In this document: one piece after another, positions 1 to 64,000 of the stretch
How the letters are laid out: each line of letters starts with the position of its first letter
Position numbering within the stretch: position 1 is the first letter of the stretch
Source: Takakia lepidozioides
Lineage: Eukaryota; Plantae; Bryophyta
NCBI GenBank assembly: GCA_030704615.1
Contig: CM060733.1
Coordinates: 61,256,001-61,320,000, forward strand
Direction: 5' to 3'
DNA length: 64,000 nucleotides
Position numbers and translations under genes: made by a program
The notes under the pieces: model-generated
What the model was told of the DNA's origin: nothing
What the model saw: the letters and a program-made list of their open reading frames with translations, nothing else
Databases searched by the model: none

Positions 1-762
1 ATGGTGAAGCAGATCTTGCGGAATTACGTGTCGGCAAACCAATCGGACTGGGTGGAGCACTTGGATGCGGCAGAGTTCTGTTATAATAACACAAAACACT
101 CCGCAACGGGAGTTTCCCCTTTCGTATTGGTCTATGGAAAAACACCTCTAGTGCCGACAAGTTGGGCCGCCCAAGACGTTGAGGAACCGGCAGCAGCAGT
201 GGTGCTGGAAGAACGCGAGCATTTGTTGAAGCTTGCAAAGTACAACATTGCCAAAGCTAGGAAACGGTATGAACGACAGGCAAATCGGAAGCGGAGGGAA
301 GTTAAGTTTGAGGTAGGCATAGAGGTCTGGTTGAACATCAAGAATTTTCGACTATCTCCGGAAGTGAGTCCGAAGTTCGTACCTCCGTATACGAGACCCT
401 TTCGCATCCGGAAGGTTATGAATGAGGATGTGTATGAATTGGAGCTGCCGGCAAACAGCAAGGTGCATCCGGTATTCCACGTCTCTCTTTTAAAGCCTTA
501 CTTCAAAGATGAAGCGCGTCCGAATCGGCATCAAGTGTTGTGTCCGTCACCTATGCTGTTGGATCATGAAAATGAACCTGAGTACGAGGTGGAGGCACTG
601 CTTAAGTCGAGGAGGTTCAAGAATCAAGAAATGGAGTATCTCGTGAAATGGAAGGACTATCATTATGTGGAGGCATCTTGGGTGCGTGCCTCAGAAATGG
701 GAAACGCATCCGAAGCGGTTGCAGCTTTCGAAGGGCGACCTCAAAAGCAGAAGAAGCGTTGA
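1..762 (+). CDS. 3' end of chromovirus (Ty3/Gypsy) pol: integrase C-terminus plus chromodomain (5'-truncated by window edge)
   Basis: Integrase tail DWVEHLDAAEFCYNNTKHSATGVSPF, GPY/F-like module (YTRPFRI..YELELP..VHPVFHVSLLKPY) and chromodomain EYEVEALLKSRR..EYLVKWKDY..ASW. Confidence 0.93.
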   Translation: MVKQILRNYVSANQSDWVEHLDAAEFCYNNTKHSATGVSPFVLVYGKTPLVPTSWAAQDVEEPAAAVVLEEREHLLKLAKYNIAKARKRYERQANRKRREVKFEVGIEVWLNIKNFRLSPEVSPKFVPPYTRPFRIRKVMNEDVYELELPANSKVHPVFHVSLLKPYFKDEARPNRHQVLCPSPMLLDHENEPEYEVEALLKSRRFKNQEMEYLVKWKDYHYVEASWVRASEMGNASEAVAAFEGRPQKQKKR

Positions 763-796
763 TGGGGACATCAACCTTGGATCGTGGGGGAGGAAA

Positions 797-2391
797 TGCA
801 TGCTTAGCCCGGCTTAGCTAGCTTAGGAATCCGATTGCAAAAACTTGTGTTGCACAAATTTTGTTTATAAATGAAATGGTTTTAAATGTTGTGCGTCCTA
901 TTTTGTTTGTAATGGTGATGCATGGTATGGTAGGCTAGTGTATAGAATGCATGCTAGCTTACAAAAGTGGGAGAGATAAATTGGATTAATTGTGTGTTTG
1001 CGTAGTGCCGAAATCGGGTGACTCCCATCCAAGGGGCAAGGAAACTTGCACCTTCTTTGGGAGTTCACGTGCTAGTGTGCATCTGGCGCGTGCGCGTACT
1101 ATAACTGTGCTACCGAGGGGGTTGCCTTGTAGTGTGGGCTAATGCGGAAGCTACGTGCTTCCGTTCACATACTATAATCGTGTAACCTCGGAACGAAGTC
1201 GTAGTGCGGCTTCGGCGTGTTCCCATACCTCAGGCCAGCATTCCAAGCTGGACCCAATTGTAGTGATTGGGGCACACGGTTGGTTCAAGGTTATCTTCCT
1301 AGTCAAAAAGGGTTCAAGATGAACCCTTGCCCAAGGTGATGCCAAAAGCGGCATGATGAGCGGTCGCAAGCAATGTTGTTACAGTAAGGCGATCCGATCT
1401 TCGGGGAGGATCGTTCCTTGGCCCTGAAGTGGGCCAAGAAGAGTGCACTGGGAGGAGCTTGATAGGCTCCACCCTTGGCCGGGACTTGGAGGAAGTTGGC
1501 CGAACTAACTAGTGGAGAGTTGAGTCAAGTGGGGGTTTGGTTCTTTGTCATGGGACGCCATGGTACGGAAACAAACTCCTTGATGTGAAACGCCACAACT
1601 TGGATGTTCGTTTCTACAGAATGGACAAGTCGATGAGGACATCGACTCCCTGTTGGTAGGGGTGTGTGTCGCGGCCTTTTGCCTTGAGGGCAGGGGGGTC
1701 GGGACACAAGAGGGGCTACCCCTATGGTGGGGGCAGTCGCAACAATAGATGCGGGGGCTGAAGCACCCTTGAGTGCCCAAGGCACTCAAGGAGGCGAAGG
1801 CGCTTACTAGGTGGAGCCCCACACACCGGGTTGCGGTGGGGGTGGTTCCACGAGGGGTGGTGGTAGCTTAGTGGGTCTTAGTGGGGGTGGCATAGGACTC
1901 ACCATGGGGCGGAAACCTTGTGGTGGGAGTCGTGGGGAGTCTTGGGACTCATCACGGCCCAATGGGGTCGTGGTGGGTGGGCCAAGACTCACTGTGTCTC
2001 ATCACCGGGAGTCGAGGGTTTTCATGGTGGTTCGCCATAAAATGGCAGGGTTGTTTGTGAAACCCCGCGGACAGTCACAGAAGTATATATAGGGAGTAGT
2101 AACCCCGAGAACGGTGCAAGCCCGTTGGTGACCAAAAACTAGTGAGTAAGCGTGCGAGCCGGAAAGCGACCAAGGCGTGGGGAGCTGTTCCGGACTGCCA
2201 TCGACCAAAGGGAATTTCCACTTGGCCCAAATTGAGAGAGGGTCTCGTGGAGGAGTAAAGGGGGGCCGTTATGTCCCGGTGAGCAGCCGAAGCTCCGAGT
2301 TAGCCCGACGGCCAGTTTGGGAGTTAGGCGCGTGCATCAAAGCGAATAACTATGACTTGAAGGGGAGCTTACCGAAGTGAGGTGCGCGACA
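797..2391 (+). repeat. Probable 3' LTR of the chromovirus, inserted into a Copia integrase
   Basis: Purine tract GGGGGAGGAAA (786-796) directly before TG at 797; ends GACA at 2391, where Copia integrase codons (AERENRTLVKSIRSM) resume. Partner LTR is outside the window. Confidence 0.6.
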
Positions 2392-4666
2392 TGCAGAGCG
2401 AGAGAATAGAACCCTGGTCAAGTCTATTCGCAGCATGATATATGCCAAGCGATTGAGCTTGCAATTGTGGGGGGGAGGCAGCTCAAACGGCAGCCTACGT
2501 ACTCAATCGTTCAAGTTCTCAAGTTCACAATGGAGTAACAATGGACGGGTCATAAACCCACAATGGATCATTTACTTGTGTTCGGGAGCATTGCCTATGG
2601 ACACATCCCCAAATAGCTCAGAAAGAAACTAGATTCTAAGAGCCTCATGACCATTTTTGTTGGATATTGCTACCACTCTAAGGCCTATCGTCTTTGGGAT
2701 GCCAAGAAGCATCGAATTATGATATGTCGCGACGTCCTTTTTGATGAGTTCTCATCACCCCATGACGCTGCCGATTGCCAGCTTGATGAAGCATAAGGAC
2801 TATTCTACGATGTCACGCATGAAGATCATGAACCAGCAGCTATTGATGAGCTCCGAACCACTTGAGACTCCTGCCAAAGAAGTTGTGGTTCAAGAGCTTT
2901 ACTTGGCCAACCAAGCTCCCAACCATGATGGTGATCAAATGGCTGATCAGCAGTCCCATGCACGACCCCAACAACTTCGGGGACCACCTGAGAGGCTTAA
3001 AGATTATTACGTGAGCTCATTTGCAGGCAATATTGTAGAAACCAACAGTTTGCCAGAAGAGCCTGTCACATTTTCTGAGGCCATCAGCTGTCCTGATTCT
3101 GCTGAATGGCAAAAGACAATGCACAAAGAATTCTAGTCCTTGATCAAAAACGAAACATGGGTCTTGACACACTTACCTCATAGCCGCAAGGCCATTTCGT
3201 GTAAGTGGATATAAAAAATAAAGACAACATCTACTCGGGCCATTGCAAAATACAAGGCTCGACTCGTGACCTGCAAGGGCTACAACCAACAATATGGCAT
3301 GGATATGATCAAACGTTTTTCCCAGTTGTTAAATATGAGTCGATCAAGACTGTGCTCCCCATTGCTGCCCAGCAAGATATGGACATTGTTCAGTTCGATA
3401 TAAAGATAGCATTTTTGTATGGGCACTTGGAGGAGGAAATCTACATGCTTCTGGGGATGAAGTAGGGAAGGTTTGTTGTTTACGCAAAAGTCTGTATGGG
3501 CTCAAACAATCTTCCAGAGTTTGGAATCAGAAATTTCACGATTTCCTCACACAGTACGATCTACACCCACTAATGCGGATCCTTGCGTATACTCCAGTCG
3601 GCAGCTGCCTCTTCTCATCACGACCATCTTTGTTGACGACGGCCTTGGGTGCTGCGTTCAGACGGACAAACTGACAGGTATGATCTCGCACATGGAAAAA
3701 GAATTTGAAGTCTCTACATCTGTTGTAGACGTGTATGTTGGTCTCCACATCATACGAGATTGTGCGCACAAGCTTCTTTGGATTGACCAATCCATCTATG
3801 TCAAGAAAATTCTCCATCGCTTAGGGTTTGACCATTGCACACATGTTACCACTCCAGCGGACCCCAACGTCCGACTCGATGATACCTTGGATTGTCTAAG
3901 CGATTTAGACCTGTCATTTCCTTACTCAGAAGTAGTGGGGAGGCTGCAGTTTGTTCATATAGGCACTAGGCCAGACATCTCCTACGCCGTGAACACAGTT
4001 GCTAAATTCTCTTCCCGGCCTCAGAAATCCCATTGTCTGGCTGTAAAGAGAATTTTCAAGTATCTATCCGGCATTGTTCATCTTGCCTTATGTTACGACG
4101 GCAACACTGGGACAAACTTCATTGAAGCATATGCGGACGCTGACTATGTTGGGGATGTTACGGACAAAAAGTCTTGAACTGGGTGTGCGATTCTTTCTCA
4201 ATCAGACACCTGTGATATGGTGCAACCATGCATTGCCAGCTCTACAATAGAGGCGGAATACATCGATGTGAGCAGTGTTACGAGGGAAGTGGTCTGGCTG
4301 CGCAGGCTCCTTACTAACCTTGGTTTTCCTCCAAATCTTCCCACGAAGCTCTATTCCGATAACCAAAGCTCAATTCGACTCGTCCACAACCCCAAGTTTC
4401 ATCGTCGAACCAAGCACATTGACGTGCAGTACCACTTTAGTCGGGAGCACCAGATCCTTGGCACAATCAATATTGTCCTCTACAGTTCGACCATACAGCA
4501 ACTAGCTGACCTGTTTGCGAAGGCACACTACCGGCTGATCAATTTCAAAAGCTTTGCATGCTCCTTGGCACGAGTCTCCTACCCGCAACGGAAGCAGTGG
4601 GAGGGTCGGACATCCAGGCAATGTACAACTCACATTGTCTACAGGAAAATGCTCATGGAGTGGGAG
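2392..4666 (+). pseudogene. Decayed Ty1/Copia pol (integrase C-half, RT, RNase H)
   Basis: Motifs across frames: AERENRTL, KLDSKS..IFVGY..SKAYRLWD, EPVTFSEAI, QFDIKIAFLYGHLEEEIYM, IFVDD, TRPDISYAV, YADADY, YSDNQS, RTKHIDVQYHF; many stops and frameshifts. Confidence 0.93.
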
Positions 4667-5155
4667 TGTATAAAATGTAGAAATAGCACCTGCAGACTAG
4701 TTGGCACTCTACAAGGCCTATGCCCACGTAGAGTACTCAATATACTTATGGTTTAGAAAATGCCACAATCCACCTTTTGATTCCGCCGCCTACAAGATTC
4801 GTCACTCATACTTAGAGACATCTCGCCTAGTATGTGTTAACCTTACTCATAGCCAAGCATGTTCATGTGTCGTTACAGTTGCTCATACTAAGTTCCTTCA
4901 TGCGTGTACTCATGCTAAGGTATGGAAGCTAGGTATATAGTCTCTCCATTTGCATTAACATTTATCTCATTATGTGCAAAGTGTGAGGCTAGCTTATGTA
5001 GTTTAGGACTGTGATCTGAATCTGAAGCACAACTACTCGTGTTCTTTGTGGCATTCCTTGTCTCATGCAAGTCTGTTCCCAGTCCCCTAGTAAGTATTTT
5101 CTATAGCCCAGCCAGGCTCTAACTTCCATGGCTACAACTGCTTATGACAGTAACA
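4667..5155 (+). repeat. Probable Copia 3' LTR
   Basis: PPT GGAGTGGGAG ends at 4666, followed by TG; a candidate TAACA end at 5155. Right boundary cannot be confirmed without the partner LTR. Confidence 0.5.
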
Positions 5156-8100
5156 AACGACCTCGTTATTGAACTGATCCGCACCTAATGGTGCTATATT
5201 TGTTGGCAATGTGATGTCGAATGGAGTCATGCCCATGTTTGTTGGGAACCATTTTCATTTTCAGTGAAGCGCATACACTCAAAATCCATGTACCAGATTT
5301 GTAGGGGACTGTCACCAAGCTCGATCCATGTCCAGTGTGATCAATGGCTCCAGACAGCTACATCAATCCAAAGCCCAATGGACTACCGATCATCTCGTTT
5401 ACAGAGGTCTCGCCCCTTGCGCACCTTTGCAACAAGCACATATCCTTTGGCCCTCTTTTTGGAATCTACTGTAAATCACTGGACGCTCTTGCTTTAATCC
5501 AATGCCTCATACTAGCCCTATTGTTGAAGCAACCCTGTTTTACCATAGGCTGGAGCTGGTGCAATTTCGAAGAAGAGTCATGTGGTCCCAATGCTGAGCA
5601 TCAGCTCAGGAGCTCGTCCACCATAGCTTTCTAGAAGCTGCCCGAAATTAGTTTTTGCGCACAAGTTAACAAACTATTGTGTGTCAGTTTGTTAAGTGCT
5701 AGATGCGGGTTTGGACTAATTTATTGGCGAACCTGTTAGCTATGGAGCACTTTAGCAGTGGCATATGACCCACTACCTAACAGAGGTGCGGCCATGGCCT
5801 TATTATTACTACACTTACACCAACCACCATGAGTTTAAATTTCATTGTAGTTGAAAAGATGGATAGGGTTACGACAGAGGTGGGATTGTTGGGTGTTGGG
5901 ATTTGGTATAAAAAATTTGGGTTCAAGCTATATCACTCAGGGTTTCTCAATGTGAAACCCGCCGCTGCTCAGATTTGTGGCTATATCATTACAAGTTTCT
6001 CAATGCAAAACCCTGTGCTGCCAGTGCTATAGGTTTAGGGTTGTTGGGTATACTACTCAAGGTTTTGCCTTGCAAAACCCTGGTTGAATTAGGGGTTACA
6101 TATGGTGTGTTTTGTTTTCTGTTTGGAGGTAAACCACGAATAATAAGTTTAATATTAAAATGCAGCTTAAGTATTTAATATGTTTGGTTTATTTTTATTT
6201 TTATTCTGTGTATAAATGTATAGATAGACTAGGTAGTTTATCATATTGGTGCAGTTTTGCCTTATAAACGCACAAGATCCCTATGTCCGCTAATGGTTTT
6301 TTTTCATCTTGAAAACATATAACTCCTATGACCCATGTTAAAAAAACAATAAAATCCCCGAGGACCATGGGTTGTGCTCACAGATACCATACCACCCCCC
6401 CCCCCCTTCGGGAGTGAAATAACACTATAAATTATGCTTGTTTCGGCAAGAGTCTCACATCATTCTATCCTACTTCTACTGCAAACAAACTTGGGTCATG
6501 TAGAACCCCTCATTGTTTTGAGTTTTCAAGCCTTAAATAAATACATAAAAACCATTGACTTTAGAGGGTTTGAAGCCCAATAAAAAAAAAACATTCCTGA
6601 CAAAGTGGGTTCTGAAAGAGGCCTTTAAGAAACTGTAGGAAAGTATACACAAATTCAAAGATTTGCACAGCCAAAAAAAATTGAAAATATCATGACAGGA
6701 TGGTTTTTCAACACATCAACAGAGTCTCTTAAACCCTTTGTTGTCTCAAGTTCTAGAACAAATGAATGAGGTAATTTGGACACGTGCGCGAGGTTTGGTG
6801 ATTGATCAAAGGCCCGTGGAATGTGAACTCTTTATGCGATGCACATTGGCTTCTCATGGGCAGGATCGGATCCCAATTAACCACACAATACATGTTCCAC
6901 ATGTCAACTACAACAGCCCACAAAAAAGGCATCCCCTAATATGCATCGGGCAACAATTAAGGTTTGAGTACTTGCTTAGAGCTTACAGAGGCACTAAATG
7001 GGATCAGCAGAGTGTCATCAAGAGTGGACCAATGGTCTGTTCACTCCATTTCTCTCCCCTCAAATCGAAACCAAAAAGGTACAAAAGCCATTATTCTATA
7101 GTGAAAAAAATTGGAGCCCCAATTTTATAACCAGATCAAATTATTTAGGTTTGGATTTAGGGCTGCATGTAAAACGACCTCATATCAAACTCAAATTTTC
7201 AACAAAAAAATTTGCACACGTCTTCATTATGGTTAAACGTGATAAAACTTAACTCACAACTACCGACAATATTTTAACATTAGAGAGAAGACTCCTCCTG
7301 AAGCCAACCTAAATAGGTGCCACTTCCCTTAAGCTAAAGATCTCTAAAATTTAATTTAATATTTGACACCTCCCGAAGGAAGCGTATCTCTTCACCCCAA
7401 GGGTTACTGCCTTCCATTAGGATCTCTAAAAAATAATATAGGTTCCTTTGTACTTGGTAGCCACCTTCAAAATAGTATCGTGTTCCTAATCAATAGCTTA
7501 AGGTAGAAACACCTAAAATGAAGCGGGTACCCAAAACGGACCCCTAGAAAAATACATAAAACTAACCATATGCCATCTTTAACAGGTGCTTTATCACAAG
7601 TGGTCCAAGTTAGGTCATGTGGTGGGCCACAATGGAACTCCAATGAACCGTTTTAACTCATACATGCTCATGATGACACCACTTAACGGACAAGTTAATA
7701 ACCACCAGCGTGCACTTTGAGAGCGTTATCAAGTCAAGACTGGAAGAATGAATCTTAACATGTAGGAGAGGGGATCACATTCCGTGATCAACGATCCCAA
7801 TTGAGTTTCACCTAGACCAACGATCAGGATTGAGTTTAATCCAAATGGACCTTGAGCTCTTTTTTCTTTAAGGTGGGAGGTTACTTTAAGGTCAATAAAT
7901 GGTTATGTTAGTTGACTGACATGGTCCATATTACTATGTTGTTTAAGCACTAAAGTGAAAGAGGATGCACACTTTTTGGGCACCTTTGGCTCTAGATAAA
8001 GTGTACTTGATGTTCAAAATAGTACCCCCTACTGGTCCATTCAAGGTTATTCCATGATTTCACATTGAATATTCACCAATATTATTATTTTTATTATTTT

Positions 8101-8408
8101 TTGCATTAAATTTCATTTCTATGTGTCCACTTCAGAAAAATATATACACGACACTGCACACCTGAAACTGCACACATTTCTTAAATGATCCACTTTAGGT
8201 GTTTCTACCTTAGTTGGATAGGGTTGAGTGCCACCTATATATATATGACGCCGACTGAAGTTCGCGAAAATAAGAGCCTCTTCCCCTTGCAGGTACTTCC
8301 CCCTTTCATGTTGGATTCTACTACTACAACGCTGCACGTGGTGTTATACCCTCCCATTCTTTTGGCCATAAACCTTGTGCTCGGACCTCATGACCAAGTT
8401 CCTTTTAA

Positions 8409-9230
8409 CCCTTAAGTTCCTTAGCGACCTGAATCGGGTCACTTTGAATTTGCAGTTCGACCTAATTTTTGCATATCTAATCTGATGGGGCCCACTCCTG
8501 AAGCTTTAATGACAAGGGATTTGTCTCGGATATGATGAAAAAACAAAATTAAAAAAAAACAAAATCTACCACCTACTAAAACTATCTTAAATCTCTCATT
8601 TGCGTTTTGGGGCCTGAAAAGGGCTTGTTAACCGCTGACGTGGCAAGTAAACAAGCCCAAAACCGATTGCACTCCAAAGGCCATTTTTGGCAAAAAATTA
8701 GCAATTTTGGAAAAAGCACTCACCTCGTGGTGTATGAGCATTACATACACACATCCACCATTGGCTTTTAAAATATTTGTAAAAAAAAAAGTACTTCATT
8801 TGGAAGCACATTTTTCTTTTGTCAATTTTGAGATTTCAACCCCCATGTAATTGCATGAATAGCAAGCATAGGTGAAAAAATCAGTTGGACCTGCAATTTA
8901 GTGGGGTCATAGCCACTCCACTATTGATTTGGAAATGGTAGGCCTTGGGGCAAGCAAAATTGGATAAAGCTAGGTTTTGATTTGGTCAAACCAATTTCTT
9001 TCTCACTTTTTCTTTGGGACCTGATATTTGAGGTCCGGGCCAACACTATACTCTCACAATTTCCACGGTGGACTTGGCTCATTTTTTGGTATGTCATGCA
9101 TAAATGAGCTGGGCCCATTGCTGTAAGGCTGGAATCTCTGGATGATTTTTGGTAGGTTTCTAGGGGCAATTTACTGCAGCTAGGTACCCAAAATTGGTAA
9201 AAAGTCAAAAAAGGGCTTGGGAACTTAGGG
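8409..9230. mobile_element. Candidate non-autonomous piggyBac-like TIR element
   Basis: TTAA|CCCTTAAGTTCC ... GGAACTTAGGG|TTGA: imperfect TIR beginning CCC, flanked by TTAA/TTGA; no coding capacity. Confidence 0.45.
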
Positions 9231-11747
9231 TTGAAAAAGTTAGTTTTTCCTCTCATAGGGAGTTGGACAGTAACTGACTAGAATAGAGCATTGAGTGCCA
9301 CCCAGGTGATGTGGGCTCAAATCTGACTACCGAGTTGTGATTACTATTATTTCTTCTCCGCCTTCCTTTGGGCAGTGTCGCATGAGCCTTGTGCTCTGCA
9401 CCTCATGGCGAGGTTAGTTCAAAGAGGAAAGTTTCTCCTCTTGGGCAAGCGCCATAGGGCCCCCACCCTGGGAGCGGAACCCCCTCTGCCTGTCCTGTTC
9501 CCCCTCACAAACAATGCTCAATTTATTTGAAATGGGTTCTGTATAGACTAGCTTTTGCACAAGCTTTCAGTGGAACCTGTTTTATGCCACTTCCAGTGTT
9601 GGTAAAACTCTGCCTCTCCCAGCCTCATGTGTCCACTGACACCTGTTTCTCCACATGGCCAATCTGTGCCTTTAAAGCCAATTAATGGTAGTACTGCCAC
9701 CTGTGCTAGAATCACCCCCTCAAGAATGGAAAGACTTGTCTCTAAGGGAAACAGGTCAGTGGTGCACAATGGGTACTACATCTGCTCACATTACATGAAA
9801 TGCTCTCGAGATGGGGGTCCATTCCCACATCTCGTTGATATTAAGGATCGACAGCATATTTGAGACCTACTTTCCCATATAAACCAAACAGATGTAAGAT
9901 GGTTATTCATGCAAGAACACATATTTCAGATTTGACTAAGACTTCCACACACATGGACATCCTGCTGCTGTACAACGTGCTGGCCTCTCTTCCTGATCAC
10001 TTCAAGCAAGCCATATGAGGCTTGCCTGATATGGCTTGCTCCGTGCATATCCAACCATCACAACAACTACCCTCCAAAAGTTAGGATACAGTGTTTAACA
10101 ATTCTGGCCTAATGTGAGTTCCTCAGATTTTTCACATATCCTCAAATCCCAGAATGTTACTGATTGGATTCACATTGGCAACCCAGATGGAAAATCTGAA
10201 ATCTTGAGTAACAAAAAAATTCAAAACATGTCAGTGGAACCTACAACCAACCCCTTTAGAAACCTCAGGCGAAAAATCAAACATTCCACTCTCTCCCTCA
10301 ACAAACAAGTCCCACTCAAATCTTCTGCAACTTAATCCTTTGAACTGCACCTTGAAGAGAAGAACATCCGAAGGAGGAACAAATCATTAGATTATGAGTT
10401 GACTGGGCATATCCCAAACTCAGATCAGGAGTTGAGGTTACGCACCTGCATCAAACCTGGCTGTAACTTGCCTAACAAGGTCACCAACCTGAGCAGACGA
10501 GATTGCTTGTTTCTCCAGAACAAATTCCCTGTGTTGATCTTGGAACCTGGTTGCGTTGTGGAAAATGTTAACAAAAAATCCACAAACAAGCTTGTGTCTG
10601 TTACAAGACCGAATTGTGTTAACAGGGCAAAAAATGATGAAGCCGGCCAGAATAGTGAACCAGACTATAACAGACCTGCAAAAAGCCTGACATCACATTG
10701 CCTTTTGAATTTGGTCCATGCAAATGCACACAGAGGATTTATATTTTACCTACAGACATGCTTATCCAAACAATAAATGAAATTGCAAAAAGTACATTAT
10801 TGGTCAATACTCTGGCAAATGAAAGTGGTCAAGAGGGGAAATGTTGGTATCTACAGTGACAGCCAACCAAAATCTAGGGCAAACAATTTTCCCCAACACA
10901 GTTTTTCCAAGGTGTTATCTTTCTCCTACAAAATAATGTTATGTAGTACAAGAGCACAGTTATCATCAAGTCATTTTGCCCAGCAGGAAATAGGGGGGTT
11001 GGGCCCAAATACAATCAAGGCCCACGTCTTCACAAAACTGGCCCAGTACATTTAGCGAGTATAGGAAGACTTCAGAAGCTGATAACATGGCTGAATGAAA
11101 GGAAGGATGTGTAATACAGTCATAATACACATCCAGGAATTGATGCATATCTTTCTATTCTGGTAACAAAAACATAGAGATATCTATAAATGAGTCTTCA
11201 GCAGATGTTGGTCCAAGAAGCAGGGAAAACAGGGTGCTTCGAAAGTCTCCCAGCCGGTACAACACATAAGAAACAGTAGAAACCGCCCAAGCCAGGGGAC
11301 ATCAGTCCTTCAGGACCATTGACAGATAGAGCGAATGGAACTGTGATACATAGAGTGGGCACGGCTCGGCTCCTCTCTCAATGCTATGGGCTGGCTGCGG
11401 CATATATTGTGGGTGGTCTGTGTGGCTCCAGGATCGCGCCAGGCTGCTATAGGAGGAGCAACTGTTATGGGACCGGGAAAAAAGGCACCACGGGATATAT
11501 CAGCAATGCCATCTAGGGTATCAGAAACATTTATCACAACAATGACACGCGGAAACACAGCACAGCTCCTCAACTGGAATCCTTGTGACCTCAGCCCCCC
11601 CCCCCTTCACAATTCCCTAGTTGACCTCACTACTGAGCTTAGATCCCACTAGTAGATAAGATTACTAAGACGGCTTATCCAGCTGAGCATGGGCATAATT
11701 GGTAGCAACTACGTACCTTTTTAAGAATGGCGATCATGAACATATCC

Positions 11748-14700
11748 TTAAGAAGACACACTGGCAGATTGGCCACTGAGAATGAAGGCCTGCACAAGGT
11801 TTTGGGCCGCATGGGTCTGTTGTGGAGTCCCTGATAATTCAATGACTCGCTCAGATGTGCCCTCTTGACAGCTATGCAACTTCACCTTTGCCCCTGAAAT
11901 CTGAGGTGAACACACAGACATGTCATTGAATAGCTCTGCTCTGCATTGCTAATTGTGAACAAAGAAGGATACTAGGGGCGGTACTTACCTGACTTGTTGC
12001 ACTGCAAATAAGTTCCTAGGCCTTGCAGACTGGTGCAAAGTGAATACCTGACGAATTTGTGCAATATTACTGCCACCCCGGCCAATGATGGAGCCTACAG
12101 CCATGTTTGGGATGAGCACTTCCACAGTGGCACCACCAAAGTTTGTTCCTATGTTGCTGCTCAACCTGCTGCCCCTGATCGTGCAACATCAACATCGTTA
12201 TCATAGTGATAGCCACTCAGAACCCTCAACCCTCAGCCTTCTACTTCAAAAATACACTCAATGGATACACAAAAACGTTTGCCACGTGGATTAGGGGAAA
12301 CAATCAAGGCTTTTGTAGAGAGAAGGCGGATGGAGTTAAGGAGAGTGCTGGAGGCAATTTCAGCAATTCATACAATGAGATGTGAAGTTACCCAATGCAA
12401 CTCACAAAGGTAACATATCAGCATTTACAACCAAAGTGAATTCTGCAGCAGAATATGCTACTCATTTCCAAGTATCAAGCTTACCTACCCTCCAAAACCT
12501 CCTCCACCTGGTTGGAGAAGGTGAGATGAGCCACCACCATAGCCAGAGAAACTACTCAATCCACCTCCACCCTGAGGTCATGAAAGGTCAGAAAGTACTG
12601 AATCTCTCTCTTGACTCAACTAGCTGTGAAATACTAATTCCAATAACATTGTCAGCATAGTAAAAAACCATTTCTTCCTCTAACATCAGTCGAGCCTGGA
12701 GCTGCTCAGGACAACTGAACTACGACCCCTAAGCACTGAAAGATAATGGCCAAGCTTGAGGACCCAGGAATGCTAAACCAAGTACTGGAGCACAAGTTAC
12801 TGACCCAAACCCTGGAAAGTGATGCAAAAAATCCAGTCAAGAGGCAGAACTGCAATGCTGGGAAAGTGCAACCAAACAACCTTGTCGTCTGCAAGGCCTC
12901 ACTTCAACATATATATCCTACCCTCTTGTCTCGCCAACTGTCATTACTTTTCAACAAGCAAACTTGTCACGGTTGAGTAAAATCATCCACGTCTGATTGA
13001 CCAGTGAGTGAACCCTAAGCTCATCTGAACATCTGACCCAGCTTACCAATATGCCCCATGCGTCAGGAGGGGAGCCAAGACTTCCAAAACCTGAAGACGT
13101 GTGGACAGCTCCAGGCATGCCCAGCCCAGGTAACGTATACAGTCCTCCAGGTGAACTGGGTTTTTGTCTTCCTCCAAAATCAAATGAGCTAGTAAAGTCA
13201 CCCCCTTGTAAACCGACCCCACCAACTCCCCCTGCTTCACTTGCTCCTTCTTTTAATACATTGTTGCGCAATCTAGTTGTAACTTGCATCAATGCGTTCC
13301 GTGCCACTTTGAGCTCACCTACAATCTGCATTTTTTACTCAATTTAGAAGTCCTGCTGGTGGCAAGAATCAAGGGCAAAGCAACGGAAAAGAAAAATTAT
13401 CCAACCAGAAATATGGAAATCTTCTGCCAAAGAATTCTCACAGAATGGCCTCACATAAGTGACAGAAAGTGGTCTGTGTACCTGGACAAGTTCATCAGTA
13501 TCAAGGGCACATTGAGGTACAGTATCCTTTGGTAATATGCGAATGTTGGCTCGAGTGGCCCTTCTCATGTCAGATATAATGCTGCCCCCCTTTCCCAAAA
13601 GACAACCTATCTGATTTGATGGAACGAGAAGCCTTGTTGTGATGAACCCATCTTTGTCTCCACCCACATCTGCAGTAGTTCTAGCTTGCACCTGAAGCAG
13701 TGCCTCCAACACTGGGGAGAAGGTGTCTTCTGGAAGCTGGGACATAGCACATTTCAGAACTTAAGATGCTGACTAGTAAAATACTTTGCAGTACCTGACA
13801 ACCCCTGCCTTCATATGGAGCCCTTTATGCAATAGGGAGCTCCAGATGTGCTGAGAGGCTAGAGGCACTTTGTGGTGTTTGAATTATTTAAAAGGCAATC
13901 AGTATCTCAGTGCTCATACATCCTGCTCCTGAGGGATCCCCAGGTCCAGGTGGTGGCTAGTTAACTCAGTGGCCCGGTTGCAGCTTAGTTGACCGCGAGG
14001 GTTAAGTCCAATATAGGGCTAGGTGGGTCTGAAACAGCCAGAACCATGTAGGTGTGGCAAGAATGCCTTACCTCTGCCATCTCCGAAACATTTTACTTGA
14101 GGTTAAAGTACGTATCTTCTATCCTCTATGTTCTATGATTATACTCTCCCTGGTTTATCTTTCACCCCTCTCCTTGCTTCTTAGTGATGCTTCTTAGTGA
14201 TGTCCAAACTCCACTGCCATTGGGTTCCCCAGTTTGCAAACATCAAACTTCCAGTTTTTTAGAAATAAGAACACAGGCCCTCCTGAACCGAAAAGCAACG
14301 TAAACTCCAAGCCCAAAACCCAGTGAGAGCACATCTAACATCCGCAAACAATAAAAAGGCGAAGTGTGCACCTCAAGGGCAGAGACAATGATGACACGCT
14401 CGTCAGAACCAGGCACTGCATCAGCAATTTTTATGCGAGCACCTGTTTCCTTCCGCAGGTTGTGAATGATGCTGCCACCCTTCCCAATGACGCTGCCAAT
14501 TTTTTCATTAGGACACAATATGCGAAACACAAGCTCATTCTCAGGAGTTGCATCCTTGCGACTCATAGCTGGCCCAGGCAAACCGGGAGACCCAAATGGC
14601 CACACACCCACCTCGGGATACCCCGGACCAAGGCCAAACACAGGACCACCCACATTCAGAGGAGTTGCTTGTGGCATATATTCACATGCTGACATAGAAG

Positions 14701-16062
14701 TCCGCCCAGGAGCAAATCCTTGTGGGCGTTCTCTGGGAGGATTCTCCTGCAAACGTGAGGAGATCTCCTGCAGTGCTTTCTTGACAACCAAAGCATCCCC
14801 GGACACCTGCAGGCGTATAAAAGATGTTATGATACTGAGAAGTCATATCTCAAAGGACTTAATGACTCCTGGTCACCATTTCAAATACCACAGCTTTGAT
14901 TGCTTCAGCTGGGAAGTTGCTGTGTGTAAGAAACCATGGCCTCGCAGCTCTATACTATAACACATAACTACATACTGTACCTTTCTCTCCATTGTGCTCA
15001 TGATTCCACCTGCTTACATCTTTCATTCATATTGTCCCTCAAACCGACACTTTTGGTAAGTGAGAACACAAAATCAACAAGACACCTGTAATCAGAGCTC
15101 TGACAAACATGTCTGAACAAATTCAACGTACCTGGTGTCCTAGACTGGTGAAAAACAGGTCAAACTTCATACTTAGGAGCAACAATGAGCCCCATTTTTC
15201 AGAATTTGTCACTTTGATGGATTGGTGGGAGCGCTGTATTTACAACGAATGTAGTCGCACCTGGAGCGTATGCCCTTCGATGTCATGAGCACTCTAAAAT
15301 AACGCAATGTGTAGACAAAACGAAATTTCACATGCATGTACGTACCTGAACAAGCTCATCAGCAGGTAGAGCACAGCCTGGAAGCTGGTCTTTCGGGAGG
15401 ACACGGATCTGAGCTCCTGTAGCATCTCGCATCTGCTCAATGATCCTGCCCCCCTTTCCCAACAAACACCCAATCTGATTATTTGGCACAATCAGTCGCG
15501 CGGTAAACTGCTGCGCTTGGTCTTCCTCCTCATCTGACCCATGGTTCTCTCCATCTGCGATAATTCTGGCGTGCACCTTGAATAAGGCTTCTTGAGCAGA
15601 AGACAGTTTGTCTTCCTCTGTCGAGAGGCCATCTTTAACTTTTCCATCCCCCAACTTGGAATTTACATCACTTTCTTTCGAACCTCCATCTCTCTCACGA
15701 GATCTGCCTCGGCGGCTGCCCTCTCTTCCTCTCCCTCTCTCACGGTCTCTCTCTGAAGAAGAAATGATTATCACCCTCTCATCCGCTCCTGGGACAGCAT
15801 CTGCAATCTTGATCTTAGCTCCAGACTCCTGTCTCAAGCTTTTGATTATGTTCCCACCTTTGCCTATCACGCTCCCAATCTTTGATACAGGGCACAGGAT
15901 CCGGAACACAGTGTCATCGGATGCAAAAGTTCTGCCAAATTGAGACTCCCGATTAGCCCCCCCCGGATGCCGTGTTTTCTGCCTCCCATTGCGCTCTGAT
16001 ATGTCACCGTCCTGATGTGAGAGTGAGCGTTTCCCACCTGATCCCAAGTAAGCACTGTCCAT
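11748..16062 (-). CDS. Five-KH-domain RNA-binding protein (HEN4/RCF3-like), 7 coding exons: 16062-15346, 14806-14372, 13736-13482, 13325-13047, 12571-12489, 12174-12048, 11900-11748 (682 aa)
   Basis: Five GxxG KH motifs (IGSVIGKGG, IGCLLGKGG, IGSVIGKGG, IGCLLGKGG, VGSIIGRGG); all six introns GT-AG and phase-consistent; ends ..QAFILSGQSASVSS-TAA. Confidence 0.93.
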
Positions 16063-17599
16063 AACTCTCGACGAGTAATGGCAGTGCCAGTGCACTTCAA
16101 GTGAGAATAAAAGGACGTCTATAAAATATCACTGCCAGGGAGACAAATTATGCGTTCTTGCTTTGGGGATCGGGGCAAGAATGGAAGGACATTTACAAAG
16201 AATCCAAGAACGGCGAGTTCCAAAGACGCAGAACACCGCACGAAGAACCAAAAGTAGAAATATCCACACAAAGAGCTGAAGAAAGAACCCAGCTAGACGA
16301 AGCAGTCTAGATTAGACAATAGTTACTATAGAAAATATTGCGATGAGAAGAGGAAAGACGAGCAATTGGAGACGAAACCGAAGCAGCGCGGGAAGGAGAG
16401 CTCAAGCACGCTCTCAGAATGTATGTAAGGCCTTGATTGGGAAAAAAAAGAAATTAAAAGAGATAACTACAGCGAGACGATCAGAGGAGAGAATGGCAGA
16501 GAATCATACAAAGAGCGGGAACGATGGAAGAGCAGAGCAGAGCAGAAACCCAAAGCGATGGTGGAGCAGAGAGTGTGCAACCGATAGTGGGTTGTGGGAG
16601 GGAGGGAGACGGTGTTTTGTTTTGGTTTGTTGTGTGTTTGGTTGGTAGGTGCATCCACCTCACCTTGTCTGTCCGGGCAGGAGTCGAGCGCAGGACGAGG
16701 GACTCGAGAAACAAACAGAGAGGCCTCCGCCGTTCTTGTATCATCATCTCATGGCTAAGCCAATGAGCCCCGTGGAGCAGTTTGGATTGTTTGGAGGTTA
16801 CATGCTCCGTCAAATGAGAACTCCAGCATTGAAGTTTGTGTTGTGGTTCTTAACTTACAGCGAGGGAACACTGAAAGGGGATTATGTTCTGCAAATGCAC
16901 CTTCACACCAGACTCCAGAGATAATGAAAACCACATGAGCCAGCCCGTGGCTTTTAGTGCAGCGGTCTTCAATTGTTCATAATGAATTCATTCTTTTCAC
17001 AAAAGAGGTTAGGCTTTCTTGGCAAGTACATGTCATTCATGATTTATCGGGCTATCCATAGTGGCACTATTACCTGGTTCTCGGGGCGGCACTGGGACAC
17101 CCATCCCCCATTTTGAAAGCAAAAATGCATTATGTGAGGGGTGAAGGGCCAGGCCTATAAGGCCGTTCCGCCGATAGCCGTAGCCCAGAGGCTTCTAATG
17201 GCAGAAGGGACTCAGAGTGGGCCCTTCTGGGCTGTGAAATTGAGTCAGAGGTTTCTGGTGCCACCCGGAAGAGTATTACATCCGAAGGTTCACCGAATGA
17301 CCTTACAGTGCCTTAGTGAAACTGCAATATTGATGATCAAAGAGAAAACTAGGACTTGATTGTACACATTCATTCCAATTTTCCACCATGAGATAGAAGG
17401 GGGGTATCCAAGAGCACGGAAATGCCAGTGTTGAGTGGGGGATTGGTATGGCGTGAGCACAAAAAAAACGCCGGGTGAGTTAGGGTGATATGTATGGCAG
17501 CGGAAATACATATAATAGACGAACATAGGGTCTTTCTGCGTTAATAGGGTCTAAATGGTGTCTAAATATTATCTTAAACATATAGAAAGAGCTTGAAAG

Positions 17600-17890
17600 C
17601 AATGTTTTTCTTTCTGGCGAAAAATCGCCAGATTTCGAACTGAAAACTCTGTCAGCTACTTGTACAAAGGAATTATGGGGGGTAAAATCTGAGATTTTCA
17701 CCAAAAAGCACCGGGAGATAAATTTCAGGAGCCTTATGTTGCCGACGTGGACTAATGAAAACGTGACAACTGGAACATAGCCACTTTTATAACTTTGTCA
17801 CCTCGATATTCTCGCCACATGCACTGGGTGCAATTCATAGGTGGCCCCGCCAGCGATTTTGGAAATATGAAAAAAAAAAAAAAAACACTG
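17600..17890. mobile_element. hAT-type MITE, copy 1
   Basis: TIR CAATGTTTTT...AAAAACACTG; 8-bp TSD CTTGAAAG/CTTGAAAA; shares CTGGCGAAAAATCGCCAGATTTCGA and ATAGCCACTTTT with 21280-21559. Confidence 0.85.
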
Positions 17891-19567
17891 CTTGAAAAGG
17901 AGATACCTATAAAAAAAAAATTAAAAAACCCAATTTCGCCGACGAAACCCAAGTTTCGCTGGCGAAATCCAAGTTGCGCTGGCAAAAACCCAAGATGCGT
18001 TTGCGTTTTGCTAGCGAAATCCATTTTTTGGGTGGTTCTTGGGGATGTTCTACACACAATGTTGTACCAAATGCCACATTGTTCAGCCTTTGAGTTCTTG
18101 CAGATATATTTGTGGGTCTTTGAGTTAAGCTTTGGACAATTAATTTCATAAGTTTTTTCGCTTGCGCACAGTTTTCAGATTGTTTCATATTTATATCGCA
18201 TGAGCGCATTTTGGTTTCACAATTGCATATTCTCCAGATTCTTGGGGAACATAAAGAATATGCCTATGTAAGGAATATAAGGAATATAACCTGCTCATAA
18301 GCTACCCAACCTCGTTGAGTGGAGGTTTGATTCGACCTCAAAAGCCCTGCGGGTCCCAACCTGGATATATATGTATATATGTAGATCTGAAGGAGGTCAA
18401 AAAATGTGATATCCGCCTCTGTTAGGAACCGCTGGATATAAGACCTGAGATAACCGCTACCAGTTGACAACCGGTTCTTTTGTAATTTTTTGGTGTTTGA
18501 TTTGATCCGGAATTGGTGGGCCAAAGAAGCAGGTTATGAACCCTTTATCCGGCATTTAGAACATGAGGTTACAATATGGATAGTAAGAGGTTATTGGATT
18601 CACCCATAGCTGATGAGGGAGGTAACAAGTTGGCCCTCTCTTCATTCCATTTTAAGATTATTTTAAATATATTATCTTTTTGAATTTTGATAGTTTTATC
18701 TCCTTCACGGAAACTTGGGCTTTTGATAATCAGATAATGAACCACCGGAGGCCATGCAGACATAAAGTCCATTTGTTCATAACCATATAGGCTTAAAATT
18801 TGTATTCGTTGCCAACTGGCAAGATATTAAAAGCTCCAAAACCTTAGAACCGGGAGATTTCAACGTAAACTTAAAGTTAGACATCCATAACCCGCTGATA
18901 TCAAAATATTTGCGCAACACTGAAAGAAACCCATGGGATTATCTACGGTTATAGGGGTAATATGTTTGCAAACCGAAATACATAGGCATTACATGGATTT
19001 TGGATATGTTTTAAGCAGATAAAAAAATCTACTTAAAATTATTTGAAAGGAAAAACTTAAAACTGTCGTACTGAAAATAAAGAAAAATAAGTTCGTACCA
19101 AAATTTTATTTCCATTTATTATTGTTATTAGTTTTTGATGGAGATCTCATGCAAAGTATTTAGTGTAGAACTACTCTCACGTAAGCACTAACAAATTTGA
19201 AATAGTTTCACAGTTTTTCTAACAAACAGTTTCGTTTCGCCATAATATATTCTCATAAGGCTATAAAAACCAGTATTCATATGTAACGATATAAGTACCA
19301 ACATAGTGAGGTATGAATTTTTCCTCCATCTATTAATTTTCATATGAGATGTTTTTGTTTGATAATTTAGAATATGCAGAGAAAGTGTGTGTATGTGTCT
19401 ATTACATAGCATGTCAAAGCTAAACAAGGAAACATCAAACACATTGTGCTATGTTTGCCTTCATTTAACGACGTCAAACAACTTAATTTAGGCACGATCA
19501 AACTGTCTCTACCCAGATCTGTCTCCATATCCTCCTTTACATATCCTAGCTAGGAAACCAGTTTTAA

Positions 19568-20316
19568 CCCCTAAACAATGAAGCGTCGCTTCAGTCGTCC
19601 ACCAGGTCCACCTCCCTTGGATGTGAGTGGATGGAGGTGGGTCTTGATTGAGGGGGTAAGGAGAATCACACATGCAAATTTAAAGCACCATGAAATATTA
19701 AAAGCTCTACTCCCTAGAATTTTTCAAAGTGCAAATTCTTGCCTGTGGCAGGCCAAATGAGGAATCTTGAAAACAACATCTAAGGCTCAAATTTTATCAA
19801 AATGCCAAATGTTTCTGACAAGGCACTATGCAATGTTAGTGTGCACTTAGTTACCAGACGAATTAGAAAACAAAAATCATGTCATGGCTCTACTTGGGTA
19901 AGAAGCCAAACCATGATGATTTACCCCCCAGATTTCACATACAAAGCACCCCCCCCAAATTTTTGGCAGATTCACCTGGAATTTGGTGTGAGGGTTTGGG
20001 ATGCAGCACTACACTAGAATATGGCATTTTTTCTCCCAAAAGTTTTTTGCAACATTGATTTTTTGCTTGGTCAAACATGAAGTTTTGGTTTTTTGTTTTC
20101 ATTTTTCAGAAAATGCACTATTTTCAATTGTTATAATCTCCCAAACAAAACGGTGGAATCTCCCCAAATTTGGGGTGCTTGTGCATCTGGTAGGTAGGTA
20201 TGACTTTGTATGGTTCATCCACATGGATGAAACAGGGGTAGGCAGCTATAGGCTGACGTGTGAGGGTGGTCCCGGTTTTGTCCCAAAATCCAAAAACAGG
20301 TCTCGTCGCTTAGGGT
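19568..20316. mobile_element. Candidate non-autonomous piggyBac-like TIR element
   Basis: TTAA (19564-19567) CCCCTAAACAATGA ... TCGTCGCTTAGGGT TTAA (20317-20320); TIR mismatches are mostly G>A/C>T transitions. Confidence 0.4.
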
Positions 20317-21279
20317 TTAAGGTCTACTAAGTGGCAATCGCATACACACTAGGGAGGGCCTTCTCATTACCAGATTTACCTCCTTAGTTTCATATCATAG
20401 GAAACAACAGTAGAAGTAGGAAAAACACAAGTGTATCCTTAAAAATAAGTCATTTCCATGTACTAGGTACAAGCTCATAAATCCATCAAAGCCACGGAGC
20501 AAGAACAACAATAGTATACATACAAACAAATTTGAGGTTTGAAAGAGGAAACCTCACTCCTTTGGGAGCCCTTCATCTCCTCCCCCAAGAGAGATAGAGA
20601 AGACTCCGGCCGAAGCTGTCGTAACCAAGAGCCACTTCACCTTGCGGCTACTGCCCCCTTCAGGGGTGGGCCCTATAAATATAGACTATGTCTTGTGGGA
20701 CACCAGGTAGCCGAAGGTAGAGAGGTACCAATGGTACCCTGGGATACCCCGGGATACCTAGGGTACCGGCGTAGAGTTGGATTCCAGTTGCTTAATAATA
20801 GCTGTGAGGGTTTGGACCTACTCCCCCAAATCATAATAAGGAAAGAGTTTTGGAGTGGAGGGAGTAGTTCAAACTTGACAATTTCACTTCTTCTCATAGT
20901 AGATTTAAGGTTTTGAAAGCAAAAAACAAAGAAGAAAGAGATTGTCTCATCACTCTTAAAGAATCTTCATCTTCAAATTGCCTATGAAATATGATTTTAT
21001 GCTGATATGTGATTGTGGGGATGATTGGACATTTTGAACAGGTATTACTCACATTGACAATCTCGAGATTTGAAAAGGTATTACTTACATAATCATGAGT
21101 ATTTGAGATTGGAACATGTATTACTCATATAACCATATGGAGATTTGTTACAATTATCATGCAATCTATGACACATTGTCAACGAAGGATGAGGCTTGTC
21201 AATGGATTTATTTAAAGCCCATTTTTTTTTTCCACTATGTGACTGGGATGATCAGTTGGAGTTTAAGTGTAGTCCACAT

Positions 21280-21559
21280 CTGTGTTTTTTAATCTGGCGA
21301 AAAATCGCCAGATTTCGACCTGGAAAAAGGGTCAGCTATTTTTAATAAGGAATTACGGGAGTAAAAATTTAACAAAACGCCATAAAGCGCCAATGGTCAA
21401 ATATCATGAGCCAGATTTGTCCTACGTGTACCTATTAAAATATGACACCTGTAATATAGCCACTTTTTCTAACTAGGTCACCTTGTTAGTCTCGCCATAT
21501 GGGTAGAATCTATATGTCGCCCTGCCTGCGATTTTCGAAAAGTGAAAAAAAAAACATTG
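21280..21559. mobile_element. hAT-type MITE, copy 2
   Basis: TIR CTGTGTTTTT...AAAAACATTG; perfect 8-bp TSD GTCCACAT (21272-21279, 21560-21567). Confidence 0.88.
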
Positions 21560-23619
21560 GTCCACATCATTTTACGATTTTACTGTGTAACAAAATACCA
21601 CTATTGTTGTCGTCTGGGATGACATATGTACATCTGGCCAATATGTGAATGTAGCAGGTTCTGAGAAAGATATGACTAACTATTGGATCCAATCCTTATC
21701 GAGGAGTGTGAATCTAAAACCTGGTTTTGTTTGTATTCGTATAGTTTAATATAGGTAGATCGAACTGCTATTCTGGATTGTTAGCAAAATTGCTTTGTGA
21801 GCAAATGAAAATGACATGATGTAGCTACGTTTATCCATATTATCAGGGGATTAGAAGTTGATAGCTGTAGATAGTTTTGGTAGCTTTAATTGGGCAGAAC
21901 TATTGATGTCAAATCCATGGTTATGGGGGAGATATGTTTGCGAACAGAAATAGAATTCATACACGCACATAGGATATTGTTACATTAATAGCGTCAGTTA
22001 CATGGTCTATCAGTATATTTAAACTAAAACCCTATGTAAAACACAAGTATTGAATAGCGAAACACTGAGTTTATATTAAAAACTTATAAATAGGTGTCCT
22101 AGAGGTCATTTTTTTCTCTTTGTAATTCTCGGACATTTGGGTCCATTATCTGTAGAGTTTTGAGGCTAATGTCCATCTTCTCTAAAAAAAAAACAATATT
22201 TCATCACCGAAACTAATTCAAAGTACGTGCTCACACGAGCACAAACAGTTTCGTTTGCGAAAATAATTTCAAAAGAGAATATCAGAATATATATATATTT
22301 CATTGAAACTAATTCAAAACCTGTGCTCAAATGACACAAACAGTTTCGTTTGCGAAATAATTCCAAAAGAGAATATCAGGAAAAAAAAAAAACTCAAAAA
22401 ACTAAAAGAAAAACTAAAAGAAAAAAGATATTTCTTGCGTGAGCACGAAAATTTCAGTAATTTCGCATTTGAGTGGGGTGAGCGTATTCTCCTTTCGTTG
22501 TAGCATATTCATAGAATATTTTGAGAATCTATGGAATTTGCCTATCTGCTCACGTAAGCAGGTTCATGCCGACGTGAGTCTGTGCACGCTATCCAACCTC
22601 ATTCCATCCTTGGCTGAGGAGGGGTCAAATTTTGCAAGGAGGGCTCGGGCCTCCACCCTGACAATTTATCCGCACGGAATACCCCAAATTTTATTTATTT
22701 TTCCTTCCGTCAATTAACAAATCAGTAGATTTTCGAAGCGTAGTAGATGAGTTAGTTTAGCTTCCAAGTCCAGGGTCACATTCTAAATGTGCATTTTAGG
22801 TGGACAACCAAGTTGTAGCCCAGTGGTAATGGGCACATACCACCTTGGAAGTAGAATCCACCGATTGGTTCACAAAGGTGTACACCTTCGTAGCGGAAGG
22901 CACTAACCCTTCGGGGTGAAGAGACACCATAATTTATGCTTTCTTTGGGAGGCGTCAAATATTAAAAATATTGTTATTGCATTTTAAGTCAAGGCACGAA
23001 GAGGTAAATTTTCAGTAGGGAAAAGAAAAACAAGCCGCAAGCCGCGAGAGGCTCCGTCCCTTGAAGCAACAATTTTGACAAGCTGCCACGTGGTTTATAC
23101 TTCAGAGTTTTTTTAGACCAATCATACTCTTGACACGTTGTAAGGTCCGTTGACCACATTTCCTCCATTGACTTCAACATGATGCAAAGTTTCTGTCCTT
23201 AAGGGACAGAGCCAACAAAGATGTGAAATAGTGTTTATCTTTTAATGAATAAAACGCTAGGTCTGCTAGGCCAGGGGCTTACCTCATATTAGCTCCCCAT
23301 CTTTCAGTGTACGCACGGAGTTTCATCCCTTGGGAAAGTTTTCTCCATGTTGTGTTTATAGTTCGTCCCTTGCCCGTTGTGGTGTCTGCTTTATGGCCCT
23401 TTGGGGTTTATTTTTTACCCCTTATTAATAAAATTATGAGGGCTTCATCCCCTCTTTATTAAAAAAAAAAAATGGGAGACAGTTACCCTCTCATTTTTGA
23501 ATAATTGGGAGTTTGTGTCGCGCGTGTGGGACAGGGCGTGCACGGCCGCACGGACGCGGGGTCGCCCTCCCCTGCCCCCTCGCCCCGCCCACCCCCACCT
23601 GCCAACCGCGCAGCGCGGT

Positions 23620-24603
23620 TGTTAGAGGGTTGCTTGGGACTTTAACGCTTATACGAGTTCTGTGGGGTACCCTTAATTTTTACACAGACTGAGACCAACA
23701 GGAGCCTTAGGGGTGACAGCAGCACGCTTTAGGGGGGGGGGTTACACAGCCCGACACAGCCCGTCACAGCCAACACAGCCCGACACAGCCCGCCACAGCC
23801 AGTCACAGCCAACACAGCCCGTCACAGTCAGTCACAGCTAACACAGCCCGACAAAGCCGCCACAGCTTCGCACAGCCCGACTCGGCCCGACACAGCCAGT
23901 CACAGCCCGTCACAGCGTCACACAGCCCAACGCAGTTTTGCACAGTTGTCACAGTACAGGGGGGAACGGTTAACATGGACAGGGAACGACTGTGTGGGAA
24001 CGACATCTGGAGAGGGAATATGTTACTTCAAGGGTGACGGTTAGTTAGCAAGGCGGTTAGAACAGCTTGTAGGTAGATAAAGCCAAGAGCGGGGACTTTT
24101 TGGGGGATCACTTCTTGGATCACTTCTTAGACATCAGGGGAGAAGGTCAGACGGAGGGCACGATCTTGGAACTCAGGGATGATGATTACGTAGAAGAGGA
24201 GATGATGACTTGATGGGGGTTTATTTCATATAGAGCTGTAGTGATACTGTAGGGCGGATTAGAGTCACCTTGACATTGGCCTAGTACCTGATAAATCGTA
24301 ATCTGATACTTATTTGATACAAGCACACTGTATAGAGAGACATGAGTGAAGCTGTGGAATGAATGCATGATTAATTGGAACTAAGAAGATACTGAAGCAA
24401 TCTGATGCTTCAGTATCAAATAAGGTAAATTGATAACATGAAGGCAAGAAGGAATACAAATGGGAAGCACAACCATGATTCACTAGCTGCATGTCATGAC
24501 TGATTGTACTGAGCGGGCTGAGTGCTTAGAGATATCCAACTCTTCTATCTTGGAGTTTCCACCTCGGATAGCGAAGGGATGGGTGAGTAAAAGCCGCTCG
24601 ACA
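23620..24603 (+). repeat. 5' LTR (984 bp)
   Basis: TGTTAGAGGG...GCCGCTCGACA, highly similar to 45174-46224; contains a CACAGC-type short repeat array at about 23744-23935. Confidence 0.96.
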
Positions 24604-24605
24604 TT

Positions 24606-24623
24606 TGGCGATCATACTGGGGA
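24606..24623 (+). promoter_or_regulatory. Primer-binding site (tRNA-Arg-like)
   Basis: TGGCGATCATACTGGGGA two nt after the LTR; resembles the Ogre/Tat tRNA-Arg PBS. tRNA identity is inferred. Confidence 0.7.
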
Positions 24624-24629
24624 ACTAAG

Positions 24630-25191
24630 TCATGAACAACCAGATGTGACAGGCATCTGGTGGGATCATGGTGGATGGAGAATTAAAGAATTTGATGTGA
24701 ATCAAATTCCCTGTGAAACTGAGAAAGAAAGATTGTCCAAACAATTCTTTCAGAGGTTCTTGGAATTGTCAGACGGTTGTAACGAAAACATTCTTAATAG
24801 AGTGCATGATGCTGACCCTGAGTGGGGTCTGGAGAAAGGGGTGATAAAGATTTATCAGGTGGCCTGTAGAGGAAGAGCACGTTGGTTACCAACACTGGTT
24901 TATTTGATAGCATTGCTATCCATTAAGTGAATAGAGTTTGAAGGCTGGGAGGAAAGGAAGGTGAATGTTTATACTCATATTCATGAAGAGCTTGTACTGG
25001 TAAAGAATTGGATTCCAAAGGATATTTTGTGGATCAAACTCACACCAAGAACAGCTTTCCAGACTTGTTTGTCATATGGTTATATGGTAACGGAGACTTC
25101 TAGTATAGCCAAGGGTGCATTGAAGCTTGAAAGAAACCCAGGCATATACGAGAGATACTACAGAAGAGAGTTTTGGTTATTGCCACATTAA
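24630..25191 (+). pseudogene. Extra ORF upstream of gag, unknown function
   Basis: ORFs 24496-24930 and 24961-25191 are in the same frame, separated by one TGA; they lie between PBS and gag. Confidence 0.5.
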
Positions 25192-25211
25192 GGAAATGAA
25201 AGACATGGGAC

Positions 25212-27532
25212 ATGAGTGATGAAAGAGAAGCTAGACTCCAGAGATATTCAGCAAAAAGAGAAAGTTATCTGAAAGCTAATTATCCATATCTTTGGGAGAG
25301 AGGAATAGACATAGGGGAATCATCTGGACCTCTCACACCATTAAGATCAGAGAGTACATCACCCATACCAGAAGAACTAGAGTTGGATGCCACTCCTTTT
25401 TTTCTTTGCAAGAAAGGTTAAGGGAATTGGTACGGGAAGAAGATCAACCACGAGGTGAAAGATCTGAGGTACATCCCTGGATAAAAGATTTGACAGAAAT
25501 CTTTGATAAGAGTTGGCATGGAACACCAAAAGCAGGAACTCCAGTTTCTGAAACGGAAGGTGAAGAAGGAGGAGAGGATGTGGCAGAGCCAACGGAGAGT
25601 TCAGACTCTCCAACACCATTGCAGTTGAGTTACATGAGTGAAGAAGAAACCCAAGGGCAGAACTTGGAGGATGAAAACAGAGAGAAGAAATTGGAAGAGG
25701 AAGAGTATGAAGAAGTAGACCCAACAGCTGAGGTTGAGACTACAACCAGGACATCCCAACCCGTTGGACCTGGATCAAGTGGAGCACTTGGATCACAGGC
25801 CAACGAAGGTGTCGGCTCAGGGGGATCAGACGGGCAGCCTGGATCTGGCTCTGGGGGGACAGGGAATGTGGGAAGTAGTGCAACTGGAGCTGGGAATACT
25901 GTGAATATCGTGGGGCCAGTAGCAGGGAGTACTCAGGGGCCACCACTGGGTGGAAGATCCACCACAACTACAACAGGTCCTCAAGGACCAGTACCAGCAA
26001 GTGGGCCAGCATCTATCAGTGGGCAGAAGATAGGGCCACAGATGGCGTTACAACCAACACGGGCAAAACCACATTTTCCAATATATTCAAGAAAAGAGGA
26101 TCCCGATGTACACATTAGCCAATTTGAGCATATATGTATTGTGAACAATGAGAATGGCGATGATGCCAAGATGAGACTGTTTCCTTGTTCACTTATCAAG
26201 AAAGCAAGTGAATGGTATGCAAGATTCCCTGATAATCATTTCCTAACCTGGAATGGCTTGAATACAGCATTCTAAAATAGGTTCAGGACAAGTAAAACTG
26301 AGGATGAAGTGTATGGAAGTTTACAACAGTTAAAGCAAAAGAAGCATGAAACTGTTGAGGAGTATATGGAAAAAATGGAATTGATGATGAAAAAGTTGGC
26401 TGTTGTACCAGCACCAAGTTTATAGAAGACTTGGTTTGTGAGTGGACTAAGACCAGAGTTGCAAAAGAAAGTGGATATGTTACCCCATAATACAGTGGAG
26501 GAGGCATTTGAAACAGCGAACAGAATTGAGCAATTGGGAATGCTTAGGAGAGAGAAAAGGGATGATGAGGACTCTGAGGATGAGTCGGATGAGGAAGAAG
26601 AGCAAGAGCTGAAAATGAAGAGTAAGAGAAAGGAGAAGTTGAAGAGGGATAACTATGAGAAAAGATTAGAAGAAATCTTGAAGAAGTATGCCACAGAGGC
26701 TGCAACATATTGGAGGAAGGGTGTTTGGTGTGCAAAGTGCCAGAATGAAGGCCATACCACCACTGAATGCCACATGAAGGAGAAACATTGTACTATCTGT
26801 AAGATGAATAACCATTCTACTGAGAATTGTTACTACAACAGAAGGACAGCTGCAAGAGAACCTAGGCAAGTAAGGGTGCATCAAGTGCAGCCCCAGCCAA
26901 GAAGAAACAGTGATCAGGACCACTATGGTAGGCCTGGTGGTTATAACAATGGGATGGAAGGGAGAGGTAATCCAAGAGGGAATTACCAAGGAAATTCCAA
27001 GGGCAACTATCAGGGTAATCCAAGGGGGAATTACCAGCCAGGGAATCAGGATTACAGAAATAATCCTAGAGCAGACCAAGGGCGAGGACCCAATGGTGAA
27101 GAACTGTGTTACTATTGTAATCAGGCAGGACATCGCAAGGCAGCCTGTTCATTCTGGATTAGACACCAGAATGAGATGAGAGCTCCTATGAATGAGGGCC
27201 CAGTGGTGACAGCTCACATGGTTAGGCCATGTGTTGTACCAGAAGTAAGTACAATGATAGTAACGAGAAGCAAAGCCAAACTAATACCTCCAGTAGTTGA
27301 GGAAGATGATGATAATGAAGATGGCAGTGGTGTGCCTGAAGATGATGAGACTTGGAGGGATGAGAAGGAACTGCACAAGGAAGTGGCAGATACCATAAGG
27401 GAAATGCAGAAGAGTACTGATATTCCTATGGCAGATTCCTCTGATTCTGATGGAGAAGAAGAAGTGAGTGAGGATGAAAGGAAGAAAGAAGCTGCGACAT
27501 GCAGAGTAATGAAGGGACTTTGGCTGAAGTAA
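25212..27532 (+). pseudogene. gag with three CCHC zinc knuckles
   Basis: Retrotransposon gag core (KEDPDVHISQFE..MRLFPCSL..ASEWY..TWNGL); knuckles CAKCQNEGHTTTEC, CTICKMNNHSTENC, CYYCNQAGHRKAAC; in-frame stops and a frameshift. Confidence 0.9.
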
Positions 27533-30500
27533 TATGCCAGACCAAAGCGGAGATTACCATTGGACAGCTATTGGCTGTGGCACCTTATTGTAGACACAGG
27601 CTGTATCAAGCAATCAATCAAATTGCCCATGTGACAGGGAACACAGACCTGAACAGCAAGGTGACCAGTTATAATGTGAAGCCGGAAGGGCGAGAAGCAG
27701 TCAGGGACTTTGATGATTCTATGTCAGTAATCCAATTGAGAATTGGAAGAACAGAACTAACTGATGTACTGATAGATGGAGGCTTTGGAGTGAATATCAT
27801 GACAGACCAATTAAGGCAGAAGCTTGGTGTAAGTAACATGAAACCAGCCCCATTTACAGTAACAATGGCAGATCAAAGAAGTGTACAGCCATTGGGATTG
27901 ATAAGAGGAGTTAAGATACAGATTCAAAAGATGATCTTTATGATCACAGTAACTGTGTTGAAAATGGATGAAGTCATGGAGGCTTACTCCTTATTATTGG
28001 GACGTCCGTGGCTGAAACAGGCTAGGGTATTCCATGACTGGAATTCCCAGTTACTAACTGTGCATAATGGGATGCACAAGATACAAATTACCACTAAGAA
28101 ATCTAGTAGATTACCTGCTACGAGAAGACCTCAAGGGGTCAGGGAGTATGACTGGAGGGGAGGACTGGATGAGGAGCAAGAAACTACCCTGTTCGCTGCA
28201 CACCCAGAGTGGGAGCAGGTTGTAGAGATGCAGCTGGAAGGCCTAAGTTGTTTAAAAGGTATCTGCTGTGGTGTAGTGACAACAACACCAATTGAAGGTG
28301 AAATAAGCAGTTACCCACCACATTTTTATGAAGAAAGAGAATGAGAAATGGAAATCCTAGAGGAACCAGCCACTGTGAGTTTACAGGATGAAGTGGTAAC
28401 TGGTTGGACAATCACAGCTGATGAGCAGGTGAGAGAAGTGAATGTGGGAACTGAAGAGGAACCGAGGATGGTGAAGGTAGGGGCTGATTTGGAGCCAGAA
28501 TTCTTTGAGGAAGCTAAGAGTTTGTTCATCAAATACAAAGATGTATTTGCTTGGAGCTACGAGGATCTAAAAGGGATACCACCTGAGATCTGTCAGCATA
28601 AGATTGAACTGGAACCAGGGTCAGTACCAATCAAATAGGCAAGGTACAGAATGAATCCCAACTATGCACAGAAGGTTGGAGAAGAGATCAAGAAGTTGGC
28701 TGAGGCTAAGTTTATATACCCGATAGAGTATACAACTTGGTTGTCACCCATTGTAATAGTTCCCAAGAAGAATGGTAAACTGAGAGTTTGTGTGAACTAT
28801 AAGAGGTTGAATGCTTGCACGAAGAAAGATCATTTTTCCTTGCCATTCACAGAAGCGGTATTGGACACTGTGGCAAGCCATGAGATGTACTCATTCATGG
28901 ATGGCTTCAGTGGTTATAATCAAGTGCAAGTGGCAGAAAAAGACCAGGGAAAGACAGCTTTCATCACAGACTGGGGTGCTTATGCATACAAAGTCATGTC
29001 TTTTGGACTTTGTAATGCACCAGCAACCTTTCAAAGAGTGATAAGTGAATCTTTTCATGAGTATCTGGATGATTTCATGTAGGTGTTCTTGGATGATTTC
29101 AGTGTGTACAGCTCTAAGAATGAGCACTTGCATAAATTGGAGTTATGTTTGGCCAGATGCAAGATGAGAGGTCTGGGCCTGAATCCAGAGAAGAGTACTT
29201 TCTGTGTGAACTCAGGGGTGCTTTTGGGACACATTGTGTGTAAGAGGGGACTTCTTGTGGATCCCAGGAAGACAGAGGCCATTAAAGCCTCTCCACCACC
29301 AGTAAATGTTAAGAGTCTAAGGAGATTCCTTGGACAAACTAGTTATTACAGAAGATTTGTCAAAAGGTATGCACAGATAGCAACACCATTGAGCAAGCTT
29401 CTGAAGAAAGATGCAGTGTTTGCATGGACAGCTGAATGTCAACAGGCTTTTGATGAACTTACATTGTCAGTAACAACTACACCTGTGCTGATTAACCCTC
29501 ACTGGCATGTAGTATTTCATGTTCACTGTGATGCCTCAGGAGAAGCGTTGGGAGCGGTGTTAGCCCAAAATGTTACAGGAAATATAGATTCACCTGTGTA
29601 CTATGCTAGCAGGTTGATGAACAGCGCTGAAAGGAACTATAGCACAACTGAAAGAGAAGCACTGGCAATGATTTATGCAGTCAAGAAATTTAGGCATTAC
29701 CTATTGGGAAGAAAGTTTATGTTTAATGTGGTCACCAGGCTCTGATATATCTGGTGAACAAACCTTTGATAAGTGGAAGGATAGCAAGGTGGTTAATAAT
29801 CTTGCACGAGTTTGAGTTTGAAGTTGTTTACAAGCCTGGCCGTTTGCATCTTGTGGCAGATCATTTGTCACGCCTAACAACAGGAGAGCCCGCCATAGGA
29901 GTAGACGACCAATTGCCTGATGCGAGTTTATTCGCAATGGAGGTGCAAGGAAGTGCAGATGAATGGTTAGATGAATGGTCCATTGGAATTTATCAGTGAT
30001 CAGGGAAGTCGCTTCATTAATGAGACCATTGAACAATTGACTAAAGAGTTCATGATTGTGCATAGGAAGAGTACAACGTATTACCCACAGGGTAATGGGC
30101 AGGCAGAGGCTACCAACAAAATACTATGTACTATCTTGGCTAAGATAGTCAATGCAAACAGAACGGATTGGGATACAAAGCTACTGACAGCTTTGTGGTC
30201 ATACAGGACTTCATATAAAGTCACCACTAAGTATACACCATTCCAATTAGTTTATGGTATGGAAGCTTTACTTCCAGTGGAATTCTTGTTACCTACCATG
30301 AGAACGGAATGGGGAAAGAGAATGAAATTGGAAGATTCAATTAAGGTCAAGAAACGTGAATTATACCATGTGGAAGAAGTACGTGCTGATGCAGCCGATA
30401 ACATGACCAGAATTCAGATGAAGAGGAAGGAACAGTTTGATGAAGGCAAATTAAAGACTTTTAAGATGGGAGATTTGGTTCTCTGGTTGCAGAAGAAGGG

Positions 30501-30650
30501 GAAGATTAAAGCTTCTAAGCTTAAATCACCATGGAAAGGACCTTATGTCATACAGAAGATGTATGATAACAACACCGCCATGTTACAAACCATTAACAAA
30601 GAGATGCTGGGAAGAGTCAATGCCAATAAGTTCAAGGGGTACAGTGGTAT
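27499..30650 (+). pseudogene. pol: protease, RT, RNase H, integrase (N-terminal part of integrase deleted near 29970)
   Basis: VLIDGGFGVNIM..LLLGRPWL; MDGFSGYNQV, MSFGLCNAPATFQ, FLDD; VHCDASG, RNYSTTEREAL; ISDQGSRF, YYPQGNGQAE, WKGPY. HHCC and first catalytic Asp missing; in-frame stops. Confidence 0.95.
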
Positions 30651-30796
30651 CCATGACAAACCATTGCAGCACGATTTGCATGTTGAAACGCAAAAGCAGT
30701 CACGGGCTGCGCCAGTGACACCAACGGAGTATGGAGCACTTGTCGCTAAGCCGAGCATATATGACCAGGGCGGGAACTACAGGTGTTCGCATACCT

Positions 30797-31030
30797 ATCA
30801 CAGCCCATCACAGCGTGACACAGTCTATCACAACCCATCACAGCGTGGCACAGCCTATCACAGACCATCACAGCGTGACACAGCCTATCACAGCCCATCA
30901 CAGCGTCACACAACCTATCACAGCCCATCACAACCTATCACAGCCCATCACAACGTCACACAGCCTATCACAGCCTATCACAGTGCCACACAGCCTATCA
31001 CAACTCAACACAGCCTACCAAAGTTACACA
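30797..31030 (+). repeat. 10-bp tandem array (CACAGCCTAT / CACAGCCCAT / CACAGCGTGA)
   Basis: About 23 consecutive degenerate 10-mers after the integrase; same CACAGC core as the LTR arrays. Confidence 0.9.
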
Positions 31031-32049
31031 GTCCATAGGATCAGTGACAGGTGGACGTGGGTTAACATCCGGAGAGTGGCCGGCGGAAAAGTGGACGGAG
31101 GCAGGTTTAGAAATGGACACGTGGACGCCAGGGCGAGACACACAGCCGGACATGAATTGCAAGAACGGGTGTCTCAGTGATTCCAAAGGTGCAGCGGTTG
31201 TCTAGGGAAAACCCCTGGGGGGTGCACTCCAGCCAATATGTACCAGCCACGTGCGTGCACAGGAGGGGGTATTTTAAACCCCCCCATGTACAACATTATA
31301 CATAAATAGGGGGATTTAAAACACGTTAAATATAATGTTACAGGAGGGGGTTGTTGAATTGTAAGGGGTAGTCTAGTGGTAAGGACATCGTTTAGTCCGC
31401 GATGCATGGCGGGATCAAATCGCGGTATCCTTTTTTTTGCTCTCTCTTTTCCCTCCTCTCCTCTCATCTCCTCTCATCTCCTCTCCCCTCCTCTCCCGCG
31501 TTCGTGGGTGGGTGGTCGACCGCAGGGCATGGTATTCTTCTTGATGTTTACAAGGTTCTTGGGAGGGTCAGCTTGGTCTTAGCAAGCCGTGTTTCAATCT
31601 CTGCTTGCTCAGCTGCACTGTGGTGGTTCTCAAAGACCAATCCGACATTACCTTACTACAGCCATCAGCAGCACACAAAAGAGATCATTTTGGGGTTGAT
31701 GGGAGGTCAAATCCTCCATGGGTCACAACACAAGGTCAAGGACAATGTGGTGAGGGCACCTTCTTCTTCGACCTATTTCAGCCTGTTTTTCCCTCTCATC
31801 ACACTCGGCGCCCCTGAATTTGCAGCACGGAGCAGAGCTGACAAAAGTTTTTTAAAGATCCTTCACGATGGTGGGACAACTGCAGTCGCAAGGTGTGGCG
31901 TTTTCTTAAGGTACAATGTGAAGAAGTTTGTCCATCCTGGAAATGCGGGCTCTTGCCTCCTGTTAGTACCATGATTTGGTATTCTTCTAGCCCAGGCCAG
32001 TCACATTCGTTTGTTTTTGCAATGCGTGTGCGATCCTGGCAGCCCTGGA

Positions 32050-32480
32050 AAATGAGGAAGAGGTCCATGGTGGCATCATCAAAGCTGGGATTGTATCAGA
32101 TGTCAATCTGACCAGTGCCATGGTGGACATGTATGCCAAATGCGGGTGCATGAAGGATGCATTAAAGGGGGTGTTGGGCAGTATGGTTGAACGGAATGTG
32201 GTGTCATAGAGCGTGATGGTGGCATGCTATAAGCGCTACAAGGGCAGAGGAGGGAGGCTTTGGAGACCTCTGAGCACATGTACAAGCTTGGCAGCCCTGG
32301 AGATTGGAGAAGAGGTCCACGGTGGCATCGTCAAAGCTGTAGTGATTGTATCAGATGTCATTATGAAAGCTGCCCTGGCGGACATGTATGTCAAATGTGG
32401 GTATGTGTAAGATGCAAAGGGAGTGATGGGCAGCTAAGGGGTTGTGTATGCAATGTGGTGTCATGGAGCATAGTGATGGA
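32050..32480 (+). pseudogene. PLS-class pentatricopeptide repeat (PPR) gene fragments
   Basis: AALEIGEEVHGGIVKA..SDVIMKAALADMYVKCGYV*DAKGV and ..AMVDMYAKCGC.. match the plant PLS PPR L/S consensus (G.EVH..IVK.G..SDV...ALVDMYAKCG..EDA..VF). Confidence 0.85.
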
Positions 32481-32609
32481 GCAAAGGACGCGTTCCCCCC
32501 CTGAGTTTGAATTAAGTCTAGTGCAGAGAGGGTGATTTAGGGGCTGAGCTTTGGCTCAGCCTCAAGATTCAGAAAGTTGGTGCATAGAGTCCATTCAAAT
32601 GGAGTACTG

Positions 32610-34165
32610 TTGGGCAGACATGGAAAAGGGGGGAGAGGTGCATGGTGACATTGTCAAAAGCTGAAATTAATGTACCTTATGTTCTTCTGAATAGTGCCCC
32701 CTGGTGGACAGGTCTGCCAAATGCGGGTGCATAGAGGATGCAAAGGGAGTGTGGGGAAAACCTGGAAAAGGGGGAAGAGGTCCATGGTGACATTGTCAAA
32801 AGCTAGAATTGTACCTTATGTCATCTGAACAGTGCCCTGGTGGACAGGTCTGCCGAATGCGGGTGCGTAGAGGATGCAAATGGAGTGTTGGGCAGACCTG
32901 GAAAATGGGGAAGAGCCATGGTGACATTGTCAGAAGCTGGAATTGTACCTTATGTTATCTGAATAGTGCCCTGGTGGACAGGTCTGCCAAATGCGGGTGC
33001 GTAGAGGATGCAAAGGGAGTGTGGGGCAGACCTGGAAAGGGGGAAGCTGAGGTCCATGGTGACATTGTCAAAAGCTGGAATTGTACATTATGTCATTCTG
33101 AATAGTGCCCTGGTGGACAGGTCTGCCAAATGCGGGTGCGTAGAGGATGCAAAGGGAGTGTGGGGCAGACCTGGAAATGGGGGAAGCTGAGGTCCACGGT
33201 GACATTGTCAAAAGCTGGAGTTGTACCTTATGTCATTCTGAATAGTGCCCTGGTGGACAGGTCTGCCAAATGCGGGTGCGTAGAGGATGCAAAGGGAGTG
33301 TTGGGCAGACCTGGAAAAGGGGGAAGAGGTCCATGGTGACATTGTCAAAAGCTGGAATTGTACCTTATGTCATCCTGAATAGTGCCCTGGTGGACAGGTC
33401 TGCCAAATGCCGGTGCGTAGAGGATGCAAAGGGAGTGTGGGGCAGACCTGGAAAGGGGGAAGCTGAGGTCCATGGTGACATTATCAAAAGCTGGAATTGT
33501 ACATTATGTCATCTGAACAGTGCCCTGGTGGACAGGTCTGCCAAATGCGGGTGCGTAGAGGATGCAAAGGGAGTGTGGGGCAGACCTGGAAATGGGGGAA
33601 GCTGAGGTCCATGGTGACATTGTCAAAAGCTGTAATTGTACCTTATGTCATTCTGAATAGTGCCCTGGTGGACAGGTCTGCCAAATGCGGGTGCGTAGAG
33701 GATGCAAAGGGAGTGTTGGGCAGACCTGGAAAAGGGGGAAGAGGTCCACGGTGACATTGTCAAAAGCTGGAATTGTACCTTATGTCATCCTGAATAGTGC
33801 CCTGGTGGACAGGTCTGCCAAATGCGGGTGCGTAGAGGATGCAAAGGGAGTGTTGGGCAGACCTGGAAAAGGGGGAAGAGGTCCACGGTGACATTGTCAA
33901 AAGCTGGAATTGTACCTTATGTCATCCTGAATAGTGCCCTGGTGGACAGGTCTGCCAAATGCGGGTGCGTAGAGGATGCAAAGGGAGTGTTGGGCAGACC
34001 TGGAAAAGGGGGAAGAGGTCCACGGTGACATTGTCAAAAGCTGGAATTGTACCTTATGTCATCCTGAATAGTGCCCTGGTGGACAGGTCTGCCAAATGCG
34101 GGTGCATAGAGGATGCAAAGGGAGTGTGGGGCAGACCTGGAAAAGGAGGAAGAGGTCCATGGTGG
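32610..34165 (+). repeat. Tandem repeat, 11 copies of a 133-140 bp PPR-derived unit
   Basis: AA(T/C)AGTGCCCTGGTGGACAGGTCTGCC recurs at about 32690, 32828, 32962, 33101, 33241, 33378, 33516, 33656, 33793, 33930, 34067. Confidence 0.95.
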
Positions 34166-35098
34166 AATTGTTGTACTTTGTGTCATTCTGAGAGTCCAAA
34201 TTATCTAGGGAAGGAAAATCACTAAGGGATACATTTCACCCTGTTCTTCTCTCTTATCAGAATTGGCCCTAAAATTCCATGTTGAACTCTGCAATTCCCA
34301 ATGCCCTTTATTACTTAGGCTTTCACTTCCCCAAGCAACTTACATCTGTACCAGCCTTGAGTTCAACACATACTCTTAGTGCTCTTTATCATTAAAGTAT
34401 ACAGAATATACTGGCATGGTTCTGTTCACCAGCCATAGATAAGAGTATACATTGTACCATTTGGTGGTTAATCCAAAGATAACATTATACATCTGAAAAC
34501 CCCAGACTCTTGGAGATAAGATGTCTTGAACAATACATTCTGATTCAGAACTGAAACCATCGTACTATTTAGTATTTAATCAGCATGGTAGGTAGCTTAA
34601 AAACTACTCTATAAGCTGGCTCAACTTATTAGTATTATGGAAGATATGTGGTGTTGGAGAAAAACACAATTACAATGAGCGGAAAGTCTTTGACAATCTT
34701 ATCAAGGGCAAATAGATATCTTTTTAATTAATTTATTGGATTTTATTCTGTTTTTTAATTAATAAACTTGATATAATATAAAAACATACATATACATATT
34801 TGAGGGTATTTTTTAATGATTGAAAAAGAGAATATACATATAGAGGGGGTTTTTTTTTTAAATTATAAATTTTTGTATATGTACAGGAGAGGGTTTTATA
34901 ATCCTCAAAAAGTATGTACAGAGGGGATATAAATTATCCGAGGACCCGTATACAGGGGGTTTTTTTATTAGTCGGCGAACGCACGTGATACGCACATTTT
35001 ATAAAAAGTGCACCCCCCAGGGGAAAACCCTGCTGTGCATGTAATACCCACACCTGTGACGGAGGTACCTGGGGTAGAATATCAAGACACTGCAGCAC

Positions 35099-36582
35099 AT
35101 GTGGCGGATGAGGTGGTTCAGGAAGAAAAATCTGGTGGGGCAATGGCCTGAATGGTTGGTGAGGCATCACACTGTTGAGGATCAAGGAGAACAGCAGCAA
35201 GCTCCCCATGAAGACCCTCAGCAGGCCATGCTTATGAGTTCCATAAGCAGAACACTTAATTTGTTGGGCACTTATGTGAAATCCCATGTTCCATCTACCC
35301 AATTGGCAGCTTTGAGGGAGGAGCTCAGAAAGGAGTTTGAGGCTCGACTTGCTACTGAGTGTGCAAACAAGGTCGATGAGGAGGTCAATCTCAAGTTACA
35401 GCAAGAGTTAGAAGATACAAAAGTTGCTTTGCAGTTGGCTAAGGAACATTTGATTGAAGCACGCCTCGCGTAGGACCAGTTGCACGAAGCACATAAACAA
35501 CAGTTATACCAAATGCAGGTGAAGCATGAGGGCAAGTTGCAAGAAGTGAATGCACTACATACGGAGTTGCAGGCAGTACATGAGAGGATGACCATACAAT
35601 GTGCTACACTCACAACTACTCTTGAGCAAACTGCATTAGAAGTTAACAGACAAGGGGAGAGATGTATGAAGGCAGAGGCAGAGACAGTCGAGCAGGCGAA
35701 ACTCATTGTTGATATGAAGAATACAATCTGTCGCAATGAGAATACTTTCAAGCAATGCAGACAGGTTGAAGCTGACCAAGAGAGGTACATCCTAGAGTTG
35801 CAACAAATGGTCATGGTAAATAGAAATGAACTCTCTGTGGCTAACAAGGCTTGGAAGGAAGCCAATAATCTGGCTGCTGCCTATGCGAGTTTGGTTGAAC
35901 CTCATGCGAAGCGCATGGAGGCTTTACAGCAGCAGTTAGATGTGTACATGCTCACAGAGGAGCAGACTCCTAGGGGTGCCACACACAACTTGGTGCATAA
36001 CTACCTTATGCAGGTCTGGTTAGCACAAGGGCCGGTGGAAGGCAAAGCACCACAGAAGCTCACCCAGGGCAAGATGAATGAGCTCAGATTGTAGGTGCAG
36101 AACATTGCCACAACTACTATAGACAATGTCTATAGTAGAATAGCGGAGCTACAGGAGGATGTAGAAGGCCTGCAAACTCAGGTGGATGACCAGAGTTCAA
36201 ATATTGACAAGAGAGTCTTTGTACCTGAAGAGCAGCTGATGGCTACGTATTTACAAGCCAGAACTTTAATTTTTCAGTCTTCTTTGCAAGGGGTGCAGGA
36301 GATGCCAGTGGTAGAAGGGCCAGTGCTACCAATACCACAACAAGTGACTGTGCAGGTAGCTGACCATGTTGTTACTACAGCCACACCACAGCCTGAGGTA
36401 TGGGGGGATGCTGCTTTTAACCCACCTAAGACTCCTGCTGCACGGGAGTACAGTCGGGCTATGATTATGCCCTTCAACCAAATTCCCATTGTGTTGGATT
36501 TGGCTTGGAAGGAATTTAGTCCTCCGCAGTCGTTGGCACATTACTACCAGATCATGCGCATTTGGCTGCCAGTGGGCAACTA
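35099..36582 (+). pseudogene. Coiled-coil accessory ORF of the outer Gypsy, downstream of pol (interrupted by the nested element; coding-like sequence resumes at 44250-45121)
   Basis: ORFs 35099-35473, 35480-36094 and 36095-36582 are one frame broken by single TAGs; E/Q/L/K-rich heptads. Confidence 0.65.
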
Positions 36583-37288
36583 TGTCGTGCGCATACATAT
36601 CGCTACACAACTACATCGCTGTCCAAAACCACACAACACATGTGCACACCACACACTAGTATACCACTAGTCTACCACTAGTCCAGCCACTAGTCCAACC
36701 ACTAGGCTACAACTAGTCAGTCACTAGGCTGCCACTACGCTGCCCACTATGGCAGTCACTAGTCCACACAATGATAAAGAAGAAGAATACAAGCTCAAGC
36801 TCATGCGAGCTCACAAAGCTTAAGCATAAACTCATGCATATATAACCTCATCACTCAAATACAAGTCAAGCCAAGTGCACCCCACGCCATGGGGAATCCA
36901 CACTACGGCGCCATAGCTAGGCGCGGTGAGGCTCAACTCGAGAAAGATGAGCCTCCCGGGCTTGCCGTGAAGATAACCACTCCAGGGCCTAAATCTGCCT
37001 TGACCTCCGGATTGACACTTGGGCCAATCCCAAATATCAATATGTAAAAGCTAGCTATTTCCTAGCTAGTTTCACACTAGTGGTAAAATAACTTGACAGC
37101 TGTCGTGCGCATACATATCGCTACACAACTACATCGCTGTCCAAAACCACACAACACATGTGCACACCACACACTAGTATACCACTAGTCTACCACTAGT
37201 CCAGCCACTAGTCCAACCACTAGGCTACAACTAGTCAGTCACTAGGCTGCCACTACGCTGCCCACTATGGCAGTCACTAGTCCACACA
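36583..37288 (-). repeat. 3' terminal block A-B-A (A 188 bp twice; B 327 bp)
   Basis: The two A copies read as identical and contain repeated CCACTAG; the B|A junction is the palindrome GACAGCTGTC (37095-37104). Confidence 0.95.
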
Positions 37289-37300
37289 ATCGCCCCCCTA
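37289..37300 (-). promoter_or_regulatory. Polypurine tract
   Basis: Minus strand TAGGGGGGCGAT immediately precedes the TG of repeat A at 37288. Confidence 0.8.
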
Positions 37301-37548
37301 GCTGGTGCTTAGGTCCCTCTAAGTCCAGGTAGCCACAAGATGTGATAGTGACCATAGCCTCACTAAGTCCTCCACCACTATCCCTACTACACTCAAACTC
37401 GATAGATCAAGAGGCCGGGTGCAAGAGTTGCCCCATCGTTAGTCGCCGTCTTGCAACCTGTGAACTTGAGCTTGGGATCTCATGTATTGACTCCTATGAG
37501 CTTGGCCTCCCATGTCTTGTTAGCTGCCTCCAGTCATGTCCACTGCCA

Positions 37549-40524
37549 CTATCCCAAGCAGTGTGGACACAACCAATCTCCGTCAGGAACCTTCTCAAGA
37601 GGTGGTGTCAAGCATCCCATATGCCAACCCCTTGAGCACCGATCACACACCAGCATGGTGGCTGCCCCTTTGGCAGACCCACAGAGCATGCACCTCAAAC
37701 CTGCAGGTACCACTGCCAAGTTTGGGTCAACTCTGCCATCGACATTGGGAAGGTGACATGGCGCACAATTACGCACATGGTCTTTCCAAGTCATGCCATC
37801 CCGACCCTCTAAGATCAGGACCCCTGAGGGCAACACCTCTCGAACCCTCAGAATAACACGCCCTGCAGTAACATCCAGAGTCGTAGGAGCAGTCTGCTGC
37901 AAATAAACATAGTCACCAGGGCTAAACCTCCGAACCCCAGGACGATATCCTCCACCACGTATAGTGGCATACCTCAACGTATCACGGTGCTGTGCAATGG
38001 CAAGGTTCTCAAAAGCCATGGGCATGACTTTCTTGAACAACTCTGCACGCTGATCACATGCACGTACCCACACGTCCGGATCGTCAAGGTTAAGGACTTG
38101 AGCAGTGTCCCTACGAATGGCTGCAGGCAAATCCGGCTCTCGGCCAAAGAGAAGGAAATATGGTGAGAAGGAGGCAAGTGATGCTTGTTTGCTGAACCTG
38201 TAGCCCATGGCTAACCAAGGAACCTGAAGATCCCAATCTCCTAGGTGTCCCTTCTGCAAGCCATACTTGCGCAAACCCCTCTTCACCGTCTGAACAACTC
38301 TCTCTGCTAAGCCATCGGCCTCAGGATGATCCCGAGAAGTGGTGCGGTGGTCTATCAAGGCTTTATCACACAAAGCCTGAAACTCCCCCAAGAACTCTCT
38401 CCCTTGGTCCGTGAGTACCTCAGCTGGAGCACCAAATCGGCTAAGCACACGATCCAAGAATGCATACGCAGCCCCCTCACTAGCCTTGTCAGGCAATGGA
38501 ACCAACTCAATCCACTTGGAGAAGTGCTCCACCATCACCAACACATATCTGTGGTGGCGCATAGTCAGTGGCAACGGTCCTGCGAAGTCAAGACTCCATC
38601 TGTAGCCCAATCCCATGATAGGTAAAGGATGCAACTGTGGTGTAGGGGCGTTGAATGAAGCACGCACCCTGTCACACACCATGCACCTAGCCACAAACTG
38701 TTGCACCTCTGTATGCATACCACGCCACCAATACTGCCCCTGCAGTAAACTGTGAGTGCGTCGCACTCCAAAATGCCCCAACTCCTCATGGGCATGCCGC
38801 ACTAACCGTGCACGCTGTGTGGGGTGAGGCACAATCCTCACCCGACCATCCTCCCACACTCGAAGTAGGTGTATCCCCTCCCACTTGAACCTCTTGGCTC
38901 GTTGCAGGATCCGATCCCTCTCCCTGGCAGTCACAATGGCTGCCGTGTCTCCCGTGCGGAGGTAGTCCAACACAGCCGAATCCTCATGTATATCTCTGGC
39001 ACCACCTAGCTCATCACTAGCCTCAGGGTCCTCAGACACTCCGTCTACAGTCATCCCTGTTGTAGGTCCAATCTGACCTCCCGATGCCAAGATACACAAA
39101 AATGCAGATGCGTGCCATCCCGGCACCATCTCCTCGTCCGTCTCACCATGCCACCGAGCTCCAGTGTCATCCTGCTGGCTCATGCATGGATTGCGACTCA
39201 ATCCATCCGCATCCCGATTGACCAAACCCGGTCGATGCACAACCTGAAAGTCATACTCCTGGAGTATAAGTGCCCACCGTGCAAGCTTCCCCGTAAGCTT
39301 GTCTGACTCCATCAACCACTTGAGTGGCTGGTGATCCGTGACAAGGGTGAAAAGATTGCCGTATAGATAGCACCTGAAGTGTGCCACGGCCCACACTGCA
39401 GCTAAGCACTCTCCCTCATATGAGCTGTACTTAGCCTCTGCAGCGTTGTTCGAGCGGCTAGGGTAAGCCACTACGAACTCTCTTCCCTCATCATCCACCT
39501 GTGTGAGCACCGCTCCAAGCCCCAGCATGCTCCAATCCGTATGCAGCTGAAAGGGACGCCCCCTGATAGGTCGTCTCAAGATAGGCGCCGAGGTCAACCT
39601 CGCCTTGAGCTCTTGAAAAGCTCGTTCCTGCTCATCTTCCCACTGCCACTCCTGGTCCACCTTGGTCAGCTTGGTTAGAGCCTTTGCAATGGTACTAAAT
39701 CCCTTGACAAACCGTCTATAATAGTTTGCCAACCCCATGAAAGCTCGAACTCGGCTCACATCCGTGGGGCGTGGAATTTGTGCAATGGCCTCTATCTTAG
39801 TTTGTTGTACCCCCAATCCTCCAGGATATATCATGTGACCCAGATACTCAATCTGGTTGTGGAAAAACTTGCACTTCCCCGGATGCAACTTCAATCCGTG
39901 CGCTCTCAAGCGCTCCAATACCACCTGAAGGTGTCTCTCATGCTCCTCCATCGTAACACTAAAGATGATGATGTCATCTATGTAGCACCGAGCAAAGTCC
40001 ACCCCTGCTAGAATCCTATCCATGACTCTCTGAAACTCTGCAGGAGCATTCTTAAGCCCAAATGGTAAGAACCGCCACTGATATAGGCAATCCTTGCCAT
40101 GCTCATTGATCCCCCAGAATGTCGTCTTCTGCTTGTCCGCCTCCTTGATTGGCAACTGGTGATATCCGGATCGTAAATCCAAAGTGCTAAAGGCCTTAGC
40201 ATGCCCGATGGCATCAAAGATCTCCTCTGGTGTTGGCATGGCATACTTATCGGACTTGGTCTGACGATTTACAGGCCGGTAATCACCGCACATACGTCTC
40301 TCCGTCCAATTGCCATAGACATCCTTCTTGGCTGGCATCACTGTGGCTGAAGCATACTCTCCACCAGAGAGCTCCACCAAACCTGCCTCCCAGAGATCTT
40401 GAGTCCTCATCTGAATCAAAGACCTCTCCATGTCACTGTATCTATAGGGTCTCCGAAAGATTGGCGTGTCAGTGGCCAACTCAATACGGATCTCTTGACC
40501 CTTCAGTGCTCCCAAGTCCTTCAA
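37549..40524 (-). CDS. RT - RNase H - integrase - PHD finger (991 uninterrupted codons)
   Basis: LDLRSGYHQ, PFGLKNAP, YIDD; LHTDWS, SSYEGECLA, TDHQPL; H..H..C..C, SLDFAG, TDQGREF, DGLAER; C4HC3 PHD CMLC..CDRC...WHMGC..WLCPHC. Confidence 0.96.
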   Translation of the reverse strand: MKDLGALKGQEIRIELATDTPIFRRPYRYSDMERSLIQMRTQDLWEAGLVELSGGEYASATVMPAKKDVYGNWTERRMCGDYRPVNRQTKSDKYAMPTPEEIFDAIGHAKAFSTLDLRSGYHQLPIKEADKQKTTFWGINEHGKDCLYQWRFLPFGLKNAPAEFQRVMDRILAGVDFARCYIDDIIIFSVTMEEHERHLQVVLERLRAHGLKLHPGKCKFFHNQIEYLGHMIYPGGLGVQQTKIEAIAQIPRPTDVSRVRAFMGLANYYRRFVKGFSTIAKALTKLTKVDQEWQWEDEQERAFQELKARLTSAPILRRPIRGRPFQLHTDWSMLGLGAVLTQVDDEGREFVVAYPSRSNNAAEAKYSSYEGECLAAVWAVAHFRCYLYGNLFTLVTDHQPLKWLMESDKLTGKLARWALILQEYDFQVVHRPGLVNRDADGLSRNPCMSQQDDTGARWHGETDEEMVPGWHASAFLCILASGGQIGPTTGMTVDGVSEDPEASDELGGARDIHEDSAVLDYLRTGDTAAIVTARERDRILQRAKRFKWEGIHLLRVWEDGRVRIVPHPTQRARLVRHAHEELGHFGVRRTHSLLQGQYWWRGMHTEVQQFVARCMVCDRVRASFNAPTPQLHPLPIMGLGYRWSLDFAGPLPLTMRHHRYVLVMVEHFSKWIELVPLPDKASEGAAYAFLDRVLSRFGAPAEVLTDQGREFLGEFQALCDKALIDHRTTSRDHPEADGLAERVVQTVKRGLRKYGLQKGHLGDWDLQVPWLAMGYRFSKQASLASFSPYFLLFGREPDLPAAIRRDTAQVLNLDDPDVWVRACDQRAELFKKVMPMAFENLAIAQHRDTLRYATIRGGGYRPGVRRFSPGDYVYLQQTAPTTLDVTAGRVILRVREVLPSGVLILEGRDGMTWKDHVRNCAPCHLPNVDGRVDPNLAVVPAGLRCMLCGSAKGAATMLVCDRCSRGWHMGCLTPPLEKVPDGDWLCPHCLG

Positions 40525-40989
40525 ACTGAAGGCAAAGCAATTCTGTAAGCCCTCAGGAACCGCCGTATACGTCGTCTCTCTCCTCCGGTGACAATGGGTC
40601 CAATGTCAGGCTCCCAATTGTCCTCCGTAACTACAACCTTAAGTCCAGTGGGCTTAGAGGTAGAGGACGCGTCCCGTGGTTGCTATGCTGCAACCTCTTG
40701 AGCAGTACTCCCTACCTGCTCAGTCAATGACAAGGCCTCATCCTGCCCCATCATCTCATCCTTGAGGACCTCCTCAACCCGAGAAGAATCCCCAACCTCA
40801 TCCATCACAGCCGCCTTGGCTGCCAACTCCCTCTGAACCTCAAGCACCTCCCACGTGTGCCATGGATGCATGCACCCCGTGGTCTTCATATGCTCGCCCC
40901 CACTCACTGCCTGTACCGTCTCGGTAGGCAGAGAGACCATTGAGGGAAGTGTATTCCGCACTCTGCGTTGCTCAGCTAGAGCCAAGCTG

Positions 40990-41930
40990 ATAATCCAGGT
41001 CAAGCAATTGAGATCCATTGCTTGCCCCAACACTTGACGACGTGATGCCTCAGAAAGAGACGACACCGCCGTGATACCAGTGGTAAAACCCATTGCCCGC
41101 TCACGCTCGTCAGCATTAGGCTCCACTAACTGCTGCAACTAAGCATCCCACAGGAGGCCAGGTCCACTATCCCGGAAAGCATGCGATCCTGGGAAGCTGA
41201 GCAGTGTAGGTAATGCTGCTCGTGGTTGACCCACCTTGTTGACCACTGCCAAAGGCGAACGGTCATCGTGTCTCACACGTTGAGACTACCTCCCTGTGTC
41301 CAGAATGTTATCCACTGTGAGATGTGCTGGCCGCTGCACCCCATCAAATGCACGCTTGAGCAGTGCGGGTGGCATCATGTTAGTCCACCATAGCCGTGGA
41401 CGATGAGCCCGTGACCCCACTGTAGCTGCATCTAGCAACACTGCTGACCCAAGCCACGACCGGACTTGATGCACACTGGCCATCACCCTGGCCCGAGAAT
41501 CGCCCATCAGTGGCACATTCTCCAAGATGTATGCTGGAGATACAGCTTGATGAAGCTGCAAGTGGCGCAAAACCCGCACCATCTCCCAAAACAGACCCGA
41601 CCTCGAGTCTCGCAATCCATTGCCATGCCCGGCTGATGAATGCCCTTGGCAGGGCCAACCTGCCACTACCAGATCAATGGAGCCAACCCGCTCCAAATCC
41701 TGCGCCCCCAGCAACGAAATGTCTGCTGGCAAGGCCTGCTCATATCCACGAATTGCAGACACCGACAACAACTCAGGGTACCGCTGCACCAACTGAGCAA
41801 CATGGCGAAGTGAAATGCGTCGTGCAGTCTCATCCCTCTCCACATACAGGTAACGCCGAACTCGTACACTTGCCTGTAACACAGCAGCCAATCCGGTGCT
41901 GATCCCGCCAAACAAGTCCAGAAGACAAAT
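40990..41930 (-). pseudogene. DNMT3-like C5 cytosine DNA methyltransferase domain within pol (in-frame TAGs at 41286 and 41139)
   Basis: Motif I LDLFGGISTG, II YVERD, III ADI, IV VAGWPCQGHS, VI YILENV, VIII RAHRPRLWWTN, IX ERAMGF..T, X RRQVLGQAMD, all in one frame and canonical order. Confidence 0.93.
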
Positions 41931-42299
41931 GCCTTCATCCGGAGACTGCCACACAATAGGTGTGGTGTCCAATGGAGACAATTGAGGTGGTCCTGGTGCA
42001 ATCCCCACACTCTCCTCCTCTCCTGACGGTACAAAAGCCTCCACCCAGGCTTGTTGCACCCGTCGATCAGCATCCCGCTGCAAATCCTTGCTCGTACCCC
42101 ACAATGGAGTCTGAGCAACCATGGTAGGCAACTCCGCCATACCATACATGTCATCCTGCTCTCCCGGAGGTGGTACATCCTCTGAATGAGCATTGCCCTC
42201 AAGCAACTCTCTAGGCCAACTCACTACCGCTGTGAATGCTGCTAGTGTCGGCATCTTGCCTCGCTGGGCAACCGCAACTCCTCCTATGAACGTCACAGG

Positions 42300-42505
42300 G
42301 AGCTGCACACGCCGGCCCTCCCCCGACTGCCATGCAGGCCTATAGGAAGCTGACTCCTCCCAAAAATCCAGGGTGAAGCCCATGGGGTACAACACTGCCC
42401 CACCAACCAGGACATCGTATGAGACTGCGTCTGTCACAATGGCCTTGGCTCGCATCACTGAGCCATCTGTAGGGTGATCCGGCCGTAGTCTGATAGCCAA
42501 CTCAT
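42300..42505 (-). pseudogene. C-terminal half of retropepsin protease
   Basis: AIVTDAVSYDVLVGGAVLYPMGFTLDF, in frame with the DNMT; no D-S/T-G motif or gag recognisable upstream. Confidence 0.6.
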
Positions 42506-43922
42506 GCCATTTCTCCAAGGGGTTTAGCCATGCCAAGCTAGGGTTTGTGTCTCTTGGACTCTAGGCTTCTTTCCACCGAGCTATGGTGGCTGTGAGGAAA
42601 TCAGCAAGGTATGCTCTTTCGGCTCCCACACACCACCATAGTAGCCCTAAGCCATGAGGTGGTTGCCACAAACCAAGCCTTCTTTCTCACTTAGCCTCTC
42701 CAAACACGCCACTAAACTCAATGGCAAACAACCAAGCCCTGCTGGTTCCCAACCCTTGTGAGCACTCATTCAAGCACTCTCATTGGCCATAGCATCTGTC
42801 TTAGAGCCTATTCCAGCCCTCTACACCTGTTGCTTCCAGAGTTGCGCTCCCTTCAAGCTTGAAGTTGAAACCCCAACTCACATAGGCCCTACAAGTGCTG
42901 TTCTTTCACTCCAAGTGGAAACCCGCCCTAGACCTTCCGTTCTAGCTCTCTAAAGCTTGAAAACAAGAGCCTCAATGGGCTGAAGGCATGCTCCACACAT
43001 GCCCCACTCTCACCATAAGAGAATCAGCTCCTTTGCTTCATTTCTTGCACCCACAAACCTGAAAGTGCAAGCCTTCATCAGGCTGATAGCATGCTCCACA
43101 CATGCATTGCCCTCACATAAGGGAAGTCAGCCCTTCCCTCTTCCTTGCTTGCCCTCCAAGCTTGAAGATGGAAGCTTCAATGAGCCGAATACATGCTCCA
43201 CACATGCAACCTCTTCACACAAGAGATATCAGCCCCCTATCTTGGCTCCTTGGCTCCTTGATGCTCTCTAAGACAAGACTAAGCACTCCATAGCCTTTGC
43301 CAAGCTCCTGAAACCCTAAGGCTTACATTTCCAGCCACAAGACACTTCTCTTGTGGTGCAAGAGCTCTTCTTCCAAGCTCTGAAACCCTAGGTGCACATT
43401 CCATGGCCTTGCCGCACCTCTTAGCTCCTGTTCCAGCCCTGCTCTTGCCATGACAAGAGCCCTCTCAATGCTGAAGCTTGAGATTCAAACCCAATCTCAC
43501 CATACTCCACAAAGTGCACTGATTTGCCCCAAGCCAAATCAGCCTTTTCGCTTGGTCTTGCAATCCTTCACACAATGAAAGCTCGCATTCCCAAGTCCAG
43601 TTCTCAGCTTTGCCACCAAAGCCACTATAACCTGCTCTTGACTGGTCCTCTTCCCAATCGTGCTTGCTCATGCATGTACACAATCTGAAACCATCAAGGT
43701 GCTCTGGAATTACCTGCAGTATGGTGCTTTCATCTCTGAAGCTGAAGATCGAATGCCAAGGTTTACCACCTCGTAACCCACATCGCCTCCGCTTCTAACA
43801 ACCAAGAGCTCCACGGTGCTCCTTGCATAACAACTTGGTTTCCCTCATTCTCAAGCAAAAACCACAAGTGCTACAACTAACTCGTATCTAGCACTCATAG
43901 ATACGAGCTGATCTTTCTCGAG

Positions 43923-44249
43923 TGATAAAGAAGAAGAATACAAGCTCAAGCTCATGCGAGCTCACAAAGCTGAAGCATAAACTCATGCATATATAACCTC
44001 ATCACTCAAATACAAGTCAAGCCAAGTGCACCCCACGCCATGGGGAATCCACACTACGGCGCCATAGCTAGGCGCGGTGAGGCTCAACTCGAGAAAGATG
44101 AGCCTCCCGCGCTTGCCGTGAAGATAACCACTCCAGGGCCTAAATCTGCCTTGACCCCCGGATTGACACTTGGGCCAATCCCAAATATCAATATGTAAAA
44201 GCTAGCTATTTCCTAGCTAGTTTCACACTAGTGGTAAAATAACTTGACA
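43923..44249 (-). repeat. 5' terminal repeat B (327 bp)
   Basis: Matches 36772-37098 with about 3 substitutions by eye. Confidence 0.95.
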
Positions 44250-45173
44250 ACTAGGACTAAGGTTCTTCCGAACAATCGACCCATTGAGGATCATCACTTT
44301 GCGAGGTACTGGTCTGAAGCAAGTACCATGTTGAAGGAATTAATTGTCTTCCAAGTTGTACATGGGTACATTATACCAAGACCAAGGAGGTAGCAAGTAT
44401 TGTCATGGGCTGTGGATTATACTATGCTGCTTGTTTTCTGGCACGTTATCATATTGAGCAACAGAGGATGCAATCGCGATTTCTGAGTTATTCCAGTGGG
44501 GATCATTGGGTCTTACCTTCAGTGCCACATCATATGTACCTATATGAAGCAAAAATTATGATGCAAAAGGATTCCCAACTTCGTTCATGGTTTCATTCGG
44601 CCTGGAACAATTTGACAACATAGAAATTCGGCCCTGACGATATTTTCTTTAAGGGACATGAGGCATGGAAATACTTGCACTGTTCCCAAGTCATTGGCAC
44701 ACCACTCACCTTTACGGACAAGAAGTTCAGGGTGTTCACCAATTTTGCCATCAAGCGCTTACAGCAAATGGTACAGTTTAAACTTCCAGACATGGTGGGA
44801 CCACATTGTATGCCCCACAGGATTCCAGTTAGAGTTCGACCGTTAAAACACCTCAGGGGGGACGAGGATTCTGATACTACTGTTTCTTCAGCGGACTCTT
44901 TTGACATGGCAGAAGACTATGCACTTCAGATGGCAGAAAAGAAACGACGGGGATCTCCTATGCCTGAGAGGTTACCTCGATATCAGCCAAAGGAGGGTCA
45001 GACATTTCCGGGTAGTGCTCCATCATCTCCGTCAACCAGTGATAAGACTCTGGCTCGCACACGGAGTCCTTCACGAGACTCTCACCGTCAGAAGGGTTGT
45101 TCGATCACAAAGGTTTGCTAATCCTAAACAGTAAACCATGAGGACATGACTTTTTGAGAGATGGAGGGGTAAA

Positions 45174-46224
45174 TGTTAGAGGGCTGCTTGGGACTTTAAC
45201 GCTTTTACGGGTTCTGTGGGGTTCCCTTAATTTTTACACAAACTGAGACCAACAGGAGCCTTAGGGGTGACAGCAGCAGGCTTTAGGGAGGGGGTTACAC
45301 AGCCCGTCACAGCAGGTCACAGCCAACACAGCCCAACACAGCCAGTCACAGTCAGTCACAGCCCGACACAGCCCGTCACAGCTAGTCACAGCCAACACAG
45401 CCCAACACAACCAGTCACAGTCAGTCACAGCCAGTCACAGCCAACACAGCCCGTCACAATCAGTCACAGCCGACACAGCCCGACACAGCCGCCACAGCTT
45501 TGCACAGCCTGACACAGCCCGACACAGCCCGTCACAGCTTCACACAGCCCAACGCAGTTTTGCACAGTTGTCACAGTACAGGGGGAACGGTTAACATGGA
45601 CAGGGAACGACTGTGTGGGAATGACATTTGGAGAGGGAATATGTTACTTCAAGGGTGACGGTTAGTTAGCAAGGCGGTTAGAACAGCTTGTAGGTAGATA
45701 AAACCAAGAGCGGGGACTTTTTGGGGGATCACTTCTTGGATCACTTCTTAGACATTAGGGGAGAAGGTCAGACGGAGGACACGATCTTGGAGCTCAGGGA
45801 TGATGATTACACAGAAGAGGAGATGATGACTTGATGGGGGTTTATTTCATATAGAGCTGTAGTGATACTATAGGGCGGATTAGAGTCACCTTGACATTGG
45901 CCTAGTACCTGATAAATCGTAATCTGATACTTATTCGATACAAGCACACTGTGTAGAGAGACATGAGTGAAGCTGTGGAATGAATGCATGATTAACTGGA
46001 ACTAAGAAGATACTGAAGCAATCTGATGCTTCAATATCAAATAAGGTAAATTGATAACATGAAGGCAAGAAGGAATACAAATGGGAAGCACAACCATGAT
46101 TCACTAGCTGCAGGTCATGACTGATTGTACTGAGCGGGCTGAGTGCTTAGAGATATCCAACTCTTCTATCTTGGAGTTTCCACCTCGGATAGCGAAGGGA
46201 TGGGTGAGTAAAAGCCGCTCGACA
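45174..46224 (+). repeat. 3' LTR of the outer Gypsy (1051 bp)
   Basis: Preceded by PPT GAGAGATGGAGGGGTAAA; TG..CA; longer CACAGC array than the 5' LTR. Confidence 0.96.
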
Positions 46225-47848
46225 GCGGTCGGCAGCCCCGCAGCCGCCCGCGGTCGCCGTTGGGTCCGCCCGCCATCGGGTCCCCAGTGGGTCTGCCCGG
46301 GCTGGGTCCTGCCCAAGCTCGGTCTGCCCGCTGATGGCGCATGTCGTCCGGCAGACCACCCTAGACCGGCACAACAGACCCAGACCTACGTGGCGCGCAT
46401 CTACCCGTCCAGATCCGGTTTTATCCAAACCGTCCGGATTTAGGGCATGCCATGGCAATCGCCAATCTCCTCAGACCCCCTTTGCTCTTTTCTCTTTTCT
46501 CTATTGTCTATCGTGTGTCGTTGTTGCTTGCTGATGTTTGTTGTTTGACTTTTTAGAACCAATAGACTGGCCTGGTTGTGAAGAATCCCATTGCATGACT
46601 CCATGGACTCTTGTGGCAACGTCGGAGTCCATCGTTTCAAGCCACAACCTCATTTGTTTATATGCTTCTACTATTTTTGCTTTGTTGTTCGCCTATTCGT
46701 TTGCTAACAAGTACGACTCATTTTAGTGGACAGCAATTGAGAATCGGCCTTTCCCTTGTCACACTGTCTTATTCGAGGCTTGTCCTCCATATAGCATGTG
46801 TAAAATGGCATTGCAAAAATGGCAGAAGCATATGTGCATGGCTGGCTGTATAAAATTCAGATTTCCTCCCGAGTTCCATCTCTTGGATGTTGTTTGCAGG
46901 TGGGCCCATCAATGCAGGACCAGATGGGCATGTGTGGCGGATATTTTTGCGCACCGAACCAGTGGACCTTCCAAATGTTACCATGACAGTTCGGGGATGC
47001 ACAGACACAGCCGAGGGGACCATTGAAATGGTCAAATGGGTGGGGACACAATGCAGACATAGGGCAGACCAGATGGGCAGAGCAGGAGAAGAGAAGAGTG
47101 CACCATGCTAGTCCAGACAAGAAGATCGAACCAACAGACCAGCCTAGAGAACTCTAGGCAGACCGCAACGGCAGACCGAGGGCAGACAATCTTTGCCAGA
47201 CGAATGCGACAGACCAGTGCCACAGACTTGCACGACAGACCCTTTTGACAGACCCGTTGGCATATCGTACAACAGACCCATATGTCTGACCCGACCGACA
47301 GACCCGTTTGACAGACTCGATTGGCAGACCCGATTGGCAGGCCCGATTGGCAAGCCTGATTGTCAGACCCTCACAACAGACCGATGGCAGACCGGCATGG
47401 CGGAAGGACTTAGGGCAGACCATGGAAGACCTTGACGGCGGCCATTATTGTGCCGCTGGGACGTTTGATGTTTCAAGGCAGTCCAATGGGCCGCGGCCGC
47501 CTATACGACATGCATGGCCTCGGCGGCTGCACGCGTGCTCCTCTCACGCTTAGCAGTGAGCCGTTACGTTGGGGCAATCGCCGCTTCCTCCTCTTGCATC
47601 TTTTGCGTATCTCCACTTTGCTCCTGCACGCTGTGTTGCACTTCGCGGTTTTTGCCTCTTCGACCCGACGATTCGTTTGTACCTGCCCGCCCGCTCTTGA
47701 AAGGTCGCGTGCTCGTCGTTGCCGAAGTGCAAAGGTATCAACTTCACAAACTTCTTCACCGCGAGACCTTCATTTCTTTTTTTGCTTGCTCTTCTTCATT
47801 TGCATTCAGCAGACCGTCCCTGACACAATTCCTCTTTATGTTGCAGCC

Positions 47849-50800
47849 ATGGAAGAAGCTTTCCCAAAGGGTGGAGCCGATTGGGTGGAATATGTGCATG
47901 CCCCTCGCCACAAAGCAAAGAGAAGGTACTGGTATGAGCCAAGTGAGTACGATGCTAAAATAATAGAAGCATTTTTGGACTTGCGCGTATGAAGGAGAAA
48001 GAGAACTGGCCAAAGGATCGATTTCAGTGCCCATTTTGCCCCGACATTGTCAATGACAAAGAGACTCTAAACCACCATGTCCTTGATGGAGGATGCAAAG
48101 GTATGGTCCCTGAGAACTTCAAGCCTTGGCCCAAGCCAAGTTCGTCTAAGACTGCAAAAGAAATCACTGCAAAGTGTAGGGGTGCACCTGCCGTCGCTCG
48201 GTTTGCTGAGGAAGTGCGGTAGCGTTATTACACTGAAGCCGGCCTGCTGGGCCCCAGCCGCGTTGTGCCAGTGAAGAAAAGGAAGCTCAATGATGGAGCT
48301 AAAAAAAATGCAGACCGCAAAAATCACAAATCCGCTAGTACCAGTACTGGCAGACCACGGGATATGAGAGTGACTAGCAAATAATTGCAACCAGGTCGGT
48401 CCCAGCAGACCAGCACCAGCAGACCACAGGCTACCGTTCGAACTTTGTCATCCAGTGGGGATGACTCAAGTGAGGAAGACTCCCATGAAGAGGAGGATCA
48501 TGTTCAGGACATGTCAACAGAGCCGCCGCGACTAGTTGTGAGACCGTACTTGGTGAACGACCCCATTGGGTACGCCCCACCGGTACATGACATAAACCTA
48601 GACTCGGACACCCCCATGGAGGAATCACACCCTCAAACAGACCCACGAAGCACACCACATATCAGACCCAACAAGCAGACCAAGAAACAGCAGACCCTGA
48701 CTGACGTTCATGGTGATGTAACGGGTACCCCTGTCCGCCCTGGCACATTGTACCTTCTTCCCCACGGTCTTCTGCCAGACTAGTACCCAGATGAATCAAA
48801 TCCGGAGTTTTTCCCATTTTTGTATGGTTACGTGAGATCAGGGCAGATACAGCAGACCATTCACACAGTAGAGAAGAAGTGGGTGGAGGCACGATCACAC
48901 CCAAGGGATGAAGACTACAACGGCCTCCAAGTACTTGACCACTCTTTCTATGATCTACCGTATTTGAGTGTTTCGATTTCCTGGTTGCAATGAGTGATAT
49001 ACTATGCTGGGTGTTGTATGTGTGGTCTGCTGCTGTCGGTCTACTGTTTTGGGTCTGCTATTCTGTACGTGGTACTGCATTACTTGTTCCGGCTGTGGTC
49101 TGTTGCATAGGTCCACGGACGTGCGTCTACTTTCCCCTGTTGCAAATCATGGTATAGTGTTCTCTATTATTGTTATATATGTGGTCTGCTGCGAACGGTC
49201 TACTGTTTTGGGTCTGCTTTTCGCAACATGGTACTGCATTGCTTTGAGAGGGTGCTACTGTCGTGGCTGTGGTCTGCTACATGGGTCCACGGTTGTGGTC
49301 TACTGCTATGCTCTACTGGTCTTCTGGGTGTGGTCTATTGATATGGCCTACTGGTGTTATGGTCTACTGGTCTACTGTCATGGCCAATTTGGGCTGGTCT
49401 ACTGGTCTATGGTCTAGTGGTCTATTGTCATGGCCAATTTTGCTGTTTGTTATCAGGAGGCGAATGCGCAAGACAACCGAGTGTACAGGGCTTTGCAAAT
49501 ATGGAAGTACAGGTCCAACGGTCCTCACTTGGAAAATAGTACACTTGTCCGGAATGAGGTCCGTGATATTCGCGACTACATCCTGAGTTTGTATCAGTGT
49601 TGTGTGGGTTCTGCCTTTTTAAGGAACCCGCCGGGTCCGGGTGCGGGTTTTTTTTCGGAGCCAAGTCCGGGTCCGGATCCGGGTTTTTGAAATTTGGAAG
49701 ATCCGGGTCCGGGTTTGTCAACACGGACTCGGGTTAGGGTCCGGGTAGTTGTTGGGAAATATTAGCGGGTTCACGGGTTCGGATCCGGGTCCTAATTTCT
49801 TGATTAAATAAATTAGAAAACAAGATTAATTAGAGATAAAATTATTTTTGGCTGGAAAAAAACTTTAAACCCTAATAATGAATTTTATTTTAAGAGACAT
49901 TCCTTCAAAATATACCATGAATATGAATATGTATACCATGAATAAGAATTAAAATAGAAGTTTGAGTTCTATTTTCTATTTTTCAATATCAATTCTTTAA
50001 ACATGTTAAGAATAGTAATACGCCTCAAGGTAGATCACTATAGCATGGATGTGTGGGATCCGGCCTAATAATAATATATGACGTCTCCTTTGGGAGGTGT
50101 AAATTATGGTCCCATAGGGCACAACTTTGTGACACCACTCCGTGGATTGAACCCACAACCGCTTTTGAGGTGGTATGTGGGCATTACCACTGGGCTACAA
50201 CGTGGTGGGGCTGGCTGCTGCTGTGGCCTATTGCTGCTCGTCCCCTCCACACATATGACAAAACCTACTAGATCTAAGGTGGACCCCGCATGCCCCATCT
50301 CAAATTAAGACCTGGACCCCGACCCGCTACATTGGCCCGCGGACAGCGGGTTTAACGGGTTCTGGACCCAGCAAGCGGGTCCGGGTCCGGTTCCGGTTCA
50401 GTTTAGAAATGGACCCGGGTCAGGGTCCGGGTTTTTTGTGATAGCATGGGTCCGGGTGCGGGTCCGGGTAACCCGGATCCTAACCCGTCGGGTACCCGCC
50501 TTCAAAACCTGGACCCGCACAACACTGGTCTATATCCACAGTCGGCCGATGCCATTGCATCAATTCAGGATGGTACCACTGGCCCCGCAGCAGGCCTCCC
50601 TCCGTTTGCGGCAAAGGCTTTTGAGAGCGCCAGTCAGACTAGCAGACCCGGTTCAGTGGACCTTTCTTTCATGACATGTCCTCCAGCGGACCTTCGTACG
50701 TCTGCAGCAGACCCGCAGTAGACCACATTGCGTGGCCGAGCTGATTTCCCATTTGGCAGACCATGGCGACCTCCACAGCGGTCTGCAACTGATGAGGAGG

Positions 50801-53800
50801 ACCCCACTCTTCCGAAGTTTCGTTGTGGGGAAAGCAATCGGCATCTCGACTGGTACAATGAGCTTCACCGCATCGTCGCCTCCTGGTGGACCTTTGCTCC
50901 GCAGCACTCCTCAATGGAGTTCACGGCGGAGGAGGCCACCCGTGTTTTGGACAAAGCCACTGAGTATGGAGTGGCGCTTCTGGTAGAGGAGACCGAGCCA
51001 CCGCTTACCGCGTAGTTCTTTCTCATGCATGACCCACGCCCACTGGACATAAGGCACATGGCCATCGCCCACCCAATATTTGGTGTTCGTCTGAAACACT
51101 TAGCGAGCTTGACAGAGAGTGCTTTTCAGGAGATGGCAGATTGTTTCCTCCACCGTCAATGGATGCATTTGGCAATTTCAGGTCTTACACCAAATTAAAA
51201 AAATACCTTCACAATTTGCGGATGGACCTGCTGCACGGAAGCGAAGAGGCTCGGGAAAGTATCACGCAAGACGCCATGATGTGGTTTGTGACTGTGCAGG
51301 AGCGTACGGTTTTGGACATTGCAACAACAAACGACATGCTTTCCAAGTGCTCTGGAGCGGGTTTCCAGCAGAGGACCGTGTTGCAGCTCTGGGAGAGCTT
51401 GACGAGGCCTTCATGGATCGGCTGATGAAAGATATTGGGCTGTGGACCACAGTCCTAGATCATGGTATGTCATCAGACCTAAGAGACCTTGTTAACAGAC
51501 CTTGTCGGTGACCCTGAACGTAGACCTTCTCGCAAACTTTATCCCAGACCATGTGAACCATGACAACCAACAGACGTTGTGAAGTAGACCACGTCAAGCA
51601 GCAAACCCCCATGTATTCTTCCATTTGTTAGCAGACCAGGGATGAGTGCTTTGTTTCTGACAATGTTTGTGACATTGTTGCAGAGTACGACCTGGAAGAC
51701 GAGCTTGTTCGGAATGCTCTTGACCAATACGCCAATGGCGCACGGCAACTTCTAAGAGCCCTCCGTGGCCATATTGGGGTCGAGTCACCCGTTAAATGCA
51801 TGCTCATTAGAGTTCGTACAACAACAGACCCTTCATCTACACAGAACCCAACTCCCATGGAGTCCCAGGAGGACCGCAGCGAGCAGACCCTTCGCAGCAA
51901 AATCCGAAGTACCGACATGCGAACCAGCAGACCTTGTCGATGGAGAACAAGGAACAGCAGACCCCCGACTGGATTGTCAATACTCCCCAGCCAGACAATG
52001 TGGTGGGACACCCAAAGTCCGAGGCCCTTTTTCTCGGATCGTTGGCCAGACTTCGTGAGACTCGTTTGGGTGACAAAAATTTGTACTTGCCAAAACAGAC
52101 TTTCGTGGAGGCATTGCACACCTTACCCGAAATTACCGGGGAGACATTGGTTATGCAGACCTTTCCAGATAACGTCCACCTTCCCAGAGTAGACCGCTGC
52201 GGTGGAAAGCAGACCAGAGCATACCAGACCACACCAGACCACACAAGACCAGACCAGACCGGAGGAGTCCCCACTAGACCAGACCACACCAGACCACACC
52301 AGAGCGAAGGACTCCAGACGAGCCGAGTGCACAACAGACCAGACCCCAGAAGACTAGAGGATACCAGACCAGAGCACACCACACCAGACCATATCAGAGC
52401 ACACCTTTCCCGACTAGTGCAGACCTGATCAAACCTTGCCGGACCAAAGGAGAGAAGATCAGATCTTGCCGGAGGACACCCTGCATGGGACATTGCTTGA
52501 CAACAACACCGCAGAAGTGCATCGCGACGCAGGTATGGGCGCTGACACCTCACCATTCCAACATCAGCAGACCCTGCCAGTGCAAGACATCAGACCATCT
52601 GACATTCATGAAGACCTGGCGGAAAAAACCTAGGAAACGACGCCGATCCTCCCTGGCACTTACGAGTTGCCGAAAATGAGATGAGCAATTCTTTTCCCCC
52701 CCACTGCAACATTTGCTGAGAAGCAGAGAATGGTAGTGGACTTTACCCTTGTCACCAGACCTTCTGACATAGCACAGCCTGAACAGAACCGAGAAGGCAT
52801 CAGTGCTCATTTATCCATAGTACAGACCAATTCTGCAATTGCAACTATGGACTATAACTGTGACAGTTTGGTCTGTGACCTTCCCCATCTGTTAGAGGCA
52901 GGGTCTACAGAAGATGATGATGCATCTTTGGCCATTTTGCCGCTTACTTGTGTGGACCCCGACTCCTCTGTAGACCCACAACTGGCATTAGACCAATCCG
53001 TTGATAGGGTGCTCCTTATGTTCGACTCCACCACTGACAAGGTAGACCCCACAGCAGACCATTCAGCAGACCTTGCCGAAACCCATGCACATGTTTCTGT
53101 CCCTTCTCATTATCTGGATCCAGTCACTATAGTCAAAGATGTACCTGCCACAGGAGTGGCGCAATTGCAGACACCCACAGCGCCCACAAAGGTCAGATTC
53201 CATTGCATTTTTGCAGTCCAAGAGAAACAGGAATCCGAGGCTACAGACCGATTGCTTGAGTTGTGGTGTAGGTTTTATCATAAGGATCTCGATGTCAAGA
53301 CATTTAATGATGTTGCTATCTTGCCGACGTGTGGGTTTGGAGTGTAGTGAAGATTCACTGGAGTGCAGGTCAGGAACGGGTTCGCTCGCAGGTGGAGCAC
53401 GGATTGACAATGCATGGTATGGGCAAGGATCTGAAGACCTGCAAGTACATACTGGTACCAATAGTTGATGGGTAAGTGTCCTGCATTTCGACTGTTTTTC
53501 TGCCCTTTATCATTGGTCCACCATCATTGGTCTGCAGCATTGGTACATGGTCTGCCCAGGTCTACCAGTCTGCTGAATGGGTCTGCCATTTTGATTTGCA
53601 GCTTTTCCCTTGTGCTGATGCGCCCTGCAGTGTGGCAGGTCTCATTGGAGTTTGGTGAATATTGACCGGGTGCTCCGCATGCTCACTCATCTGAACTCAA
53701 TCAAGGAGATGCACAAACCCGTGGAGATACTGCCATGGGCTCGAAATGTGTATGGAGCATGTCTCGGCTTGGAGCCACACACGGCGTCATGGGACGAGGC

Positions 53801-54134
53801 CACTGCATTCAATTGTCATGTCCCTGAAGTGCCGCAACAACCCTTTTCGTGGGAATGTGGCTTTTACGTCATGTCCTTTATCGAGGGGTTCTACGACCAG
53901 TTGAAGGGCGATCATGGCAAAGGACTTAGAGAGAGAGGAAAGTCGTTTACCTCAAAGTGGTTTACATTCTGCAATGCTTGCAGGCAACGCTTAAAGTGTG
54001 TTGAGTACATTTTGAAAGCACTTAGTACTATGGAGAATGTAGTTGTAGAGAGGCAGTTGTCATCTAGGAAGATGTCGGACGTGTCAGACTCTTCCGATGT
54101 CCGGGTTATTTCTTCTAGGCCTGGCAATAAATGA
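47849..54134 (+). pseudogene. MULE accessory gene(s): N-terminal C2H2-like finger, C-terminal Ulp1/C48 SUMO-protease domain
   Basis: FQCPFCPDIVNDKETLNHHV; KYILVPIVDG|(intron)|SHWSLVNID..HLNS; VPQQPFSWECGFYVMSF. Exon structure between these is uncertain. Confidence 0.7.
49595..50527. mobile_element. hAT-type MITE
   Basis: TIR CAGTGTTGTG(T/C)GGGT; degenerate 8-bp TSD GTTTGTAT/GTCTATAT; dense subterminal CCGGGT/ACCCG repeats around an AT-rich core. Confidence 0.85.
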
Positions 54135-54888
54135 AAGACATGTCATTTGCTCATCTGGTCTATGGTGCAAGTCTGTTCATTTTTATGTATGGTCTACACT
54201 TTCGTGGAACATTTCATTAGTCTGCTGTCGTGGTCTACTGCTTTACACTCCGTTCCTGGTCTGATCGATGTTATGTATGGTGTACTGCTCGACATGGTTT
54301 GTTGGTGAACTGATGTTATTGGTCTACTGATGTATGGTGTACTGCTCGCCGTGGTCTGCTGGTGAAGTGATGTTATTGGTCTGGTACCCTCCACGGAGTG
54401 GACTTGGATTGGACCACAGTTGTTGGTCTGCTGCTTGGCATAGGTCTGTCCATGAGATAGTGGTCCACTGCTTTTCGTGGTCACTAGACTCAGTGGTCTA
54501 CTGAATTCCATGGTCGCCTAAATTTGGCACAGGTCTGACGATTGTCGAATATTCCATGGGTCTGTTGATTGCATCGTTAGTCCACTGTTCTGTCTTGGTC
54601 TACCCCTTTAAGTGTTTCATTGAATTATGTTTGCTTCATTGCTCTACTACATTGGTCTATTGATTCACTTTCGCTCATTTGTTGACTTCATTGGTCTCTT
54701 TCATCAATCCTTTAAAAGGCACATAAAGGGACTCCCAGATGCTCTGCCGTATTGGTCTACTGCACGTGATCTGTGAACATGGTCTGCGATCATGGTCTGC
54801 CGCATTGGTCTACTGCAGGTGAGTATTGATCTACCGCATTGGTCAACTACAGGTCCTTTCCTTAGCTAGATTGATCATTCTTTCTCAG

Positions 54889-56130
54889 TTATGGACGATG
54901 AGACACCCGCCTCATAGCCGAGTAAACGTGGCTAACAGGGGGAAGGGCAGACACACGTTTCCCCCCATTTAGTTTCATTTTCCGCCGAGCTTGAAAATGT
55001 TCCACAAAATCCTTTTTCCTCCTCAATGACATGTTGTTGTTGTCTTTTACACGATTGAACGCTCGTGCTACAGTCGGGTGTAACATGCCAGAAGTTTTTT
55101 TGAGGATGTCCTGCATCTGTCCTCGGCAAACACGCACCGCAGACAAGCAATGGTGTATAAGGTATGCGTCGTTGTGTACAAGGTCAAGTAGGTCGGTTAT
55201 CTCCCGTTTCAAAATAGCTTCCAACAAGTCTGGCGTGAGCAATGACTTCGCCGTGTTCGGGGTCACGTTTGCACACACATTGTCGTTACCGCTTTCGAGG
55301 TCGCATGTTGCATGCCGTCGTGTTCGTCCAATTTCTCCAACCCACCGTGAACAGTACCGAGGTGGGTACCACATGTCCAGACAATGAGACCGTCTCGCAG
55401 GTCTACTTTTAGCAACTTTATGACCCGAACCTGGTGCTTGTACACATTGCCTTTCAGCACCCACGGGCAGGTGCAACAGGCCCACTGCGACTCTAGATTG
55501 AACACGGTGTACGTTGTATTCGAATCGGAGGAGCTGATAACGTAAGCAGGCTGCCCAGGCGCTGCAGGCAAAGTCGCACGTGAAAGAGGTATATCACGGG
55601 CTACACATATTGCACTGAAAATGTGCTTTTCCTGTTTATCGTTGCAAACAAACCCATGCGTCTTCAGATGAATGCCGTACCAGTAGTGGATAAGTACACG
55701 CCCAGTCAACTCCCATATGAGCCAGTCGGCTCTTCGACTCGTCATTTTGCCTTTGCCCATATTAAGTCTCGCCTTTAAGTTTCCGTGGTATGCCTCGATA
55801 TTTGCATTAGTATCGTGACTTGCATGTGGAATGTTGCGGGCAGCAGTACACCACATAGCGATTTTGGGAACCCAGTACACATGAATGTAGCGGAGGAACA
55901 ACTGACCAGCAAGATATTTCTTTTTCATTGCCTTCAATTTTTTCTTAACCCATTTCACAGCTTCGTCTTCTTTCTGCGGTCCACCTCTGCAATACATAAG
56001 GTCGCCCATATCTGCTAACAATTTTGAGGATGTTCCCGGATCACTGATTTTCTGGCATGATTGCTTGACCCAGACCTTCCGTACATGCCAAAGGCAGAAG
56101 AAAATGCATAATCCTGTGAAACAAACCTGC
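54889..56130 (-). pseudogene. MULE transposase C-terminal half with SWIM zinc finger
   Basis: FFCLWHVRKVW (CxxH), DTNANIEAYHGNLK (catalytic Glu region), WACCTCPW..GNVYKHQ (SWIM); N-terminus cut off by the CACTA-like insertion. Confidence 0.85.
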
Positions 56131-56155
56131 ATGCGGCCACAAAGCGTCGCCCCCA

Positions 56156-56545
56156 GTGAAGTGGAGAAGCCAGCCCTTTCTGGCGACGGCCGGTCATCAC
56201 AAGCCCAAAAAAAAAACCCTTTCTTGCCCTTTCTTTCATCGCAACCCTTTTTTGCGACGCCCGGACGTCGCATGGTGGCATGAAGGCCAAAAGGCCCCTG
56301 CGACGGCCGGGCGTCGCAAACAGCCCGGCTGCCATATTCTTTCAAATAAAAAAACATGTCACATTTGGGGACGGCGTGCCGTCGCCAATTGTGACCCCCG
56401 ACCTCATAAATCCATTCTTTCATAACAAAAAAACAGGTCGTAGTTGGCGACGGTTGGCCGTCGCCTTTTGCGACCCCCGGCCTTATAAATCCTAAAAACC
56501 GCGTCGCAGGTTGCGACGCGTGGGGGTCGCAGACAGCGACTGCAG
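56156..56545. repeat. CACTA-type subterminal repeat field
   Basis: More than 10 direct and inverted GCGAC(G/C)/CGTCGC motifs, many as short palindromes; no intact CACTA pentamer found at the boundary. Confidence 0.7.
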
Positions 56546-56884
56546 GACTTTATAGGTTTAGGTTTAGGGCCTTTGGGGGTTCTTAGTTTTTTTTTTTTTC
56601 ATATGGTATTGGGGTAGGGTGTTTGTTTTTCTTTATGGTTTAGCTTGTTGTTGTGGACCTTCTTGTAGATTGTGACATTCATTTTGATAATTCTCTTGAT
56701 ACCACATCTGTATGTGTTGATCCAACATATTCATTGCCTATGTCTTCTTTCTTGAAAGACTACCAACCACAGCCATATTTGATCAATCATAGAAATAAAC
56801 TACAATATGCATGTACATGTACAATCGATCAAAGGGATGGGTCCAGTTCGGTGCGAGAATTGTTATATAGCTTCGATTTTGTGT

Positions 56885-59800
56885 CTAATCAACTTGAACA
56901 TCATCATCCGGAGCTTCTTCATCCTCATCAAGCTGCAAGTCTTCTTGGTCGTTGGAGTCATCGTCATAAATGGCCCGGCCCTCAAAAGGCACCTCCGAAT
57001 CATTCTCCACCTCGTTGTCAATGGTTGCGTCTTCGTCTCCTTCTCCAACATCTGTATCTTCTAGAGCTTCATCATATAGGGTCCATGATGCATTGTCCGG
57101 GGCGTCATCATCCTCTTCTATCCCCTCTGCCCAACCTCCATCATCAGCATCATTATGACCAGTCTCTCCGTCCACCGCAATTTCCTCACCCCATGGAGAT
57201 CCAAGACCATGATAGATACGTCTTCTTCTTGGCTGAGCATGCACAACCACCTTCCAATTCCCCCCTCTTGTTTTATCATCGGAGAAGAAAACTTGCTCCA
57301 TGTCTGAAGGACGTGAAAAAGACTCATCGGAGGGACGATGGGTAGGGTTGAGCCTATCTGCATTGACGCGCATGAAACCACAATCATCTTGCACTAGTGT
57401 TGCGGAGGGCCCCACAAGATGTGGCTGGAACCAACTTCTCTTGAAGAGAAGAGGCCGGTACCTTGTATACTGAAGTTAGAGTATGCTCTCAAGCTCTCCA
57501 ATGTACTCAAGTTTGCTCATAGCAGGTCGTGTATCTCCCTTGCCCCACACGGAATCTTGCCAATATGTGGCACACAAGCCAGAATCAAAGGTTGTTTTGG
57601 GCTTCATGTCAAGAGCACGAATGCGGAAATGACGACCGTGAACCCAAACCGCCGTGTATGAGGTCGCGAATTGAGAGGGGCCCTTTCAATGTCTTGCACC
57701 AAATCTGAAACCACCTTTCCTTGAGCAACAACGTCATAAACTGAAGTCCGAAGCCACTGTTGGAATGAACTTAGAGGCTGCAATTCTATGGGCAAATTTT
57801 GTGAAGGAACATTCCGGCGGCCCGCTGCTCGTCGTGGGCGTCTAGTAACCGGCCTTGGATGGTCCGTCTCCATGCAAGCGTCTCTTCCTCTCGTTGCTAA
57901 ACAAGATTATTGTATCTTGCCTCCCACTCATGTATGGATGGGGTGTTCTTCAGTATGAAGTCATGCGCTTGCTCAATCACCAAGGTCGGCAATTTTACCC
58001 TCTTCGATTTTTTGGGCAAAACGATGTCTTTGGTTCGTGCATCCTCCTCTTCCTTCCACATCCGAGGGGCTTCCTCATCCACCCTTATCATGTACTCCGT
58101 GCAATAGAACATAGCTTCTTGCAATGTATACCCCTCCGCCATGCTACCCTCTGGGTGCGCCATTTGTCTTACAAATCCTTTCAAAGTCTTCATATAACGC
58201 TCAAGGAAGTACATCCACCGAGAATGAACGGGGCCGACAATCGAAGCCTCTTCCACTAAGTGCACTACCAAGTGCACTTGGATGTCAAAGAAGGAGAGAG
58301 GAAGGTGCATCTCCAACATACACATTACCTCCGCCGCCTCCTTCTTCATGCGTGGAAAATCTGCTTCTTCCAACTCTTTGGAGCAAATCCACCGGAACAA
58401 GCCTCCCAATCTATAGATTGTCTCACGACCCTCGGGAGTCAATGTTCCACGTACTGCAATGGGCAAGATGTCTTGCAATAGATTGTGGTAGTCATGAGAC
58501 TTCAAACCATGGACCCCGTCTTCTTCGCTGAACTTCGTACGGAGGGATGACCCACTATGTGTTCGGACAGCACTTATGGTAGCTATCACTTTCTTGTATT
58601 CCTCCTTTGTCCATTGCCAAGGTGCGCGCCTATATTTCCACCGTACAACACCATTTGGGTCCACACCATTTTGTTCGGCCCATAGATGGCGCATGCGACC
58701 CTGCTCCTCAAGCTCCTTTCTAACACCAAGAGAATCTCCTTTTGCAGCCACTCCCTTCTTTGTCGGCGTGCCATGAAGAACCCAAAAAAGGGACGAGCAG
58801 ACATTCTTCTCAATATGCATGGGATCTAGAAGATGGCGAATCTTCAGGTCCTACATATATCCCCACCCACAAAGACTTACACAATTTTTTTTTACGTGAA
58901 AGTGACAATGCAACGCATACCAAATGTGCAATATCACATGCATGCATAGGGATATTGATGGTGTTTTTGAGGAATATGTACCGCCCAATATGACAACTCG
59001 TAGAAGATTGAAAGTCGTTTCATGTCGGGCACGTCCACTTCACCGTCCGTGCCCGCATGGGCCTCCTTCCATCGGTCCTCCCAAAACTTCCCGGACGGTG
59101 TCATAGGGGGGGGGACGTACTTCCTCTTTGCCATCAAACAAGTGTTTCTCTCTTCTTCTCCATCGATGGCTCATAGGAAGAAATTTGCGGTAGTTGGGAT
59201 ACATCATCTTGTGAAGATGGCGGGAGCTATGTGCATCAAGATCATTGCATAATGCAAGCATGCATGGTACCCTTTGGTGCTTAGCCCCGAGCAAAAAGTT
59301 AGTCATGTACTACACATCCCGCCACATTAGCAAAAACAAAAAGTTGTCATGTGCATGGCCCATAATGCCATCTACCCCACTACGGTACACAAGACTATCG
59401 CCGCTACTTCAATCAATCCCAATCCTCATCGATATTATCCGGCATTGACAAGTGAATGTACGCGGGTTGTTCATGGGGAACATAATATACCTGGATAATC
59501 ATGCATTGTCCAAAGCAAGATGTCTCTCATCTGAAAAGATTGTCCGGCCATAGGGTCAAGTGAAGCATCCAATGTCGGGCCCCCCCTCCACAACTCCTTA
59601 AGTTCATCAACAAGAGGTCGCAAGTACGTGTCCATGTTTGTCACTTGTTTTTTCCCTATGAGACATTCACGTCATTGTTTCAATGCTCCACCAATATGCA
59701 AATTATACTACAAAATGAATTACACGTCTTACTCCATGATTATGTCACTCATCAATCTTGCATCCGAATTGCGTCAGAGATCAGAAGTTTAATGTAAAGT

Positions 59801-61070
59801 CTAAGGCAATAAAAAACATGAAATGAGTACACTCACCTGGCACAATGGCAGCCAACATGATATGGCATTTTTTAATTGAAAGATACGGAGGGATGTTATA
59901 ATTCACCATGGTCACCGGCCAAGTGGAATGACTACATGACTGGACAGAGAATGGGTTGACCCCATCCGAGGAGAAGCCGAGGTGGACATGTCGTGGGTCC
60001 TCCAAAAGAAAAGGCCACATCTCTTCAATATGCCTCCATGCTTGTGAATCTTGTGGCCTGCACACCTTTCCCGGGGGGCTCCGATGCGAAACGTGCCATC
60101 TCATGAGTCTGGCCAATTCGGGGCTTCGGTACTATGCCCTCAATCGCGGGATGATCGGAAAGTAATGCATTTTCTAGGATGAAATACCCCACGTCCCCCA
60201 CATGTAATCATCCCATTAGCACACGTAATACAACACCCTTATGTCTTTTCCTTTATGCAGCCTCTCCCTCATTTGGGTGTGAATGGTCAAAACCGAACGT
60301 CGCTCCTTCCACTCCTCACTCGCTCCTTCCAAAACCACAATCAGATCTTGCATGAGTACTACTCTCTAAACCCTAAACTTTGTGGAATACACTTTACATA
60401 CATTGAGAAGATTAAATAAAGTAATCTTCATGCGAGGAAGAATGACGCTTATACCTTGCATGGTACTTTTTTCCCTTGGACAACATCCCGATATCGGTCT
60501 TTCTTGCACTTTGGGCACTTAGTGAGATGCGAATCCTCTCCGTAGTATAGGGTTTTATCACATGGACATACATGAAAAATCTTATAGCCCATTCCCACAG
60601 AGTCCAAGATTTCGCGCGCCTCTTTCCGCGACCGTGACATCTTGGGTTTCAAGTGTGGAGCAAGGATATAGTCTGCAATAGTTCGCATTATGGCAGACAT
60701 CCCAACATTACTTATGCCAAATTGAATTTGAAGATTGAGCAAAAGTAAGATTGTTGAAAGTCAACTCACTTTCGTCCCTTCGTACAAGGGAGTTCTCGCC
60801 TCCCTCTCCATGTCATTTGAGGGGGCCATTGCAGGATCATCGATTGGTCGGGTTCCCTCTTCATGGGATGCATCAGCGCCTACATGATGCATTAAGAGAT
60901 CCTCCATGGCTTGCACATCCTCCTCGTTAATTCCATGCTCATTGTTGTTGTCACTGTCACTGTCACTGTCATCGTCATCATCATCCGGTACCGTGGGGGC
61001 GGCGTCTCGCCCATGGCTCCCGCCTGATGTACTTGGGTTATTTTCGGATGGGGTGCCAAGAGAAAGGACC
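56885..61070 (-). pseudogene. CACTA/En-Spm (TNP2-like) transposase, multi-exon, decayed
   Basis: HVCPCDKTLY..CPKC..RY; LGFSSDGVNPF..STWPV..NYNIPP; MHDYPG; MHIEKNV; LKSHDYH; FFDIQVHLVVHL..GPVHSRWMYFLERYMKTLKGFVR..PEGSMAEGY; QVFFSDD..WKVV. Confidence 0.93.
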
Positions 61071-62074
61071 GGGAAGGGATGGACAAAGTCTTGATATGAA
61101 CAAATGAACATAGAGACATATATTATAATGTGTCATTGCAACCATACACTTCATTATAAGCGAAATGCAAACAACAACCTTCAATGTGTGCGTGCATCAA
61201 CTATGTCATTCAATAATTACTGTATGTGCGCAACGTACACGCATGCAAAGTTTCAAATAATTCCCCCCCCCCCCAATGACGCATTCACCCTATCAACCAA
61301 TTTTTGTTTATTAATGTGAAAGAAAATCCTCTCATGCCATTGCACCCAACAAACGGATGTGGCTCAAGCTTCATTTTTTCCTACATGTGCTTAAATATGT
61401 GTGCAACACTTTTACAAAGATCCAGCAGAAAAAAAAACATTTGCCTCCCCAACGACACACTCACCCTTGCACCAATTTTGAATTAAATCGAATTTAAATG
61501 AATTTAAAATAAATATTTGCAGTTAGAAAATATCTGATTGCGGTTTTGAGGGGCGTAATGATTTTATTTTCAGCTCTATTTTGTTTTGTGACATCGAGCT
61601 TTGCACCACTACATCCATGCAAAAAATTGGACCAAAAACAAATGGAAAAAAAATAAGTGTGTTTCTAGGGTCACTTTTGCAGAACTCTCTATGAAGAGTG
61701 CATGAAGTTACAAATATTTCAACTTTGGAGTGTAAATGAGAGAACAAAATCTGGTTATGGGTCGAAATGACTTCTTTTTACTCCCAAATTTTGCACGCAC
61801 ATTGCATATGCTACCATTAAGCATATGGCTTGAAAATGAAAAAAAAAAAAAAACCATCTGCAGGCGAAATGCAATTTTCCGTCTCTATGACACATAGCTG
61901 CGTTCAACACTAGAATGACCCATTGAATAAACTTGGTTCAAGCTCATATTTGGTCCACATGTGCATAAGTATGTTTAGATCACATATGCAAAGTTGCAAC
62001 CCACACGAGCAACAAGAAAAAAATTTAACATCAATCGATTAATCGGATGTATACAAAGTACATCATGAGAATAT

Positions 62075-63750
62075 CTACAATGCCCCTCTACGCGATCCCT
62101 GTCTCAAAGGAACCCTATTTCTATCATACACATCCCACTCACACTGTAATCGGAGGTCCCAATCATCCCGGGAGAACTCGTATGATGCAAATAGTTCGCT
62201 GCCAGCCCTAATAGTCCTACTAGCACATGTCATCACAAACATGTGCATCCCCTCATAGTATACTGGCGTATGACCACAAAAGCTCTCATGCCCATCGCTT
62301 CGCTCGTGCCATACTACATTGGTTCTCTTAGGATGACCAAAAGAACTATTGACCAGCCCAACAACATTACCGAAGATGTCGGGGTCACCATCACAAAATC
62401 TGATCTCAATGGGAGACCACCCCCATCTACGTACATCCTGTCCGTTGACACACAAAATATAGGGTAGGATGTATGGGGCTTGGAGGCGTAATGTACAGAA
62501 CTTCGCGGAGGTGTAGTATGGACCGTAGTAGGGAAACAAGTCCACCATGCTGTTTCTCCGAGGAGGAACCACAATATCATTGACCGTGAATAAACCCCAA
62601 CCATAGCAGGGTCTGTAGCGGCTTTGTCAACATACCGTCTCCCCCAATACTCGAACTCCACATTTTCTCGGATGGGGGTGGGAGGGTCGAGATGATTCCC
62701 CCAACAACGAGGCTGGATGGTCCTCAGTAACATACTCCTATACGCTTCCCATCGGGGGCGAGGATCCGGCTCAGGCCTCCCAAGCCGAAGGGGAGGAAAC
62801 CTAGGGCGAAGCCGACCCCTTCTAGGGGTTCGGGGGGCACATGCACGTGGAGGTGGAGGTGGTACTGCTGGCGGAGGAGATGAAAGTGGAGGTGGTTGAG
62901 GATGTAATGTCGGAGGTAATGTCGGGGGTACAACGTCCGGATCAGGTATTACCGGAGGTGGATCAGACAAAGAAACAGACGGGGGGGGGGAGGGGGGTGG
63001 GGGGTGGGTCCCTGCTCGTCGCCGGCCATAACGCCTACGACACCTACGATACCCCTCGACCCTACGCATCTCATCTACGTGCTGCTGGGGGAACCAACTA
63101 GCCACATCGGGCACATGCTCTTGCACAAATTCTGCAAGTAGATTGGCGCGAAATGCCTCATGTGCAATGTGATTGCGAGTTTGGGTATCAAGTCGTGGCT
63201 CCAATGTGCGTAGTGAACGACGCATCAATACTTATGTCGTAATTTTGATTCATGTATGCTTACCAATCATACTATATTATTAGATAAACCTAAATGTACC
63301 TTAAATGAATGTTAATGAGAGGGGTGGGAAAAACACTCACCTTTGCCGCATCTGCAATCTTGTTATTCTTGTAATGTTTTCGACAACATGCGGTCACCGC
63401 CTCGGTGGTCTGGTGCTGCCTGGCGGTATCCGTTCCTAACACTTAGTGCACCAACACTCAATCCTGGGGGGGGGGGGGGTGGGTCAAAGATGGATGTGGT
63501 TGGACGGGGTGGCCCGCGAGGGGGCAACCCGCGGCGTGCCCGACTCGATCCCAGAGTGTCAACATCCTCCGCATCACCTGAAATTTGGCCCCGGTCCCTT
63601 CTACGATTGTGCCCGGTAGCCTGTATTGGATCAGGTGCAATGAGTGGCTCCTCGCCACGAAAAACGGTCGCTCTAGGGCCACAATCGATATGTGGTACTA
63701 CCTCCCCATCCTCGAGGGAGACGGGTCGATGTTTCCTCACCATCGCATCC
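62075..63750 (-). pseudogene. SET-domain protein with Pro-rich linker (frameshift and stops), next to the CACTA transposase
   Basis: CYGWGLFTV..FPYYG..FCDG...GNVVGLVNSS....N..ASRTIRAGSELFASY; a 1-nt G-run frameshift near 62641 links it to ORF 62314-63228; phase-consistent intron 63340-63231 to an upstream exon. Confidence 0.75.
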
Positions 63751-64000
63751 TAATTAATACACCACCAACACTTTCATTTCTCAAAAACCGTTGGCAAAAA
63801 AACCCTATGCCTCAGCCTCGAGGCTTTCAAAATTGGTAATCAAAGGCGGAGCATCCCTATGGTGCTAGAGCCCAAGACAATAAATCCTTCATCTCGTTCT
63901 ATCTTCAGGATGCCCACACCATGGAAAAATTTTGTTGAGTCCCAGCGCCTTGCGACTATCAGATTGAACCACATTTTGGGTATGTGAATCCTAATTACAC

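Follow-up and report, generated by a model that had tools for sequence, protein, structure and literature searches.

The window, a stretch of 64,000 nucleotides, carries on its minus strand a Gypsy-Dnmt3 retrotransposon copy that is non-autonomous and has a DNMT3-like methyltransferase (DNMT) domain. Terminal repeats and an empty site (joint 36575>44248, present in contigs of 4/4 runs) define the element, which extends from 36583 to 44249, beyond the 37549..42536 of the original prediction. Its features, in the direction of the element, are as follows.

36583..44249, minus: whole element, defined by terminal repeats and empty site
44250..44253, unstranded: target-site duplication, 5' side, 4 bp, identical to 36579-36582
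43923..44249, minus: 5' repeat b, 327 bp, TGTCA start, 3 differences from 36772-37098
44087..44099, minus: predicted self-primer, 13 nt inside b (0/2000 shuffles as good)
43911..43923, minus: predicted primer-binding site (PBS) of the self-priming type, complementary to 44087..44099
42509..43910, minus: 5' leader with three ~103-bp repeats (D13, D14)
42285..42508, minus: C-terminal remnant of an aspartic protease that no longer has its catalytic motif (tblastn, P0004 protease as query)
40965..41933, minus: DNMT3-like C5 cytosine methyltransferase domain (Pfam DNA_methylase, E 5e-13, above the curated cut-off)
41918-41898, minus: DNMT motif I, DLFGGIS
41846, minus: DNMT motif II, YVERD
41660-41643, minus: DNMT motif IV, GWPCQG
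41528, minus: DNMT motif VI, ILENV
41408-41379, minus: DNMT motif VIII, AHRPRLWWTN
41108, minus: DNMT motif IX, ERERAMGF
41030-41010, minus: DNMT motif X, LGQAMDL
40677..40685, minus: conserved stop with readthrough-type hexamer, TAG CAA CCA, shared with relatives
39829..40540, minus: reverse transcriptase (RT; Pfam RVT_1), YIDD at 39984-39973
39253..39642, minus: RNase H (RH; Pfam RT_RNaseH, E 1e-34)
38290..38823, minus: DDE integrase (IN), H2C2 zinc finger and core (Pfam zf-H2C2, rve)
37549..37692, minus: C-terminal PHD finger and stop (Pfam PHD, E 2e-10)
37291..37303, minus: polypurine tract (PPT), directly before repeat a, same tract in relatives
37101..37290, minus: 3' repeat a, first copy, 190 bp, CGACA end, 0 differences from 36583-36772
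37094..37105, unstranded: internal junction a-GC-b, with the palindrome GACAGCTGTC, similar to att sites joined head to head
36772..37098, minus: 3' repeat b, second copy (repeat comparison)
36583..36772, minus: 3' repeat a, second copy, element end (repeat comparison)
36579..36582, unstranded: target-site duplication, 3' side, 4 bp, pairing with 44250-44253

The ORF downstream of the methyltransferase encodes RVT_1, RNase H, zf-H2C2, rve, and PHD domains (Pfam). The protease (PR)-RT-RH-IN order with a DDE integrase, TG...CA termini, short target duplication, PPT, and PBS are those of Ty3/gypsy elements; in place of two identical direct flanking LTRs, the element has split repeats, b...a-GC-b-a. 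DIRS-class identity was rejected on the rve integrase of the window and the absence of any recombinase family from either ORF of the relative L035, and chromovirus identity on the PHD finger standing in place of a chromodomain at the integrase C-terminus. The nearest solved PHDs are those of CHD4, KDM5A/B, PHF12, and ATXR5. CpG observed/expected within the element is 0.54, which is not distinctive.

The window copy is dead and decayed. No gag match was found within the 64-kb window, although relatives do carry gag; gag and the N-terminal, catalytic half of the protease are absent behind the leader, and loose ends occur at 42508. The protease of L035 matches Pfam Asp_protease_2 at E 2e-4, below the cut-off. 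Two private stops, at 41288 and 41141, interrupt the DNMT domain, and 99.7-100% of the summed same-organism contig depth at these positions is another letter; a one-base frameshift lies near 40542, just upstream of the RT. The methyltransferase motifs of the original prediction are real, but the window copy is unable to make the enzyme. Summed contig depth over the element, ~1e5 versus 25-60 for single contigs, does not translate into copy number. Pieces of the element occur in two runs guessed to be RNA, which has no bearing on expression. A KH host gene in the window groups with Physcomitrium and Ceratodon (SH-aLRT 99; its row includes some intron translation, which lengthens the branch). 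This placement identifies the host as a moss-like land plant and upholds the predicted land-plant occurrence.

C5-methyltransferase motifs I, II, IV, VI, VIII, IX, and X follow each other in canonical order in one minus-strand frame, shared with the protease remnant, and the proposed check with the DNA_methylase profile gave a match above its cut-off. The best solved-structure matches are DNMT3A (7e-9), DRM2 (2e-4), and HhaI (3e-4); profile comparison gave E 9e-23 for DNMT3 versus 3e-15 for DRM and 7e-8 for HhaI. The predicted structure of a natural relative's domain (L009, pLDDT 88) aligns with DNMT3B over 271 residues (Z 28.7, rmsd 2.6), followed by DNMT3A (Z 27.5), HhaI (22.8), and DNMT1 (19.1); the 50 rows of this VIA-align list include no DRM row. 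DNMT3A/B/C are nearest in sequence and fold (profile, Foldseek, VIA-align). A permuted DRM, with motifs VI-X before I-V, was rejected on motif order; against DRM chains, the profile match is split into two stretches. Structure matches, profile, fold, and motif order all agree with the predicted DNMT3-like class. The DNMT tree, whose deep nodes are unresolved, includes no plant host DNMT3 row; its single animal row, DNMT3A, joins on a branch flagged as long.

The element belongs to the Gypsy-Dnmt3 family described from Klebsormidium, where KFL_009030040 (P0060) is a homologue. Relatives occur in Marchantia, Calypogeia, Sphagnum, and Closterium; Marchantia polymorpha accounts for 21 of the 66 protein matches listed, annotated as hypothetical genes. 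Vascular-plant and hornwort names are absent among the 66 and 57 matches listed from word-limited searches. IMG/VR and GTDB scans returned only distant phage or bacterial methyltransferases and no prokaryotic donor; L098, an element contig binned in a cyanobacterial genome, comes from these scans. Quick methods served for all trees (FastTree, or IQ-TREE in short runs). The window falls among Marchantia and Sphagnum-type elements in the DNMT tree as well as in the RT tree (99 in each), and the latter (unrooted, one outgroup row, FastTree only) separates elements with the DNMT before RT from those with it after RH (99). In the clade with the DNMT after RH, a sister clade, the DNMT lies between RNase H and integrase, directly before integrase in 115/242 proteins. 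In the literature covered, we found no description of the family in land plants or of a readthrough stop; the parts seen of PMC12344493 and bioRxiv 10.64898/2026.05.21.726589 speak of 'streptophytes', and their supplementary trees may include bryophyte copies.

The split ends recur. A full a-GC-b-a end is present in four distinct loci (window, L025, L026, L041/43), and the b-to-a join is precise in three of them (window, L025, L026). The junction palindrome was found also in L035, L036, L098, L047, L049, L050, L054, and L060. Exact 4-bp target duplications flank five loci (window, L010, L026, L031, L037). REM1, a PHD-bearing algal Ty3/gypsy element, may have similar ends. Terminal overlaps of 127-204 bases in L054, L058, L060, and L098 were read as collapsed repeats, not as evidence of circles. 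PBS complements were found also in L019/L026 (17 nt), L035 (16 nt), and L098 (13 nt), with sequences differing from that of the window; in 5/12 loci tested the complement was at chance level or absent. By analogy with Tf1, reverse transcription is very likely self-primed.

Split ends, internal palindrome, and self-priming PBS together suggest integration from a cut within the LTR. The working LTR would be a-GC-b, with the PPT before a and the PBS after b; the two cDNA ends would be joined, and integrase would cut and integrate at the internal GACA-NN-TGTC junction, leaving permuted ends. A palindromic LTR-LTR junction can be cleaved by a retroviral integrase, as reported in the part of PMC1180852 consulted. 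We moderately favor this route. If a circle had two equal junctions, the mirror form b-a-GC-b...a would be expected as well, and its absence from all 13 distinct 5' ends counts against joined cDNA. The ends might instead be rebuilt from a template, as in DIRS/PAT elements, with RNA that extends into the second a and no joining and re-cutting of a two-LTR cDNA. The missing mirror form and the exact b-to-a joins fit this route, as does a layout equal to the split direct repeats of the DIRS class, noted for the Klebsormidium family; however, no tyrosine recombinase is encoded, the positions of PPT and PBS predict a conventional a-GC-b LTR, and the target duplications are of the integrase type, which makes it a possible but doubtful explanation.

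Between DNMT and RT lies a stop (40685-40683) that is a family feature, not decay: the X5 contig keeps it together with the hexamer, and 29/29 X5 differences fall elsewhere. Among 68 sequences surveyed (window and 67 loci), 27 lack an ORF2 start and 41 are informative; 33 of these 41 have an in-frame TAG or TAA followed by CAR-YYN. Strict CARYYA occurs in nine (window and eight others, five distinct families), CAACCC or CAACCT in 24, all of one Sphagnum-like family; this largest family has CAACCC instead of strict CARYYA, and TAA in seven copies, a point against the readthrough reading. The remaining eight have a stop with a decayed hexamer (two), an off-position stop (one), or none (five). 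The hexamer keeps YYA although the encoded residue varies (P, L, S), in a linker only 21-55% identical between families. L035 reads 1369 codons, a single TAG CAG TTA, and 1047 codons; this 1047-codon ORF2 recurs in L098 and L036. ORF1 is Gag-PR-DNMT, with the DNMT last, and ORF2, behind the stop, RT-RH-IN-PHD. The predicted order, DNMT between protease and RT, therefore holds, but the DNMT ends ORF1 and is not, as had been proposed, simply a Pol domain co-made with RT and IN; the conserved stop separates it from RT in this clade, whereas KnitGypsy-Dnmt3 has it within an uninterrupted Pol ORF. This position in ORF1 and the split ends with their att-like junction go beyond the earlier reading.

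Because the DNMT lies at the end of ORF1, ahead of the stop, the enzyme would be made at the level of Gag. Intact relatives would encode Gag-protease-methyltransferase up to a likely leaky stop, and its readthrough would yield RT, RNase H, integrase, and PHD finger. Particles would contain the methyltransferase in capsid-like amounts, and it would likely methylate newly made cDNA of the element itself. The family as a whole does not require Gag-level supply: proteins of Klebsormidium, Closterium, and the P0052 type (two of them gene models) continue from DNMT into RT with no stop, and the large sister clade has its DNMT inside Pol. Methylation of cDNA or insertion site, as originally proposed, is still an inference, and we give even chances that the enzyme acts mainly on cDNA or circles of the element itself. 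Alternatively, the enzyme could travel with integrase and PHD finger and act on host chromatin, methylating the insertion site or host DNA in trans. The PHD finger is nearest to CHD4/KDM5/PHF21A/UHRF1-type fingers, which read unmethylated H3K4, like the ADD domain of animal DNMT3, and the sister-clade fusion of DNMT directly ahead of integrase points the same way. We nevertheless think this unlikely: in the window's clade the stop places the DNMT on the Gag side, apart from integrase, and the Klebsormidium methylome looks ordinary in what we saw of PMC5890265.

That readthrough sets the ORF1:ORF2 ratio is, judged from the stop and its context, highly probable. As far as the portions consulted go, CARYYA promotes readthrough in plant viruses, TMV among them (PMC4132726), and the TMV context gives 6-32% readthrough in plants (PMC2754532). 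Expression of ORF2 by splicing out of the stop or from its own transcript, without readthrough, appears improbable, given a single in-frame stop with a hexamer conserved at the nucleotide level, a first Met 117 residues into RT in L035 and L098 with none ahead of it, and an unspliced contig across the junction, whose run is presumed to be RNA but may be DNA. Marchantia gene models P0007, P0014, and P0023 do skip the junction, and in Ogre elements the stop is spliced out. Some plant families also encode Gag-PR in a first ORF of its own (PMC6317226, in part).

Is the domain an active DNA methyltransferase? Its conservation makes this likely. Catalytic Cys, ENV-Glu, and RxR are invariant in 16/16 aligned domains of 31-65% identity. 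Among 13 pairs examined, dN/dS was 0.07-0.17 in the four measurable between-family pairs; five were saturated, and four close pairs gave 0.49-0.94, as expected of copies decaying after insertion and no support for constraint. Between families, purifying selection acts on the domain, which is nevertheless less constrained than RT (0.04-0.05). The domain is present family-wide and conserved, so the two refuting conditions open to computation, absence from other copies and neutral evolution, failed to refute the prediction. The Klebsormidium domain gave no DNA methylation in yeast, a result its authors call inconclusive, since DNMT3B failed there too (PMC5890265, in the part seen). This negative, and a Gag-level abundance that fits a structural part, might mean that the domain is kept to bind nucleic acid or methylate RNA; we give this little weight, as every catalytic motif is invariant, sequence and fold are nearer DNMT3 than DNMT2, and DIRS-borne Dnmt3 domains methylate CG, according to the source portion available. 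A one-off captured host gene fragment or assembly artefact, which the broken state of the window copy might have implied, is refuted by 2,933 and 3,686 same-organism contigs on the 1.4-kb stretch and by the same architecture in other bryophytes and algae, and the domain is intronless.

On balance, we favor a decayed Gypsy-Dnmt3 copy whose intact relatives would use readthrough and carry a capsid-level DNMT likely to methylate their own cDNA. More tentatively, and as speculation, an ancient green-lineage Ty3/gypsy group may integrate via an att-att junction inside the LTR instead of cDNA ends; bryophyte particles would carry Gag-level DNMT3 by readthrough, new copies would be pre-methylated, and methylation of the CG-containing junction could steer the integrase cut site. 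What transposon-borne methyltransferases do is a question that de Mendoza et al. (PMC5890265, as far as consulted) did not settle, and the sole known host of the Gypsy type was an alga that lacks genetics; relatives in Marchantia polymorpha, a genetic model, make this role testable. The stop position predicts enzyme abundance, and the split ends lead one to expect an integration substrate that is unusual for a DDE integrase. In bryophyte genome surveys, element DNMT genes would be miscounted as host DNMTs.

The closest known system is KnitGypsy-Dnmt3 of Klebsormidium nitens (de Mendoza et al. 2018, PMC5890265, seen in part), which shares the Gypsy domains, an intronless, unpermuted Dnmt3-like domain with catalytic residues before RT, purifying selection, and a DIRS-like terminal repeat layout on a Gypsy body. 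The window element differs in its land-plant host and in the conserved readthrough-type stop that puts the DNMT in ORF1, not Pol; its internal att-like junction, self-priming, and PHD finger find no mention for KnitGypsy-Dnmt3 in that part. SymbioDIRS-Dnmt3, which performs de novo CG methylation, SymbioLINE-Dnmt, and EpiLTRs are also retrotransposon-borne C5 methyltransferases, in other element classes or DNMT clades, and are called independent captures (PMC5890265; bioRxiv 10.64898/2026.05.21.726589; both in part). Algal Gypsy-7a_cRei shares the Ty3/gypsy body and PHD finger, but the portion seen of PMC9940879 lists no methyltransferase and near-conventional LTRs (compared by description, without a tree). 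TMV and BNYVV share the stop and 3' hexamer in their type I leaky stop, UAG-CARYYA (PMC4132726, PMC2754532, in part); here the predicted readthrough stop sits between methyltransferase and RT of a retrotransposon. Tf1/Sushi and Tcn1 likewise have a PBS complementary to their own 5' repeat but carry chromodomains (PMC6317226, in part), in contrast to the PHD finger and split ends seen here. Finally, the host bryophyte PpDNMT3b, which acts in CHH methylation (PMC6453930, in part), has the same unpermuted DNMT3-type catalytic domain; host-type DNMT3 is multi-exon (Klebsormidium, same part of PMC5890265), whereas the DNMT of the window is intronless and lies inside a polyprotein.

The original prediction placed a DNMT3-like methyltransferase (DNMT) between protease and reverse transcriptase (RT), with C5-methyltransferase motifs in order and in frame with a protease remnant. 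The window's minus strand bears this out: the full motif set lies in canonical order in the same frame as the protease remnant, with a Pfam DNA_methylase match (E = 5e-13). A domain search places RT, RNase H (RH), a DDE integrase (IN) and a PHD finger after it. Among solved structures, DNMT3A ranks first with the single window sequence (7e-9; DRM2, 2e-4) and with the family profile (9e-23; DRM, 3e-15 in two stretches; HhaI, 7e-8). We built a structure model of the natural unbroken domain of a related element locus, L009 (pLDDT 88). Its Foldseek matches are DNMT3A/B/C, and it aligns to DNMT3B with a Z-score of 28.7 (VIA-align), above HhaI, DNMT2, DNMT1 and CMT. The original observation holds.

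The catalytic Cys, the Glu of ENV and RxR are unchanged in 16/16 domains with pairwise identities of 31–65%. We examined dN/dS of the DNMT in 13 pairs; four, all between-family, give 0.07–0.17 and five are saturated, and four close pairs give 0.49–0.94, as expected of decaying copies. Between the window and its three nearest relatives, the domain is 69–72% and the linker 38–39% identical. RT is under tighter constraint than the DNMT (dN/dS 0.04–0.05).

A 4-bp target duplication flanks the window copy (36583–44249); in contigs of 4/4 runs examined, a joint marks the empty site. The copy lacks gag and the protease active site, a one-base frameshift lies near 40542, and two methyltransferase stops, at 41141 and 41288, are private, with 99.7–100% of summed contig depth showing another letter. 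Approximately 3,000 contigs per DNA run cover the 1.4-kb methyltransferase stretch, indicating that the domain is part of a high-copy family in the host genome; the runs are possibly the window's own source and lend no independent support to the domain's presence. The terminal repeats differ at 3/517 bases, yet the interior carries ~40 differences from most copies in 1.4 kb, which suggests that a recent insertion was made from a template that had already decayed. Twenty-seven of 41 interior differences are in the C-to-T/G-to-A direction; CHG context accounts for 11 of 22 hand-picked, and hence biased, difference places (background 20%). An older gypsy element (23620–46224) surrounds this insertion, and the window contains:

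3461–4756, Copia-type RT remnant
11757–16062 (-), multi-exon KH-domain host gene, HEN4/RCF3-like, which served to place the host
about 23620–24603 and 45174–46224, outer gypsy LTRs, 94.5% alike
25280–31038, outer gypsy gag-pol
32000–34200, array of about 11 tandem 137-bp repeats within the outer gypsy, similar by eye to degenerate PPR-gene sequence
35078–36578 and 44254–45121, extra 3' ORF region of the outer gypsy, coiled-coil-like, split by the inserted element
53619–54134, Ulp1 protease fragment
55263–58850, DUF4218 transposase-like remnants

The KH-domain gene groups with Physcomitrium and Ceratodon (SH-aLRT 99), identifying the host as a moss-like land plant. In both the DNMT and RT trees the window element sits with named bryophyte elements; named homologues come from Marchantia (21/66 matches), Calypogeia, Sphagnum, Closterium and Klebsormidium. 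Marchantia and Sphagnum-type elements (P0004, P0007, L003, L026) are nearer to each other (RT identity ~80%) than to the moss element of the window; bryophyte-to-bryophyte horizontal transfer, or descent from paralogous lineages, may account for this. Element sequences inside bacterial bins (L098 in a Synechococcales assembly; protein P0028, labelled Obscuribacterales) are best explained by contaminating plant or algal DNA.

The window reads TAG CAA CCA between motif X and RT, and many homologous ORFs end 80–165 residues past motif X. Our junction survey covered 68 sequences, 41 with the start of ORF2 (RT-RH-IN-PHD). An in-frame TAG/TAA followed by CAR-YYN is present in 33 of the 41: nine, from five families, have the strict hexamer CARYYA (1 in 512 by chance, calculated for even base use) and 24, all of one Sphagnum-like family, have CAACCC/T. 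The remaining eight comprise two stops with a decayed hexamer, one off-position stop and five sequences without a stop, namely L044 and L051 (other architecture or no junction) and the heavily decayed L041–L043. The linker around the stop is 21–55% identical between families. Locus L035 has 1369 codons of Gag-PR-DNMT, a single stop and 1047 codons of RT-RH-IN-PHD, and the first 117 residues of its ORF2 lack Met. CARYYA is the TMV-type readthrough signal (sections of PMC4132726 and PMC2754532), and the sequence context points to stop readthrough as the route to ORF2. Readthrough would supply the methyltransferase in Gag-like amounts, several-fold or more over RT and integrase. Klebsormidium- and Closterium-type proteins, which have no stop at the DNMT-RT junction, argue against this model, and ORF2 could be expressed by splicing instead.

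In sense orientation the element reads b - PBS - internal - PPT - a - GC - b - a, where a and b are terminal repeat units flanking the predicted primer-binding site (PBS) and polypurine tract (PPT). L025, L026 and L041/43 have the identical layout, and exact 4-bp duplications occur in five loci. At the a|b junction lies the palindrome GACA-NN-TGTC, which is retained in a distant clade as well; its two halves form the integrated termini. With the PPT before a and the PBS after b, reverse transcription should yield cDNA that has LTRs a-GC-b and no conserved termini at its ends. The integrated copy would correspond to a circular permutation of this cDNA, cut at the internal junction; a foamy-virus integrase cuts palindromic LTR-LTR junctions (PMC1180852, in part). 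A plain two-LTR circle is disfavored because the mirror permutation is missing from all 13 distinct 5' ends, suggesting a biased cut or a templated b|a join. In L015, L016, L031 and L037 the element is shorter and stops at the end of the first a repeat (4-bp duplication kept in L031 and L037), a form that recombination between a repeats or a one-LTR circle could produce. A place within b is perfectly complementary to the PBS, over 13 nt in the window (0/2000 shuffles as good); the complement is significant in 7/12 loci tested and recurs, with other sequences, in two more families, which suggests Tf1-type self-priming.

In a large sister clade (L047–L052, L054; P0244 and others), the same DNMT lies between RNase H and integrase, an arrangement present in 115/242 proteins and for which we found no description in the literature searched. 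In both trees a branch (88, 99) separates this clade from the other sequences, and the clade has the GACA-NN-TGTC palindrome too; among ten clusters checked, one bears the name Scenedesmus sp. PABB004. Profile matches at E ≤ 1e-30 form 534 clusters (50% identity), the best 150 of which were inspected. Protein P0215 combines this DNMT with Pfam PF05869, an adenine methyltransferase family, and is a candidate dual-methyltransferase protein.

From the observed anatomy we infer readthrough, DNMT activity, its substrate and the integration route, and consider the following mechanism most likely. Gag-PR-DNMT would be abundant, and the readthrough product would carry RT-RH-IN-PHD. Reverse transcription would be primed by the element itself, and new cDNA methylated in or near the particle. 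Integration would start from the internal junction, guided by the PHD finger, which resembles CHD4/KDM5-type fingers. The sole Gypsy-type domain assayed was negative in yeast, an inconclusive result (text of PMC5890265).

The window element is a real member of an already described family. In the text and supplement text searched of de Mendoza et al. (PMC5890265), Gypsy elements with unpermuted Dnmt3 and DIRS-like repeats are described from Klebsormidium only, with no mention of Marchantia; passages of PMC12344493 and bioRxiv 2026.05.21.726589 cite the family as 'streptophyte'. The literature searched contains no description of Gypsy-Dnmt3 in land plants, and the supplements of the latter two papers may bear on novelty. 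The element has a variant strategy for ORF expression and unusually structured ends, both giving testable predictions. Its likeness to the self-priming Tf1-type elements (parts of PMC6317226) lies in a PBS complementary to the element's own repeat b.

Follow-up and report, generated by a model that had tools for sequence, protein, structure and literature searches.

What is a SET domain doing beside the transposase of a CACTA element in a moss, and does it belong to that element? This question is raised by a locus near one edge of the window, by which we mean the whole stretch of 64,000 nucleotides of Takakia lepidozioides DNA that was analysed. A sequence-only reading had recognised there a gene resembling SET-domain lysine methyltransferases, on the same strand as the transposase and about 1 kb upstream of it, and had proposed a TE-borne histone-modifying or decoy protein. 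We retain from this proposal a SET-fold protein carried by a CACTA family, but not the separate upstream gene, the SET stretch being probably an exon nested in the transposase unit instead. The parts of the locus are the following:

63341..63743, minus strand: exon 1, with an ATG at 63743, a low-complexity stretch, a CxCxxC...H motif at 63456-63388 and a phase-0 GT donor
63199..63340, minus strand: GT..AG intron of 142 nt in phase 0, placed by a contig joint in run X9 and by its splice sites
62075..63198, minus strand: SET exon, a Pro/Arg-rich linker followed by the SET domain (~62660-62175) and its own stop
61091..62074, minus strand: spacer running from the SET stop to the transposase exon, which likely makes up the 3' portion of the transposase's first intron
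56885..61090, minus strand: pseudogene of a CACTA/EnSpm tnp2 (TnpD-type) transposase, in several exons with many stops and frameshifts
56138..56540, no strand: subterminal repeat block with GCGAC/GTCGC palindromes, at the 3' end of the element

Repeats abound in the window, whose plant-like DNA includes Gypsy elements and a KH-domain gene, the latter seen as host gene exons on the minus strand at 14243-16128 (KH domains, E 3e-28). On the plus strand, a tandem array at 32033-34222 is built of ~137-nt units that resemble degenerate PPR repeats, and a fragment of a Ulp1-type protease at 51811-54134 (Peptidase_C48, E 1.3e-6) stands behind a pentamer-repeat ORF and is likely the cargo of another DNA transposon. 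One Gypsy element (37549-42560, minus strand) carries reverse transcriptase, RNase H, integrase and a C-terminal PHD finger (E 1.7e-10); upstream we found a C5 cytosine methyltransferase ORF (E 5.3e-13), and direct repeats near 36772 and 43923 bracket the two. A DNMT-carrying Gypsy has been published for the charophyte Klebsormidium (PMC5890265).

The motifs GWGLF, YYG, GNVVGLVNSS..N and RTIRAGSELFASY share one minus-strand frame, 62626-62075, just as had been claimed. The roles of the SET motifs (GxG, YxG, N-H-S and Tyr) are known, and GxG motif I, YxG, the Asn of N-H-S and the catalytic Tyr are all present in the window ORF. Scored against the Pfam SET profile (PF00856), in the absence of the first SET strand owing to a frameshift, the ORF fell short of the 22.4-bit cut-off, with 13.4 bits (E 0.11). 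Word-index searches with the window ORF, near and longer, gave no match, and a PDB sequence search with this single ORF gave one chance match only. A full HMMER scan of 1.84 billion representatives yielded 41 relatives of the window SET protein, with 31-54% identity, and a profile built from 30 of them finds the window ORF with an E value of 3e-40; the same profile weakly matches the frame upstream, 63231-62317 (E 0.025), where the first strand of the domain is located. The SET motifs of the window ORF exceed chance and the SET domain is real. An HMM or structure search had been proposed as a check of the domain: 34 of the 41 relatives match Pfam SET at E<=0.5 and 19 lie above the cut-off, and the Foldseek matches listed for the window model are all SET proteins. 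With 22/41 members below the Pfam cut-off, standard annotation misses this family.

Among the relatives, the named ones are from Riccia sorocarpa, a liverwort, and Psilotum nudum, a fern. No relatives of the SET family were found in the viral contigs or in the prokaryotic genomes searched, and a metagenome scan returned two loci whose lengths, 2.0 and 1.1 kb, do not suffice to reach a transposase. Among proteins of 805-2295 aa, no fusion of SET with a transposase turned up when alignment A2 was the query, which is weak evidence. In the tree, the window protein stands beside a group containing Psilotum with support of 89/83, under the support threshold. One SET-family copy, at 319-696 of L002, is broken off after the N-x-S motif and continues into unrelated sequence.

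The AlphaFold model of the window ORF (pLDDT 79.5) has SET proteins only among the Foldseek matches listed, the best E value being 1.1e-5. Its fold resembles SETD8 (E 1e-5), MLL1 and SET7/9, and MLL5, an inactive SET protein, is also among the matches. The model of a relative, P0021, has a higher pLDDT of 90.9; it matches SETD8 and MLL1 with E values of 2e-7 to 4e-7, and COMPASS, SETD8 and EZH2 with Z values of 13.0-13.3 and rmsd of 2.3-2.5 over 120-124 residues. When the family profile was compared with PDB, the top two matches (E 2e-4) were SET proteins of bacteria, with mainly MLL, EZH2 and SETD8 after them. Since the top Z values are tied, the fold names neither a subfamily nor a substrate. 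The family is like the SET domains of SETD8/KMT5A, SET7/9, MLL and EZH2 in its fold (Z 12-13.3) and in the GxG, YxG, N and GxExxxxY positions, but it is unlike them in sequence (~15-27% identity), in having G and S for R and H in and around N-H-S, in lacking the post-SET zinc cluster and in the small residue at the Tyr/Phe switch; the likeness seen is one of fold.

Conservation was read from 31 aligned rows: besides the window ORF, these are 30 of the 41 relatives, those that are short or partial being left aside; pairwise identity in it is 23-72%, with a median of 38%. The second G of GxG and the E of GxE are found in 31/31 rows, and the Gly of YxG in 30/31, preceded by Tyr in 19 and by Phe in 12. 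The N of NxS is Asn in 26/31 rows and Gln in four. The final catalytic Tyr is kept in 29/31 rows, the two exceptions being Riccia gene models with differing ends. Within R-F-I-N-H-S, on the other hand, Arg is replaced by Gly in 28 rows of 31 and His by Ser in 30, no row has a post-SET Cys cluster (0/31), and the tail after the last Tyr counts at most 13 residues in 26/31 rows. At the Tyr/Phe switch site most rows have a small residue, which, judging from known SET enzymes, would allow multiple methylation. The canonical plant histone SET classes (SUV, ASH, TRX, E(z)) are marked by R/H-x-x-N-H-S with its His and by pre-SET or post-SET Cys clusters; with Ser at the His site in 30/31 rows and a post-SET cluster in none, the family does not fit them.

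The sequence-only reading had pointed to NSS for NHS and to the absent post-SET Cys cluster. Both observations are true, but both are family-wide and neither supports a decoy, since the GxG, NS and catalytic Tyr positions persist in the family over an identity range of 23-72%. As far as the aligned sequences tell, Ser for His and the absent cluster are traits of the family and not decay of the window copy. A SET fold that is non-catalytic, as a reader or decoy binding histone tails or host SET partners, would nevertheless fit G for R, S for H, the missing post-SET zinc cluster, the short tails (13 residues or fewer in 26/31) and the presence of MLL5 among the fold matches. Loss of the His in N-H-S kills SUV39H1, but the bacterial SET protein LegAS4, which has Phe at this position, is an active H3K14 methyltransferase, and the retention of the catalytic Tyr, the Asn and GxG in such divergent sequences also argues against a non-catalytic fold, which we regard as unlikely. 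Methyltransferase activity is predicted for the family from its conserved positions, and we consider it fairly probable.

Does this predicted enzyme belong to the CACTA element? The transposase, said to lie about 1 kb downstream of SET on the same strand, does so and is a tnp2 pseudogene with Transposase_21 (E 4.6e-25 and 5.4e-8), DUF4218 (E 6.2e-33) and, weakly, DUF4216 (E 1.3e-4). The ORF 57897-58850 contains the H(3)H motif and the region of the final Glu of a tnp2-type DDE transposase; in the C(2)C motif the first Cys is present and the second position is Tyr in the decayed window copy. The element probably ends near 56138-56146, with CAC at 56138. There are 14 GCGAC/GTCGC words in 56146-56540, compared with 0.48 per 500 nt over the window, and the block also contains repeats of 78 nt (direct) and 70 nt (inverted). 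Neither CACTA nor CACTG stands at the start of this near-end block, and no TnpA-like gene lies between the transposase and the near end. The far end is, as the sequence-only reading stated, outside the window, the partner terminus lying beyond 64000.

Next to the near end, at 54889-56125 on the minus strand, we observed a Mutator-like transposase remnant with no Pfam match and an X1 depth of ~5,000; its CxC motif resembles a SWIM motif. The CACTA element seems to be inserted into or beside this remnant.

The linkage of SET with the transposase in other copies, which had been proposed as a check, is seen in three ways. Firstly, the summed contig depth in X1 is high all along these parts: exon 1 and the SET core have 53,000-77,000, the proline-rich linker 28,000, the spacer 62,000-158,000 and the transposase 74,000-134,000, with a drop to ~5,000-10,000 left of 56350; this summed depth is not a copy number (single contigs listed in X1 have depths of 60-86), and X1 may be the source sample of the window. 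In X5, from another study, depth is of the same order across all parts of the element. Secondly, an X1 contig in which 60965 is joined directly to 62297 represents a deletion copy with SET and transposase both present. Thirdly, the Riccia gene models P0024 and P0035 run from SET into a match to the start of the window transposase (0/300 shuffles each), and by eye the same transposase-like stretch is present in the cluster members P0075 and P0076. Compared with two separate transposase pieces, P0024 was not significant by pairwise BLAST; it was significant when the transposase was read across the stop. The transposase link is found in 2/41 relatives, most of the others being on short contigs. 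Taken from the sequence data, this is strong indirect support for the SET exon belonging to a highly repeated CACTA family.

We then consider how the SET exon is expressed. In one X9 contig, 63200 and 63377 are connected through 35 letters, 32 of which match 63343-63377 by eye, and the splice of exon 1 to the SET exon rests on this one contig; runs X8 and X9 are guessed to be RNA. X8 contains joints at transposase introns, for example 60454-60174, and the joints of both runs fit spliced transcripts since they are placed at GT..AG borders. The intron 63199-63340 is retained in one contig each of X6, X7 and X8. An acceptor at 63131, with exon 1 read in another frame, had been a candidate and was overturned by the X9 joint.

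The CxCxxC..H motif of exon 1 also precedes SET in P0006, P0008 and L001, and in L001 we observed the same CxCxxC..H exon, a phase-0 intron at the equivalent place and a SET exon. A profile of the motif from these three relatives ranks the stretch 63456-63388 first of 6384 six-frame pieces (E 0.03); in pairwise tests the motif did not reach significance (17 and 38 of 300 shuffles). Pfam gave no match for exon 1 of L001 or for the motif in P0006 and P0008, including the transposase-associated domain PF13963, which we presume the motif to resemble, and no cluster of the ESM Atlas matched it. A DNA-binding role of this motif is a guess.

The reading frame of exon 1 continues into either exon, SET or transposase. 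The first transposase exon is opened by a phase-0 acceptor at 61091/61090, which is CAG in most copies and CAA in the window copy; the change 61091 T>C has a depth of 89,570 of 90,546 in X1 and is found in all of X5. Because both acceptors are in phase 0 and the transposase exon lacks a start ahead of its acidic linker, we infer that exon 1 probably also splices to the transposase, which would place the SET exon in its first intron. At the corresponding position the Riccia model P0076 reads Q-G-F-D, as would suit an acceptor. No joint of exon 1 to the transposase was found among the joints examined (15/16). Within the spacer, a motif at 61671-61708 is common to other repeats, with loose ends on both sides (X1, X5, X6, X7, X9) and raised depth.

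Could the SET exon instead belong to an accessory gene that has a first exon to itself, arranged in tandem with a transposase gene transcribed independently? The only splice seen from exon 1 is to SET, the SET exon has its own stop, and the EN/SPM families of Arabidopsis are described as using both split-gene and spliced layouts (PMC13547354). Against such a separate gene, the CAG acceptor in front of the transposase exon is conserved and in phase with exon 1, the spacer shows no evident upstream exon apart from exon 1, and Q-G-F-D in P0076 fits the acceptor. We find the separate gene rather improbable and keep to the nested exon.

The window copy itself is dead, with at least five lesions. 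In the SET exon one base is absent at 62600/62601, where X1, X5, X6 and X9 have an extra C; since the exon is broken by this missing base, the TGA at 62627-62629 is out of frame. A further four lesions lie in exon 1: the G-run 63467-63480, the stops 63436-63438 and 63394-63396, and a base absent at 63376. The G-run is lengthened, being 8 letters shorter in an X8 contig, which brings the frames into register, and both stops are sense codons in other copies. The transposase of the window copy likewise has stops that are absent from other copies. The repair that had been offered for the gene, one G in the G-run and TGA>CGA, is therefore wrong; other copies show instead the missing base at 62600/62601 and the four lesions of exon 1. 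Among the variant rows of the SET core, 7/8 change a residue; these are mostly private changes of the window copy and so unsuited to dN/dS. Over X1, 192/391 variant places are A>G or T>C, compared with 62 in the opposite direction, as expected from decay of methylated C.

Our preferred reading, which we hold to be reasonably probable as a whole, is a nested SET exon that shares exon 1 with the transposase and encodes a predicted lysine methyltransferase that would act on chromatin for the CACTA element. One transcript would give two products: use of the distal acceptor would yield the transposase, and use of the proximal acceptor a finger-linker-SET protein of ~500 aa. The SET product may then fill the role that TnpA has in En/Spm, by methylating histones at the CACTA element. 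In maize En/Spm and Arabidopsis ATENSPM3, of the same superfamily, one unit likewise likely yields the transposase and an accessory protein, TnpA and TnpD arising by alternative splicing as these sources describe it (PMC13547354; bioRxiv 10.64898/2026.08.24.746577). TnpA is described as a DNA-binding anti-silencing factor, and that of Spm3 acts against silencing (bioRxiv 10.64898/2026.08.24.746577), whereas the accessory product of the window has an enzyme fold; TnpA-like domains are reported only from flowering plants in PMC13547354. That histones are the substrate of the predicted enzyme is possible, at somewhat less than an even chance, and an anti-silencing role, suggested by analogy with TnpA, is doubtful.

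An active enzyme could also modify a non-histone protein, such as the element's own transposase, and so tune transposition. The fold is equally near to SETD8, SET7/9, MLL and EZH2 (Z within ~1), and enzymes of the SET7/9 type do methylate non-histone proteins. The SET cargo of transposons published so far in PMC12730594 is read there as histone-directed, itself a prediction, and this counts against a non-histone substrate. We judge such a substrate distinctly improbable, and continue with chromatin as the proposed target.

That the SET stretch is a neutrally drifting host fragment of Pack-CACTA type or a separate insertion, as the pseudogene state of the window copy and the habit of CACTA elements of capturing host fragments might suggest, is largely refuted and very improbable, the 41 relatives forming a family of their own with no ordinary host SET protein among the named matches, the transposase link recurring in the liverwort, the two-exon layout in L001, and the key residues being conserved.

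SET cargo had been said not to be standard for CACTA elements. It is indeed unusual, but it has been published for Plavaka, of the same superfamily: the red-algal Plavaka PAG2 has a SET domain in a highly repeated EnSpm/CACTA-superfamily element, and modulation of chromatin was proposed for it (bioRxiv 10.1101/2025.02.11.637652). By its description, PAG2 differs in being a gene on its own, part of a three-gene Plavaka cassette, in which SET is fused to an N6-adenine DNA methylase, whereas the window element has a lone SET after a CxCxxC exon, likely nested, in a tnp2-type plant CACTA. SET genes are also carried by HarbingerS and MuDR of Phytophthora and by Helitrons (cited in PMC12730594 and bioRxiv 10.1101/2025.02.11.637652); like the window element these are DNA transposons encoding a SET protein, but they belong to other superfamilies and hosts and, as described, have it as a separate accessory gene. 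SET is likewise included in a survey of 823 chromatin-transposon fusion models (bioRxiv 10.1101/2021.11.30.470311). In the literature searched we found no description of a land-plant CACTA with SET, and the preprint supplements and Repbase could hold one. SET cargo being already published in other transposon lineages, what is added here is one more divergent, conserved transposon-borne SET family, with RNA-like splice evidence.

The known anti-silencing factors of plant transposons, VANC and TnpA, are DNA-binding proteins of flowering plants. In CACTA elements of seed-free plants (liverwort, moss, fern), the place of TnpA may be filled by an active histone lysine methyltransferase, made from the transposase gene by switching the splice acceptor and guided by the shared zinc-finger exon to the subterminal repeats of that element itself; in this full form we think the proposal unlikely, though if it were true it would mean a transposon that writes its own histone mark. 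The SET family, across liverwort, fern and other CACTA elements, is in any case a testable candidate for a chromatin writer of transposons in seed-free plants.
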